A stretch of DNA of 64,000 bases from NCBI RefSeq assembly GCF_003918875.1, contig NW_025765346.1:124001-188000 (forward strand), read 5' to 3'. Below are positions 1 through 64,000 of the stretch, piece after piece. A model generated the notes under the pieces. It made no database searches and was not told where the DNA came from. It was given only the letters and a program-made list of their open reading frames with translations. How positions within the stretch are numbered: position 1 is the first letter of the stretch; every line of letters begins with the position of its first letter. The stretch is from Haliotis rubra (taxonomy: Eukaryota). A program made the position numbers and the translations under genes.

Positions 1-1049
1 TTCAGATCACTTCCTGGTGTGAAAACATGCATGTATTTTCGAGCTTCTCATGTGAAATATTTAAATACTTAAATACTTAAACCAGTGTGAAACCGGCATA
101 TTGTGTGTAGCACAACAGATGTCTATTCCATTATTCAGATTAAAAATCGCTGTGTCCATCTTGCTTGACTACGAGGAAAGACCGTTACACAGTGAGTATT
201 ATGCGGCTATTTTGATCATCATTTTTGGTTTCATCGAGTTACGTTTTACGCTTTTAGCAATATTCCAGCAATATCACGGCGGGGGACACCAGAATTTGGC
301 TTCACTCATTGTACCCATGTGGGGAATCGAACCCGGGTCTTCAGCGTGACGAGCGGACGCTTTAACCACCAGGCTACTTCACCGCCCCTGGTGACACCTA
401 AAATGTTTCCAATTTTCGATTTCGAATTCAAGTAGAAAAGTTTCTTATGCAGTGAACTACGTTTGTAACGAACACGCTTGTTGCGAAATGATGGGTATAA
501 AGAACTGTTTTGGCTCCGGTCACTTGCTGCATATCTTAACGCAAATACGTATAACGAACTACGTAGAAGAGAATAAATTTTAATATGCCAAATTCGAAAC
601 GAACAAAATAGAAATGCGAAGATTATCTGAAAAGAGGGAGAGAGCGAGCCATTGGTATGTCGATATTGGGAGTGTTAGAGATCCACATTGGAAGGACCTT
701 CTGCTGTTCCAAAAACACGGTGTGTTCCCTTTTTCAGTGTTACCGTTTGACAGGCAGAGCACGTGACAGGCCCTGAATAGGAATAGGAAGACGGCGAGTG
801 GCCACCCACACCCACAACCGTACCATACACGGTATCCGGAGATCAAAGGGTTTCACAGAATCTACACATTCGGAAATTCAAACCCGTATGTTTAGCTTAA
901 CTGGAGAACGCTGTCACCACTAGACTACCCGTTAAAACCATTGTGCCTGAGATGGAGACGTCCTTGACCCGGCAAAAATATAGCTGTATCTTCCCTGTTG
1001 GATCTAGTAGCAGGAAATACATACAGCAACAGTGACCACGATCTCAGTG

Positions 1050-4000
1050 ATGGCGGACACTTCAGACGACAGTTACCTGACAGTGGAACATCTCCAACCA
1101 CAGAGAGAAACACCGCCGATTCCAAGGAGCTTCTGTTCTGCCAAACGGGTCATCTTTACGACTGTTCTTGTTCTGTCGTTATCTGCCAATGCGGCTTTTC
1201 TATTCTATTTGTACCGTCACCACTTCAAGGACGCCACCAGAGACGATCAGCCAGTGCAGGTGTCACAATCGGAAGTTCATGGAAGCACGTTCTGCACGGA
1301 CTGCACGGACATTGGAGTACATCCGGGCATGCGAAACATTTCTGACCTTGAGGATCTATTGGTGCAAATCACTCCCAACTCGTCTTATCTGTGCTGTCTG
1401 AAGAATGTCCAGGGTCGACAGATGCTCCTGGATCTCGTAAGTTTTGGTTATTTCTGTTTTAAGCACATTTATTACTGTGGGCAGTTCGGTATTTGTTATA
1501 TCATTAGTTCAAGATAAAGGTTGCAAATTTATTAAAAATGTTTAAAGGGCAGAAAATGAAAATTTGTTTTCAGCAAAGTAACCCAAGGAATTTGATCATG
1601 ATCACAGAGCTAGTAGTGTGTCCTTGGTATAAGGAAATGAGTGAGTTTAGTTTTAAGCCGCCTTTAGCAATAATCAAGCAATATCACGGCGGGGGACACC
1701 AGAAAAGGGCTTCACATATTGTATCCATGTGGGGGATCAAACCCTGGTCTTCGACGTGACAAGCGAACGCTTTAACCACTAGGCTACCCCACCACCCTCG
1801 TAATAAGGATCGAATACAACTAATGACAACTAATAGCAAATATAACTAATAACAATGTGTAGACAATATCCTTCCGCAGATATCAAACATGAATTCTAGC
1901 CAGTTAAACGTAACTATTGCTAATTCACACATGATGATGATTAGATAGAGCTGTGAACGTGGTGAGTAAGTGAGTAATGGTTTTGTGAGTGAGTATATGG
2001 TTTTGTGAGTGAGTATATTCAAATTAGATATCGACATGTCGGAATTATGTGAGAGTGAGTGAGTAGGTGAGTATAGTTTTACGGAGCAACTTGAAGAATG
2101 CCTATGAAAAAATTTACATCAAAACTGCCTGTATTAAGTTGTCCGCACCATACAAGTGAGTGAGTGAGTGAGTGAGTATGGTTTTACGCCAGCAATATTA
2201 AGGGGTGGGACAGCAGAAATGGGCTTCGCATATTGTACCCAGGTGGGGAACCGAACCGGGGACTTCACTGTGACGAGCGAACGCTGGACCTATTGGGCTA
2301 CCCGTCGCTCCGTTGTTTGTGGGAGGAAAGTCCCGAGTAATGCAGATGTCAGACGCTCAACACCTTTTTGAAAAAGACGCGCATGGCTATGGTACTGACA
2401 TATAATCGGGGCGAACCTCGTGTGACTTAGCCTCTGTATTCTGACAACCCGTGAAGATCCAGGTTAGAATTAGTCTTCAGCAACCCATGCTTGTTTTAAG
2501 GGGCGACTAACGGGATCGGGTGGTCAGGTTCGCTGACTTGGTTGACACATGTCATCGTATCCCAACTGCGCAGATCAAGCTGTTGATCACTGGATTGTCT
2601 GGTCCAGACTCGAGTATATAGAGTTCGAAGACATATAGCTGGAATAGTGCTGAGTGTGGCGTTAAACGACAAACTTTAAGCACCGTGAACCAAATGTTTT
2701 TACTTCGGTGTATGTTTAGTGTTTATTGCACTTGATATGGAAGTTCGCTCATCCAATAACGTTGGTTATAATCGCACTAGCAGTGTATATGACTCATTAA
2801 TGATAGAAAGTAGTGATTCAACGTTGTATCATGCACGTGGAGACTTTGAGATGATCACTGACATGGAAACTGATATAGCAACACATTCATGAGCGTGTGA
2901 CACTGAAACCAACTGATGAGGACATTTTGTTTGTTGCTTGGTATGTACCTATAAATAGACTGTGGTGTACCGTTATTATATTTATGTCATCTTTCCCCGT
3001 GGTGAAATTCCGGTTTCGAAAAGCCATCATCAACCTAGTTTTGTTTTAAAAAATGCAATTAGTAGGATCGGGAAGTCAGGCTCACAGATTTAGTTGATGC
3101 ATGGCAACATGTTCCAACTGTCTTTAATAGATTGCTGCTCGCGATGTCAATCACTGGATTGTCTGGTACAGTATAGTGTGCAACGTTCGACAACAAACAA
3201 ATAATGTGGTTTACTTACGAAAGGAAAATGTAGCATCAATGCTCATGCTGTTGATCACTGGATTGTCTGGTCCTGACATCGAATATGATAATAATATACA
3301 TACCGTTGCTTTATAGCTGGACTATTGGTGAGTGCGGCTTTAAACAACGGATTTTAGGCACCATGAGCCAAAGGAAACCACTGTTGTTGAAAATGACGTT
3401 TATGTTATCCTTGAAGGGAAAACCAACGAAGCATACAAAAAGCGATCAATTGCATGTGGACGAGGGGCGGTGGGGTAGCCTGGTGGTCACGCAAAAGACC
3501 CGGGTTCGAATCCCCACATGTGTACAATGTGTGAAGCCCATTTCTAGTATCCCTTGTCGTGATATTGCTGGAATATTGTTAATACGGCGTAAAATACAAC
3601 TCACTCAGACGCGAATTTGGAAGCAGTAAACCCACGTTGGGAATCAAACTTAACGCCACACTCAGCAATATTCCCGCGCAGCGGTCTGTAAATAATCGAG
3701 TCTTGGCCAGACAATCCAGTGATCAACAGCATGAGCATCGATCTTCACAACTGGGATACGATGACATGTGTCAACCCAGTCAGCAAGCCTGACCACCCGA
3801 TCCCGTTAGTCGCCTCTTACAAGCCTAGGTTACTGAAGACCAATTCTAACCCAGGCTGTATCTTAGCTCTTTCATTCAGTTCACTGACCAATCCAACAAC
3901 GCATTCAAATCCCAACAACCGGGCGCCGGTTTAGTGTTCACTCGTAAGTCCGGAGCCCATCTGTATCTGAACTCGGACGCATCGAAAAAGAGTAAGTAGA

Positions 4001-5652
4001 AAACTAATGACTATTAATTAATTCATGATTCATTCACATACAAGGTACGGATTCAAAGAGGAATAGTCAACTACATACCATGTTTGTCGCAGGAACTCAT
4101 TGAGGAGGATAGATTGCTATCGCCTGTATGGTTAAGTGGATCATACTTCTGAGAGAGCAGAAGGTGAGCGGTTCGATCCCCGACCACGTCGTACGAAACG
4201 AAAAGCGTTCACGTACCCTGCTTCGAGCTCTGCTTTGAAGTATACAACACGGAGGTTCTTGAGAGCATATAAAAGTTGATATTCAAGTATAAGACAAATT
4301 ATTATGGATGTCAACTTCTTCTTCTTTTTTTGTTTGGGGCGGTGGGGTAGTCTAGTGGTTAAAGCGTTGGCTCGTCACGCCGAAGACCCGGGTTCGAATC
4401 CCCACATGGGTACAATGAGTGAAGCCCATTTCTGGTGTCCCCCGCCGTGATATTGCTGGAATATTGCTAAAAGCGGCGTAAAACCAAACTGTCAGTCAGT
4501 CAGTCTTTTTTTGTTTACTCAACGTTTCTGGTTTTTCTTTGCCCATTCATCATTCACCTGACAAAGGATCAAGGAAAAGTCCAGACACGTTGTGTATACA
4601 ATACAGAAGAACTTGACATTCATAATATTTTGTCTTACACAACAAGGAATTATCGGCCCGACGTATGTATACTGCGTCTGAGTCTGACATCCGTGGTACA
4701 TTGCGGCACGACTGAAAAAGAGCATTAGTCTAGACTGGAACACAAACACACGTACGCACGCATGCACGTTTGTACGCACGCACACACCCACCACCTACGT
4801 GTATTCACGTGACTTCAGAAGTACTATAGTAACTCCATTTTACATCACCAGCAATGTGTGAGCTGGCAGACAGTAAACTATGTTGTTTCGTTGTCATCAA
4901 AGTGGAGCAGTTACATCTCGCCCCGCCATATAGCTGGAATAATGCTGAGTGCAGCCCTAACAAACAAACATGTCGCCCCTATGCATCAGTTGTTTTCGCC
5001 CATGCGTATAGTACAGATTAATAACATTGCTAATAACAAATAGCGCGATGTCACATACGTTGATACGTTATACGACAATAAATATATCAGATAATTCCAC
5101 ATATATACTGGACAAAAATAGTTAGGGATATATGTAAATTTTGAAATTATGAATAATGATCTATTTATTCATTGACACACTGATTAAATATCAATCATGA
5201 AAATACAATATCCCTAATTTATTTTGTCCAGTATATTTTCTTCACCGTGCTTTTCAGGTGGATCGCTGGAATGGACTGATGAAACCCACTGTTCCGCCAA
5301 CACAAATGACAGCGTCATCTACGACAACAAGACACTCCAAATCAAACGACGCGGCACCTACCGTATCTACTCCCTCCTCACACTGAAATCCCAACACTGG
5401 CACCGACAACCTGACAACGTCGTACATGTTATGAAGAGGAGCAACACAAACCTGCCCAACCTGGGTAGCATATACATCATCATGGCCAAGAAGACATTAC
5501 CGGAAGTCAGCGGGAGGTTCGTCACGAGTTATCTGTCCGCGACTGTCAGACTGAGGCAAGGTGATCACGTGTCTGTAACTGTGAGCAACATGTCATATGT
5601 CTACCGGTTTCCGTCATCTAATTTCTTTGGTTTGTACTACGTTGGGGAGTGA
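1050..5652 (+). CDS. TNF-superfamily ligand (type II membrane, FasL/TRAIL-like), 3 coding exons, ~297 aa
   Basis: Exon 1, 1050-1436: ATG, transmembrane segment VIFTTVLVLSLSANAAFLFYLY, Cys-rich stalk, donor GTAAGT, phase 0. Exon 2, 3880-3991: TTCAG acceptor, FTDQ...RKSGAHLYLN (TNF strand A), donor GTAAGT, phase 1. Exon 3, 5258-5652: LEW, LQIKRRGTYRIYSLLT, TSYLSATVRLRQGDHVSV and NFFGLY TNF-domain motifs, then stop. Joined length is 894 nt with the frame intact. Confidence 0.9.
4336..4500 (+). mobile_element. tRNA-derived SINE family A (representative full copy)
   Basis: GGGGCGGTGGGGTAG.CTAGTGGTTAAAGCG A box, GGGTTCGAATCCC B box, and tail GCTGGAATATTGCTAAAAGCGGCGTAAAA. Other copies lie near 237-388(-), 1637-1797(-), 2156-2310(-), 3463-3607, 7696-7855, 13585-13672(-), 26083-26245(-), 32650-32813(-), 32987-33130(-), 40570-40720(-), 47241-47403(-), 49606-49774(-), 60931-61110 and 62905-63050. 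Confidence 0.9.
5106..5233. mobile_element. ~130-bp Tc1/mariner-type MITE, copy 1
   Basis: TIR TACTGGACAAAA..AGGGATAT / ATATCCCT..TTTTGTCCAGTA, flanked by TA. Near-identical copy at 57599-57726. Confidence 0.8.
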
Positions 5653-5976
5653 TCGAAAGCAGTAACATATTTCTGTAAAATCTGTCAACTTTTGCAGGAG
5701 AATCATATCATGTACTTATAATGTAGGTTTTAGCTGTTTTATTGTAACATATGAAAAGCAGGTGGTATACGTCGACATGCACGAACCGGATTCCATGAGA
5801 TCCCAAAACACCGGGTTGAGGAAGACCTTTCGAAACCGGATTTTCATGGGTAAAAATTACATGAGTATGATAACTGTACATCACATAACGGTACATTCTG
5901 TAACTTACAATGCCTTCGTAAAAAATCAAGGGAGTGTCGACCTAAGAAGTTTGGATACAATTATATGTGTCAACTA

Positions 5977-6373
5977 CAGTCCGTTTGGTTTTACTTGAGG
6001 CCGATGAATTGCTCACTAACACAAAATCTAATGAATGCAACAAAACCAAATATTGCACAGTCACATGGAATCGAGAGACCAACTCTGATAATTTGTCCCA
6101 TAATTTTGGACACCCGAATAAAAATGTTGTTTAACAAACCATCATTATTTTGCTGTCACTTTTCGCTATTGTTTACGAGGGGGATCACTTGGGGTGGAAC
6201 AACAAGCGCGTGTAGTGAAATTTAAGTTTCACACTTGTTTCTCGCATATTTGAGACAAATCACCAGAGTTGGTCTGTCGATTTAACGTGACTGTGCAAAA
6301 TTTGGTTTTGTTGCAATTATTAGATTTTGTGTTAGTGAGCAATTCATCGGTCTCAAATGAAATCAAAGGACTG
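5977..6373. mobile_element. Tc1/mariner-type MITE with ~140-bp TIRs
   Basis: TA|CAGTCC...GGACTG|TA termini and long imperfect inverted arms (GATGAATTGCTCACTAACACAAAATCTAAT / ATTAGATTTTGTGTTAGTGAGCAATTCATC). Confidence 0.85.
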
Positions 6374-8561
6374 TAGGTCACCGATCGGGACCATCCGATC
6401 CGGTCAGTCGTGTCTTACTACAAGACCAGTCCAATCTCGGATCACATATCTCCACCAGCGTGAACAGTATTGGCTCAGTGAAGGAACACGCACACGTGAA
6501 ATGAACCCATGTCCCGGTACTGCCTCTAACCACCAGCGTTGGTTCCTGAAGATCAATTCTAACCCTAAATTCACAACATTGTCTCTTTGAATCACAACCA
6601 TGTAAGATGAGTTCCCATGTGACGATTCTAATGCCTGCTTATCGCAATTGGTGCAACTTTTGCATAAAGACACATCTTGTTTGTTCGTTGTGTGTTGTTT
6701 AATGCCGTTGTTGACTGCGCTCTGTAAATAATCGAGTCCGGACCAAACAATCAAGTCATCAACAGCATGGGCACCGATCTACGCAAATGGGATACGGTGA
6801 CATATGTCAACCAAGTCAGCCAGTCTGACTACCGGATCCCGTTAGTCGCCTCTAAATACAAGCTTGTGTTTCCTGAATTCCCAATCCGGAAGTATAAAAT
6901 GTGTTACTATTGTAATTGCTTTGAACATGAACACTACACTCACATTATATTACATGATACAAAAATAGAATTTGGAAGATCTTATTCTGAGGAATTCATA
7001 CATTTTCACCCTAAATTCATGGAAAAATCTAAGATTTATGTTTCCGGAAGTAAGGGATGACCCACATTTTGAAGCCTTGGTGGAACCAAAGTCAAATTTT
7101 GACATGACATTTAAAAATTTAGTAATCGGTTTGACATCATGAGCATCGATCTACGATTTGAAATACGATGACATGTGTCAACCAATTGCAAGTCAGCGAG
7201 TCTGACCACCAGATCTCGTTTGACGCCTCTCAAAAGCATGGGTTGTTGAAGACCAGTTGTTATCAAGATACTCGCGGAGTTTTCAAGTGTGTAAAACTGT
7301 TGGCGTCAGAGCGATTTGTTTGTTGTTCAACGCCGCACTAGCAATATTCCAGCTAAATGGAGATCAACCTTTTAACTAAAGTCGACAGAAATTCCACTTC
7401 AGATTAACTAATGTGCATATGGCCATGTGAATTAGATATACAAACGTCCAGTTTTTGTTGTATGTGTTTTAACGCCGCACTCAGCAATGTTACAGCTGAG
7501 TGATCAACAGTATGGGATTCGGACTCGGCAATTGGGATACGATGACATGTTATCAACCAAGTCGGCGAGCATGATCATGTGATCCCGTTAGTCGCCTTTT
7601 TACGACAAGCATGGGTTACTGAAGACCAAGTCTAACCCGGATCTTCACGGGTCCATTCGAACGAAAATATCCATGTATATACCGTTTGTATCAAGTGGGG
7701 AGGTGGGGTAGCCTAGTGGTTAAAGCGTTGGCTCGTAACGCCGCAGACCCGGGTTCGAATCCCCACATGGGTACAATGTGTGAAGCCCATTTCTGGTGTC
7801 CCCCTCCGTGATATTGCTGGAATATTGCTAAAAGCGGCATAAAACCAAACTCACGTCCTACATGGAATGAAACCCAGCTTTCTAAGTATACATTCTGTAC
7901 ATACGCTTTATCTGTCAAAGGAAATGCACATGGCACGCTATCGGATGTAGAACCGAAAGCGAAAATAAGACGGATGCTTCAAATGAAAACATTGAGCAAT
8001 GACACATTGTTATATCTGTTAGATATCCTCTTTATGTCTTAATTGGAAGGGAGTACTTTTATCAAAACGTACGGTCGTAGGCAGTGATTGATTTATACAT
8101 TGATCGTGAGCTGTACGGAAAATAGAATACATTGATTCTTAAAATAGCATTCTCGGGAAATTGAACTTTATACCAGCTGGTTATGCCCTGGAGCGAAAAT
8201 AGAACACGTTGATCCTTAAAACAGCATTCTCGGGGAATTCTACTTGATGCCACCTGGATACACACTTGACATATTTTAAAACAGGAAGGAGTTGAGGATT
8301 GTTGAAAAATACACGTTTAGTTTAACAGTGGAAATGTCCAAACGATTTCCCTTGTTCAAATATCACTCCACAACGTTGTTAAATCAACCCGATTGACCAC
8401 ACATTCCTGTAATTTCAACACTCACTTAACTGGATGTTACGCTTAATGTTTTAATTCTACACATCCTTGCTTTAGTTCATAACCTTTTTATTACCTCAAA
8501 TAACCAAAAAGTATCATTTCGTCGACCAGGATATTACATTATGTAAACAGTGATGGGAAGT

Positions 8562-8802
8562 AGTGAGTGAGTTTAGTTTTACCCCGCACTCAGCAATATT
8601 CCAGCTATATGGCGGCGGTCTGTAAATAATCGAGTCGGGACCAGACAATCCAGTGATCAACAACATGAGCATCGACCTGCGCAATTGGGAACCGATGACA
8701 TGTGTCAACCAAGCCAGCGAGCCTGACCACCCGATCCCGTTAGTCGCCTCTTACGACAGGCATGGGTTACTGAAGGTTCATTCCAACCCGGACCTTCACG
8801 GG
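8562..8802 (-). mobile_element. SINE-like family B (GTCGTAAGAGGCGACTAA core; representative copy)
   Basis: ~240-bp repeat ACCCGTGAAG...CATGCYTGTCGTAAGAGGCGACTAACGGGATCGGGTGG...ATATAGCTGGAATATTGCTGAGTGCGG. Copies lie near 2447-2672, 3650-3855, 6690-6850, 7460-7652, 17000-17160, 19545-19780, 29427-29649, 41290-41470, 46650-46878, 48986-49220, 54640-54880 and 61645-61768. Confidence 0.85.
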
Positions 8803-9610
8803 TGTGATGGGGAGTAAGTTGAGATGGGATTAACGTCGCTTTTGATCGTATTTAGAGAGATACTGTTACACCATTACAGTTTAAAGTGGATACCACTACA
8901 GCAAACTGTCTCCGAACTGACCAGTTCTAGTCTTATTTACTTATTGCCAAGCCATAGGCCACAAGCTACTATCTTTTACTACTTTTTCGTAGGACTTCAC
9001 GAGAGATTGCACACTCGGACTAACCCTCTGTTCACAAGACCTAGTGCCACACTGTTCATCTTAAGAATCTATTGTCAGACTCGGTGAGTGAGTGAGTGAG
9101 TTAATATTTAACGTCACATCGGCAATATTTCAGCCATATCGTGACGAGAACATATGTGACATTGAAATGGAATATATGTATATTATAAAAACCTGTCGAC
9201 GAAGGACAGTAAAACAACTAGAATATCACAATTACAACTAAAACTAGTGTGGAAAGTCAAAACTGATAACACTATTTGGACAATACAATATAAAAACAGG
9301 CTATAGATCGCCAACAACTGAAGGTAGATCACCATACATACTAGGGACTATGATGCATGACTTACAGTACCTTCGAAATCGACTTATTTGGAACAGACCA
9401 TGGTTTCATGCAAATTAGTCTGCGATGATATTGCATTACAAAGGAAACTTTTTAAATGCCCATTTTGAAATTAAAACTAGCTTCATTATAAACGATAGCT
9501 GACGTAAAAAGTAATAACTTTAAGACTGAAACTATTAAGGATTTAGCTACCATGGAGCCGTACTATCACTATAAAATGAAACAGGTATGAGGGGTCGTCT
9601 CCTTCATATT

Positions 9611-10540
9611 TGAATTCTTGTTTCTAACCTGGTATTCATCTGCTAGGGGAACATTTTGTTTGTGTCGAACATCGCACAACTCGAAGTATTTATAAGTATA
9701 TATATTCCTTCAAATTCGAATTCTTGTTTCTAACCTGGTATTCATCTGCTAGGAGAACATTTTGTTTGTGTCGAACATCGGACAAATCGAAGTATTTATA
9801 AGTATATATGTTCCTTCAAATTCGAGTGGGTGAGTGAGTTAAAATTTAAAGTCGCATCGGCAATATCTCAGCCAAATCGTGACTAAAACTAGTTCTAAAT
9901 TCATAATACATACATATAATATATAAAACCCTGTCAACGAAGGACAGTAAAAGTACTAGATTATCACAAAATGAGTTAAACCTAGCTAGCATATATCTTT
10001 AAAAGTAGAAAGCTATTTTTGGACAATACAATGTAAAAATGGGCTAGTAATCGCCAACAACTGAAGGTAGATCACCATACTAGGGTCCATGGGGACTTAC
10101 AGTGCCTTTGCTACCTGCATGGACGCTAGCTGGATTTACAGCATCCCTTCAGCCATTGGCGTTTATGCTGAGATTTAGCCATAAGTTGAAATGACAAAAT
10201 TACTACGATTAAAAACCTGGTAGACTTAAATTTACTTGAAATGTTATGGGAATTACGTACCCTCTCAGGAGGACAATATTTTTACGCTCTCATTTTTACT
10301 GCTAGTTTCTCATTTAAATCACCAATACTAAAAGTGCATGTATGTACAAAACATATGAATCAAATTCACCTATCAGTTCTTTTTTCGTTTAAAAATTCGA
10401 TAATAAAATGATAATTGACATTACTTCAAATTCGAATTCTTGTTCCTAACCTGGAACTTATATGCTAGGAGAACACTTTGTTTGTGTCGAACATCGGACA
10501 AATCGAAGTATTTATAAGTATATATGTTCCTTCAAATTTG
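9611..10540. repeat. ~105-bp unit, two tandem copies plus a third copy beyond an inserted family-C element
   Basis: GAATTCTTGTT.CTAACCTGG...TTTGTTTGTGTCGAACATCG..CAA.TCGAAGTATTTATAAGTATATA at ~9612, ~9718 and ~10434. Confidence 0.85.
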
Positions 10541-11346
10541 ACAAACTAGTGTTTGAATGTCTAAACATGAACCTAATGACAATTCGAAATTATCAATTCC
10601 TTGTAAATATGGTAAAAGTTATAAAGATAATTCCGCGTAACTCATCTGTTATTCGCTCACCAATACAATATACACTACAGGAGTCTTTGCGTAAACACCC
10701 AATGTCCGATCTTAAAGGTGCACGCCTTAGTTTGCCATGTCTTTGAGACCATCGCCGAAGATGTGGGTAATTTGGATTATACGTCTCGCAATGTAATTGT
10801 TTTAAGGTTATATTAGTTTATTTAAAGGTCCGTTCTCAAGGTGCGACTTGAAGTAACAACCTATAGTATCTACCTGTCGTATCTACATATAGATTTAAAA
10901 TGAGATGATAAATGAGTTGATAGGTCTTGGAATCTCTCGCGATAATCTCGTCGTGGGAGATGGTGGCGTTAATTGCCGTACATTTGATAAATGAAAAAAA
11001 AAGAAACCACAAATCTGTTTGGGTAGGCAGTGGATACTGCGCAGACGTACCACCGGCGTTTAGTTCGAGTCCCAACGTGGGTCTACGGCTTCCAAATTTG
11101 CGACTGAATGAGTTGAGTTTTAGGCCGTATTAACAATATTCCAGCAATATCACAACGGGGAATACTCGATTATTTACAGCCCGCAGCCATAGAGCTGGAA
11201 TATTGCTGAGTGCGGCGTAAAACTAAACTCACTCAGTCATTTATAATGCATGCGTGTATTACTGAAAATGATGTAATAATATCAGTAAAATTGGTACTAA
11301 CGTACACCGAGATTTTCTCTACAGGCACTGAACTGAATATTGTTGG

Positions 11347-11521
11347 TGTATCATATGACATCACGAGAATGGTTTCAGTGACAACACTACCCTCGTGAGA
11401 CATGATATTCGATCTCCTGCAACACACCAGTACTCTGTCACAAGACAAATGACCCGCTCTTATCCCGGTCAGCATCCTGGAACGTAACTCGTGATGGTCA
11501 ACAAAGTGTTGTGTTTTGGCG
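11347..11521 (+). promoter_or_regulatory. Conserved upstream non-coding block, serpin 1 copy
   Basis: High similarity to 19039-19216 while the flanks have diverged. The regulatory role is inferred. Confidence 0.45.
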
Positions 11522-11611
11522 AGTATGTTAATATTTTGGGAACCGTTTATTTCTTTTTTTTTTGGAGGTGAGGTGAAATTGGGTTTCACGTCGTGCTTGA
11601 GAATATTTCGC

Positions 11612-11917
11612 TCATATGACGACGTGCATGCGTGTGTGTGTATGTACGGCTGGTTGTACTAGCCCAGACTTAGCTGGTTTTATAGTGCTAGTCCACTGAG
11701 ATACCATGCCGCAGTGAAGCATGGATATCCCCCACTCAGACACATTATACTGACTCCGAGCCGACCAGTCCTTGTTGTACCCATTAATGCCGAGCGCCAG
11801 GCAGGGACCAACAAGTACCATATTTTAACGTCTTTTGGCATGATGCGATCGGGGATCGAACCCGCGACCTTCCGCACTCCGGGCGGACACTCTAACCACG
11901 ACACCACGGAGGCGGTC
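11612..11917 (-). mobile_element. tRNA-derived SINE, MetaSINE-like core
   Basis: Minus strand has A box GTGGTGTCGTGGTTAG, B box GGGTTCGATCCCC, core AAAGACGTTAAAATATGGTACTTG..CCTGCCTGGCGCTCGGCATT and a CA-rich tail. Confidence 0.75.
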
Positions 11918-12827
11918 TATTCTTTTTGTATGCCTTTTGGATCAGTACCCTTAAGGTTCCACGGAAGAAAATCCATTGTTGACATGCTGTATAAATTGCA
12001 TTCCAGCACCACCTCCAAAGCAAATATTAAGAGCTTTGCAGCAGTGACTGAAAAGTTATCTTATCTCAATACCCAAGGAACAATTATAATCCCGCTTATA
12101 TTACACACAATTAATAAAATGATGCGCATACAGTTTGGATATCAAAGAAAGATTTACCTCTTCACATCACGAACAAGATGAACGTCAATAATGAAGCATA
12201 CAGATTTTTGCTTGATAACGGTGTGAACATCTACACCAAAACGTCGCTATAAGCAATAAACAAGAAGTTATACATGGAGGTGTATGCTTCATTAGTGGCC
12301 CACCAACTTCTAGAATGCCGATCAAACGATTAAGATGGACGTCATGTTTCTCCCTGGTTCCTAACATGACATTTTGATAATGGTCAAAAATAATAATAAA
12401 AAAATCGAAAAGAAGTGTCCCCAAATCATAGGAGTCTCCTTTGTATGGTTCCAAATTTATCATAAGCGTGTCCCTATCGTTGCTTATTATTATATCAATC
12501 GCTTCTCTGAATCAATTTCTTTACAGACTTCCGACATAATTATATCGAGGGAAAAAATAAGGGATCACATGAAAGCACAAGTATTCCTTTATTTTTTTTC
12601 CAGGTTTCTTCACAAGCTGTGCGATACAATGCTTGTGAAGAAATCTTTCAAAACAATAAAGGAACACTTGTATTTCATGTGATCCCTTATTTTTTCCCCT
12701 CAGTATATTAACGGACCACTGTGATTGTGACAAACGGAGTGTACATGATACATTCGCCCAAATACAGCAGTCAGGCGTGTCACAAACCGTGTCACTCCTC
12801 CGTTCACAGAACAATATACAGCACATC

Positions 12828-15800
12828 ATGGCGCCTGGGCTCATCTTCACCATCTGCTCTTGTGCTCTGCTGATAGCTGGTAATATGCCTTTTATTGCAC
12901 TATATGTCACAGTCAATGTGTAAAATGAATAGTATTTTACAGGAAATTGTGTGTATTTTATATATAGAATAATTCCATGTATAATATGATTGAGATTTAA
13001 TAACGACTCGAGACATATTATTAAGGCCCTTGTGTTTATATACTATCTTTGTATGCTGCAATAGAGGTAGCGAACAGCTAGTTCACATGATTTACATTCA
13101 TTATTAATTAAAACTTAGATACATAAGATATACACAAGATACAGTTTGAAACAGTTCTATTTCATTATTCGATGTGTATAAGTCAACTTTACACATGGAT
13201 GAGGTGTGTCAAAATACAATTTTGTAAAATGTTCAACCTCAGTGAAATGAGCATTGGGACATGGAGGTACTGTCTAAACGCTAGATGGAAGAGAAGAGGT
13301 GTTCTTTGATCCATCAACAAAAACATGAAAATACCTTTCAGAATCTTTGAGAATGTCACACATATCAGTCAGTGTCGTGTACGTCCACCATTAAGACTTA
13401 ACGTTGACTTCCCAACCTTTTCTATCTTCAAATCCAGCTAAACATTCATTCAACGTTATTGTTCCAGCTGGGGTATTCTGTTGTTCACAGTAACTGTGTG
13501 CGCCCTGAGCCAAATTGGTATTGAGCTATGCGAACTGAAATGAAAGCCTTTGCTATCTATGAGCAACAGATTATCCTTTTGAGACTGACTGACTAAGTTT
13601 GGTTTTAAGCCGCTTTTAGCAATATTCCAGCAACATCACGGTGGGGGACACCAGAAATGGGCTTCACACACCGTTTAAATACTCTTTTCAAGGATATTGT
13701 GAAGGGTGATGCAAGTTCAGAATCAGACTATGTGTTTCGATTTTTTATATTTTCTACACATGAAGTAGTATCATAGTTCTAAGACATGTGTATATCATTT
13801 GACACTTCTGTTCCGAGAAATAGAATCCTTTTTTGACTTTCCACTTAGCCGGAGTCTTGTAAAGGCACTAAATGGACATAAAATGACATAGATAAGATAA
13901 ACTTTATTGTCCCGCAAGGGAAATTTGTCTTGCATTTAAACAGCCAATACAATGCCAAGAAAAAAAGATAATTTAAAGTACATCTATACACACAATGTCA
14001 AGCTAATCACAATATAATAATGAATCATAATTAAAGTACATAATATAACAATCACTCGTGCAATCAATGTCTTCACTGTTACAATTTTGGAGGTAGATTT
14101 AGAAGTTTTACGATGTATGGAAAAATTACTTTGAAGTTCTATTAGTCTTGTAATACAAGATTTTGAAATGGCGGCCAGATGGCAGAAATTCATAACATTC
14201 ATTTAATAAGTGTAATGGAGCAGATTGAATGGGTAATATTTGCATGGAGGTGATTGGCATTTTTGCATTATTAATGCTTTAATGTTCAAGATGAATAAAA
14301 GCCGGAATATTTCCTTCATGGAAAAGACAAACTTATTTACTTGCTCAACAAATTGAAAATAATGCTTATTCATTTCACTTACATATTTTGCCAAACATAT
14401 TGCAGTGGTGTATGCTACACTGGAGGCGACTGGTAACCATGACACCGAGCTCACTGAGGATGCGATCAGAGAAAAGCGAGGGCTAAGAGGGAGACATCGC
14501 CATCGACACAGGAGCCACAGACAGGGAGATGGAGATGGTGATGGAGATGAAGATGGAGACGACAATGTTCGTAGTGGTAGGGGAAGAGGAGGAGGGCGCA
14601 GGCGCAGACCTGGACGAGGCCGACGACCTGGTGGTAGACGTGGTGGGAGAGGTCAACGTAGGATAGCAAGTGCCACAGATCTATCCGACATGCCTCAAAG
14701 AGCACAACGACTAATCACTGCCCTGGTTGGTGCACAGAACAGTTTCACAGCCAATCTCCACCGTCAAGTTGGACAACCTGTTACAGATGTTGTGTACTCT
14801 CCGTTTAGCCTTCACCAAGCGTTGACCATGACCTTCATGGGCGCTATGGGTAATACTGCGTTTCAGATGAAGAGAACACTCGCTTTACAGGGACTAGGGC
14901 GACGTACGCGCCGAGCAGCAAAGAAGCTTAACGAAGTTATCAGCCATTCTGGCAATGCTACCCTGAAAACGGCGAATGGTGTGTATGTTAAAGCAGGATT
15001 GACTGTCGTGGACGATTTCACAGAGAGTCTGCGTGTATTCTACCAGGCTAATATCTCCTCGTTTGACTGGGAACACCCAGATGGACCAGAAGGTCCGATT
15101 AACGAATGGGTTTCTGAGCAGACGAATAATCTCATTCCAAACCTAGTGGCCCCGGATACCATAGATTCGTTGACAGCTATGATTCTAGTCAACGCGATCT
15201 ACTTTAAAGCAAAGTGGAAGACGCCATTCACACCATCCCTAACAACTCAGCAGATGTTCAGAAAGTCACGTACTGAGCAGGTGCCCGTTCAGATGATGCA
15301 AGTAGAAGGGATGTTCAAGTTGGGCACTGTTCCTGGTCATGCTGCCAGAATATTGGAGTTACCATATGAAGATGACCGCTTCAGTATGCTCGTGATGCTT
15401 CCCAATGAAATCGAAGACCTACCCACACTGGAGAACGGGCTGACGGTAGATCTTCTCGCCAGTAGGTTGGACACTGTCGTAGCTTCGGACTTGAAGGTAT
15501 ATTTGCCTCGTTTCAAACTGGAGACAGCAATATCAGTAAAGGAATCTTTACAAAATATGGGGATGACCAATCCATTCCTGCGGGGAATGGCAGACTTCAG
15601 CGGCATCGTGAGCACTCGTCAGCTTTACATTTCTGATGTACTTCATAAAGCTGTTGTCGACGTTAATGAAATTGGAAGTGAAGCTGCTGGGGCCTCAGCA
15701 GTTATCATTTGTAAGTATTTCGTTTCTAAAAATGGATTCTATAGCCAAATCAAATAGAAAAACAGATCCAAATAAAACCACAAGTCTTTTTCAGGTTGCA

Positions 15801-16557
15801 GTTGACTTGTGTTTCCATTTGCTCCCCATTTCAGTGATTGAACATATGTTCATGAGTTCGTTAGAATCGTTCTCCTGTGTATGTTGGTATGTCACGCTCC
15901 TGTAAGTTGTGTTATTTAATCATTGTATTCATTTTGAGAGTGATTAAAAGTGAAAGCATTTTGACGTACTTTGATTCCAGAAATATTCCATTACTGAGTA
16001 TGTCCTACCGCTAATGCTATTTCAAGATATATTTTTTCTATTTTACTTAGTATTATCTAAACATGTTTAGATAATTTGCAGAACGTACATGTGGGAATAA
16101 TAAGGTATTGCACAGTCGTGTTTCAGTGGTAGGTTGTAATTCCTAAAATACGTATCATTACAAAACCTTTTTTATCATGTTAGTCGTGTCTACATACATG
16201 TTTGCAGACGATGGATCATCAACATTCATGTCTCGCAAAAATTTGAAACAGAAAACAGTTCTCAGCTGACCTCGTTCATGTAAAACGTATGTTTGCTCCT
16301 AAGTAAGATAACTATCATTAGATATTATGGTAATGTGTATTTTCCTTAAAGATATACTTGTTGACATTTGGAAGACATGCAATATTTGTCAGTGAAATAT
16401 TGAGCTAAAAGTCTTTCACTGTTTACTGTTTACTTCAGCTCTCGAATCACTTCGAATAATGCCCGAGATTCGCTGTGACCACCCCTTCCTCTTCATCATC
16501 AGAGACAACGTCTCCAAAGCCAACCTCTTCATTGGCAAGTTCTCCGGTGGGGCCTAA
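12828..16557 (+). CDS. Secreted serpin paralogue 1 (~491 aa) with basic/acidic N-terminal extension; predicted P1 Glu
   Basis: Exons are 12828-12879 (signal peptide MAPGLIFTICSCALLIA), 14406-15710 and 16439-16557; both introns are phase 1, GT-AG. Serpin motifs: VYSPFS, NAIYFKAKW, LPRFKLE, HKAVVDVNEIGSEAAG hinge, and DHPFLFIIRD...LFIGK at the C-terminus. Confidence 0.95.
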
Positions 16558-19038
16558 ATGTGGATTATTCCAGGTCCCCCGAATTGATCGTATTCTGACT
16601 CAACTTTGGAGTCAACCATCATATGTTGCCTGGTCACTTATTATTACAAAAAAGGAAGTGTAGTTGGATATAGATATAGCAAGTCTCTCACATCTCGACT
16701 ATTCACATCCATGTATCGATTAGAAAAGTAAAAGAACATGGATTGCAGCTGTTAATAGGTTATATGTTTTTTTTCCAATAAGTTCCTCATCAGCCACAGG
16801 AAGTAAATTTTAATGAATATCTAATACCTCTTGTCCATCGTGATGTGCACCAGTTATTGATTGTAAGAGAGTCACATTACTGGATGAAAAATGTATTTGC
16901 TTAATATCAAATGTTACACAAGAAGCCACTGTCGTACGTGCGTATAACAAAGTTCTGGAATAAACTATTTCCCAACTCTGTGAATGTCAAGTTACCAAAT
17001 GAGTGAGTGAGTGAGTTTAGTTTTACGCCGCACTCAGCAATATTCCAGCTATATGGCGGCGGTCTGTAAATAATCGAGTCTGGACCAGACAATCCAGTGA
17101 TCAACAGCATGAGCATCGATCTGCGCAATTTGGAACCGATGACGTGTCAACCAAGTCAGTTACCATATGAAGATATTTGCTGTACATGATATGCCTGGTC
17201 TCCATTCAATTCGTCCATATCACTGCTGACATATACTTGCGAGTGTATTTACAGACTACATATGTCCGAAACATACTGTTGACATGTGACACAAAGTAAC
17301 AGATGAACGTAACATATCTCAAAAATTGGGTTCCAATGCTGTACCGTGTATCTCGTGTATGCTATGATAATGTGTGGATCTTATTCTGGCGTGATTTCCT
17401 ACTGTTGTGACAACAAATTAGAGTGAGTGAGTGAGTGAGTATTTATAGTGACATAGTAATATTTCAGCCATATCGATTAGTATGACTTCGACTTCAGTTT
17501 ACACTGTTTTGTACAGTGTGATGCTCACATGATGAAAAGTCAAACATGTGTGTGAAATACAAGCATATATTTCAGCTATTTGCACATTTAACCATGTACA
17601 AACATGTTTGAGGAAACGACGAGTGTGCTTCCCTAAGCGTGATACGACCACTGACTTTGAATCAGCTTCCCAGGGACATGCATGTGATCGACAGCGTTCC
17701 ACAACACAGCGGCAAAACCTGACTTTAACAAGAGGGTCATCACTTAGTTTCTCCTACTACACACAGAAATAACAGCAGCGGCCTTACAGTTTCTGTTCAG
17801 GCAGTTTCTATTAAGGTCCCATTTCCCTCCTCCCATTTGAGGAGAGAATATGCAGTCTAATGTGTCGATGTAAGATAGCTGGGGTATTGTGGACTGCTGC
17901 CTGAAAGGCTAGCACTGCACCAAATGGTACAAACAGTCACATCACATGTGCACGCACGTCACTCTACAACTGGAGTAATCTTGAAAGATTGTTTAGCCAT
18001 ATTTCACCGTACACGTGTGCAGCATACATTTAAGTTACACCTGGCACCTGAACAACGTTTGACAAAATGTTGAATTAAAATTGTAATTACTCTACTGTAT
18101 CACCCAGTAATATCAGTAATCGTGACTGAGGTCTCTTTCAGTTTCGGCTTCATGCTGATTGAAAGTTCCTTGAAGTTGTACAGATGTTTGCCAAGATGCC
18201 TAATTGTAACATTTGGTAACGTGAATGTTTTGCTGCAAATATTTGACGATTAGAAACTGTCCGTTTTCATGACGTCACAAATGATCTAATGGCATGTCGT
18301 CTCATAAAAAGATACTACGATAACTTCGTATTAAGAATGATCTCCTCACAACCAGTCCTAATCCCTGATTAATGTGGAAATTGCTCATGGCTCCACTCAT
18401 GTGAAACTCTGTTACCCGAGTTGTAATTGGGTAATACTCCTTGTTCGCTCATTTACATGGAGGCGCTTGTACCTCTTCATAAAAGTGGGGGATGCAGAGT
18501 ATAAAGCCCTAGTTTGTACATCACAAGTATAGTTCAATAAACCGCATTATGAATTAGGCGTCTCACAATGCAATGGTGTAAAGTATAAACCTAAACTGCA
18601 ATAATGCGCCATTGCAACAGCTGCAGTATTACAATACTGCTGACTGCATAAAACAACCGTGATGATCCGGGTCAGAATTGGTCATCATCAATCCATGCTT
18701 ATCGTGAGAGGTGACTACATATGGTCAGATTGAAGAGGTGGTCTTACACACACATACCCAAACAGACCCCCACCCCACCCCATCCCATGCTTCCCACCCC
18801 TTGAGCATACAACTACTGGTAATCTCGGTTAATATTTATATCTCCCAATATTGAAACACGGAATGAAAGAAGATATTTCTTTCCACCATAAGTTCCCTTT
18901 CTGCACAGTACGTATTTCCACAGAATAATCACTAGAAGTGCATCTTAAAATTTTAAGTGACCGATTTAAAATTAGAACAAGAAGGTTTTCAAAATTAAGT
19001 AAGGGGACATTTAAAATCTTAGATGTCTTTATTATTCA

Positions 19039-19216
19039 TGTATCATATGACATCACGAGAATGGTTCAAGTGACAAGACTACCCTCGTGAGTCTTCGATG
19101 ATATTCGATCTCCTGCAACACACCAGTACTCTGTCACAAGACACATGACCCTCTCTTATCCCCGTCAACATGATGGAACGCAACTCGTGATGGTCAACAA
19201 GTGTTGTGTTTTGGCG
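19039..19216 (+). promoter_or_regulatory. Conserved upstream non-coding block, serpin 2 copy
   Basis: Paralogue of 11347-11521, about 1 kb upstream of the serpin 2 ATG. Confidence 0.45.
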
Positions 19217-20229
19217 TGTCGTCTTTAAGGTTCCCAATGTGCTAGAGGAACGTTAATGTTGATGTTCTTGAGATGTCGTAGACTGTTTTCGATGAAGATC
19301 CTTCAGGTTTCACTAAAGAAAATCAATGATTTGTTGCTTTGTCTTGCTGTAACATGCAACATTGCAGCACCTCCTTCAAAACAAACAGTAAATTATTTGA
19401 ACAGTGATTGAAAAAATATCTCATCTCAAGACCTCAAGAATAACACATTTTGAACTCGCTTAATTAGAAACAAAACACGCCAAAAAGACAAACTAATACT
19501 ATACATATTGGAAATGAAGCAAGGCCTTGAAGCACCACGAGAGAGTAAGTGAGTGTAGTTGTACGCGGCACTCAGCAATATTTCAGCTATATGGAGTCGG
19601 TCTGTAAATGAGTCTGGACCAGACAATCCAGTGATCAACAGCATGAGCATCGATCTGCGCAATTGGGAACTGATGACATGTGTCAACCAAGTCAGCGAGC
19701 CTGACCACCTGATCCCCTTAGTCGCCTCTTACGACAAGCATGGGGTACTGAATATCAACATTCTAACCCGGACCTTCACGAGTAAGCACCACGAACAAGG
19801 TGGATGTTCTGCTTCACACAGGGGTCATTTCATGCCATCGTGATTGTCTATGTTTATTAAAAAGTTAATGGCTCTTTATTCACATAGTCAAACTTAAACA
19901 ACCAAAAGCCTTTCTAAACAAAAGAAAATCCACTTTAGGATTCCAACTATATAATGACCCTGTTTTAACGAATCATAATCTTTGATCATAATATTAATGA
20001 TATGGAATCAATCACTTTACTAGCATGTTCGAGAACCAGTGGGAGTGGGACATCAAGCGACGAGCAAACAGGCAAATCACAGAAATAACAAGTACATACG
20101 ACAGAGACAAACACAGCGCACAAGAAGCATTCGCCTAAATACTGCAGTCGAGGGTCTTGTAAACATATGATACATCACCTCAGGTTACAGTGTCACACCC
20201 TCCGCGCAAGGAACAGCATCTGGAAAGCC

Positions 20230-23200
20230 ATGGGGCCTAGTCTCATCTTCACCATCTGCTCTTGTGTTCTTCTCATAGCAGGTAATACGTCTTGCATGTG
20301 TATTGATGTTTCATTCACGTTCTTATATGTAGAACATATCACGTCCTATATTGTTGTTTTTTAAAATGAGATTTAAACTTTTATATAAGGTGAAGAACAT
20401 CCGAGGTGCGTCAGCACCCGGAATCGTCTATGGGGCGTGAGATATTACCAAGGCTGTTTTTTATATATATTGGCATGAACTATGTTTGTACCCAAAAAAA
20501 CGCTCCTTTGATGCAGTGCGAAAGCAGTGTATGATATCCGTCTCATATTAACCTAAAGTCTGCACTAAACTGCACTTTGGCATTTTATTATGTTCTTGAA
20601 GGCACATTATATTGTTTCAGTGTTGACATTTGTCTGATCGGAACTTGTTCCGTTGAAAAACATTGCATCTATCTTACTATGACCCTTAGGTATTTGTAAA
20701 TGTGTTGAAATCTGACACTGATTCAGTATTGAACAGTAATCTAACACTCAACATTTCAAGGACACAATTTAAAAGAAATATATATTCTTTTGGTTTGAGT
20801 CAATATACCTTAGAGACACTTGATTCTGTTTTCATTCGAATAAAGATTCAAAACTTATTTTAGACAAATAAATAGATACATTTATCGTATACGTTCAGAG
20901 TCACGTGAATTGATATGGGCAATATATATTTTACTGAAATTGACGGGACAACTTGCATGTAAATTGAATATTCCAGGCGCGTTTTACCTCGGGCAATTCA
21001 ACAATGGAACGTCTGGACAAAGACGAATAAGACAAGCGTGCGTACTGTATAAACGCGGTGGTCTCCAGGTGGTATGTGACATAGCAATAGTGACCTGGAA
21101 TTCTCTTAAAATGCAGCTTTTCACTTTAATTAAACTATCAAAGCTGAGGAACTGATATGACCCCAGTATAAAGTCTCGGTCTAAGTCAAATCCATCCAAT
21201 ATCTTGATTGAAGCGAGTTTGAGTATAGTTTGGGATTCCATTTGGCTGATTATATTCAAGGGCATTCCGTAACGCCTTATGTAGTGTGATAACATACAAG
21301 TTTGCCCTGAACTATTATGGCTGTGACGTTGTCATAGTCCAAAGCAAAACTGTCCATTACCCATTGGTGTAGTGTGTAAAAATACCACCACAGCCTTCTA
21401 TGTTGTGTAAGCACACCCAGATTCCATCTGCCTAGGCAATGAATGTTCCGCTTCAGTAAACATAGACATGTGGACAAAGCATGGGAGACAGTATGTCTCT
21501 AATGCCTCAATCGTAATTTCAAATATTTCAATTCAAGAGGCCATTTCATGCCCAAACTCACTGTTTTGTAAACTCGGAAAAGAGTATTGACTCCGATTTT
21601 GACATGACGTAAACAATTGTTCACTGATGTGAATTGTTATAATTTTCCCACATGGGCAAGATTACACTATACACACATGTCTAAGTATGAGTAATTTAGT
21701 GCACTGAAAACAGAACTAATGTGAAGGAACACATTTTTATTGTCAAAGGCATGATTTCACATCATTACAATTTATGGGCACGCATTTACTTAACTTCACA
21801 ACCAAACAGTAATGTCCTTTAGCTATGAGGTAGTCATTTTAGAATTCATTCAAAATTATTGTTCCAACTGTCATATTATGTTGTTCCCAATACCTATCTG
21901 CCCTTATAACTCAAAGCTGCGTCAAATTGGTATTGTACTAAGTGGGTTCTGTAATGAAATATGTTCGTGTAAGACTTTGCTATCTATGAGCTACATATTA
22001 TCTTTTACATCCTTCAACGTACACTTTCATGGCAGATTTGAAGTTCAAAATAAGATAATGTGATTCTATGTTTTCTGTAAATAAAGTAGTATCATATTTC
22101 TTATAATTGTCCAGTTGTGTCTATCATATGACTTATATGTATCCCTCAGTCTCCGGTTTTAAATGGATGAGAGTCAGAAATTTGATCAAACGTAGGCAAG
22201 GAGATTATTTCATGACACTTCTTCAACTGCATGCATGACATAAGAGCAATTGGCATTGTAGACCATTAATGGTTTAGTGTTTCCAAAAATAGAAAATGTC
22301 CGTAATATTTCGCTCATGCAAAAGACATACCTAATTACTTGTTCCATACATGGAATCTAATGCTTATTCATTCAAATTAAGTATTTTGCAAAACATATTG
22401 CAGTGGTCTATGCTACTCTTGAAGCAACTGGTAACCATGACACCGAGCTCACTGAGGATGCGATCAGAGAAAAGCGAGGGCTAAGAGGGAGACAACGCCA
22501 TCGACACAGGAGCCACAGACAGGGTGATGGAGATGGTGATGGAGGTGAAGATGGAGAAGACAACGTTGGTAGTGTTAGGGGAAGAGGAGAAGGGCGCAGG
22601 CGAAGGCCTGGACGAGGCCGACGACCTGGTGGTGGTAGACGTGGTGGGAGAGGTCAACGTCGTACGGTAGATCTATCCAACATGACTCAAAGAGCACAAC
22701 GACTAATCGCGGCCCTGGTTGGTGCACAGAACAGTTTCACAGCCAATCTCCACAGGCAAGTTGGACAACCTGTTACAGACGTTGTGTACTCTCCGTTTAG
22801 CATTCATCAAGCATTGACCATGACATACATGGGGGCTAATGGGGATACAGCAAATCAAATGAAGAGAACACTCGCTTTACAGGGACTTGGACGACGCACG
22901 CGTCGAGCAGCAAAGAAAATCAACAAAGTCATCAGACGTTCTGGCAACGCTACCCTGAAGACAGCGAATGGCGTGTATGTGAAAGCAGATTTGAATGTTG
23001 TGGATGAGTTTTCAGATAGTCTGCGTGTATTCTACCAGGCTAATATTTCCTCGTTTGACTGGGAGCACCCAGATGGTCCAGAAGGTCCGATTAACGAATG
23101 GGTTTCTGAACAGACGAATAATCTCATTCCAAACCTAGTGGCCCCGGGAACCATAGATTCGTTGACAGCTATGATTCTAGTCAACGCGATCTACTTTAAA

Positions 23201-24774
23201 GCAAAGTGGAAGACGCCATTTACACAATCCCTAACAACTCAGCAGATGTTCAGAAAGTCACGTACTGAGCAGGTGCCCGTTCAGATGATGCAAGTAGAAG
23301 GGATGTTCAAGTTGGGCACTGTTCCTGGTCATGCTGCCAGAATATTGGAGTTACCATATGAAGGTGACCGCTTCAGTATGCTCGTGATGCTTCCCAATGA
23401 AATCGAAGACCTACCCACACTGGAGAACGGGCTGACGGTAGATCTTCTCGCCAGTAGGTTGGACACTGTCGTAGCTTCGGACTTGAAGGTATATTTGCCT
23501 CGTTTCAAACTGGAGACAGCAATATCAGTAAAGGAATCTTTACAAAATATGGGGATGACCAATCCATTCCTGGAGGGAATGGCAGACTTCAGCGGCATCG
23601 TGAACACCGGCCAACTGTACATCTCTGATGTAATTCATAAAGCTGTTGTCGACGTCAACGAAGTCGGAAGTGAAGCTGCTGGAGCCACAGGAGTTGTTAT
23701 GAGTAAGTATTGAATCTAAAAGCGACCAACCCGTGTCAATAGCCACAACAAATTGAAATACAGACTCCAGTATAACCACAAGCCTGTTTTAGGAGGTAAT
23801 TGACTTGCTTTTGCATGTGTTGGTTACGGAGCCACTTGTGGGTCATGATTCGTTCCCCTTTTCAGTGGTCACGATATGGCTGAAGTACTGCCGATGTGAC
23901 TTAAATTCGTAACTCACTCACCAACCCACTCCTTTTCAATGATTCATTAACATATGTTCATGATATAGTTAGAACATAGTTCTGCAACATAGTTTTTTTA
24001 ATGGATATTTCTTATTTCACTACAGGCTGATAAATGAAATCGTCTGTTATCATCACTATTTGATCATACATAAACACATGACTGCGATACAGCCGAGAGG
24101 AGTATATCTGACTATATCCTATATCTAATCATGATTTAATGTGTTTTTAAAAAAAAAATTTACTCAGTACCTAAGTACAGACAAAATAATGGTCAGCTGT
24201 TCTGTTCTCTGTTTATGTCCAGTTTAGAGTTCACTGCCAGATTTCGTCTTGTTAGAATCATGTATATGGTGCAAACACGATCACTCTTAACCAGGTTTAA
24301 CTACATTTCCGCATCATTGACATTTGGATGACCTGTTGCTGAAATGTTGTTTCGTGTGTTTTTCGCCAATGTTCCTCAAGTTGCCAGAAAAGTAATTATC
24401 AAAGGGTCTCGTCCGAAATTTGTATGTGACATTAATTCATAAACTGCGTGGCAAAAGAATGATAATTTAATTTGGCGAAAACAATGTCATAATTGAAAAT
24501 GGAAATAGTCTCAAAAGCACTACAGTGTTTAGGGCTTAAACACAATTAGATATCCATGTAAAACATATCACCATCGAATAACCGTTACTAATAGACAGTA
24601 TATATTTTGTTAACTTTTAAAGACATATGGCTACAATGTTTATTATTTCCTTCAGCTCTCACGTCACTTCGAATAACGCCCGAGATTCGCTGTGACCACC
24701 CCTTCCTCTTCATCATCAGAGACAACGTCTCCAAAGCCAACCTCTTCATTGGCAAGTTCTCCGGTGGAGCCTGA
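20230..24774 (+). CDS. Secreted serpin paralogue 2 (~489 aa); predicted P1 Thr
   Basis: Exons are 20230-20281 (MGPSLIFTICSCVLLIA), 22404-23702 and 24656-24774, with the same structure and phases as paralogue 1. Reactive-centre loop (RCL) EVGSEAAGATGVVMTLT-SLRITP. Confidence 0.95.
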
Positions 24775-24815
24775 ATGTGGATTATTCCAGGTCTCACGAA
24801 CTGATGGTATTAGGC

Positions 24816-24823
24816 TGTTGTTG

Positions 24824-24863
<40 letters not shown>

Positions 24864-24864
24864 G
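24816..24864. repeat. (GTT)n microsatellite just 3' of the serpin 2 stop
   Basis: Direct reading; absent at the equivalent site after serpin 1. Confidence 0.95.
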
Positions 24865-25220
24865 CCACACTCAGCAATGCCCCAGCAGCATGGCGGGATC
24901 GTATTGTGACTCAACTTTGGAGCCAAACATCAGGTGTTGCCTGATAACACATATACACAAATAAAGAAGTGTATTTGGATATCGATGTTGCAATTCTTTC
25001 GTCTTTCAAATATTCCCATCCATGTATAGATTAGAAGAGTAAAGCAATATGGATTTTTAAAAACACATGATTCCTCCAGCTCCAATTTATCAAAACACGG
25101 GTGGTTTTGATTTTAGCGTTCAACTAACACATATGGGACCTACAACAGTAAACAACTGATTTGGTGATGATTTTCGCATTCACACCATAATGAGTTACAT
25201 AACATGACTGTCAAATGACA

Positions 25221-25606
25221 GGCTCCTTCGTGATCTGAACGAGAAAGCGATCGTGGCGTGTGGTCCTGTGCACAGAGCGCAGGTCACGAATCAGTTGGCG
25301 AGCTTGGATGGGTGACCGTGTTTGACAGCTTGACTCCTGAGAGTTTCTAGGACTTCAGTTCTGCCCCACAACGAAGTACATGTGATACATGTGGTCTCAC
25401 CTTAGGCACGTGAGTTTGTTCAAAATTGCCTCTGTTCACCCAGCCGAAAATGGGTACCCGGTTGGATAAAAATGTGACTATGTCTAGCGCCTAACAGGCA
25501 GCTTGGGCTATCGGGGTAATAATAATCAGGGTGTTAGCAGTTTGAACATGCTTTGTTGCGTGGAGATTAGCGCATTATAAGACTTCTCATTATATTATTA
25601 TTATTA

Positions 25607-25645
<39 letters not shown>
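25221..25645 (+). mobile_element. SINE with 5S-like head, Deu/Nin-like core and L2-derived 3' tail
   Basis: CTTGGATGGGTGACCG (5S box C-like) at 25303-25318. Core TTGCCTCTGTTCACCCAGCCGAAAATGGGTACC at 25426-25458. 47 nt are identical to the LINE 3' end, followed by (TTA)n. The 5' boundary is approximate. Confidence 0.7.
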
Positions 25646-25646
<1 letters not shown>

Positions 25647-25879
25647 CAAACACACCCAGAAACATCAGATGCGTTAAAGTTTTTTCCAGGACATAAGGGG
25701 CAAAACTCGTCGTGCACGAGTGTGGATAAGGCTGGGAGAAAGATTTCAGGATTCCATCGTTGACCACTCCATGGTCATGATCATTAGTTAGAGGCTCATT
25801 CGTGATTTCTGGCAGGATTAGTCGAATTAGAAAGAACCGCTACAGGTGTGAACTACAGTGATGGTATCGGACTTCACTG

Positions 25880-26025
25880 CATCCATGTTGATGGTAACGC
25901 TCGACTTCATTGTGCCATGTTCGTTGATGTCCACCGGTGTCCGTTATGTGGACAAGCACTAGTCACTTGTCCTCGATCAAACCCAATGAGCACATCTGGA
26001 ATGAGCTGCAGGGGACATTCTCATG
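25880..26025 (+). mobile_element. Tc1 transposase relic (C-terminal DDE region)
   Basis: HVDGNARLH (QDDNARPH-like) and P.xNPxEHIWNEL (SPDLNPIEHLW-like) across frameshifts. Confidence 0.55.
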
Positions 26026-26581
26026 ACGCCTTGTCAATCAGGGGACGGCATGTAAAGTGGAAAATGCTTTTACTGAAGAGTGAATGGGTGAGTTTAGTTT
26101 TACGCCTCTTTTAGCAATTTTCCAACAATATCACGACGGGGAACGCCAGAAATGGGCTTCACACATTGTGCCCTTGTGGGTAATCGAACCTGGGTCTTCA
26201 GTGTGAAGAGCGGACGCTTTAACCATTAGGTTACCCCGCCGCCCCTACTGAAGAGTGAATCACTCGAATCCATACACACCCTTACTGAGAGCATAAGACA
26301 ATGTTGATTTTCTTCGATCGCACCCTGTTGAGAGATGGTGTTTTTGTACAATGACTTTAATTTCGTAATATATCACTGTTTCTCCTTGGGTTAGATTATT
26401 GTTCACATGCTACTTTGTCGCAGGGTGTGGCCCATGACAACGGACTGTTGTTCATTAAACTTGTCTGCACTGACTGTGTTTTTACCTGGTTCAAAACGTG
26501 TATAAAGTATCACACGCGTTATCTCTTTTAGCTGGATTGGCACATGGTTGACTATGTGATTTCCCTGGTTCAAAATGTGAT

Positions 26582-26775
26582 AACCTTGTTGATCAGCTTC
26601 CGAACCTTTTCTTGTTTGTTGGGGACGTAATTGTGGGGTACAGCAAGTCACAATGGCAAAGGTAAAGTGCTTAAAGAATTGCTCCAGAAACACAACTTAT
26701 GTTTGTGTAACGATGGTAGAAACATACATATACATCCAGCAACAGGAACATACTCTGTCATAGACCGATCTATTT
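26582..26775 (+). mobile_element. I/Nimb-group LINE endonuclease fragment
   Basis: NLVDQLP..FLFVGD, then WGTASHNGKGKVLKELLQKHNLCLCNDG....HPATGTYSVID. Confidence 0.7.
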
Positions 26776-26945
26776 GATATCTTCTTCTTTATTAATGAAT
26801 TTCCATGGTTCCCGAGTACTTTGGCTGACCCACTTTCTTCTAAATGGAAATTTACTAAGACGGACTGAGACACATTCAGAACTTAGTGTGAGGCTATACA
26901 TTTGGAATTTTATATTGGTGAAACTGACCCATAAAATGGTTTTCG

Positions 26946-27430
26946 GAGGCCTCATACTGCTAACTTCGTGCAACACTTCCTTAACGTCAACAACGTTCAC
27001 ACGTGACCCTTACCCGCAGAACGTAATCCCATAGAGAACCTTCGGGAGATCATGTGCAGACGGCAACAACGTTCACACGTTACCCGCAGAACGTAATCCC
27101 ATAGAGAACCTTCGGGAGATCATGTGCAGACGGCAACAACGTTCACACGTTACCCGCAGAACGTAATCCCATAGAGAACCTTCGGGAGATCATGTGCAGA
27201 CGGCAACAACGTTCACACGTTACCCGCAGAACGTAATCCCATAGAGAACCTTCGGGAGATCATGTGCTGACGGCAACAACAACCTCCCAATCCCGGATGA
27301 ACTAATTGAATCCTGGGACACCAGGAAGAATGGCGATACATCCCATGTGCCGTCATCAGGTGACTGACAAATGCAGTGACGCATAAGACCACCTATGATC
27401 AAGTTCTGCCGAGCTGACCATTTGGACTTG
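26946..27430 (+). mobile_element. Tc1 transposase relic containing a 70-bp tandem repeat (~4 copies)
   Basis: RPHTANFVQHFL..NNV..PLPA, repeated NPIENLREIMCRR, then EEWRYIP. The unit recurs at 27061, 27131, 27201 and 27271. Confidence 0.75.
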
Positions 27431-29649
27431 TAATGAAACAAATGCTTTATGTACCCCATGTGGACATTACAAGCCACATTTATAAATTGTTCATTGTATT
27501 GTTATGAAGGCTTTAGCAGATAATGATGTTGACAATACCGTTTATTATGGTCATGTTTGTTTTGCTGTTTTCTCTTCGCTATCGAGCTTCAAAAGGTGTT
27601 CAGAAAATGGATATACATCTTTTTAAATCCAAAACTAAAGTGGTACACGGAGGCGAATTCAAGGATATAATTCTTTAATCAGCGTTTAATATCTCTGACC
27701 GACATTAAATATTCAAAAATGGCATGCCTAAATCAACTGAATTTATTGAAAAATGTTTTCCATCTTGGCAGGGGACTAGTCCACCCTTTTTCACATGTAT
27801 CGAGTATTTTTCGGTAACTCGATTATGGCTACATCGTCTATGCTGCAACTTGCAAAAGCAGCCTTAAACTAGTATATTCTGAGCATTAAAAAATGTCTTC
27901 TTGTTGATGTGTTCGGAAATGGCGAATATGAGGTCGAGTGTGTTGACTGACGTTTAGGTCTTTTTGAGTCTTGTGTTGAGGGGTCTGAGGGTTACATCGT
28001 TGTATGTGTCGCTACCATTGCAGGGAATCTAGTATACACATACTCTGGGGTAGGGACACGAGTCGCTGGTGCCTCTGTCATTGGCGTGCAGGAGGGTTTT
28101 GCTGCTGCTGAGACGACAGATTGGATCCCCATCATGTGGGAAGCCACTAAAGTCCTATTGACCACCACCAACAAGAAGAAACACTACAAGAGGCCACAGA
28201 CATCAGTGGATCAACCATGGCCATGGGATATACATGACTTGTTAATATAATCATCACTGTTGGCTTCCCTTGTATTTGTGTTATTCACTAGTTTGGCCTG
28301 GATATATTCATGCCTCTCATTTGTTTATAATGATTTACCTTGTTACATGCCACCATTGTGATCGCATCATCCATGCTTGGATTAATATTCCCTGGCTTCC
28401 ATTGGTCCATCCACCTTACCCATTTAGCGCAAATTAACTACCGACTTCCCTTGTTATCATATCACTATTGGTATTTCACATGCACATATATAGCTATCTT
28501 TCCCGTCAATACATCTTGCCCAGCCCTTCATACAACTATTTTTTTAAATTCTCTTCCTGAAGATCTGTGCAATAAGAAATCTTCTATTTTGCCGCAATCT
28601 AGGAATGAGAATTAAACCTTTTATTTCTGCTGCTCACATTGAGCACGAAAATAGTCTCCTTTTCGATTGCTTTCTTCTCTCCCGTGGCAATTGGTCAGAC
28701 CACTGCTGGATCGTGCCTCAATTAAAATTAGAGGCATCTGAAGTAACGGAATCAGCAAAATATAATCAGCTAAGAAGCAATTTGGAAGATTTCACACTCT
28801 GTATGTTCAGACAACACCAATGTCATTGGATCCAAAACTTTTTACACTGCGTTTAATACTCTTAACGCATTAATTCCCAAACTAATTGCATATTTTCAAA
28901 TGTAGTTTATTGGTTATTATGAGCTTAACTGAGGGTTGTTTTTAATGTAGAATGATGCATATGTTTTGAGAAATTGCAAAATATGTCTGTGCTTTGTCTC
29001 TGCGAATGCAAGGGGCGAATGTCCCCAAGTTTCAAGTACATTTTTAAAGAAAAGCATATTCATAATAACTCCCCCTCTTAAAATACATACATAATACGAA
29101 ATTCAATTTCAGACATTTTGTGGTAGATTTTATCAAACATTTAAAATCAACATGAAAATCAATTTAATGGGTATTTCATTTATTCATTTCAAAAGTCTCA
29201 AACAATTTCCCAGATGATCACTGTGACAGTAAGGCACATAATGATAATAATACATTTGACACAAACAACAAATACTTTTGTTATTTCATTGAGAGGGAAC
29301 GTCTGATAATATCTGATATAATCAGATACTCGTGTCAAGTTTCCATAAGCAACATCTTCATCTTCAGAAACTGACTAAAAGAATGTGTTGCGAAGATTTC
29401 TGTCCATACACGGCCAAGAAATGGAAAGTGAGTGAGTGAGTTCCGCACTAGGCAATATTCCAGCTATATGGTGGCCGTCTGTATATAATCGAGTCTGGAC
29501 CAGACAATCAAGTGATTAACAGCATGAGCATCGATCTGCGCAATTGGGAACCGATGACATGTGTCAACCACGCCAGCGAGCCTGACCACCCGACCCCTCT
29601 TACGACGAACATGGGCTACTGAAGGTTCATTCTAACCCGGACCTTCACG

Positions 29650-30830
29650 AGTAGAAATGGAAAGCTTCATAGCAGTGCATTGAAAACCACAATACCACAT
29701 TACTTGCATGTTTACGCGTGGTCTTTTCTGCAGTGTGTACACTTTCGCTGTGTAAGCATCTCCCCCTCATAGCGTGACCCTGGACATCAGTGGGTGGAAT
29801 GCTTCTGGGGGGAAGACAGTGTCCAGTGAAATTTGGTTGTCGGTAATAGCAGACCAGAACCTTGCCTAAAATATCGTCATTCCAGATTACAATCTGGTGC
29901 CTAACAAAGGCATAGTCGATAGCTTCTCGTGGCACTTTCTTCATTTCCTTAGGGCTCATGACTGGACATTTTAAAAATGTATGTGTCAGCATTGAACCAG
30001 GCCCCGATTTCTCGAAACAAACTTAAGTCTGAGTTTTGACTTAAGTTAGAGTTTTTACTCTTTGAGAAAACGCTGTTAAATTCATTTCCAAGAAAGAACT
30101 GAAATCGATATCAACTCAAATTTAGAAGACAATTTGAGTTTGGTGGAAAGATTTCGTAAGTTGTTTGGGCCTTTTTATTGCAAAAATGCAGTTGAATGCA
30201 GAGGAATGTTTGAAATTTCAGTTTGAAATTTTAGTAAACACTTGTTTGTTTCGAGAAGTCGGGGCCAGTTCCTGCAACACCCTTTGCAGAAAGATAATCC
30301 AGTAGTTTAAAAGAGGTGAAGAAATGACCAAGTATAAGATGGCAAGGAAAGCCAAGCGGTTAACAACTACAGAACCTCCTAGTCCTAGATCTGGATCACT
30401 CGTGATACCTTCGGCTTGATGTGGCTCAAACTGCACAGAATATCCCGAGGGCGTAGCGAGAACCCTGAACGTGAATTCAAATAGAACAATCTTTCCTCCT
30501 ACGAACCGTTTAGCAGAGAGGCGGCCATAGTAAGGTACTACTGATTCGTTTACAGATAAATGGTGAACATCAGAATCAGTGAGCGTCCATTTATCATGGC
30601 ATCAAAGGTCGCACCTTTCCAAACTGACCACGGTCAGGCAAGTTCTGATTGCCGGGATGAAAGGTAGCAGAATATCTTTCCAAACCTGTTTCATTAAATC
30701 GTAGACGTAAGAGCTTCACTGTAACTATCTTCATTCTGTTCCAAGTACATGCTTCGACTCAATAAAACAGTATACCTAGATATGAGCAGAATTGCACGAA
30801 AAAGCTTCATCTCTTCTTTGTCTGCCTTGA
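29650..30830 (-). mobile_element. piggyBac (PGBD2/3-like) transposase relic
   Basis: Frameshifted fragments EMKLFRAILLISRY, QFGKVRPL, LSVNESVVPYYGR...ATPSGYSVQFEPHQ...DLGLGGSVV, HFFTSFKLL...GVAGTG, KCPVMSPKEMKK..R...DY...WND, and a Cys-rich C-terminus CTHC...HCYEAFH. Confidence 0.8.
30001..30265. mobile_element. PIF/Harbinger-type MITE nested in the piggyBac relic
   Basis: Terminal inverted repeats (TIRs) GCCCCGATTTCTCGAAAC / GTTTCGAGAAGTCGGGGC. CAG target-site duplication (TSD) at 29998-30000 and 30266-30268. Removing it rejoins the transposase GTG motif. Confidence 0.8.
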
Positions 30831-33254
30831 ACACATGATATCCGTCATCCCTAGAGGCATGAAACGTGTCATTTCAGCAAACAATGTTAATACACCGGGC
30901 AGGTTGCCATTGACGCTGGTTTTAACGCTCCTCTGGTAAATTATTCTCAACCCAGCCACGTCCTGAATTGATGTTGCTCGAGTAAAATACACAGAAGAGA
31001 ATATTTATATGGAACTCGTAGATATCTAAGGTAGATATTTTCCAAACGTTAACAGGAGATCTTGCTGATCGTCTGAAACCCGCCACCAGTTTGGTTTTTC
31101 ACAAAGTGCCAAAGCCCCCCAACACCGACTAAAGTGGAATATCTCGAACAACTACTGCACCCTTGCATACTGGAGTCTCTCTAGTGGCTCAGCCAGAAAT
31201 ACAAAGAGCCGTATGTGTCAGTATTTGTTTTCAGGATAACTTTGAGAATGTGCACCCGACTAGGGTTAATGTATATCTGCGTGATCATTACACAAATCAA
31301 TCTTCACTAATTCCGCGTCTCGGAACAAGAGTTCAACCTGATATTTCTCCTTGAGGACTAAAGGTACTCCAGCCACACTCCCCTGTGGAATTCGCACCAT
31401 CCCTTAAGCTCCAGGCCATTCAACGTAAGTAAGATTCACAATACTGCGCTCGTTAAATACATAAACAGTACCGTAAAGGGTTAGTGCATACCATGTCTCT
31501 AACAAAAGGCTTCTTTTTCTGGATTTGAACGGATTAAACAAAACCAGTTCAACCAGTGGAAGTAATTCATACTGTGTACAACACCCAGCAATCTAATCAT
31601 CGACATAAACATTACTTCTGTCATGATAGCTAATTTTCAGTCCCATGTAAGAAATACCTATGGTATAGAAAACATATCACATACAGAACCGTGTATATAA
31701 GCATTACGAATCTATTTTGTGATACCGAATATATCAGGTTTTTGTGCGTGGTACAATGCCAAGTGGTGAAGGGCGGCGGGGTAGCCTAGTGGTTAAAGTG
31801 TTCGTTCGTCACGCCGAGGATCCGGTTCGATTCCGGTACAACACCTATCTATTCTGTCCAAACTGGAGCACTCCACTCACGCAGAAGCAGACCAAACAAA
31901 ACACACACATACACGTGCACGTATGGGAAGGTAAATATAGTGAACTGCTTAACACAAGGATATTTACTGGTTTAAACATATTTCATTTATATGAATAATG
32001 AACAGGATTGGGAAACAAACCAAGGCTTATCTTAATTCCGCAACAATATCAAAGCATTGATTACATAATCGATGTTTGTGTGTTTGTGACATATCAACAC
32101 TAAGACACAGAAATAATCAAGTGACATTGAATTTGATCAAATGAAATAAATTCGTTCACAGCTGGTTTACAGTTAAGTAGTACATTCCATTTCGGTATAT
32201 TACTTCTTAAATCTTAGATCGGCAAGAATAAAACAATGAACAAATTAAACAATTCGCTAATCCAGCTATCCATTTCAACCCACATGACATGACCCAAGTT
32301 GTCCTCGAATATTGACTCGTCACGCTGTCAGCGTTAACCTGTCAAGTGATGAGTATTGACTTACTGTTACAAAACACGAAGACGCCTGGTACTAACGACT
32401 TACAGTTCTAGGTTAATGTAAAGATACAGAGATAGGGTGAAGGGTTGTATAAACTGACTGACATAAGTGACTTTCGGTACAACAAAACGACTGATTACTG
32501 TTCTGTCTGTGAAAAAATTACCAGGAGATCAGGATCTTGCCGCCGGTTGGGTCTGGTCAGATCAGCCCAACACAGGGTTGGGTCCGCGGGTCCTTGTTTT
32601 CTGCATAATTACTTATTCATTGTACATATTTGTGATTGGTAACAAAGAGTGAGAGAGTGAGCTTAGTTTTACGTAGCATTTAGTGATATTCCAGCAAAAT
32701 CACGCCGGTGTACACCAGAAATGGGCTTCACACAGTCTAAAAATATATAGAATCGAACCCTGATCTTAACAAGATGAGCGAACACATTAACCACTAGGCT
32801 ACCCCGTCGCCCCTGGTAACAAAGATGCGTGACCACGTGTTGTCAGCTTGGGTTTCAGCAATCTGGTATGTAACTCCATAGCAGATGTTTTATATGTATT
32901 CCATAACTGAACTAATTACAATATTTTTCCCTGCACGTTCTCCTCATCAAAAGCAATTATTTGTATAGCATTGCGATGTTTGTTTGGAGTGAGTGAGTGG
33001 GTTTGGTTTTACGCAACATTTAGCAAAATTGTAGAAATGGTCTTCACACATTGTACCCAGGTGGGGAGTCAAACCCGGGTTTTCAGCGTGATGAGCGAAC
33101 GCCTTTACTACTAGGCTATCCCATCGCCTCCATTGTTTCAAACTTAACTTATTTACAGTGTATGGTATATGGTCAACAACAAAGTGTAGCTTCTGATTAA
33201 TGGTTTCAAGTAAACAATCGGAAATGGAATTTAGAGTAGTTTAACATGGTCGGA

Positions 33255-36200
33255 TCAGGCTTTGCAATCTCTGGAAAACTGGGCCATAATTGTACGATCC
33301 GTTTCTATTCTGTAGTCTGATGCGGCAACAGTCAGGAGAGTTTGGGTGGTGAGGTCACATCTCCCGTCAGAGGCACGCCTATCAGCTGTCCTGCAGACAA
33401 AGGCGACATGATTGGTGCAGTGGTCCATGCACTGTTGTTCAGTCACCCCGGTGTAGGTAGCCATGTTGTTGTGGGCTATAAAGTAGCCACGTATTGTAGT
33501 GTAATGAGGACCGTACTCCGTACATGCTGCAAATAAATTAGCTAAGTTGTTTATTTCTGTAACATGATGTGGACGATGCTTAGTGTAAGTGTACTCAAAA
33601 TGAAGTCAGATGAATGTCAATTAAAGACTAGTTGAAGGTTGATGATGACAGAATAGTCAGACAGACAGACATATTGCCCATATTACAAAAGGGTTTTAAC
33701 AGGTGTATTCATGCTGGACACATTACAGGTATCTTGTCACGGGACGAGACAACAACAAAAAATCTCTCGTAAAATAACAACAGAGATGCTACACTAAACT
33801 ATCACACAATATTTCAGCATATATACTGAAGATCTAATTATAATTTGTTGTATTTCTTATCCTAAAGACTTTTTATATGTGACAGAATAGTTTCCACATT
33901 GAACAGAAGCCCGCCAATAACTTTTGTTCACTCCCCAATAGTTTGATTCTTCTGCACAAGACAGTCGTCAAACCCGATTATGGTCTTTACACAGAAAACT
34001 CAGCAAGAAATATGGTACATGCACCAGGTCAGTATTTACGGAATTGAAATAAAAGGGATTTCCAAACACACTTAAAGCAAATCCTTTACAAATTAGAAGA
34101 AATATTATTTCATGCATACTCGAAACACAAGTCTTTTGTTGAGGTGAGAATGCCAGTCCAGGGTCACACATGCACTCTGAGTTGACACAGACGGAACTTG
34201 CCACGTAACAGTCTGCGTTGTTCTGACACGAAGATCCAATAAAGCCTTGAAAACAAATTAAAATGAAATCAACATTGAATGTATTTAAAAATATGAACCA
34301 ATATCTATTGCATCGCGTAAGATATAAAGGTTAAAAAGAGTAACCTCATTAAAATATTGTCTTAAAAGAAGTTGAAAAATAGTAAGAGTATATAAAAAGA
34401 ATAGGAGTCAAGATTACTGAAAACACTGAGGCAAAACCCATCAGTCGGCTCGATTTCTCGACACAAACCTAAGTTTTTACTCAACTGCATTAATTTTTAA
34501 AATATAAAAGCCCAAACAACTTACGTAATCTACAGATAAACGCAAATTGTCTATTCAGTTTGAGTTTAATATCGATTTCAGTTCATTCTGGGAATTCAGT
34601 TAATTTTCCTGCGTTTATTCAAAAGTGAGTAAAAACTCTAAATTCAGTCAAAACTCAGACTTAAGGTTGTTTCCAGAAATCGAGGCCATATGAACTAATT
34701 CCCAACATGTTGTATAATCATATACACCACTTGGCATAGTATATTATTTTTATTGCTTTGTTATGCCTGAGTAGATAAACTGATAATGAACTAAATGTGC
34801 CATTCTGTCAATTATTTATGCTCATCCGTGTCCCCTTGCTTCCACCAACCAGATCTCTTTACCGTAACAGATGTTGCAAACCTTGGACCTGATATTAACA
34901 TAACATGAAAGGTCATAATGTTGCTGTAGTGTTAAACACAAGAATATGTTCAATGACAGGACAGCGTAAGGAAAGTCCTGCTTTTGTTTCATGAAGGTCA
35001 TTGTGTTACCTACCAGTAAGAAAGCGTTTGAGCTGTCATTATATGTTGCTTACCAGTAAGGAAGCGTTTGAGCTGTCATTATATGTTGCCTACCAGTATG
35101 AAAGTGTTTGAGCTGTCATTATATGAAGCCTACCAGTAAGGAAGCGTTTGAGCTGTCATTATATGTTGCCTACCAGTAAGGAAGCGTTTGAGCTGTCATT
35201 ACATGTTGCCTACCAGTATGAAAGCGTTTGAGCTGTCATTATATGAAGCCTACCAGTAAGGAAACGTTTGAGCTGTCATTATATGTTGCCTACCAGTATG
35301 AAAGTGTTTGAGCTGTCATTACATGTTGCCTTCCAGTAAGATAGCGTTTGAGCTGTCATTATATGTTGCTTACCAGTAAGGAAGCGTTTGAGCTGTCTTT
35401 ATATGCTGCCTACCAGTATGAAAGTGTTTGAGCTGTCATTATATGAAGCCTACCAGTAAGGAAGCGTTTGAGCTGTCATTATATGTTGCCTACCAGTAAG
35501 GAAGCGTTTGAGCTGTCATTATATGTTGCCTACCAGTAAGGAAGCGTTTGAGCTGTCATTATATGTTGCCTACCAGTAAGGAAGCGTTTGAGCTGTCATT
35601 ATATGTTGCCTACCAGTAAGGAAGCGTTTGAGCTGTCATTATATGTTGCCTACCAGTAAGGAAGCGTTTGAGCTGTCATTATATGAAGCCTACCAGTAAG
35701 GAAGCGTTTGAGCTGTCATTATATGTTGCCTACCAGTAAGGAAGCGTTTGAGCTGTCATTATATGTTGCCTACCAGTATGAAAGTGTTTGAGCTGTCATT
35801 ATATGAAGCCTACCAGTAAGGAAGCGTTTGAGCTGTCATTATATGTTGCCTACCAGTAAGGAAGCGTTTGAGCTGTCATTATATGTTGCCTACCAGTATG
35901 AAAGTGTTTGAGATGTTGTCACCATATGAAGCGTTTGAGCTGTCACCAGCCTACCACCAGTAGGAAGCGTTTGAGCTGTCATTATATGTTGCCTACCAGT
36001 AAGGAAGCGTTTGAGCTGTCATTATATGTTGCCTACCAGTATGAAAGTGTTTGAGCTGTCATTATATTTTGCCTACCAGTATGAAAGTGTTTGAGCTGTC
36101 ATTACATGTTGCCTACCAGTAAGATAGCGTTTGAGCTGTCATTATATGTTGCCTACCAGTAAGGAAGCGTTTGAGCTGTCATTATATGTTGCCTACCAGT

Positions 36201-39200
36201 ATGAAAGTGTTTGAGCTGTCATTATATGAAGCCTACCAGTAAGGAAGCGTTTGAGCTGTCATTATATGTTGCCTACCAGTAAGGAAGCGTTTGAGCTGTC
36301 ATTATATGTTGCCTACCAGTAAGGAAGCGTTTGAGCTGTCATTATATGTTGCCTACCAGTAAGGAAGCGTTTGAGCTGTCATTATATGTTGCCTACCAGT
36401 AAGGAAGCGTTTGAGCTGTCATTATATGTTGCCTACCAGTAAGGAAGCGTTTGAGCTGTCATTATATGAAGCCTACCAGTAAGGAAAGGAAGCGTTTGAG
36501 CTGTCATTATATGTTGCCTACCAGTATGAAAGTGTTTGAGCTGTCATTATATGAAGCCTACCAGTAAGGAAGCGTTTGAGCTGTCATTATATGTTGCCTA
36601 CCAGTAAGGAAGCGTTTGAGCTGTCATTACATGTTGCCTACCAGTATGAAAGTGTTTGAGCTGTCATTATATGAAGCCTACCAGTAAGGAAGCGTTTGAG
36701 CTGTCATTATATGAAGCCTACCAGTAAGGAAGCGTTTGAGCTGTCATGTTGCCATATATGTTGCCTACCAGTATGGAAGTGTTTGAGCTGTCATTATATG
36801 TTGCCTACCAGTAAGAAAGCGTTTGAGCTGTCATTATATGTTGCCTACCAGTAAGGAAGCGTTTGAGCTGTCATTATATGTTGCCTACCAGTAAGGAAGC
36901 GTTTGAGCTGTCATTATATGTTGCCTACCAGTATGAAAGTGTTTGAGCTGTCATTATATGAAGCCTACCAGTAAGGAAGCGTTTGAGCTGTCATTATATG
37001 TTGCCTACCAGTAAGGAAGCGTTTGGGCTGTCATTATATGTTGCCTACCAGTAAGGAAGCGTTTGAGCTGTCATTATATGTTGCCTACCAGTATGAAAGT
37101 GTTTGAGCTGTCATTATATTTTGCCTACCAGTATGAAAGTGTTTGAGCTGTCATTATATGTTGCCTACCAGTAAGGAAGCGTTTGAGCTGTCATTATATG
37201 CTGCCTACCAGTATGAAAGTGTTTGAGCTGTCATTATATGAAGCCTACCAGTAAGGAAGCGTTTGAGCTGTCATTATATGTTGCCTACCAGTAAGGAAGC
37301 GTTTGAGCTGTCATTATATGTTGCCTACCAGTAAGAAAGCGTTTGAGCTGTCATTATATGTTGCCTACCAGTAAGATGGCGTTTGAGCTGTCATTATGTG
37401 TTGCCTACCAGTAAGGAAGCGTTTGAGCTGTCATTATCTGTTGCCTACCAGTAAGGAAGCGTTTGAGCTGTCATTATATGAAGCCTACCAGTATGAAAGC
37501 CTGCCAGTATGTTATCTTCTAGGAGATAACAATCTATTTTTAAGTATGTGCTGCAGAATTGGCAAATTGAATGAAAATGGGCGACGTGTCAAGCACACAC
37601 AAAAATCCGAGTGACACTAAGTCTTTCTTCCGGACCAAACCTCAGGACATGGTGTCCTGGAAACAATCCAGTCCATGTAATGGCAAAGGATTCACCTTAT
37701 TAGTACAAGACGGTTCCATCTCTTGTAACCTACTGCAGGCCTGCTGCTGAATCAGATTCCAACCAAAGAAAATGAACGACGCCGAGACAGTCTAACAAAG
37801 AGACTGCAGGAGAACAGAAAGTTGGCAACCAATATTTCCGTTGGGAAGTCTTGGATCAAGACATACAGAAAGTAAATCAGAGTCATCGCCTTGCTCAAAC
37901 GCAGACTCGGTCGCAGTCAAACACATAGAATCGATTTTTGAGGCTAATTTCTCACATGGTAATCTCACGAACAAATAAATCACTTGAAGTAATGCAACAT
38001 TGTCCAACCTGATACGTGTGCCTTCCACTGACCAGAGCACAAGCCAAGTTTGTTAACTGACACCGCACTATGGATCAATTGAGGCATTCTTTATGTATGT
38101 TGAATAAGAATAGATAAACATAATGAAATGGTAGAAAGGTTCCAAGGTCCGGACATAAAGGCATTATCTTGGCAAAGGCATTAATTGGCATCCGACTGTA
38201 ATGGCTTCTGGGGGATGTGGACAGTATCCATTTGTTAAACAGTTCCGTGAAATGCATAAAATACTGGCTAAAACTATTACATATGACATCTAATAGACTT
38301 TCACACAAATGCCATTGAATCTGGATTCAGTTGGTGAACAGAACTGGACAAGTACATCTTTAGTTCAAGTCTGGGCACTCGTCACGATATGGCTGAAATA
38401 TTGCCGACGTGACGTAAATATTAACTCACTCACTCAAGTCTGGGCATGAGTCTAGGCTATGCACATTGTTGGATGTTTAGTTATTTTTCGTAATCCTTTT
38501 TGAAGCCAGAATGAAAATATGTACAGCAGGAATGAATGAACACATACGTTAGCATCTATCAGAGATGAATATTATCCAAGTTTTAAGATAAGCCAAGAAG
38601 CAGAGAAATGTGTAATATACTCGCCCTTGTATACAGTTGCTACCGACTTTGCATGACCTTAGAAGACATGGTATTTCCGTATAAGGCATACTATTTATAC
38701 AAGGAAATATCACAAAATTACACAATCTGAAATATTTCAAGCTCATGTGTCTATTTCTTTCAACACATACCAAAGATGTTATTCAGCACCCAGGAAAACA
38801 GTTTCTTGGGAGGGAAAGACTCATTTTACATTAGTCCCTTCGAGGATTTAATCTTTCATCTTTCAATGGTTATTTATAGGTACATGGCTAATTGCATGAA
38901 CGGCATCGCCGTATTATGAGCTGTTTACGTCTTACCAATAATCGTGGAAGAAAAATACCGACAGTTGGTTTCATGCCATGTAATTGTTCATATTAAAAAA
39001 GAGTTTCAGTGTTACTGAATATGTTTCGAAGTGGCGATCCTGCCACAGACAGTATGTCATCAATGCTTCAAATATCACGAAAACAAAACATATGAAAAAT
39101 ATGTTTTGAAGTCCACGCACGTGTACCAGAAAAACAAAACACAAAAAAGACATTTTATAGGAGTCTACGTGTTTCAGAATAAGGTTAAAACAAGCAAACG

Positions 39201-39686
39201 TGTATCATAGTGACGTTGACTCTGTGTAATTGTTTGACGCGTATGTTACGTAAAAAAATTAAAATTAACTGAGGCCAGGTATCACATTCATCTCAATCAC
39301 AACAAACGTAAATCATAAAGATGTATGATAGGCTGACACAAGGTATGTATTTGATAAAATAAATTACCTTTCTCTTTTGAATACAACTTATATCCCGGGG
39401 CTGATTCACTTGTTGAGTTCCCGTTAAAGGCGACTGCGTAGCCTCTACAGACTGATCCTCCTGAGTTCACTTGAAAGGTAACGCAGGCTTTCTCTTGGAG
39501 ACAGAAGGTGGCACATTCATTTCTATTCACTGATGATTTTGTCCACAACAACCATCTTGAAAACAACTGATTGTCAAACGTCATGACATGAGTGTATTTG
39601 ACAATCTTGCACTCTGGAATGGCTTGAATTCTATCTTCCGAAAATCGCAGAAATAGAATCAGGATGAAAACGCCTTTTCTATCCAT
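33255..39686 (-). CDS. Secreted PAN/apple - EB(EGF-like) - PAN protein, ~238 aa
   Basis: Exon 39686-39368: hydrophobic N-terminus plus PAN pattern ECATFCLQEKAC...C; alternative ATG at 39698. Exon 34245-34120: six-Cys EB/EGF-like module GSSCQNNADC...CVNSECMCDPG...TC. Exon 33526-33255: PAN pattern EQQCMDHC...FVCRTAD...CDL. Both introns are phase 1 with canonical sites. Confidence 0.8.
34446..34688. mobile_element. Second copy (inverted) of the Harbinger-type MITE
   Basis: Shares the TIR motif CGATTTCTCGA and reverse-complement internal sequence with 30001-30265. Confidence 0.65.
35003..37500. repeat. 40-bp minisatellite, ~60 copies, in PAN-gene intron 1
   Basis: Unit TTGCCTACCAGTAAGGAAGCGTTTGAGCTGTCATTATATG with recurrent variants. 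Confidence 0.98.
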
Positions 39687-40130
39687 GTTAAGTGGCATAA
39701 TTTTTTCAGCGTGTCCAAACAATCTACAAATGGAACACTGATCCGTTCAGATGGTGAACTACATGTAAGTCTCCAGACTCGAAGAACCATGCAGTGTTGT
39801 CAGAATTGATTCTACATATACAGACACGACCAAATGTCCCCATGGACATCACCTGCTTTGCTCTGGTGGTTTCTATTCATTTGTCTTTTATCCAGCACAG
39901 GATGGGTTTGTTTAATGTTTAAGTCTATGAAGAATCGCTATCTACATGGACAAAGGCAGCAAGAATTTACATGTAGTTATCATCTTGTAAAAATTGTAAT
40001 CTGCAAAAATCCCTCACCAAACATCCCCATTTGTACACCATAAAGAAAGTATAGTATGTGGATGCCTATATTTTGTTTCTTGAACAGTTTCCTATGCTGC
40101 TCAACAAACTGTACTGAATGCAGTTAAGAT

Positions 40131-40133
<3 letters not shown>

Positions 40134-40173
<40 letters not shown>

Positions 40174-40207
40174 GAGAGGAAAGGAGAGAGAGAGAAAGAG
40201 AGAGAGA
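40134..40207. repeat. (CA)n/(GA)n compound microsatellite
   Basis: Direct reading. Confidence 0.95.
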
Positions 40208-40449
40208 TATTTAAAAATGCAAATAATTAAATAAACAAAAAACAAAATAAAAACCATGGAGACTCAGCTCAAAGTAGCAGAAATTACAGGTGATGAAGTT
40301 CGAACTGACCATATCAAGCTTTCAGACAGGCATTGCACTGTGCGCACATTCTCTGTATAAGACTTTTGATTATCATCTGAGGAATGTTGTAGATCACCCC
40401 AGGGAGATCACAGGGTTGTCTGGTTAAGACTCTACTAATTAGTCGGGCA

Positions 40450-40780
40450 TAGAATGTGACATATTCATTACATTTCGTTGATGATTTGGCCATAACAACC
40501 ATCTTGCAAACAGCAAATGGGCAAACGTCATGTCATGACGCTTGACAATCTAACACTTTGTATTGCTTGTGAGCGAGTTTGATTTCATACCACTTTCAGC
40601 AATACGTCCTCCGGCAATATCCCGGCGAGGGACACCAGAGATGGACTCTCCATATGGAGAATCGCACCCGGGACTTCAGCGTGACGAGTGGAAGCTTTAA
40701 CCATTAGGCTACCCCACCACCATCACAGAGTTACTTCAGAATTGATTTTACAGATACACATGTAAACACGACCAAAGGTA
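40450..40780 (-). pseudogene. Degenerate duplicate of PAN-gene exon 1 and its upstream flank, interrupted by a SINE
   Basis: 40450-40570 aligns to ~39503-39625 (e.g. GATGATTT..ACAACCATCTTG..CAAACGTCATG..TTGACAATCT). 40737-40778 aligns to 39801-39835. A SINE lies at ~40570-40720. Confidence 0.7.
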
Positions 40781-43700
40781 TTCCCATTGAGGCCTGCTTT
40801 CATCTTAATAGATAATTAAGTTGTTTAGTTGTATATTTTTGTACATATCAGCGCATGACATAAAACGTAGCTCAAGACCTCCTATTGTATAGGATAGCGG
40901 AAGTTTCAACACTACTGTTGATCAATTCCTTCATCTTGGAGGCTATGGTCAAACGCGGCACGAAATAAAAAAATATCATATCTGAGTGAGTGAGGAGGTT
41001 AGGACTTTTAGTCACATCGGCAGTATCACATCCACATCGTGACTGAAAACAAATTCGAGATTCATGTCACATAAACTCAGAGTGTAAAAACACTGTAGAA
41101 ACAACGAGAACATCATAGATGTAAACCTAGCATGTAAATCTAAAACTATATACAAACCATTAAGTGTCATGCTACATATTGCTAACAATCGAAAATAAAT
41201 TACCATACTAAGGACCCTGATTTAAAGTTTCAAAATGAGCCTCTACATATAAACTATGAACTGTCAAGGTTCTGAGGACAGATAAATATCGGGTTAGAAT
41301 TGAGCAACCCTGTTTGTCGTAAGAATTGGTAAGAGGCGACTAACGGGATCGGGTGGTCAGACTCGCTGACTTGGTTGACACATGTCATCGTATCGGACTT
41401 GCGTAAATCGATGCTCATGCTGTGGATCACAGGATTGTATGATCCAGACTGATCTAGTGCGGCGTTAAAAGACAGAAAAAACCAAACAAACATGTCTTAC
41501 AATTTCAAAAATTATTGCATCTTGGATAATTCCCACTAATGCGTTAAATTTGGAAATGACCTTACACCTGCCACAATGAAAGCATTACTGTAGTTTTGAA
41601 CAAGAGTGATTAAACAACAAGATACCAAGATCCCTCATTGAAGAAAGAGCATGTCTAATTTTTCGGAAGCATGGGGAATGTAGACATCAAGCGTTTTAGA
41701 GCTGGAACAAATAGGGAATTACTCGACAGAAAAGGAACGTTCATTGTTAGAAAGTTGACGGGATCTCTCATGTCTCGTTGTCTTCAATAAAACATTTGGT
41801 TCGACAACACCAGTCCTCCAAACAAAGAAAACACAACGATCTTATGCACTGTTTTCAATTCCCACCAACACTGAGAAGATGTCGAGGGGCCTCCATGTTC
41901 AATCGTGTAAAGCCAGAGTTGTATTTCTTCGTCGCTTCTCTGCACTGTTTTAGACACGACGAAGTTGAAGGAAAAGAATAATGTATTGTGCCACATCTCT
42001 TGAGAATCAAAAAAATAAGGGACCTTCGTCTGTTGAGCATTGTGACATCTTCCGTTACTTTCATGAATACGTGAAACGTTATGGCATAAAACGTCTTGGC
42101 ATACTAGACACTTTTGTTTTCATCTCTAGATGATTGATAAGTGACGTTGCCTGTGAATCCCTGTTCAAACACACTCAATAAGAGAATAGTTGAGCTTCTA
42201 AAACCTGTACTGCAGGCATGTATTGATCAATATTTCCTCTTATCGATTAAGATTGATGACGACTGTTTGTTCTTTAACGCTGCACTATCAAAGCTATATG
42301 GCGGCGGTCTGTAGTACAGACCATTGGTCCATGAAATTGGGTAACTGTGGCATGTGTCTACCAAGTCAGTGAGCCTGACCACCCGATCCCTTTATTCGCC
42401 TCTTACGGCATGATGCGTTCCAATCAAAATTAATAGTGCACGGTTTAGGAGAACTAGCAGAAGTGAAAGTAACTGTATCAATTTGACGTTCATGACTTAT
42501 GAACATAGTCTCCATTTTTGCCTTCCTTCATGAACATAATCTGTAATTTTGTCACACAACCCTTCAGGACCTTTCACTGATCACTGGTTTGCTTGGTTCA
42601 GACTCGCTTATTTACAGACCGCAGACATCTGGAAATTGCTGAGTGTGGCTTTAAACAGCATCTAAACAAAGAAAATGACGAAAACAGGAAATCTCTGTGG
42701 GAACAATCCTCGATAATCTCCAGGATATACGTTACGATCACTCTCCACTATACCCTGGATGCATCCACGGCTTTGCCTGATGATTTTATTACCTCCCTTG
42801 GCTGGCTTTTTATCCAATCAGGTGTCTACGCTGGGAAGTTAAGCGAACTAATCACAACTCACTTTCGCTTTTTAAATTATCTAACCGATTAAACTTGGCA
42901 ACACAATTGATGCAGAGGTACTCTGAAAGAGGTAGAAGTAGTTCTTTTATGTATTTTTTGAAAGTTTCAAATCTGTCAATTTGTCTGTATTATTTCCTAA
43001 AAATCTGAGTGGCACTGCGGACAAACATTCGCGACTACGACTGCGACCGCTATCTTTGTTGACACTGACAAGCTCGGATGTAACGGCTGCTTAGCTGATT
43101 GGCTACTGTAAGAATGCGGAGCCAGCAAAGGGAGGTAATAAATCACCGGGCCAAGCCGTGGATGCAACGTATACCCTGGAGATTATCGAAGATGTGAGGG
43201 AACATACCTTTCAGTAGAGTTTCAGTTACCAGTTGAGTGGAAACTGTTGGGAAGGATGAACAACGTAAATAATGACAGTGACACTGCCAGTCTGGTGACC
43301 AAAAACTCCGTTTGGAAAGACATCTTGCTAGTTTCTTTCTTGCTGAGGAAAGTATAACAACCGGTGGTCCAACAACTGAATCAGTCGTGTACAAACAGCA
43401 GAGAAAAGACGATAATTATTATCTATCGATAAACCTGTTTATTATATCAGAGAGAATGTGTGACACTTTCCTAAATGTCGTTAGGCCCGGGTCGGGTGTT
43501 ATACTGAAAGTAAATTCGGATAATATTTACTTCTGAAATCAGACTAATACATAAACATGGTTGTTTTATGAATAGCGTCATTTTGCATAGGCCCGTGAAG
43601 ATCAGGATACAATTGGTCTCTTGCAATCCATGCTTGTTGAGTGTGTGTTAGTTCAGATTATAGGTCACACCGGCAGTATTTCAGCCATACCGTGGCTGAA

Positions 43701-43935
43701 ATAAGTTGTAAATCCGTAATACATACAGTTTGAATTATAACAAAAACTACCCACGAAAGACAGTTAAACAACTAGTATATCATAGATATGAATATAAAAA
43801 TAACACGTAAATCTAAAACATTTTAACTATTGAAGACAATATAATTTAAAGACAGGCTGTATATTGCCAGCAACTGAAGGTAGATCGCCATTCGGACCAT
43901 GGGAAGTTACAGTAATTTGCTTCGTCATGGACCTA

Positions 43936-44446
43936 TAGTCTGTTTGCAGTGAAAACGTACCGATGAATTTCATTCTAAACAAAAATGTAAATCAAATAAA
44001 GTGAAAATAAGATTGCGATCCTCATAATTTTACCTTGCCAATTGAACAGTTAAACCTCAAATTTTTAATTGAAATCAAGATACAAGTTGTTTAATAAACG
44101 ATCATAGTTTCAAATCGCTATTATTGGTTTGTATCACAAGGGGGTAAGTGCAGTAGTTGGAACAATGAAATGAATGCACGTGCGGTACGTGAAGAGCGTT
44201 AGCTTACTTGTTCTTGGTGTTTCATTTAATGTGCATACCCCCTTGTAATGCAAACCAATAATAACGATTTAAAACTATGATCGTTTGTTAAACAACTTTT
44301 ACCCTAAGTTGAATAACATTCTGAGATTTAAATGTTCAATTAGCAAGGTAAAACTATGAGGATTCGCAATCTTAATTTCACTTTATTCAATTTAATTTTT
44401 TCTTTAAAGTGAAATTCATAGGTACGTTTTCACTGCAAACAGACTA
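43936..44446. mobile_element. Foldback MITE with ~210-bp inverted arms, TA TSD
   Basis: TAGTCTGTTTGCAGTGAAAACGTACC ... GGTACGTTTTCACTGCAAACAGACTA, inserted at a TA inside a family-C repeat. Confidence 0.85.
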
Positions 44447-44769
44447 TAGCTGAATTTACGCTATCAGTTCAGCTACTAGCAATATCAGACAATCTAGCCA
44501 TGATTTTAAATAACATATAAACTATTGTGAAAGAATTTATTTTAAATGTTTGGGACTTACAGTGTAGTATTTTTGTTTGTTTCAATAAGCGACTAATGGG
44601 GTCGTGTGACCAGGCCGTTATTATTATCCCAAATCGATGTCACTGAATTGAATCACTTGATTGCCTGGTCTAGACGAGATTAGTTACAGACCGCCATCGT
44701 GTACCTGTAATATTACTTTGAATACCAAACAAAACATTTACATGATTGAAATGACTGTGCACTGAATTA

Positions 44770-47700
44770 TCATGTGTGAAGTTGTTTGTAATTATTTTCT
44801 CGGGTGAGGTTGTCTACTGCTTTACCTTTGATGAGTTTTCCACGAACCACGACTTCGCAGATGGTGAGATATTCACGGTTTGGTGGTATATAATGTAACA
44901 TCACGTATCGACCCGTTGTCGAAGGGTTGCAGACTAGAACCTCAGGCCTTGACAGTCGTCCTTTCTTTTGTGCACATGTCATTGGCTGGGCAGTGCTGGT
45001 ATTCATGGGGTTTTCTTTAAACACTAGGACTTCCAGGTCATGGAATCTGTATGCTGGCATCAAAACACCACACTATCAGAGTCAACAGTCACAGTAAAGC
45101 ATGACAATTTGTCATCCAGATGTTTATTTCCGGGTTCACTTCAGGAAGAAAATATATACCGAGGGAATGCAAGATCATGCTTTATTATAAAATATGTAAA
45201 TATACTCTGTAAACAAATTAAAATCGTAAATTTGTAAGAGACAAATGAAAGAATGGGGAATGCATTAAAGCGGTATTGAAGTGTGACAGAAGAGAGTATG
45301 ACCCCCAACGATCTCGAAGGGCGATATGGTAAAGTTGCTAATTTCAAAGATTTTTGGAACAGTGATGCCCAAGACCACCACGACTGGTGAAATATTCATT
45401 AACTATACTCTTCAAAAGAAGTAGGGAAATTTAAATGTTTAGTTTACGATTGAAAAACTTGGGAGATGTATCGATGATGCAGGAAAAGTGCTATCATTAT
45501 CAAGCACTTACCATAACCATCTGTCCGTCTGTAAAGGGTGACGTTGTGCACATCATAGTTTCCTTGCAAGTCAACCATCCACCAAGGTTTCGGCACAGAA
45601 GCATGGGAAGTAAAGCATTGACCTGCTATACGATTTCCGCCCTTGTCACCGTCAACCACATGGTTAGGATTAGAACGTCCGTCAAAGTCTTTACATCCGT
45701 ATGCAGGTTTGCCAAGGGCCAGATTGCTGATGTCTGGAAGACGAATCCATAAAAAAATTAAAAATAAATAAATAAACATTTCAATGTCAAAACAGTTAAG
45801 GATCTCTTTACCACTGTTATTTTTCATTCAGTTATTTTTTTTTTTTTAAAGAAATTGATTTATTGATTTAATTGATGCATTCTGATTAATATGTTCTGTA
45901 GATATATATATTTTACTGATTGGTAATTTAGATTAGTACCTTAAATTGTTAGTGGCTGTACCCTCAAAGTGGGTTAAAGCATTGTAAAATTATTGTCCTC
46001 CTGAGAGGGTACGTAAGTCCCAAAACTTTCATTGTCAATTTAGCTCCACCAACCTTTGTATTCGTAGTGTTTTTGTTTTAAAATTTCGGCTGAATTTGCC
46101 TACAATCGCCAGCGACTGATGGGATGATATAAATCCAGCTAGGGTCCATGGAGGTAGGCAAAGTACTGTAAGTCCCCATGATCCCTAGTATGGTGATCTT
46201 CCTTCTGTTGTTTGCGATCAATAGCCCCTTTTTTACATTGTATTGTCCAAAAATAGTCTCCTACTTGTATGCTAGCTAGTTTTAATTAATTTTGTGATAA
46301 TCTCGTATTTATGCTGTCCACCGTTGACAGGGTTTTATATATTATGTGTATGTATTATGAATTTAGAACTAGTTTTAGTCACGATATGGCTGAAATATTG
46401 CCGATGTCACTTTAAATTTTAACTTACTCACTCACTTGAAGCAGAATAAGTAGGTAGACGCAAATGACGCTCATATGTCATAAATCATTTATAATCAAAG
46501 CTAGGCTTTCATACGTTACCCATGTGGGTAATCGAACTTGGTTCTCAGGAGTGATGATCACATTGCTTTAACCACTAGGCTACGTAACCGCCTCTGATAA
46601 CCAGGAATCAGGACAAGTCTGGGTACCGTTTCACGATTGACTGTTTTTTTTGTTTTACGCCGCACTCAGCAATATCTCAGTTATATGACGCCGGTCTGTA
46701 AATAATAGAGTCTGGACCAGACAATCCACTGATCAACAGCTTGAGCATCGATCTACACAACTGGGATACGGTGACAAGCGTGAACCAAGTCAGCGAGCCT
46801 GACCACCCGATCCCGTTGGTCGCCTTTTACGACAGGCATGGGTTACTGAAGACCAATTCTAACCCGGATCTTCCCGGGTTCTTACCTTCAGAACGCGAGT
46901 TTACCTAAATTCAGTGCCTTTGTGACTTTGTCCAACTTTGTGGAGATGTCGAGAAGCTTGTTCTCTGTTTCCTTTTGTCGCAACCCAACAGACTTCAGCT
47001 CTGACTTCATCTCTGAAATTGCAGGGAGTAAATATGATTTAGTTTAATGCACTAATAACGGGTTTTGAGCGAAACAGAATGTTCATACCGTCCCGTTCAG
47101 TGCAAATATTACACATCTTAGAATGAAACATTTCCAAATTTTGCGTCATAAGTTTGTGAAATGTTCATTTTTCCATCTAAAGCTCACTTAGCTCATTTAT
47201 TACACAGCGTAGGAGGTAAAGTTTCAAAAATAATACTTTAAGTGAGTTAGTTTAGTTTTTGCGCCGCTTTTAGCAATATTACAGCAATATCACGACGGGG
47301 GGCACCAGAAATAGGCTTCACACATTGTGTCCATGTGGGGAATCGAACCCGGGTCTTCGGCGTTACGAGCGAACCCTTAACCACTAGGCTACCCCACCGC
47401 CCCTCATAATGTTAAGTCATGGGTACTTGTATATGCTATCAATGTATATCAATGTATTATGGCATAAATACTGTTTATGGTATTAATGTGTTTTAGAATG
47501 GACAACGTGAAATGTTAATACTATGTCATAAAGTAAAAGGGTCTATGGAAACAGCATTTAGAAACTAACTAAGTAGCGCATGTCCATTGCTGTTTTCGAT
47601 ATTTTCCCGATGTTCCTTACGATATAATATAGTTGTTCAGCACTTCAAATGATACAAAAAATATCGTCCTTAAAAATGAGCGCGTACAAGTCGATAAATA

Positions 47701-50700
47701 CATGTACCGGTGTTCCACAGTAGATATCGCTTGTGTGAGATCAGACGATATCTCCTAGGAGATATCGTTTTGACAGTAGATTTTGTACAATGCCCTGACA
47801 ATGCTATGACGTCATGAACTTGTTGACGTCACAATGTTATGACATCTGCAAATCTAATGGCAGTACTGTGTTCAGAGATGTACATTTTTTATTGAAAACT
47901 AATGAAGAGTGATTTTTTATGATAAATAGAATCTCACCCTCGTGTCTTCTGATATCAAATATATCAACACTCGTTGATAAAAGTAAAAATATCGTCGGCA
48001 AGCCTCGGATATTTGTAACTTTATCAACTCGTGGTGATATACTTGAAATCAAAAGACACTCGCGTGAGATTCTCTATTTATTCCAGGAGCGTGTATCTAT
48101 TTGATATCAAAAGACACACGGATGAAATCATTAGCATAACACAAACCTCATTTTTTTTTCAGTTTGTAAACAGCAATAATAAGGGAATATCTGATCAGCT
48201 TCAGTGATAGAGGGATTGGGCATGCAATTTCATTGTGATGGGAAGCTATCTGCCAAGTATCCTTATGTAATTTCATTGTGATGAGACGGTAATCTGCCAA
48301 GTATCCTTATGTAATTTCATTGTGATGAGACACTTATCTGCCAAGTATTCTTATGTCATTTTATTGTGATGAGACAGTTATCTGCCAAGATTCCTTATGT
48401 TATATCATTGTGATGAGACAGTTATCTGCCAAATATCCTTATGTCATTTCATTGTGATGAGACACTTATCTGCCAAATATCCTTATGTCATTTCATTGTG
48501 ATGAGACAGTTATCTGCCAAATATCCTTATGTAATATCATTGTGACGAGACACTTATCTGCCAAATATCCTTATGTCATTTCATTGTGATGAGACAGTTA
48601 TCTGCCAAATATCCTTATGTCATTTCATTGTGATGAGACAGTTATCTGCCAAATATCCTTATGCAATATAATGACACAATGTTTAAGTTCGTCTTCGAGA
48701 AAAAGAAAATCACAATAAGCTGATCTGATCTGGTCGGATCTGTGAAGCTAGAACTAAGAACGCTATGAGAATATTATGTTTGCACCTTCCTCTCCTTCAG
48801 TATCTGATTCCATATTTTGCATCTTCTTCAGAATTTTCTCAATCTTCTCATCGCTTACTTCTTGTCGGGATGACACAGACGCAAGGTCGGACTGGACCTC
48901 TGAAACTAGAAACAAATCATCCATGCACCGTATCATGGTATTCGCAATCGAAAATACTGGTGCTAGGCTTGACAATAGATTTTCTACCCGTGAAGAGCTG
49001 GGTTAGAATTGATGTTTAGAACCCATGCTTGTCATAAGAGGTGACTAACGGGATCGCGTGGTCAGGTTTACTGGCTTGGTTGACACATGTCATCGTATCT
49101 CATTTGCGTAGATTGATGGTCATGCTGTTGATCACAAAATTGTCTGCTCCAGACTCAATTATTTACAACCGCCATATATCTGAAATATTACTGAGTGCGG
49201 CGTTAAACAACAACCAACCAATACATTTTCATTTGGGGTGCAGTTTGGCAATGTCTCAGGCGACAGTATTCGACTACAGACACAAAGGGTTTCATGAAGA
49301 GTATTCGAGGTGTTGGTATGGTTCATATTCCAAGAAAGATGTACTAGTGATACTTACAAAGAATCCTTGCGACTGAAGAGCAAGTGTACTTGAAATAATA
49401 TGTCATGGTAAACCTCTGGAGTCGAATACGCAGTCAGTCTACTCTTGCGTGTGAAGAAATAATCACCACTCGAACTTGAAAGCCGCAAAACACTACTGCA
49501 CGCATTACGTCTTCATCTTTAAAATAATTTTAGGTTACTACACTTGCTCCTTTGTAGATAGGGTCAACTATGTCTTTTCTTGACTCACATCAATAACTCC
49601 TAGGGGAGTTAGTGAGTTTAGATTAGTTTTACGTCGCATCCAGCAATATTCAAGCAATATCGCAGCGGTGAACACCAGAAATGGGTTTCACATATTGTAC
49701 TCAAGTCGGGAGTCGAACCTAGGTTTTCGGCGGGACGAGCGAACGCCTTAACCACTAGGCTACCCCACCGCCCCGTGGTTGAAGTCGCTTGATCTCGGCC
49801 AATTCCTGTGGAAGCCAGTTGTGAAGGAAAACACGAGATTCAAACATTCAATTCGGAAGTGGACAAGTGATTATTTATCTACATATGACAGTTAAGATGA
49901 TGTTTGTGTTGCTTTGTTGTTTTTGGAAACGTGTAATTATGTAATGAGAATGATTGGTAAGAAATTCGTACCTGCTTCTCCATCACTTCCTTCCATGTCA
50001 TGTATTTTCCCCGTGAGCTTTTCGACCATTTTTTGCATCTCATCCATTTGACCTTTCATAACTAGGAAATATATACAACTGTTAATACAATCCGAGATTA
50101 ATTACAGATGAAGAACTATGGATACATGTCAGTGTGATGTTGTAAATGATACACGATGGACAATCCAATCTATTCTTCCTCAGGCTACGATGTGTCTGAA
50201 AGCCTCCTAGGGACATCGCGTCATTTACAAGTTAAGTAGAAAGGCGGTATCTAAATAACTCTGCACGAGCGTGGAAAATACACGCCATCATTAGGTATCC
50301 CGAAATGGTAGAATGGTTGTTCAGAATTTAAAATGGAAATCAACTGTCCAAATGAAGGTATTTAGCATGCAATCAATATTTAGAATGGTATCAGATGGTT
50401 CAAGAACCTCAATGTTCGTTTTGATTGATCTGCCATAGCTATTAATCAGAGTAATAGTTTATCCTGCAAGGAAGAAACATTATCTTCAAGGGTGATGGTG
50501 CCATACCATTTTTCATCTTCTGGCATGTAAATGACAAGGAAAACACGGTCTTATAATTGACTTGAGTAAAGAAAAAGAAGACAAAGGACGAAATAAGGGA
50601 CTATGGTGGTTCAGTCGTCTAGGACGCATAAACTCTCGACTTTCGTTTTATCATAGGGTTTGTACTAGACCCAAGCCTAAGGGGTTCACAAACGTGTGAC

Positions 50701-53700
50701 TTAGGAATTATGTACTCATAAAATACAGTGATATGGCTGAAACATTGTTCCAAGTGGTTTTAGACGCAAATCAATCTTCTTCTCCAACTTCCTACAGCTA
50801 CATCTGTGCGCCTTGCAGGCGGCATGTTATTGTGCTCTCACCTTTATCCACTTTTCAATGCTTTATGCCTCTCATACGCGACTGAAAATTGACATACATG
50901 TTTGGACACAGAAATTCTACCAGTATTAATGGAAACAATTTGTAAAATATGTTTTATTCGTGCATATTTACATTGTTCATTTTGAAATCAAATTGACTGC
51001 TTTCATCATCGAACAAGCTATCAGAGACAAGGTTCAGCTTGCAGTCATCAGCATGGGAGACAGACAATGGACGTACACTTACACCAGCGAGTGCTTACAT
51101 AACCTGAGACGCAAACAAAGGCTGTGTCCTGAGACGTTGCATCATATCAGATCCCCAGGAATCTGTGATACAAAGCCTACTAAACGAGGAAAGCGCAGTG
51201 GTCGAAGAAAACAAAGACGTATTCAAGTTATACTCAATGTGTATCCTAAACAACCAAATAGTGTCAACATTGTTCATAGATTTATCAACGTTGACAATAA
51301 CATTCAAGTTCACCCTAAACCTTTCAGAGAATTATTACAACTCAGATTGTGGAATGCTCGTTCTTGCAGGAATAAATCTGTGGAGATTTCAGATTGCATT
51401 CTTGATGATGACATTGACGTTGCTGATATTACGGAAATGTGGCTCCATGACATCGGAGACGAAACACAGATTGTGGAAATGACTCCTGTAGGATACACAG
51501 TGAAACATGTTCCAAGGCTTCATTCGTTAGGCGGAGGAATTGCATTGTTACACAAAGAAGAACTGATCGTTGAATCAGTTTGTGTTAGTCATGAAGATTT
51601 TCAATCATTTGAACTAATGGAGGTGTTACTGAAGCATGATTCACAATCAGTGCGTATTGCTTGTATATACAGACCACCTCCTTCTAAAGCAAACAAACTT
51701 ACAAATATGGATTTCTGTAGGGATTTTAGTTTGCTTTGTGATAGATTGTGTGTCAGGAAGGGAAAAGTTCTTATTCTTGGGGATATGAACGTGCATTTTG
51801 ATAACTCATCTAAGCCCTTTGTTAAGAGAATACTTCACGTTTCGGAATCACATGGATTACAGCAGCACATACAAGAGGCTACACACAAGTCTTTCCATAC
51901 ATTAGACTGGATAGTCACTATGGATGCTGAGAACCTGGTGAAACATGTTCACATTGAGAATAGACAAATGTCAGACCACTTCTTGATGACTTTCACAGTG
52001 GACCTAATACACAAGGAGCTGTAGGGTTAAAGCACCGTGCATTGTCGCAATATCAAGAACATTCATATGGAGGAATTCAAGAATGAAAACGTTGAGTCCC
52101 TTGATAATACATGTGAAACCACTGATTGTCTGGTTGATAGTCTGCACACAACTCTTGCATCTTTGCTTGACATACATGCTCCATCTAAGGTGAAAAGAGT
52201 TAGGAAAAAGAACAATACTCCATGGTATTCAAATGTGATTCTATATGCTAAAAAACGCAAGCGAAGCGCTGAGCGTAAATGGAGGAAGAGTACGCTTGAA
52301 ATCGACAGACAAATCTACAACAGTGTCAGAAATTCTGTCAATACCCTTGTGGGGAAATGCAGAACTGATTACTACAATAAGGTTATTATAAGCAAGGCTC
52401 GAGATCCAAAAGCCTTGTTCTCCACTTTATTCACATTGATGGGGAAGAACTCGGAAGTTATTCTACCGGTTGGGCACGATGATTCTTCTCTGGCCAAAGT
52501 CTTCTGTGAGTACTTTTCTGACAAGATTTCCAATATCACATCCAACTTTACCAATGAGCAAGAGGTTACCAAAACTCTATGAGTACAAAGGATTTCCTAT
52601 GGATAGTTTCAGACCCTTGACTGAAACTGAGGTTCTGAAACTAATCGTGAGCTCAAAGCCAACTTTTTGCACTCTGGATCCGATTCCGACGAAGCTTTCT
52701 TGAACTTAATTGATGTGCTTTTACCTGTCACTACCCAGATCATCAACCTAAATTTACAAGCAGGTAAAGTGCCAGATTCTTTCAAGTCAGCCGTGGTCAA
52801 GCCATTGTTGAAAAAGTCTAACTTGGACCCAAGTTTGGTGAAGAATTACCAGCCAGTGTCCAATGTATCATTCAAATCTAAACTTCTTGAGAAAGTGGTT
52901 AAACTCTCAGACTTCAAGAGCATTTAGTTGCCATAATCTTCTTTACAAATACCAATCGGCCTACAGGACGGGACATGGAACAGATACAGCCCTGAATTGT
53001 GTTCTTAACGATATAAACATGAGTGTTGAAAGTGGTGATGTTTCTCTTCTGGTACTGCTCGATCTTTCCTCGGCTTTTGATACGGTGGATCACCAGAGAT
53101 TGTTAGCACGATTACAGTGTGAGTTTGGAGTACAAGGAACTGTTCTCACCTGGTTCAAGTCCTATCTGACGGACAGAAGACAATGTGTGATGATAAGGGA
53201 CACCAAATCAGAGAACATCCAACTGACATGTGGAGTTCCCCAGGGATCCGTGCTTGGTCCCGTGCTAATTACTCTATATACATGTCAACTTGGAAACATC
53301 ATACAAGATGTTCCACACCACTTCTATGCTGATGATTCCCAGCTGTTGAAAGGTCTTCCTCTGGACCCTCAGTTACAACAATCAGCTGTACAGGACATGG
53401 AATCATGCATTCAAGATGTCACGACTTGGATGGCAACTAACAAACTACAGCTGAACGTCGAGAAGACAGAAGCTATATTCGTCGGACCATCGTCTAGACT
53501 CAAAAAGCTTTGCGTCGATCATCTATCTGTGGGGACAGCTGACATCAAATTCTCACCGGTTGTGAGAAACCTGGGTGTTCAAGTTGATTCCAACCTCACT
53601 ATGACAGATCACATCAACTATCTTTGTCGTATCTGTTATTTCCATTTAAGGAATATTTACTCCATTCGCCAGCTTTTGACTGTTGACGCCACATCAGCTC

Positions 53701-55436
53701 TTGTGAGATCTCTCATATTTTCGAGATTGGACTGCTGCAATAGTCTCCTCGTCGGATGCTCCAAAGAAACTATATACAAACTGTAAACAAAATCAAGACA
53801 CTGCCGCAAGAATCGCAAGAAACCAGCTTGAAATCTCACATATCACCAGCATTGAGATCACTACACTGGCTTCAAATAACGAAAGGAGTGGATTTCAAAC
53901 TGTTGACTCTCATATACAAAACTTACCATTATCAAGCTCCCAGCTATTTCAACGATCTCATTGCTGTGTATGAACCTGCAAGAGATCTCAGATCTGCTCA
54001 TCAACTACAGCTTCAATTGCTGCCATACCGTATGAAAACTTTTGAATCACGATCATTCCAAATTGCTGCTGCACACAAATGGAATTGTCTGCCATTAAAC
54101 CTCAGGACCGTCCCAACACTTGATGCATTTAAAGCAAGCCTCAAGACTTGTTTGAGAATTACACTTTTCATCATGATGTATGTATGTTTGTGTTAGCGCT
54201 TTGGGCATGCTTTGTTGCGTGGAGATTAGCGCATTATAAGACTTCTCATTATTGTTATTATTATTACAAATATGAGCTCAGTGGGTTACGGTCAGTCAGA
54301 ATATGAACGGGAAGTGTTATGAATGGTTAAATAAATAAAATACAAACTGACTTCTAAAAGAACATCATCGACTTAAACAATGATATGGTCGTATATAACG
54401 ATCAACTGATGTCACATCACCCATCACTGTCAGTTTACCTGTGAACAAACATTTCATTGTCACAGAATCGCAAACAGACTGTTCTTCTGCATATGTTGGT
54501 TATAATAGCTAACACTTCCAAGGACCAGCACAGGTAAGAATGTTATTTACATGTGATATATTTCAAACAAATCAAATATCTGTTCTGCACACATCTGGGT
54601 TACTCATATTGACTTCAGGGGAACTTCCTTGTCGAAAGAGTGGTCAGGCTCTCTGACTTGGTTGACACACGTGTCATCGTATCCCAATCGCGTAGGCCGG
54701 TAACGATCCGAGTTTGAATTAGCCTTCAGCAACCCAGGAGGCGACTAACGGGATCAGGTGATCAGACTCGCTCACTTGGTTGACACATGTCATCGTATCC
54801 GAATTACGTAGATCGATACTCATGCTGTTGGTCACTGGATTGTCTGCTTCAGACTCGATTATTTAGAGAAAGCCGGCATATCTCTGTGGAAGTGATACAC
54901 ATATAGGCGTTTCGGAGATTACACTATTTAATTACTCAGGTGACGAATAAAGTTGATATCCATAAGTCCTGTTACAAATATATTACACTAAGAACATAAA
55001 CAGGATAATAGTTTGTTGTCAAGAGACAAACAACTTCAGGATATTGTAAAATTATGTGTCTGCATATAAGACTTTGCAAATTTGTTTCTTCGTAAAAAAG
55101 GTTTCCCTTTGAAACAGTAATGAGAAACATTCTTGACGACACACTTTTCATTCAGGGGTCTCAAGATTATTGGTTTAAAAGCAGAGGATAAGGAATTTGA
55201 GAAGAACATATTTGCGATAGGATCCCTAATTTTGTTCAGTATATACGTAGAAAGATCCCTCGGTTTGGGGTTCACAAACAACCCTGCCTGATACATGAAT
55301 ATAAGGATTTAATACCTTTTTGGGAAGGGTTGGATCCTGCAGGTTGAGTGAAGGAAGGAAGGAAGACTGAAGATGCTGGGCTCGCCTCAAAACCAGTAGC
55401 CACACAAAAGGACCCCAAAAGTAGTACACCGATCAT
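44770..55436 (-). CDS. Coiled-coil neck + F-type (fucolectin/FTP) lectin, ~328 aa
   Basis: Phase-1 exons: 55436-55316 (signal-like MIGVLLLGSFCVATG), 54486-54439, then 50061-49972, 48899-48786 and 47012-46905 (heptad-like), 45733-45512 (NLALGKPA...VVDG...CF...PWWMVDL...RRTD) and 45053-44770 (GRYVML...LTICEVVV). A possible extra donor lies at 44826. The lectin exons are firm; the upstream exons are moderately supported. Confidence 0.75.
45985..46435 (+). mobile_element. Family C repeat: 5'-truncated retroelement 3' ends (representative copy)
   Basis: Ends in TCACGATATGGCTGAAATATTGCCGATGT..(ACTC)n with variable 5' truncation. Other copies lie near 9085-9380(-), 9826-10280(-), 23867-23920, 38380-38436, 43645-44540(-), 59720-60000(-), 60180-60450 and 63700-63935. 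Confidence 0.75.
47923..48080. mobile_element. Palindromic MITE-like element
   Basis: TAAATAGAATCTCAC..TCGTGTCTT ... AAGACAC..GTGAGATTCTCTATTTA inverted arms. Confidence 0.6.
48226..48665. repeat. 44-bp minisatellite, ~10 copies
   Basis: Unit CATTTCATTGTGATGAGACAGTTATCTGCCAAATATCCTTATGT. Confidence 0.95.
50960..54266 (+). mobile_element. L2/Crack-type LINE, near-complete ORF2 (APE endonuclease + RT), inactivated
   Basis: Endonuclease motifs WNARS, ITEMW, IYRPP, GDMNVH, LDWI, SDHF. RT motifs LLDLSSAFDTVDH, GVPQGSVLGP, YADDSQL, and C-terminal HISPALRSLHWL. Stop at 52022 plus several frameshifts, and a (TTA)n tail. Lies antisense within a lectin intron. Confidence 0.92.
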
Positions 55437-57598
55437 TATTGCCCAAATACTTGTCAAGTGTGATGTCAGATTAAAAGCTACCTCGAAATATATACGAGAA
55501 ATACTGATTGTTATCTGGATATTGTCTAACGTCATTGTATACAGATTGGGATCAAAACTGAAAGGAACGACATCAATGGTTGCCTTTAGAAAAGCAACAC
55601 AAATGAATCTCCTTGCAAGTTTTTGTTGGATGAAATAAGAAAGGTCCTTTGTTTGCTTTATATTTAACTCCCTTTGCTCACGTCAGCTGAGCTTGCACAC
55701 GGCTAGCATGTTCATCCTTATCGTCTGTTGACATCTTGTTCTGTAAAGGCTCGTTTCCTCAAATCGACAATATTGTTTTGATTACTCAGATCACACGACG
55801 AATTTGGAGACAATTTCACAGCCTAGTCCAAATGAAAAAGTTATTTAAGATCAGGTGCTTTTAGGCCTACTGCTATCTGTACATATTTCAAGCATATGCT
55901 TAAAATGTCTAAATTGATCATCTTAAGAAATCTAAATAAATGATATTTTCGGGACTTGCACTGAAACCATTTCCTGTTAAACTAAACTCGGTAAAGAAAA
56001 AGGACTTGCGATACCATAATAGTTAACTCATTTAACATGGTGAAAACTGGAACACATTTACCAAAGATCATTCTTTTCATGTCAAAGGGGTAGCTATAAT
56101 TATGAGGGTATGATGTTGTAAAGTATGTTATCATACTTTTCATATTTCAAAGAACACTGAAAAATTACATGTACTTAAAAACGCAGAGATAACGATGGCC
56201 CCATGAATGAATTTATTCACTGTTTGTTTTTAAGAATTATAGTCGATTTGGTAAACAGACAATGTATGCAGAGCACATTTTAACCATTTTAACTATCAAC
56301 TTCATAATGTTTTGCTATACTTCAACACACAAACAGGAAATATGCAGGGGAAAGTGTGCTTAAGGTAGATTTTACATCACTAGGTAATGAGTTACTCATT
56401 CTTGAACCGTTATGATAAATGTCTGCTGCAAACATAATCTTGACGTTGTGTTGTGGGCCTTGCACTTTCCTGTAACGTATGTTACCAGCTTGTAACAATT
56501 AACAATCACATTTCAACACTAATCGTTTTGTATTTAAATGTAACATAAGCCTCTATTTGAGACAATAGGAACACTATCTTTGTTCCTAGCTTTCATATTT
56601 TTTTCAAAATAAAACTTATTCATTCAGTTCTTCGTGTAACGTGAGTTACTAAGTAATAACCATTACAAATTAACGATTAACTTTCCAAACTAATTTTGTA
56701 AAGGTAACCTCTATTTCGGATACTCAGAACAACTTCCTAGGTGGTCAATGTTTCAAAACTGAACACGTGGAATCTAAAAACAGAGCTGATTAATGAGTTA
56801 TTTTTTTTGTTTTGTAAATTGTGTAACGTATGTGTCCGTAACTGATGTTTTTTTTAATATTGCATATCTATCACCGTTGCAAGGTGTAATGGTTAATGAA
56901 CTTGTGTATGTTAAGTATGAATATCTTGGTAACCTAATGTTTGCAACAAATGACAATAGTTCATAAAATGTTCCTTTTATAAGCATGGGGCAGTAACGAA
57001 TGTTTCATTTTTAACCATAACTTTTACAAAATTAAACATATGGAACACATTTGGCAAACGTTGACGTTTATTTCTATTTGGAGGTTTTTGTTTTATGAAA
57101 CACAGAACCTGATTAGAAAAATAGCATTATTTTCATATTGTTATATCTCTTGATTACACACTTATGCAACACACAATATACTGGGTTTGAAGGCTTGTCT
57201 GACATTTACAATTTTGGCATCAACCAAACAACTATTGATTGTAGAAGATTTCAGCAATGTTTCACTGTGTTGTGCAATGAAATACACAGACGAACTTAGG
57301 AGTCAGGTATTTGGGGGAACTTCTTATAGATTATCTTTTGATAAGCTATTGATATTTATTATAAAACCAACAGAGGTTTTACGAGCGACAGTAACGTATG
57401 TATCAGTTTGATATATGTTTAACATTAATTTTAGAAAAGTGAAATGTTTTTATATGTTTTTCTTCTATAACTTGTTTCTGCCAGTCACACTAAGGACAGC
57501 ATTGACACAAACATTGATAGCAAAGCTTTGTTACCTTTGGCAGACAATGGCGACCAATATGTACAGTTCTATTGAGAAAGTGCTTGTTGAACAACCTA

Positions 57599-57726
57599 TA
57601 CTGGACAAAATAGTTAAGGGTATATGTAAATTTTGAAATTATGAATAATGATCTATTTATTCCTTGACACACTGATAAAATATCAATCATAAAAATACCA
57701 ATATCCCTAACTTATTTTGTCCAGTA
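57599..57726. mobile_element. ~130-bp Tc1/mariner-type MITE, copy 2
   Basis: Same sequence as 5106-5233, with TA flanks. Confidence 0.8.
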
Positions 57727-57743
57727 TATATAAAACAATTTAC

Positions 57744-57890
57744 CTTTGGGGTCAATCCCACCAACCATGCCAAATAAAGTTGGTCGCCCATCAAAATTAT
57801 CTAGCACTTGTTGCTCGGGTACAGTTTGTGAATCAGCTCTTGGTACACCGCCTGTTGGTGGTCTCATAGAAGAGCTTCTGTTTGCCTTGG
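57744..57890 (-). CDS. Candidate orphan phase-1/phase-1 exon (49 codons), possibly an upstream exon of the lectin gene
   Basis: TCTCTTAG acceptor, open frame KANRSSSMRPPTGG...GGIDPK, AAAG|GTAAAT donor. No homology recognised. Confidence 0.35.
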
Positions 57891-58221
57891 CTAAGAGATA
57901 ATAGTTCTTTCATTACATTAATAAATCATGGCACGTTGGAAAGTAAACAAGTATTCAAACATCAAATAATCCAACTGTATGGCCAGACAATCATGTATGT
58001 AATTACCTTTTCATGTTACATAATGATTCTGGTCAAATGCAAGTAAAATACAAAAGTATGCTGTGAAAGAAACCAGATTTCATGTATCTGAATTGCATTT
58101 TACCTTTCTATTTAATATTTTGAAACTTTCTTCACTTGGGTTCACTCAGCATTCTGAGGCCAGATCGACCTCTTCTGTAACACATAGCTATCTTTCTATT
58201 TATTAGTCCCGGGATGTATAA

Positions 58222-58303
58222 AATGAATGAATGAATGAATGAATGAATGAATGAATGAATAATAAACAAACGAATAAGTAAATAAATAAATAAATAAATA
58301 AAT
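58222..58303. repeat. (GAAT)n/(AAAT)n microsatellite
   Basis: Direct reading. Confidence 0.9.
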
Positions 58304-58544
58304 TCCATTCATACTACGTCTTTTGTCGTAGTACATGTACCACCGCCATATAGCTCTAATATTGCTGAGTGCGGCGTAAAACTCAACTCACTCGTAGAAC
58401 CAGCTTACAGAATAGTTACAAATAGGCTGATTTTTTCATATGCTATTTACAAATAAACCCTTGAAGGTTTCTTGTGCACTTATGTTAAAAATATATCTTA
58501 AATGCGGAGTATTTTAAATATGTTTAGTCCAGCTTATCACCCAG

Positions 58545-58700
58545 TTAGGTTATTCCATGGAGTCGAGTAGGCAGGTGATTGCCTTTTCTTCAAACTGGTC
58601 CTTTGACATCCGTCCGAAAAGGCCTTCTCTCCAGGTGGTTGTGTGCCTCGACTAGGATGACTTCCTGTTCTCTAGTCCAGTTGCCCTTTCTTTTACTCCA
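58545..58700 (-). pseudogene. Myb/SANT-like DNA-binding fragment (Harbinger-type), degenerate
   Basis: KRKGNWTREQEVILVE resembles the first helix of Myb/SANT-like domains, and the frame then breaks. Confidence 0.4.
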
Positions 58701-60930
58701 TACTAGGTACGTTGCAGCAGACAAAGTAGGTCTAAGTATTTAAATCTTCATTACACAACTTTATGAGTAATATTAAGAGCACCAATCCCCTCAGTTGAGA
58801 TAAAATAAGGTTCATTCTGCTTAACCACAGCTCCCCGGGGAAAGAACTCGGTAAATGAACCATTGGTGTGCTGTCGAAACCAGAATACACACACATATAT
58901 AAAATATTCATACATTTGGACAAACTGTATCTTGTTTGTGATGACTCACTCATTCCATTTCTATTGTATAAATTATTTTCGTCACGATATAGCTGTGATA
59001 TTGCCAAATGACGTTAAGTATTAACTCACTCACTCACGTGTTTGTGATGAACCGCACGTAGACAATGCCGAGATCTTATTATGGATGTAATTTTCAAAAG
59101 AATGTTAAAAGTAAAGCATTTACAAAATATACCCATCGGGACAATGAAGAACTAGCATGACAATTTATGACCAGAAGAGATCCCAAATGTATGGTCGCCA
59201 GTGACTTGAGTGACTGCTCCTCGCAGTGTTCTGTCCAGTCGAAGCCTCGCATCGTGCGCCTTTTCATCTTCTAAGACACTTGAGTTATGTATTTTTGTCT
59301 TGACTTCACATGGCTTAAATACGCATTGACCTCAAAGACAAAGAAACTCTCCTGTTCTAATTGCCATTCAACATGAAATTAATAGTGTGATTTAGTCAAT
59401 CAAGTACCATGTGAAATGTTACTGCAAAAGAACTCCATTCTTATGAATCCTTGGAAGTAACGGGCATCACAAAATTTGAAACCGAACGTGAAAAACAAAA
59501 TCAATGATACCATCTATTGAGCGCACGTGAAGGTCGTCGGTCATGTTTGCACAACTGTTAAGGTTCAAAGTTTCAGAATTCTCGCCTTGACCTGTCAATA
59601 TCCGATTCTGAACGTATTGCTAACAGACTACAAGAAAATAGATAATTATTCACTTGGGTTTTAGAGCATTCATTCAGTGTGTGACCTAAAATTTGACTTA
59701 TAAATGATATTGTAATGTAGAGTGAGTGAGTGAATTAAGATTTTAAGTCACATCGGCAATATTTCAGCCATATCATGACTAAAAACAAGTTATAACTTCA
59801 TGCTAAATATAGGTATATTATAAAACCCTGTCTCCAAAGGACAGAAATATACCTAGTTTATCACAGATTTCAATCTTAAACTAGTATTGAACTCTAAAAC
59901 ATTTTAACTATATATGACAATACAATATTAAAACAGGCTACAGATTGCCAGCAGCTGAAGGTGGATCACCATACTTGGGACCATCGGCACTTACAGTATT
60001 GTAATGTTAACAAGCGTACATATATACATTCATTTTAGATATGACTTTGTATTTATAATGGACCTGTGTAAAAGAGGTTTATTCGCTATATGGCTGAAAT
60101 AAGACCGATGTGATGGGACATTTTAACTCATTAATGCAATCGTACAATATATGTAATCTATATTCATGGCAAACTTAGTCCATAATCACCAACAGGTACC
60201 AGGCATGATGACTTTCAGTTGCTGGCGATCCTTAACCCGTTTATATTGCATTGTTTACTTTAATAATATCGTTTTATGACAACATGGAAGTTTCGCCTAA
60301 ATATATGTGATGCTGTAGTAGTGTTACTGTTCTTCGACAACAGGTTTTTAAATTTCTAATTTTATTGATCTTTAATATAATGATTAATTGTTCTCGTCAC
60401 GATATGGCTGAAATATTGCAGGTGTGACGATTAATATTCACTAACTCACACTACATTCCAAAAGTAATCTTCAGTATAAATGCTTTCCCAATAAATTTCT
60501 GTGTCACTCATTAATCCCCTTGGCAACAAGTGAAGATTGGCTCATTTTCTGAAATGATTATGCTAATTATATGAAAGATTGCGTATTTAATTCGCGATGA
60601 TTTTCTGTGTTTGGCGCCTTCAAACACAACATGTTTAAGGCGTACAAATTTCAATTGTACGTGTATACAGCCGAGACAGCACTTCATTAAACAGTTCATG
60701 TCATTTTGACATTGTACTGTAACTCTCTCTCATCACAGTTACATAGACTGGTGCTGGAAATTGCTTCCAAAAGTTGCCAGGAGCCCGGTTATGCTGTATT
60801 ACCCCTTGGCATTATCTAGGCAAAACTGTATGCTAAATACTTCCTTATGAGTAAATGTTTCTTTCCCCAGTTGTTTGAGGTTCGTCTGTGTAAGGTCGAA
60901 CTTTAACATAGTCATGTTCCTCTACATTCA

Positions 60931-61110
60931 TGGGCGGTGGGGTAGCTTAGTGGTTAAAGCGTTCGCTCGTCATGCCGAAGGCCCGGGTTCGATTCCCCAC
61001 ATGGGTACAATGTGTGAAGCCCATTTCTGGTGTCCCCCCGTCGTGATATTGCTGGAATATTGCTAAGAGCTGCGTAAAACCCAACTCACTCACTCACTCA
61101 CTCACTCACT
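60931..61110 (+). mobile_element. tRNA-derived SINE family A, young-looking copy with (CTCA)n tail
   Basis: Intact A/B boxes and a long ACTC tail. Confidence 0.9.
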
Positions 61111-61212
61111 CTACATTCAACTGGCTGAATAGAATGAACAAACATACTGTCCAGTATCATTTCTTCTCGCGACAATACTTAAGCTTCGTATCTACAATTA
61201 ATAACATGTCTG

Positions 61213-61490
61213 GTTTATCTTGATTCTCCAATAAGGATTATGTTATCTTGATTGACCAGTAAGGATTATGTTATCTTGATTCTCCAGTAAGGAGTATGCT
61301 ATCTTGATTCTCAAGTAAGGATTATGTTATCTTGAGTGTCCAGTACGGATAGTTTTGTCTTGAGTGTCTAGTAAAGATTATATTATCTTGAGTGTCCAGT
61401 ACGGATTATGTTATCTTGATTGTCCACTACGGACTATGTTATCTTGATTGCCCAGTAAGAATTGTGTTATCTTTATTGTCCAGTAAGGAT
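61213..61490. repeat. 28-bp minisatellite, ~10 copies
   Basis: Unit TTATCTTGATTCTCCAGTAAGGATTATG, degenerate. Confidence 0.9.
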
Positions 61491-61829
61491 TCTAATAAAG
61501 ACCACTTGCTGTATAAAACAGACTGTGTGCAGGCACTGCTCAAAAGATTAGTGTCATATACTATAACAAACATTGTGGACATGTACAACATTTTCGTTTA
61601 AACACTTGATTATATTTAGGAATTTCGTGTATATTGGCCTTTCCATTTGTAGATCGATGTTCATGCCGTTGATCACTGGACTGGTCTTGACTCGATCATT
61701 TACAGACCGCCGCCAGATAGCTGGAATTTTGCTTAAAACTGAGGCGTAAAACTGAACTCACTCACTCATTTGTACGATTATGTATTAAATTGCCACTGGA
61801 TGTATCTTCACGTCACAGTGAGCAGCTCT

Positions 61830-61960
61830 TCATCTCACAATGGCTGCATCTCGTGATGATAGAAACTGACCAATGAGGCGCTGGATTTCCAGACGAGCAT
61901 TTTTCAAGTCAACACTGTCTGAAGTGGAGGATGGGAACATGGCTGCCACGTGACCGACGC
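61830..61960 (-). CDS. Candidate terminal exon of a gene lying beyond the window end
   Basis: TGTTGCAG acceptor, phase-1 open frame VGHVAAMFPSSTSDSVDLKNARLEIQRLIGQFLSSRDAAIVR*, locally higher GC. Confidence 0.3.
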
Positions 61961-64000
61961 CTGCAACACATTAAAGGAATAATATGTTCAGTAGTCCTGG
62001 TAATGAAAGCAACAAGAACTCTATGCACAGGTTATACTATACCAAATGAGAATCCGTGATTTGTCTTCACTGCAGACTGAGTCCTATGGCAGCTGTGATT
62101 GGAGGATTTTTTGATTATTCAGAATGTTTGTAAGTGTACATCCATCTTGTATTTGAACTGACCCTATTTTGTAATATTAAGTGCTGTTTTTTTACATGAT
62201 GACTTAAGCTAAATATGACAACAGGTATTTTCAAGCGGTTTGTTTGTTAAGCAGGTTTGTTATAGCCTCCTTAACTCGGAAAAATAACCTGGCTGAGTTT
62301 GTCATATGTTATATTTTTATTGTTTCATTAAGGACGGACTATGAACAAAGGTGCATATAATAGCTGTTCATAGCTTAGTTAATTTGAAAAAATAAAATAA
62401 AACGTTACTATTGAAATCAAAGAGAAATATTTGGTTTTGTGTAACCTATATATCCCAGAAGTTTCATGCACCCTGACACCATGGTAAAATTCTATGAGAC
62501 CAACCAGTTGATGTTCTTCGCCTTTCCTTGTGTACGAAATATTTTACATTATAGACCTAAACATATTCGGTTTCATAAACATCCACCGCAGAAGAACGGT
62601 AATTCTTTAAAAAATCCTTTTTTGTCATCCAAACTCCACGTCATTGTCTTTATTCCACAGCAGATCAATGTTCGTACTGACTCCAAGTATTAACTGTGAA
62701 GAGTACAGGCAACCATTTGAAAACTACGTATACCTGCAAGCACTAGCAATGCGCAACGATGCTGCAGAAAATCACAAATGGTTTGAATGATTTTACATGA
62801 ATCATTCACGTCACTTTATCACACCTAGACTTGTAACCATTTTGGCGGACAATCGAGACATCGTTACAATTGCATCCACGTGACTGTTTCCTTAATGCAG
62901 ATGGTGAGGTACCCTACGGGTGAAAGTATTTGCCTGTGACGTCAAAGATCCTGGTTCGATTCCCCACATGTGTGAAGTTCAATTTTGGTGCCCCTCGCCG
63001 TAATATTGCTCGAATATTGCTATAAGCGGCGTAAAACACATACTCACTCACCTATTATTTGCAGTGAACTAGGCCAGTTAAAAGTATCTCGAATATGTCA
63101 GTCTTTGTGAAAATGAATCACTTAATAAGTGCCATTAATGTGTCATGAATTTATTTCGTGCATATATTCAATTTCTGCCTATATGTATGCACGTAATAAA
63201 ATATATATTTGTGTGCGTGTGTGTGATTGGTAGGTGGTTTCATTTACGCCACCATCGGTCAACCTGTTCTGTTGCGGATTGAATGTCACGTATGTGCGTG
63301 TGTGCGTGCGTGCGTGCGTGTGCGCCATCCCACTGATACCGTACCTGGTAGACAAATCAGTTCGTTTGTTGTTTTCAGTGCGGGGTAGATCAATACCAAG
63401 GTCGTTAGTCGTCAATGACGAACGGACACGGATTGGTCCTGACTGCGATAAATAAATATTTAATGTTTGTAAACCCATTATGGCTCAGAAATAATTGATG
63501 AGAGCACGCTCAAAGATGCCATCGATTCAGTGTGTTTTGGTGCCTGTCGTGTGTGTACACGATACAGTAAACAGGAATTTCTGTGAGTTATCGGTACAAA
63601 TTCTGAGCAGGCTTTTTGCTCGGCATCGTAGAGTCACGATAGGGCTACCGAAAGACGCCAGGTCTCACGTTACGACGTTGTTTTTTGTAATATACTGGAA
63701 GTCCCCATGATCCCTAGCATGGCGATCTACTGTTTTATATTGTTTTATCATATATGCTTCAAATGTTTTAGATTTAATTACTAGTTTAACATTTATATTC
63801 TCGTTGTTTTACTGCCCCTTCGCCGACAGTTTTTTATAATTTACCTTTAGTTATGAAATTATAGATTGTTTTTAGTCACGGTATGGCTGAAATATTACCG
63901 GTGTGCCTTATAATATTAATTCCTCCCTCACTCACTTTGGTTTTGTGACATATGTCTCCCTCTTTTGTTAATATTTGGCTTGACAGGATTTTATAGTTTT

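What the first reader, a model, noticed from the sequence alone, without database searches (positions are those of the whole stretch)
14406..14680. Serpins fused to a furin-site-led charge-patterned extension (cationic-acidic-cationic), resembling a pre-pro-peptide cargo
Seen: after the signal peptide both serpins have an acidic spacer TLEATGNHDTELTEDAI, then REKR, then GLRGRHRHRHRSHRQ, an acidic block GDGDGDGDEDGDD, and an Arg/Gly block GRGRGGGRRRRPGRGRRPGGRRGGRGQRR before the serpin fold (paralogue 2: 22404-22670). Known: R-X-K-R is the furin/proprotein-convertase consensus, and signal + acidic pro-piece + cationic peptide is the layout of many antimicrobial-peptide precursors. Most serpins lack such extensions. 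Inference: the ~60-aa tail is unmasked on secretion and either tethers the inhibitor to polyanions (microbial surfaces, glycosaminoglycans, extracellular DNA, mucus or shell matrix) or is released as a bioactive peptide, making this a two-function precursor.
Basis: partly seen in the sequence, partly recalled or inferred. Interest (0 to 1): 0.8.

Follow-up and report, generated by a model that had tools for sequence, protein, structure and literature searches.

The report
Abalone serpins with arginine-rich tail
Two neighbouring abalone genes encode secreted protease inhibitors (serpins) with a conserved, disordered, highly positive N-terminal tail behind a conserved convertase-type cut site; this is an unusual add-on whose function is untested.

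Summary
The window is Haliotis rubra. It carries two tandem three-exon serpin genes. In both, exon 2 opens with about 94 residues that lie between the signal peptide and helix A. The order is an acidic piece, R-E-K-R, a His/Arg block, an Asp/Gly block and an Arg/Gly block.

RNA contigs join exon 1 to the predicted acceptor at 14406 and run unbroken through the extension. The extension is also present in H. asinina, H. rufescens, a diverged H. rufescens paralogue and an unnamed gastropod transcript. R-x-K-R is invariant in all six. The extension's dN/dS is 0.17-0.47. AlphaFold2 models it as disordered.

Neither the word search nor the exhaustive profile search found it outside these serpins. 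All six also have an unusually basic helix D, which is the classical heparin site of serpins.

My best reading is an inhibitory serpin whose short acidic pro-piece is removed by a furin-like convertase. That would leave a polycationic tail (net +11 to +13) attached, which together with helix D binds polyanions. Cleavage and binding are inferred, not shown.

The antimicrobial-peptide-precursor analogy fits poorly:
- there is no conserved second release site;
- the tail has almost no hydrophobic residues;
- the pro-piece does not balance the tail's charge.

I class it as a new variant of a known kind (serpins with N-terminal extensions).

The parts
12828..12879 (+). Gene 1 exon 1 (coding part): start codon and first 17 residues of the signal peptide; donor GT at 12880
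   Evidence: Sequence. Spliced joint 12878/9 -> 14405/6 with GT..AG ends in RNA contigs of runs X2 and X12. Matches the N-terminus of P0001.
14406..15710 (+). Gene 1 exon 2: end of signal peptide, the whole extension, and the serpin core up to P4 of the reactive-centre loop; donor GTAAGT at 15711
   Evidence: Pfam Serpin E = 2.5e-88 from residue 110 of the ORF. Joint 15710 -> 16439 in X12.
14417..14467 (+). Acidic pro-piece (residues 22-38, five Asp/Glu)
   Evidence: Low pLDDT in the AlphaFold2 model.
14468..14479 (+). R-E-K-R (residues 39-42), proprotein-convertase consensus followed by Gly-Leu
   Evidence: R39, K41 and R42 are invariant in six sequences of three lineages. It is the only R-x-[KR]-R in the N-terminal 125 residues that is not followed by Pro.
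14480..14524 (+). His/Arg cationic block (residues 43-57)
   Evidence: Kept in the orthologue group, looser in the diverged paralogues.
14525..14563 (+). Asp/Gly acidic block (residues 58-70), encoded by an imperfect (GGAGAT)n repeat
   Evidence: Tandem Repeats Finder: 14525-14559, period 6, 5.8 copies. Present in five of six sequences, absent in L001.
14576..14662 (+). Arg/Gly block (residues 75-103) with the invariant R-x-x-R-P-G-R-G core
   Evidence: Invariant columns R82, R85, P86, G87, R88, G89. pLDDT below 50.
14897..14941 (+). Helix D of the serpin fold (residues 182-196), six Arg/Lys in its first nine residues
   Evidence: Helix 182-196 is the fourth helix of the core in the AlphaFold2 model. 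Net charge is +4 to +8 in the six extension-bearing serpins versus -0.7 +/- 1.7 (maximum +2) in 66 relatives.
16439..16557 (+). Gene 1 exon 3: P3 to the C-terminus of the serpin, including the bait and the D-H-P-F motif; stop codon at 16555-16557
   Evidence: Splice joint in X12.
20230..20281 (+). Gene 2 exon 1 (signal-peptide exon)
   Evidence: Matches the N-terminus of P0002.
22404..23702 (+). Gene 2 exon 2; extension 22415-22663 with R-E-K-R at 22466-22477
   Evidence: Pfam Serpin E = 7.1e-92.
24656..24774 (+). Gene 2 exon 3 (bait and C-terminus; stop codon at 24772-24774)

Best explanation
These are two tandem, expressed genes of Haliotis rubra for secreted, probably inhibitory serpins. 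They derive from the clade-B-like (leukocyte elastase inhibitor / serpin B6-like) stock and have acquired a signal-peptide exon and an intrinsically disordered N-terminal extension of about 94 residues. Proposed mechanism: (1) The signal peptide is removed after V-Y-A. (2) A furin-like proprotein convertase in the secretory pathway cuts after the conserved R-x-K-R and removes a pro-piece of about 21 residues. (3) The remaining tail of about 60 residues has net charge +11 to +13, is rich in Arg/Gly/His and usually carries an Asp/Gly insert. It stays attached to the serpin. (4) The tail and the unusually basic helix D bind polyanions such as sulfated glycans of mucus or matrix, microbial surfaces or extracellular nucleic acid. 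That would concentrate the inhibitor there and possibly tune its activity, as glycosaminoglycans do for helix-D-binding vertebrate serpins. Shown here: gene structure, transcription with the extension included, conservation, purifying selection, predicted disorder, basic helix D. Inferred: cleavage at R-x-K-R, polyanion binding, and that the tail is retained.
For: Identity: P0001 (H. rubra, 491 aa) is 100% identical over exon 2. Serpin domain and fold. The hinge G-S-E-A-A-G-A is of the inhibitory type. Transcripts: GT..AG joints for exon 1/2 and exon 2/3, and a 670-nt contig spanning exon 1 -> 14405-15030 with the full 108 nt of the masked low-complexity part. Conservation: the extension occurs in H. 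asinina, H. rufescens, a 65%-identical H. rufescens paralogue (R-L-K-R) and a gastropod transcript (R-Y-K-R); R39/K41/R42 and R-x-x-R-P-G-R-G are invariant. Selection: extension dN/dS is 0.17-0.47 against 0.11-0.19 for the core among orthologues. Disorder: pLDDT is below 50 for most of residues 27-98, with block means of 41-48 across 31-100. Charge: tail +11 to +13, core about 0 to -7. Helix D is a clear basic outlier. Of three R-x-[KR]-R motifs, only R-E-K-R is not followed by Pro. R-x-[KR]-R as the furin consensus, and helix D as the heparin site of antithrombin, heparin cofactor II, PAI-1 and protease nexin-1, are established knowledge.
Against: No protein-level data exist here: cleavage, secretion and binding are all untested. 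No signal-peptide or convertase-site predictor was available. The tail holds several minimal R-x-x-R motifs and many Arg-Gly bonds, so it could be trimmed or destroyed by trypsin-like or convertase enzymes rather than retained. The middle acidic block is absent in one lineage, so the three-block pattern is not essential. Tissue of expression is unknown because run metadata are coded. Contigs cannot exclude rare isoforms that skip the extension.
Confidence: 0.45

Rival explanations
1. One reading: convertase cleavage at R-x-K-R and at the dibasic pair before the serpin fold releases a free cationic peptide of about 60 residues, antimicrobial or otherwise bioactive. Angiotensinogen releases a hormone from a serpin N-terminus in this way.
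For: A conserved R-x-K-R sits upstream. In the orthologue group a Q-R-R or C-R-R pair precedes the core. The peptide would be strongly cationic. Arg-rich peptides such as protamines and Pro/Arg-rich peptides can be antimicrobial (established knowledge).
Against: The downstream dibasic pair is absent in P0005 and L001, and even in the orthologues it has no Arg at P4. The tail has 4-7 hydrophobic residues in 71-87, so there is no amphipathic character. The pro-piece charge (-3 to 0) does not mask +11 to +13. An internal acidic block of 13 residues is atypical for such peptides.
Confidence: 0.12
2. A heparin-cofactor-II-like switch that arose independently. The Asp/Gly block folds back on basic helix D (or on its flanking cationic blocks) and is displaced by a polyanion. 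That would free a surface that recruits the target protease.
For: An acidic block in an N-terminal tail plus a basic helix D is the same pairing as in heparin cofactor II (established knowledge). PMC2770083 notes that N-terminal cleavage changes the specificity of both heparin cofactor II and Necrotic.
Against: The acidic block is missing in L001. There are no Tyr or hirudin-like motifs. The tail is net positive, unlike that of heparin cofactor II. The AlphaFold2 model gives no confident contact, since pLDDT is below 50.
Confidence: 0.15
3. A shell- or biomineral-matrix serpin: the Asp/Gly and basic low-complexity blocks anchor the inhibitor in the calcifying matrix.
For: Serpins have been reported as shell matrix proteins in Euhadra and Mytilus (PMC6368272; PMC5623705). 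Repetitive low-complexity Asp-rich domains are common in abalone shell proteins (PMC2989941).
Against: The H. asinina shell proteome paper does not mention a serpin. No paper links an abalone serpin to shell. The acidic block is short and is lost in one lineage.
Confidence: 0.08
4. Largely functionless low-complexity expansion (microsatellite-driven) that is tolerated on a secreted serpin. On this view R-x-K-R is just part of the basic composition.
For: Part of the region is an imperfect hexanucleotide repeat. The extension evolves about twice as fast as the core.
Against: dN/dS stays well below 1. The extension persists across lineages whose synonymous sites are saturated (dS above 2), with invariant residues and order. 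R-x-K-R lies in the acidic part, not the basic part. Charge segregation is far above shuffles.
Confidence: 0.1
5. The Pro-protected polyarginine motifs act as non-cleavable pseudo-substrates that bind or inhibit proprotein convertases or other Arg-specific proteases. The protein would then be a double-headed inhibitor.
For: R-R-R-R-P and R-G-R-R-P are followed by Pro, and the first of them is invariant as R-x-x-R-P. Polyarginines are listed among known furin inhibitors (PMC6784293, citing Cameron et al. 2000).
Against: The Arg runs are short (four at most) and interrupted by Gly. The bait loop is not convertase-like. There is no direct evidence.
Confidence: 0.05

Closest known systems
Drosophila Necrotic (Spn43Ac)
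   Same: [quoted passage not shown] The extension is poorly conserved except for a putative scissile bond, and it is cleaved in vivo, which changes specificity (PMC2770083).
   Different: No sequence similarity: the exhaustive profile search returned only the abalone protein. The Necrotic extension is not polycationic, and its site is R/P rather than R-x-K-R.
Heparin cofactor II (SERPIND1)
   Same: An N-terminal tail with an acidic segment combined with a basic, glycosaminoglycan-binding helix D. Tail cleavage alters specificity (established knowledge).
   Different: The heparin cofactor II tail is net acidic, with sulfated Tyr hirudin-like repeats. The abalone tail is net +11 to +13 and has no Tyr. 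The core here is closest to clade-B-like serpins, not heparin cofactor II.
Angiotensinogen (SERPINA8)
   Same: A serpin-fold protein whose N-terminal extension is the substrate of a specific protease. This is the classical case of a serpin acting as a peptide precursor (established knowledge).
   Different: Angiotensinogen is non-inhibitory, and the released peptide sits at the very N-terminus. Here the hinge looks inhibitory, and no conserved second cut site exists to release a peptide.
Clade-B-like intracellular serpins (leukocyte elastase inhibitor, serpin B6/B8/B9; MENT)
   Same: Best sequence relatives of the core: 33-39% identity, top PDB hits 4ga7, 1by7, 4zk0, 2dut. MENT is another case where a clade-B-type serpin gained a basic polyanion (DNA)-binding insert.
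   Different: Those lack a signal peptide and an N-terminal extension (median 9 residues before helix A), and their helix D is not basic.
Cationic antimicrobial-peptide precursors (signal, anionic pro-piece, cationic peptide)
   Same: The order signal peptide, acidic piece, dibasic site, cationic stretch.
   Different: Charges are not balanced, the cationic part is neither amphipathic nor hydrophobic, there is no conserved C-terminal release site, and it is fused to a 376-residue folded inhibitor.

Membership tests
Serpin superfamily (Pfam PF00079), inhibitory type | Significant match to the serpin profile | tested here: met
   E = 2.5e-88 and 7.1e-92, far above the gathering score. 159 PDB serpin sequences match at E below 1e-30.
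Serpin superfamily (Pfam PF00079), inhibitory type | Serpin fold with helices A-F and sheets A-C | tested here: met
   In the AlphaFold2 model the core pLDDT is mostly above 90 and the helix/strand order is as in serpins.
Serpin superfamily (Pfam PF00079), inhibitory type | Hinge with small residues at P15-P9 that allows loop insertion | tested here: met
   G-S-E-A-A-G-A in both genes and all relatives. Inhibition itself was not tested.
Furin / proprotein-convertase substrates | R-x-[K/R]-R motif with a permissive P1' residue | tested here: met
   R-E-K-R/G, R-L-K-R/G and R-Y-K-R/Q.
Furin / proprotein-convertase substrates | Site exposed in a protein that enters the secretory pathway | tested here: inconclusive
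   A hydrophobic N-terminal segment ending V-Y-A, on its own exon. The site lies in a region with pLDDT below 50. No signal-peptide predictor was available.
Furin / proprotein-convertase substrates | Conservation of the site among relatives | tested here: met
   R39, K41 and R42 are invariant in six sequences whose extensions are otherwise 34-43% identical between lineages.
Furin / proprotein-convertase substrates | Observed cleavage | not testable with these tools
   Needs N-terminal sequencing or terminomics.
Cationic antimicrobial-peptide precursors | Anionic pro-piece that roughly neutralises the cationic peptide | tested here: not met
   Pro-piece net -3 to 0 against a tail of +11 to +13.
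Cationic antimicrobial-peptide precursors | Mature peptide bounded by processing sites at both ends | tested here: not met
   The downstream dibasic pair occurs only in the orthologue group and is absent in P0005 and L001.
Cationic antimicrobial-peptide precursors | Amphipathic or hydrophobic content typical of membrane-active peptides | tested here: not met
   4-7 hydrophobic residues in 71-87.
Heparin-cofactor-II-type glycosaminoglycan-regulated serpins | Basic helix D | tested here: met
   Helix 182-196 has six Arg/Lys. Net charge +4 to +8 against a maximum of +2 in 66 relatives.
Heparin-cofactor-II-type glycosaminoglycan-regulated serpins | Net-acidic hirudin-like N-terminal tail with sulfotyrosines | tested here: not met
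   The tail is net positive and has no Tyr. There is only a 13-residue Asp/Gly block.
Heparin-cofactor-II-type glycosaminoglycan-regulated serpins | Orthology to SERPIND1 | tested here: not met
   Nearest relatives are clade-B-like serpins.
Necrotic-type extension | Sequence homology of the extension | tested here: not met
   A profile of the extension against 1.84 billion representatives returned only P0001 and two low-complexity chance hits.

The most novel reading that the evidence does not exclude
The extension is a true second functional module. After convertase unmasking, the Pro-protected poly-Arg/Gly tail acts on its own, either as a released or tethered antimicrobial or nucleic-acid/glycan-binding effector, or as a pseudo-substrate inhibitor of Arg-specific convertases. 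One polypeptide would then combine a serpin trap with an unrelated cationic effector. This module appears to have been invented in the abalone/gastropod lineage on a formerly intracellular serpin.
Probability: 0.12. Interest if true: 0.75.

Novelty: new variant of a known kind. Interest (0 to 1): 0.45.

Why it matters
Few serpins carry N-terminal extensions. The known cases (heparin cofactor II, Necrotic, C1 inhibitor, angiotensinogen) each turned out to encode regulation or a second function. Here a clade-B-like serpin gained a signal peptide, a conserved convertase site, a polycationic disordered tail and a basic helix D together. This suggests an independent origin of polyanion-directed protease inhibition in a mollusc. 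It gives a concrete, testable candidate for how abalone place protease inhibitors on mucus, matrix or microbial surfaces. That is relevant to mollusc innate immunity and to aquaculture disease. If the tail proves inert, the finding is only an annotation curiosity.

Tried and rejected
1. Word-index search with the extension alone (P0001 residues 1-112) returned only the four Haliotis orthologue-group serpins.

2. Exhaustive HMM search with the six-sequence extension profile returned P0001 plus two low-complexity chance hits, P0121 and P0122. Inspection showed both to be unrelated. Low-complexity bias filters may hide weak relatives.

3. P0006 at first looked like a relative without an extension. 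Its transcript L001 in fact encodes the signal peptide, R-Y-K-R and an Arg/Gly tail. The gene caller had started at an internal Met.

4. Literature searches for abalone serpins, shell-matrix serpins and arginine-rich serpin extensions found no description of this feature.

5. The run metadata are coded, so tissue of expression could not be read. Run X1 holds no transcript of the gene.

6. The antisense ORF 14203-14565 is only the mirror image of the low-complexity coding sequence. I did not pursue it.

7. I did not use the AlphaFold2 model to infer contacts between tail and core, because pLDDT there is below 50.

8. The first search would already have listed any 40-62% identical relatives of suitable length.
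Full report
WHAT IS THERE

The window is from the blacklip abalone Haliotis rubra. The NCBI protein 'serpin B6-like [Haliotis rubra]' (P0001, 491 aa) is 100% identical to the translation of 14405-15709. There are two tandem genes on the + strand, each with three coding exons.
- Gene 1: 12828-12879, 14406-15710, 16439-16557.
- Gene 2: 20230-20281, 22404-23702, 24656-24774.

Exon 1 encodes 17 residues of a hydrophobic leader. Exon 2 begins directly after ...ttgcag. It encodes the last leader residues (V-V-Y-A), the whole extension, and the serpin core up to P4 of the reactive-centre loop. Exon 3 encodes the bait and the C-terminus, including D-H-P-F. Pfam finds only the Serpin domain, starting about residue 110 of the exon-2 ORF (E = 2.5e-88 and 7.1e-92).

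CHECK OF THE OBSERVATION

Gene 2 has the same plan with about ten differences.

Charge blockiness is well above composition-preserving shuffles in all five annotated sequences: z = 3.7-6.4, and at most 8 of 5000 shuffles reach the observed value. Part of the Asp/Gly block is an imperfect (GGAGAT)n repeat.

IS THE EXTENSION IN THE mRNA?

I laid Logan contigs of four runs on 12700-16700. Run X13 covers the introns evenly, so it behaves as DNA. X2 and X12 cover only exons.

Both X2 and X12 have a GT..AG joint from 12878/9 to 14405/6, which is the predicted acceptor. One 670-nt contig in X2 runs from exon 1 to 15030. The 108 record letters between its two laid parts equal the 108 genomic bases (14512-14619) that the tool masks as repeat. 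The extension is therefore contiguous in that transcript.

X12 also shows the exon 2/3 joint 15710 -> 16439. No joint that skips the extension was seen. Contigs cannot exclude rare isoforms.

CONSERVATION

The extension occurs in:
- H. asinina (P0003);
- H. rufescens (P0004);
- a diverged H. rufescens paralogue (P0005, 62% identical over the full-length alignment and 68% over the core, on another contig);
- a Logan transcript, L001.

P0006 had been called from an internal Met of L001. The full L001 ORF has a signal peptide, an acidic piece, R-Y-K-R and an Arg/Gly tail, but no middle acidic block. L001 comes from polyA RNA of a 'mix of gastropods' (PMC6466128). No annotated Haliotis protein is close to it, so it may come from another gastropod. 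That is an inference.

Across the six sequences the invariant positions outside the leader are R39, K41 and R42 (R-x-K-R) and R-x-x-R-P-G-R-G in the tail.

Among orthologues the extension has dN/dS of 0.17-0.47, against 0.11-0.19 for the core. It is constrained, but about half as strongly as the core. Between lineages synonymous sites are saturated, yet the order of the parts is kept.

The locus is syntenic. A TNF-domain gene lies upstream and an F5/8 type C gene lies downstream in both H. rubra and H. rufescens. H. asinina also has a tandem pair.

IS THE EXTENSION FOUND ELSEWHERE?

A word-index search scored on residues 1-112 alone found only the four orthologue-group proteins. An exhaustive HMM search of 1.84 billion representatives with the six-sequence profile found only P0001 plus two unrelated low-complexity proteins. 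Among 66 related serpins the median length before helix A is 9 residues.

STRUCTURE

The AlphaFold2 model (72-sequence alignment, mean pLDDT 81) gives a confident serpin core. pLDDT is below 50 for most of residues 27-98, with block means of 41-48 across 31-100.

The fourth core helix, 182-196, is helix D. It carries six Arg/Lys in its first nine residues. Net charge of this segment is +4 to +8 in the six extension-bearing serpins, against -0.7 +/- 1.7 (maximum +2) in 66 relatives. Helix D is the heparin site of antithrombin, heparin cofactor II, PAI-1 and protease nexin-1 (established knowledge).

THE CONVERTASE SITE

R-x-[K/R]-R is the furin consensus (established knowledge). The site lies in a disordered, otherwise acidic stretch and is followed by Gly-Leu, or by Gln in L001. 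Of the three R-x-[KR]-R motifs in the first 125 residues of P0001, the other two are followed by Pro, which disfavours cleavage. The first of those two is invariant as R-x-x-R-P. Several minimal R-x-x-R motifs without Pro also exist in the tail, so protection is not complete.

After cleavage the remaining extension would carry +11 to +13 on a core of about 0 to -7. The pro-piece is -3 to 0.

INTERPRETATION

I read the protein as a secreted inhibitory serpin with an inhibitory-type hinge. Its short pro-piece would be removed by a furin-like convertase. Its polycationic tail, together with helix D, would bind polyanions and so position or regulate the inhibitor.

The conserved site, the disorder, the selection and the helix D charge are shown. 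Cleavage, binding and tail retention are inferred. I give this confidence of 0.45.

The released-peptide or antimicrobial reading is weaker, at 0.12:
- the downstream dibasic pair is not conserved;
- the tail has almost no hydrophobic residues;
- the charges are not balanced.

A heparin-cofactor-II-like intramolecular switch (0.15), shell-matrix anchoring (0.08), neutral low-complexity expansion (0.10) and a polyarginine pseudo-substrate for convertases (0.05; polyarginines are listed among known furin inhibitors in PMC6784293) remain possible.

COMPARISON WITH KNOWN SYSTEMS

The closest functional analogues are Drosophila Necrotic and heparin cofactor II. Necrotic has a long, unstructured extension that is poorly conserved except for a scissile bond and is cleaved on immune challenge. 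Heparin cofactor II loses specificity after N-terminal cleavage. Both are described in PMC2770083, which also states that very few serpins have N- or C-terminal extensions. Angiotensinogen is the classical serpin that acts as a peptide precursor (established knowledge).

None of these is homologous in the extension. The core is clade-B-like. No paper in the library describes this abalone extension. The proteins are already in public databases as automatic models.

VERDICT

The feature is real, expressed, conserved and apparently restricted to this lineage. It is a new variant of a known kind, namely a serpin with a regulatory N-terminal extension. Interest is 0.45.

Noticed in passing
window 15698-15710 + 16439-16470 (gene 1); 23690-23702 + 24656-24690 (gene 2): Counting from the hinge, the canonical P1 is Glu455 in gene 1 and Thr in gene 2. 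An Arg lies three residues further on in both. The intron splits the bait loop between P4 and P3, so exon 3 is a bait cassette.
   Followed up: partly
window 15698..16447 (RNA contig of run X12): One RNA contig replaces the 20 nt across the exon 2/3 junction with a gene-2-like bait that differs at 2 nt. It reads G-A-V-V-T-L-T instead of G-V-V-M-T-L-T. It may be an allele, a third copy or a chimeric assembly, and it suggests the bait loop is polymorphic.
   Followed up: no
window 13583-13670: A short repeat in intron 1 has enormous depth in all four runs, and the sequence running on from it looks tRNA-like (...GGGGAATCGAACCC...). It is probably a tRNA-derived SINE.
   Followed up: no
window 5224-5652 (+) and 45444-45827 (-): There is a TNF-domain exon upstream and an F5/8 type C (discoidin) exon downstream of the serpin pair. 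H. rufescens has the same neighbours, but with a single serpin there.
   Followed up: partly
window 50960-54196 (+): ORFs with endonuclease/exonuclease/phosphatase and reverse-transcriptase domains, consistent with a LINE-like retroelement.
   Followed up: no
P0002 (gene 2 isoform X2) C-terminus: The NCBI isoform X2 of gene 2 ends in a different short C-terminus that lacks the bait and D-H-P-F. This implies an alternative 3' exon or read-through, which would give a truncated, non-inhibitory product.
   Followed up: no
L002 (H. rufescens paralogue P0005): The annotated P0005 has 44 extra N-terminal residues ahead of a Met that aligns with the start of the other signal peptides. The upstream start is probably a mis-annotation.
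   Followed up: no

What the first reader, a model, noticed from the sequence alone, without database searches (positions are those of the whole stretch)
15660..24690. Twin serpins differ at the bait: predicted P1 Glu vs P1 Thr
Seen: the spliced RCLs are EIGSEAAGASAVIISLE-SLRIMP and EVGSEAAGATGVVMTLT-SLRITP, while the downstream residues of exon 3 are identical. Known: counting from the P17 Glu, as in alpha1-antitrypsin, gives P1-P1' of E-S and T-S. Small hinge residues indicate inhibitory serpins. An acidic P1 is rare (e.g. SERPINB9 against granzyme B; viral CrmA with Asp against caspases). Inference: a secreted P1-Glu serpin implies an acid-specific target such as a microbial glutamyl endopeptidase or an unrecognised host protease, with specificity diverging after duplication.
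Basis: partly seen in the sequence, partly recalled or inferred. Interest (0 to 1): 0.7.

Follow-up and report, generated by a model that had tools for sequence, protein, structure and literature searches.

The report
Abalone twin serpins: Glu versus Thr bait
Two neighbouring blacklip-abalone genes encode secreted protease-trapping proteins (serpins) that differ at the bait residue, glutamate in one and threonine in the other; the acidic bait is rare and shared across abalone species, but similar tick serpins are known and the target protease is unknown.

Summary
The window is Haliotis rubra. It carries two tandem three-exon serpin genes, already modelled by NCBI (P0001; P0121). In both, a phase-1 intron splits the bait loop inside the P3 codon. 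Gene B's junction rests on homology and the NCBI model.

Counting from the hinge Glu gives Glu-Ser (A) and Thr-Ser (B). Three results support this register:
- An ungapped alignment puts A's Glu on Glu341 of tick Iripin-4, the crystallographic P1.
- Other H. rubra serpins with the same 17+12 loop geometry carry Arg or Leu in that column.
- The sister gene reads GVR|S.

Glu or Asp occupies this column in H. asinina and H. rufescens copies. None of 113 non-abalone relatives has an acidic residue there. H. asinina also keeps a Glu/Thr pair.

The loop is the most variable segment, changing at about the neutral rate. The body is constrained (omega about 0.2) and partly homogenised by gene conversion.

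These are inhibitory-type, secreted serpins with different baits, but the target is unknown and secreted P1-Glu serpins already exist in ticks. This is a new member of a known kind, of moderate interest.

The parts
12828..12879 (+). Gene A exon 1 coding part: start codon and hydrophobic signal-like leader, ending with the first base of a split Val codon; donor G|gtaata
   Evidence: Motif located. Matches the N-terminus of P0001. The RNA contig joint 12878/9 to 14405/6 is seen in X1, X2 and X15.
14406..15710 (+). Gene A exon 2: end of the signal peptide, the Arg-rich tail and most of the serpin domain up to P4, plus the first base of the P3 codon
   Evidence: ORF. Pfam Serpin E 6.4e-88. 100% identical to P0001, H. 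rubra XP_046559941.1. Covered by RNA contigs.
15668..15710 (+). Gene A hinge and proximal bait loop, P17 Glu (GAA 15668-15670) to P4 Ile, plus the first base of P3
   Evidence: Read from the DNA. Hinge residues are invariant in 11 family members.
15711..16438 (+). Gene A intron 2 (728 nt, phase 1, GT..AG), which splits the P3 codon of the bait loop
   Evidence: Skipped by contigs of four runs from two studies, with no coverage inside. The sister gene on C879 has an intron at the same position and phase.
16439..16557 (+). Gene A exon 3 coding part: P3 (last two bases), P2 Leu, P1 Glu (GAA 16444-16446), P1' Ser, then strands s1C/s4B/s5B and stop TAA
   Evidence: RNA contigs carry the same letters.
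20230..20281 (+). Gene B exon 1 coding part (signal-like leader)
   Evidence: Matches the N-terminus of P0121/P0002.
22404..23702 (+). Gene B exon 2 (tail plus serpin domain to P4 Met and the first base of P3). P17 Glu is at 23660-23662.
   Evidence: ORF. Pfam Serpin E 2.2e-91. 88.5% nucleotide identity to A over 22249-23819.
23703..24655 (+). Gene B intron 2 (953 nt). Only its first ~110 nt and last ~22 nt align with A's intron. An alternative donor 4 nt downstream (after 23706) gives NCBI isoform X2, a frameshifted truncated product.
   Evidence: P0002 ends in a short out-of-frame tail. Not checked with reads.
24656..24774 (+). Gene B exon 3 coding part: P2 Leu, P1 Thr (ACG 24661-24663), P1' Ser, then 30 residues identical to A and stop TGA
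   Evidence: NCBI isoform X1 is P0121.

Best explanation
These are two tandem paralogues of an abalone-specific family of secreted, inhibitory-type serpins in Haliotis rubra.

Each protein has a signal-like leader, an Arg-rich N-terminal tail and a complete serpin body. The reactive-centre loop is encoded across a phase-1 intron.

Proposed mechanism: like other inhibitory serpins, each protein offers this loop as a bait. A protease cuts between P1 and P1', stays bound as an acyl-enzyme, and is dragged across the molecule as the loop inserts into beta-sheet A.

The scissile bond is most likely Glu-Ser in gene A and Thr-Ser in gene B, so the two copies should trap different proteases. Copy A, and its Glu/Asp-bearing counterparts in other abalones, would trap an enzyme that accepts an acidic side chain in S1.

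The family keeps its scaffold under purifying selection and exon-2 gene conversion. The P4-P5' bait changes freely.

Shown here: the gene structure, the transcription and splice of A, the serpin fold, the hinge consensus, the alignment register, and the distribution of P1 residues across species.

Inferred: secretion, inhibitory activity, the exact scissile bond, and the nature of the targets (endogenous or microbial), which remains unknown.
For: Structure and splice.

Register:
- The hinge-to-Glu distance is 17 residues.
- The alignment to Iripin-4 is ungapped. It puts E-S-L on Glu341-Ser342-Leu343, and puts the same column on the Arg aligned in Serpin-8 (Iripin-8; the paper gives its P1 as Arg364) and in 8gxv. 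Iripin-4's cleaved crystal ends at Glu341 (PMC10167670).
- Other H. rubra serpins with the same 17+12 geometry read MTR|S, KKR|S and MFL|S. The sister gene reads GVR|S in H. rubra and EVR|S in H. rufescens, H. cracherodii and H. discus.
- P1' Ser is invariant in 11 copies.

Inhibitory type:
- Hinge positions P17, P15-P12, P10 and P9 are invariant, and P11 is Ala in 10 of 11 copies.
- The AF2 model has pLDDT 91 and shows P15-P2 as an inserted strand. Its best matches are cleaved LEI 1hle (rmsd 1.5 A) and PI9 8zcr.

Acidic bait kept:
- Glu in H. rubra A, in 2 H. asinina copies and in 4 H. rufescens copies. Asp in 2 H. rufescens copies.
- 0 Glu/Asp among 113 non-abalone relatives.

Selection:
- Core dN 0.038, dS 0.196 for A vs B.
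- P4-P3' is the most variable 9-residue window of the whole protein.
Against: - No biochemical data exist.
- The loop changes at about the neutral rate (dN 0.18-0.33 against dS or intron divergence of about 0.2). The P1 identity could therefore be weakly selected.
- H. discus discus has Gln, and two species have Thr copies at P1.
- Iripin-4, the closest solved analogue, is only a weak granzyme B inhibitor and formed no complex with other proteases tested.
- HMMER anchors alpha1-antitrypsin-type loops on the C-terminal side, which places the antitrypsin P1 opposite the shared Leu of S-L-R.
- Gene B's junction was not checked with reads.
- The AF2 loop-inserted state is a prediction, not evidence of metastability.
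Confidence: 0.55

Rival explanations
1. P2-driven cross-class inhibitors. The conserved bulky P2 (Leu/Phe/Ile), not P1, is the main recognition element. The targets would be papain-like cysteine proteases (cathepsin L-like, from host or parasite), or broad-specificity subtilisin-like proteases that tolerate Glu, Asp, Thr or Gln at P1. The twins would then differ in fine tuning rather than in protease class.
For: P2 is Leu, Phe or Ile in all 11 copies, while P1 takes E, D and T, and Q in H. discus. P1 Thr-Ser or Ser-Ser with a hydrophobic P2 is the pattern of the human cathepsin-inhibiting serpins B13 and B3, and PI-9 with P1 Glu inhibits subtilisin A; both points are from memory and were not checked here. 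Serpin B3/B4 are among the best sequence matches.
Against: Same-genome paralogues place classical serine-protease P1 residues (Arg, Leu) in the same column. Glu to Asp in H. rufescens is a conservative exchange, which suggests that charge matters. No cysteine-protease data exist.
Confidence: 0.2
2. The scissile bond is not where the hinge count puts it. Both proteins would be cut after the shared Leu at P2, or within the shared S-L-R (Leu|Arg, or after Arg). The twins would then have the same P1 and largely the same targets.
For: HMMER aligns the antitrypsin-type P1 Met to the Leu of S-L-R, with a two-residue gap on the P side. Some serpins use a P side of 16 residues or two overlapping reactive sites (established knowledge: CrmA, alpha2-antiplasmin, SERPINB1).
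Against: The two extra residues are explained by a 12-residue P' side. That is the commonest length among relatives (46 of 113) and is the same in H. rubra paralogues with Arg at column 17. The Arg of S-L-R corresponds to Pro in those paralogues and is absent in H. rufescens copies. P sides of 19-20 residues destabilise the complex (established knowledge: Zhou, Carrell and Huntington 2001, from memory). The alignment to Iripin-4 is ungapped.
Confidence: 0.1
3. Non-inhibitory serpins. The proteins would act through the scaffold or the charged N-terminal tail, for example as a matrix or shell-associated protein, carrier or chaperone. The bait loop would simply drift, so Glu versus Thr would carry no functional meaning.
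For: The loop P4-P5' changes at about the neutral rate. The family carries an unusual Arg/Gly/Asp-rich tail. Serpins are reported in mollusc shell matrices (titles; not read in depth).
Against: The hinge P17-P9 is nearly invariant and of the inhibitory type in 11 copies, whereas non-inhibitory serpins usually lose it (established knowledge). P1' Ser, P6' Pro and everything beyond are invariant. Glu or Asp recurs in three species.
Confidence: 0.1

Closest known systems
Iripin-4, salivary serpin of the tick Ixodes ricinus (PDB 7zbf; PMC10167670)
   Same: A secreted invertebrate serpin with P1 Glu followed by Ser-Leu. Its bait-loop region aligns without gaps to gene A's, Glu on Glu. It has the same small-residue hinge, and its target is poorly defined.
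   Different: Iripin-4 is injected into a vertebrate host, where granzyme B is a plausible (weakly inhibited) target. Abalone has no such host, so the target must be its own or microbial. Iripin-4 lacks the Arg-rich N-terminal tail. No link to a Glu/Thr twin arrangement is described.
SERPINB9 (PI-9; PDB 8zcr) and poxvirus CrmA
   Same: Inhibitory serpins with an acidic P1 (Glu and Asp respectively; established knowledge). PI9 is among the best structural matches of the model (rmsd 2.0 A).
   Different: Both are intracellular, have no signal peptide, and act on granzyme B or caspases. The abalone proteins have a signal-like leader and an N-terminal extension. CrmA has a shorter P side.
Tandem serpin arrays with variable bait loops (the other H. 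rubra array on contig C2621; rodent and insect serpin expansions; tick arrays in PMC13116602)
   Same: Duplicated scaffolds kept similar, with differences concentrated in P4-P5'. The tick atlas lists several copies as 'Acidic P1 = E, unknown specificity'.
   Different: There are only two copies in H. rubra, against three in H. asinina and six in H. rufescens. The bait is split by an intron. Acidic P1 is the family's commonest state rather than one variant among many.
Haliotis discus discus serpins (ADQ43245.1 'serine protease inhibitor protein'; AKB08730.1 'serpin B-like protein 2')
   Same: The same gene family. ADQ43245.1 falls in the 90% cluster of the H. rufescens copies. AKB08730.1 is the sister gene with EVR|S.
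   Different: The first has Gln and the second Arg at P1. I found no open paper analysing their bait loops.

Membership tests
Serpin superfamily (Pfam PF00079, MEROPS I4) | Significant match to the serpin domain over its length | tested here: met
   E 6.4e-88 (A) and 2.2e-91 (B) for profile positions 2-329 of 370 in exon 2 alone. Exon 3 supplies the remainder. The full models P0001 and P0121 carry PF00079.
Serpin superfamily (Pfam PF00079, MEROPS I4) | Serpin three-dimensional fold | tested here: met
   AF2 model with pLDDT 91.1 and pTM 0.87. Foldseek top hits are serpins with TM up to 0.94 and rmsd 1.5-2 A. This is a prediction only.
Inhibitory serpins | Hinge consensus: P17 Glu, P15 Gly, P14 Ser/Thr, P12-P9 small residues | tested here: met
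   E-x-G-S-E-A-A-G-A in both genes. P17, P15-P12, P10 and P9 are invariant in 11 family members, and P11 is Ala in 10 of 11.
Inhibitory serpins | P side of about 17 residues from P17 to P1, with the loop able to insert as strand s4A | tested here: met
   Column 17 aligns ungapped with the P1 of Iripin-4 and with the Arg of Iripin-8, and with Arg/Leu of same-genome paralogues. AF2 models P15-P2 as an inserted strand.
Inhibitory serpins | SDS-stable covalent complex with a target protease; stressed-to-relaxed transition | not testable with these tools
   Needs recombinant protein and protease assays.
Acidic-P1 serpins (functional class: SERPINB9, CrmA, Iripin-4) | Asp or Glu at P1 | tested here: met
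   Met for gene A (GAA 16444-16446). Not met for gene B (ACG, Thr).
Acidic-P1 serpins (functional class: SERPINB9, CrmA, Iripin-4) | Inhibition of an Asp/Glu-specific protease (granzyme B, caspases, glutamyl endopeptidases) | not testable with these tools
No candidate abalone or microbial enzyme was identified.
Clade B (ov-)serpins, as the NCBI names 'serpin B6-like / B8-like' suggest | No cleavable N-terminal signal peptide and no N-terminal extension; intracellular | tested here: not met
   Exon 1 encodes a hydrophobic leader. About 80 residues of Arg/Gly/Asp-rich tail precede the serpin domain. The NCBI name reflects best similarity only, 34-38% identity to vertebrate clade B.

The most novel reading that the evidence does not exclude
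Abalones keep a genus-specific family of secreted serpins whose default bait is acidic (Glu/Asp), often next to a Thr-bait twin. This would point to an as yet unrecognised extracellular Glu/Asp-specific protease as a physiologically important target, either an abalone enzyme or a secreted enzyme of an abalone pathogen. The serpin could be used as a covalent trap to fish out that enzyme.
Probability: 0.25. Interest if true: 0.6.

Novelty: new member of a known kind. Interest (0 to 1): 0.4.

Why it matters
If the Glu bait is functional, abalone or one of its pathogens must make an extracellular protease that cuts after acidic residues. Such specificity is rare in animals outside vertebrate granzyme B and caspases. 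Because serpins bind their targets covalently, the recombinant protein could pull that enzyme out of haemolymph, digestive fluid or pathogen secretomes.

For abalone aquaculture (Vibrio, Perkinsus, herpesvirus problems), a family of fast-changing secreted inhibitors is a reasonable candidate immune or digestive regulator.

For serpin biology, the locus is a compact example of two processes working in opposite directions. Gene conversion homogenises the scaffold exon, while the bait, partly in a separate exon, stays different.

If instead the bait merely drifts, or P2 is what matters, this is an ordinary duplicated serpin pair.

Tried and rejected
1. Alpha1-antitrypsin-anchored alignment. It placed a two-residue gap on the P side and suggested Leu|Arg as the scissile bond. 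I rejected it as the primary reading because the extra residues sit on the P' side. Twelve residues is the commonest P' length among relatives and the same as in H. rubra paralogues with Arg at column 17. It is kept as a minor rival.

2. Protein tree. Copies grouped by species, suggesting independent recent duplications and parallel Glu-to-Thr changes. I rejected this as evidence. In H. asinina, exon 2 is 98.7% identical between copies while introns and flanks are 81-87% identical. Intron-2 identities are about equal among rubra A, asinina T and asinina E (78-81%). The tree therefore reflects gene conversion.

3. Fisher tests. Amino-acid differences are enriched in the loop: 8/22 vs 32/449, p 1.8e-4, and 4/22 vs 4/452, p 2.2e-4. 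These were first read as positive selection. I downgraded them, because against synonymous or intron divergence the loop changes at about the neutral rate. Only lack of constraint or diversification can be claimed.

4. Literature. No open paper on abalone serpin bait loops. No hit for C. elegans SRP-2 as an acidic-P1 cross-class serpin, so that lead stays a memory only.

5. Target protease. A census of H. rubra chymotrypsin-fold proteases with a basic S1 pocket was not feasible with the whole-genome tool, which scores only the best candidates exon by exon.

6. High-depth stretch 13557-13707 in intron 1. No Rfam family and no tRNA. It is a dispersed repeat.

7. The joined spliced model was not sent to any tool. 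Exons were searched by reference, and the full-length proteins used were the database's own records (P0001, P0121).


Full report
**What is there.** The window comes from the blacklip abalone Haliotis rubra. The large ORF at 14405-15757 is 100% identical to NCBI protein XP_046559941.1 (P0001, 'serpin B6-like'). Its neighbour at 22403-23713 corresponds to XP_046559943.1/XP_046559944.1 (P0121/P0002). Both large exons match Pfam Serpin, at E 6e-88 and 2e-91. A tblastn of exon 2 and exon 3 of gene A finds exactly two copies in the window. A six-frame search of the whole assembly finds no further member of this subfamily. It finds only a 64%-identical sister gene on contig C879 and more distant arrays on C2621 and C2203.

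**Gene structure.** Each gene has three coding exons.
- Gene A: 12828-12879, 14406-15710 and 16439-16557.
- Gene B: 20230-20281, 22404-23702 and 24656-24774.

Exon 1 encodes a hydrophobic leader. Exon 3 encodes the rest of the bait loop and the C-terminal strands. Intron 2 is phase 1 and splits the P3 codon. The C879 sister gene has an intron at the same position and phase.

**Check of the observation.** They equal the database models P0001 and P0121.

For gene A the junction is confirmed by RNA. Assembled contigs from four runs of two studies join 15710 to 16439 (GT..AG) and about 12879 to 14406. They leave both introns uncovered and show no variant between 15542 and 16550.

It rests on the conserved splice signals, the preserved frame and NCBI isoform X1. 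NCBI's isoform X2 uses a donor 4 nt further on and is frameshifted. A contig in run X15 with B-specific letters suggests that B is expressed.

I did not send a joined spliced model to any tool. Exons were searched by reference, and the full-length sequences used were those the database returned.

**The P1 register.** Counting 17 residues from the hinge Glu gives Glu-Ser (A) and Thr-Ser (B). One alignment disagreed. HMMER, anchoring an alpha1-antitrypsin-type loop on its C-terminal side, put a two-residue gap on the P side and set the antitrypsin P1 against the shared Leu of S-L-R. Three lines of evidence resolve this in favour of the hinge count.
- The loop is 17 + 12 residues. A 12-residue P' side is the commonest length among 113 relatives (46 cases).
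- Other H. rubra serpins with exactly this geometry carry classical P1 residues in column 17: MTR|S, KKR|S, MFL|S. The sister gene reads GVR|S in H. rubra and EVR|S in three other abalones. The Arg of S-L-R corresponds to Pro in those paralogues.
- The C-terminal 97 residues of P0001 align without any gap to tick Iripin-4. This places Glu-Ser-Leu on Glu341-Ser342-Leu343, and places the same column on the Arg aligned in Serpin-8 (Iripin-8) and in 8gxv. The Iripin-4 paper gives Arg364 as Iripin-8's P1 and shows a cleaved crystal structure that ends at Glu341 (PMC10167670).

**Inhibitory character.** Hinge positions P17, P15-P12, P10 and P9 are invariant across 11 family members, and P11 is Ala in 10 of 11, so the hinge is of the small-residue inhibitory type. 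An AF2 model of the serpin body is confident (pLDDT 91). It shows P15-P2 inserted as a strand, with the Glu at its end. It resembles cleaved leukocyte elastase inhibitor (rmsd 1.5 A) and PI9 most closely. This shows only that the sequence is compatible with loop insertion. Activity is inferred, not shown.

**Comparative picture.** The family is multi-copy in abalones: three copies in H. asinina, six in H. rufescens and a partial cDNA in H. discus discus. The column-17 residues are as follows.

| Species | Column-17 (P1) residue |
|---|---|
| H. rubra | Glu (A), Thr (B) |
| H. asinina | Glu, Glu, Thr |
| H. rufescens | Glu x4, Asp x2 |
| H. discus discus | Gln |

P1' is Ser throughout and P2 is always Leu, Phe or Ile. 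Among the 113 nearest non-abalone relatives, column 17 is R 48, K 14, C 13, T 9, G 8 and L 7, with no Glu or Asp. An acidic bait is therefore a genus-wide peculiarity, while Thr is not unusual.

Synteny holds. A TNF-domain gene lies upstream in both H. rubra and H. asinina, and an F5/8 type C gene lies downstream in H. rubra and H. rufescens. The order differs, though: Glu then Thr in H. rubra, and Thr then Glu in H. asinina.

**Evolutionary dynamics.**
- A vs B serpin core: dN 0.038, dS 0.196, omega about 0.2.
- Loop: dN 0.18-0.24, which is about the synonymous rate. The P1 codons GAA and ACG differ at all three positions.
- Across 11 copies, P4-P3' is the most variable 9-residue window of the whole protein, ahead of the low-complexity tail.

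The protein tree groups copies by species, but this is misleading. The two linked H. asinina genes are 98.7% identical over exon 2 and only 81-87% identical in introns and flanks. Intron-2 identities among rubra A, asinina T and asinina E are all 78-81%, and B's intron 2 hardly aligns to anything. Exon 2 is therefore homogenised by gene conversion.

As a result I cannot tell whether the Glu/Thr split is ancestral and preserved, or arose twice. For the same reason my Fisher tests show concentration of differences in the loop, not proven positive selection.

**Mechanism and rivals.**
- Best reading (0.55): secreted suicide-substrate inhibitors with scissile bonds Glu|Ser and Thr|Ser and different targets. 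The target of the acidic bait is unknown.
- P2-driven recognition of papain-like or subtilisin-like enzymes (0.2).
- A shifted scissile bond shared by both copies (0.1).
- A non-inhibitory role with a drifting loop (0.1).

**Novelty.** The genes are annotated, and the phenomenon is textbook serpin biology: duplicated scaffolds with divergent baits. It recurs elsewhere in this same genome. Secreted invertebrate serpins with P1 Glu are known from ticks. Iripin-4 is one, and the I. scapularis atlas lists several as 'Acidic P1 = E, unknown specificity'. What is new is a mollusc family in which the acidic bait is the prevailing state across species. Here no vertebrate granzyme can be the target. 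I found no open paper describing this. I rate it as a new member of a known kind, of moderate interest.

Noticed in passing
window 5224-5652 (+): An ORF with a TNF-family domain (Pfam PF00229, E 7e-14) lies upstream of the serpin pair. A TNF-domain gene also lies upstream of the serpins in H. asinina (L001), so the neighbourhood is syntenic.
   Followed up: partly
window 45444-45827 (-): An exon-like ORF with an F5/8 type C / NedA-like galactose-binding domain (E 7e-7). An F5/8 type C gene also flanks the serpin array in H. rufescens (L002).
   Followed up: partly
window 50960-54196 (+): Consecutive ORFs with endonuclease (Exo_endo_phos) and reverse-transcriptase (RVT_1, E 2e-22) domains: a LINE-type retroelement.
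   Followed up: partly
window 13557-13707 (intron 1 of gene A); similar copies at about 8562-8803, 11164-11239, 17001-17159, 19544-19783, 26077-26165 and 29427-29652: A short dispersed repeat, about 90-240 nt. In the RNA contig sets it reaches summed depths of 10^5, with many different flanks. No Rfam family and no tRNA was found. It is probably a SINE-like element carried in many transcripts.
   Followed up: partly
window 23703-23710 and 15711-15718: Both genes have tandem GT donors 4 nt apart (gtaagtat). NCBI models the +4 donor only for gene B (isoform X2, frameshifted and truncated before strands s4B/s5B). RNA contigs for gene A show only the canonical donor.
   Followed up: partly
window 24826-24868: A (GTT)n microsatellite in the 3' untranslated region of gene B, absent from gene A. 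It appears as a loose end in an RNA contig of run X15.
   Followed up: no
L001 10815-12332 versus L003 12421-13938 (H. asinina): A gene-conversion tract of about 1.5 kb covers exon 2 of the two linked serpins (98.7% identity), bounded by introns and flanks at 81-87% identity. A third, nearly identical Glu-bait copy (P0122, L004) lies about 240 kb away and could be a real distant copy or an assembly duplicate.
   Followed up: partly
L013 (G000 contig C2621:215685-219677): One H. rubra serpin reads ..DCVD-G.. around column 17. By the 17-residue count P1 would be Gly, and by a 16-residue (CrmA-like) count it would be Asp. This shows that the hinge count is not infallible in this genome.
   Followed up: no
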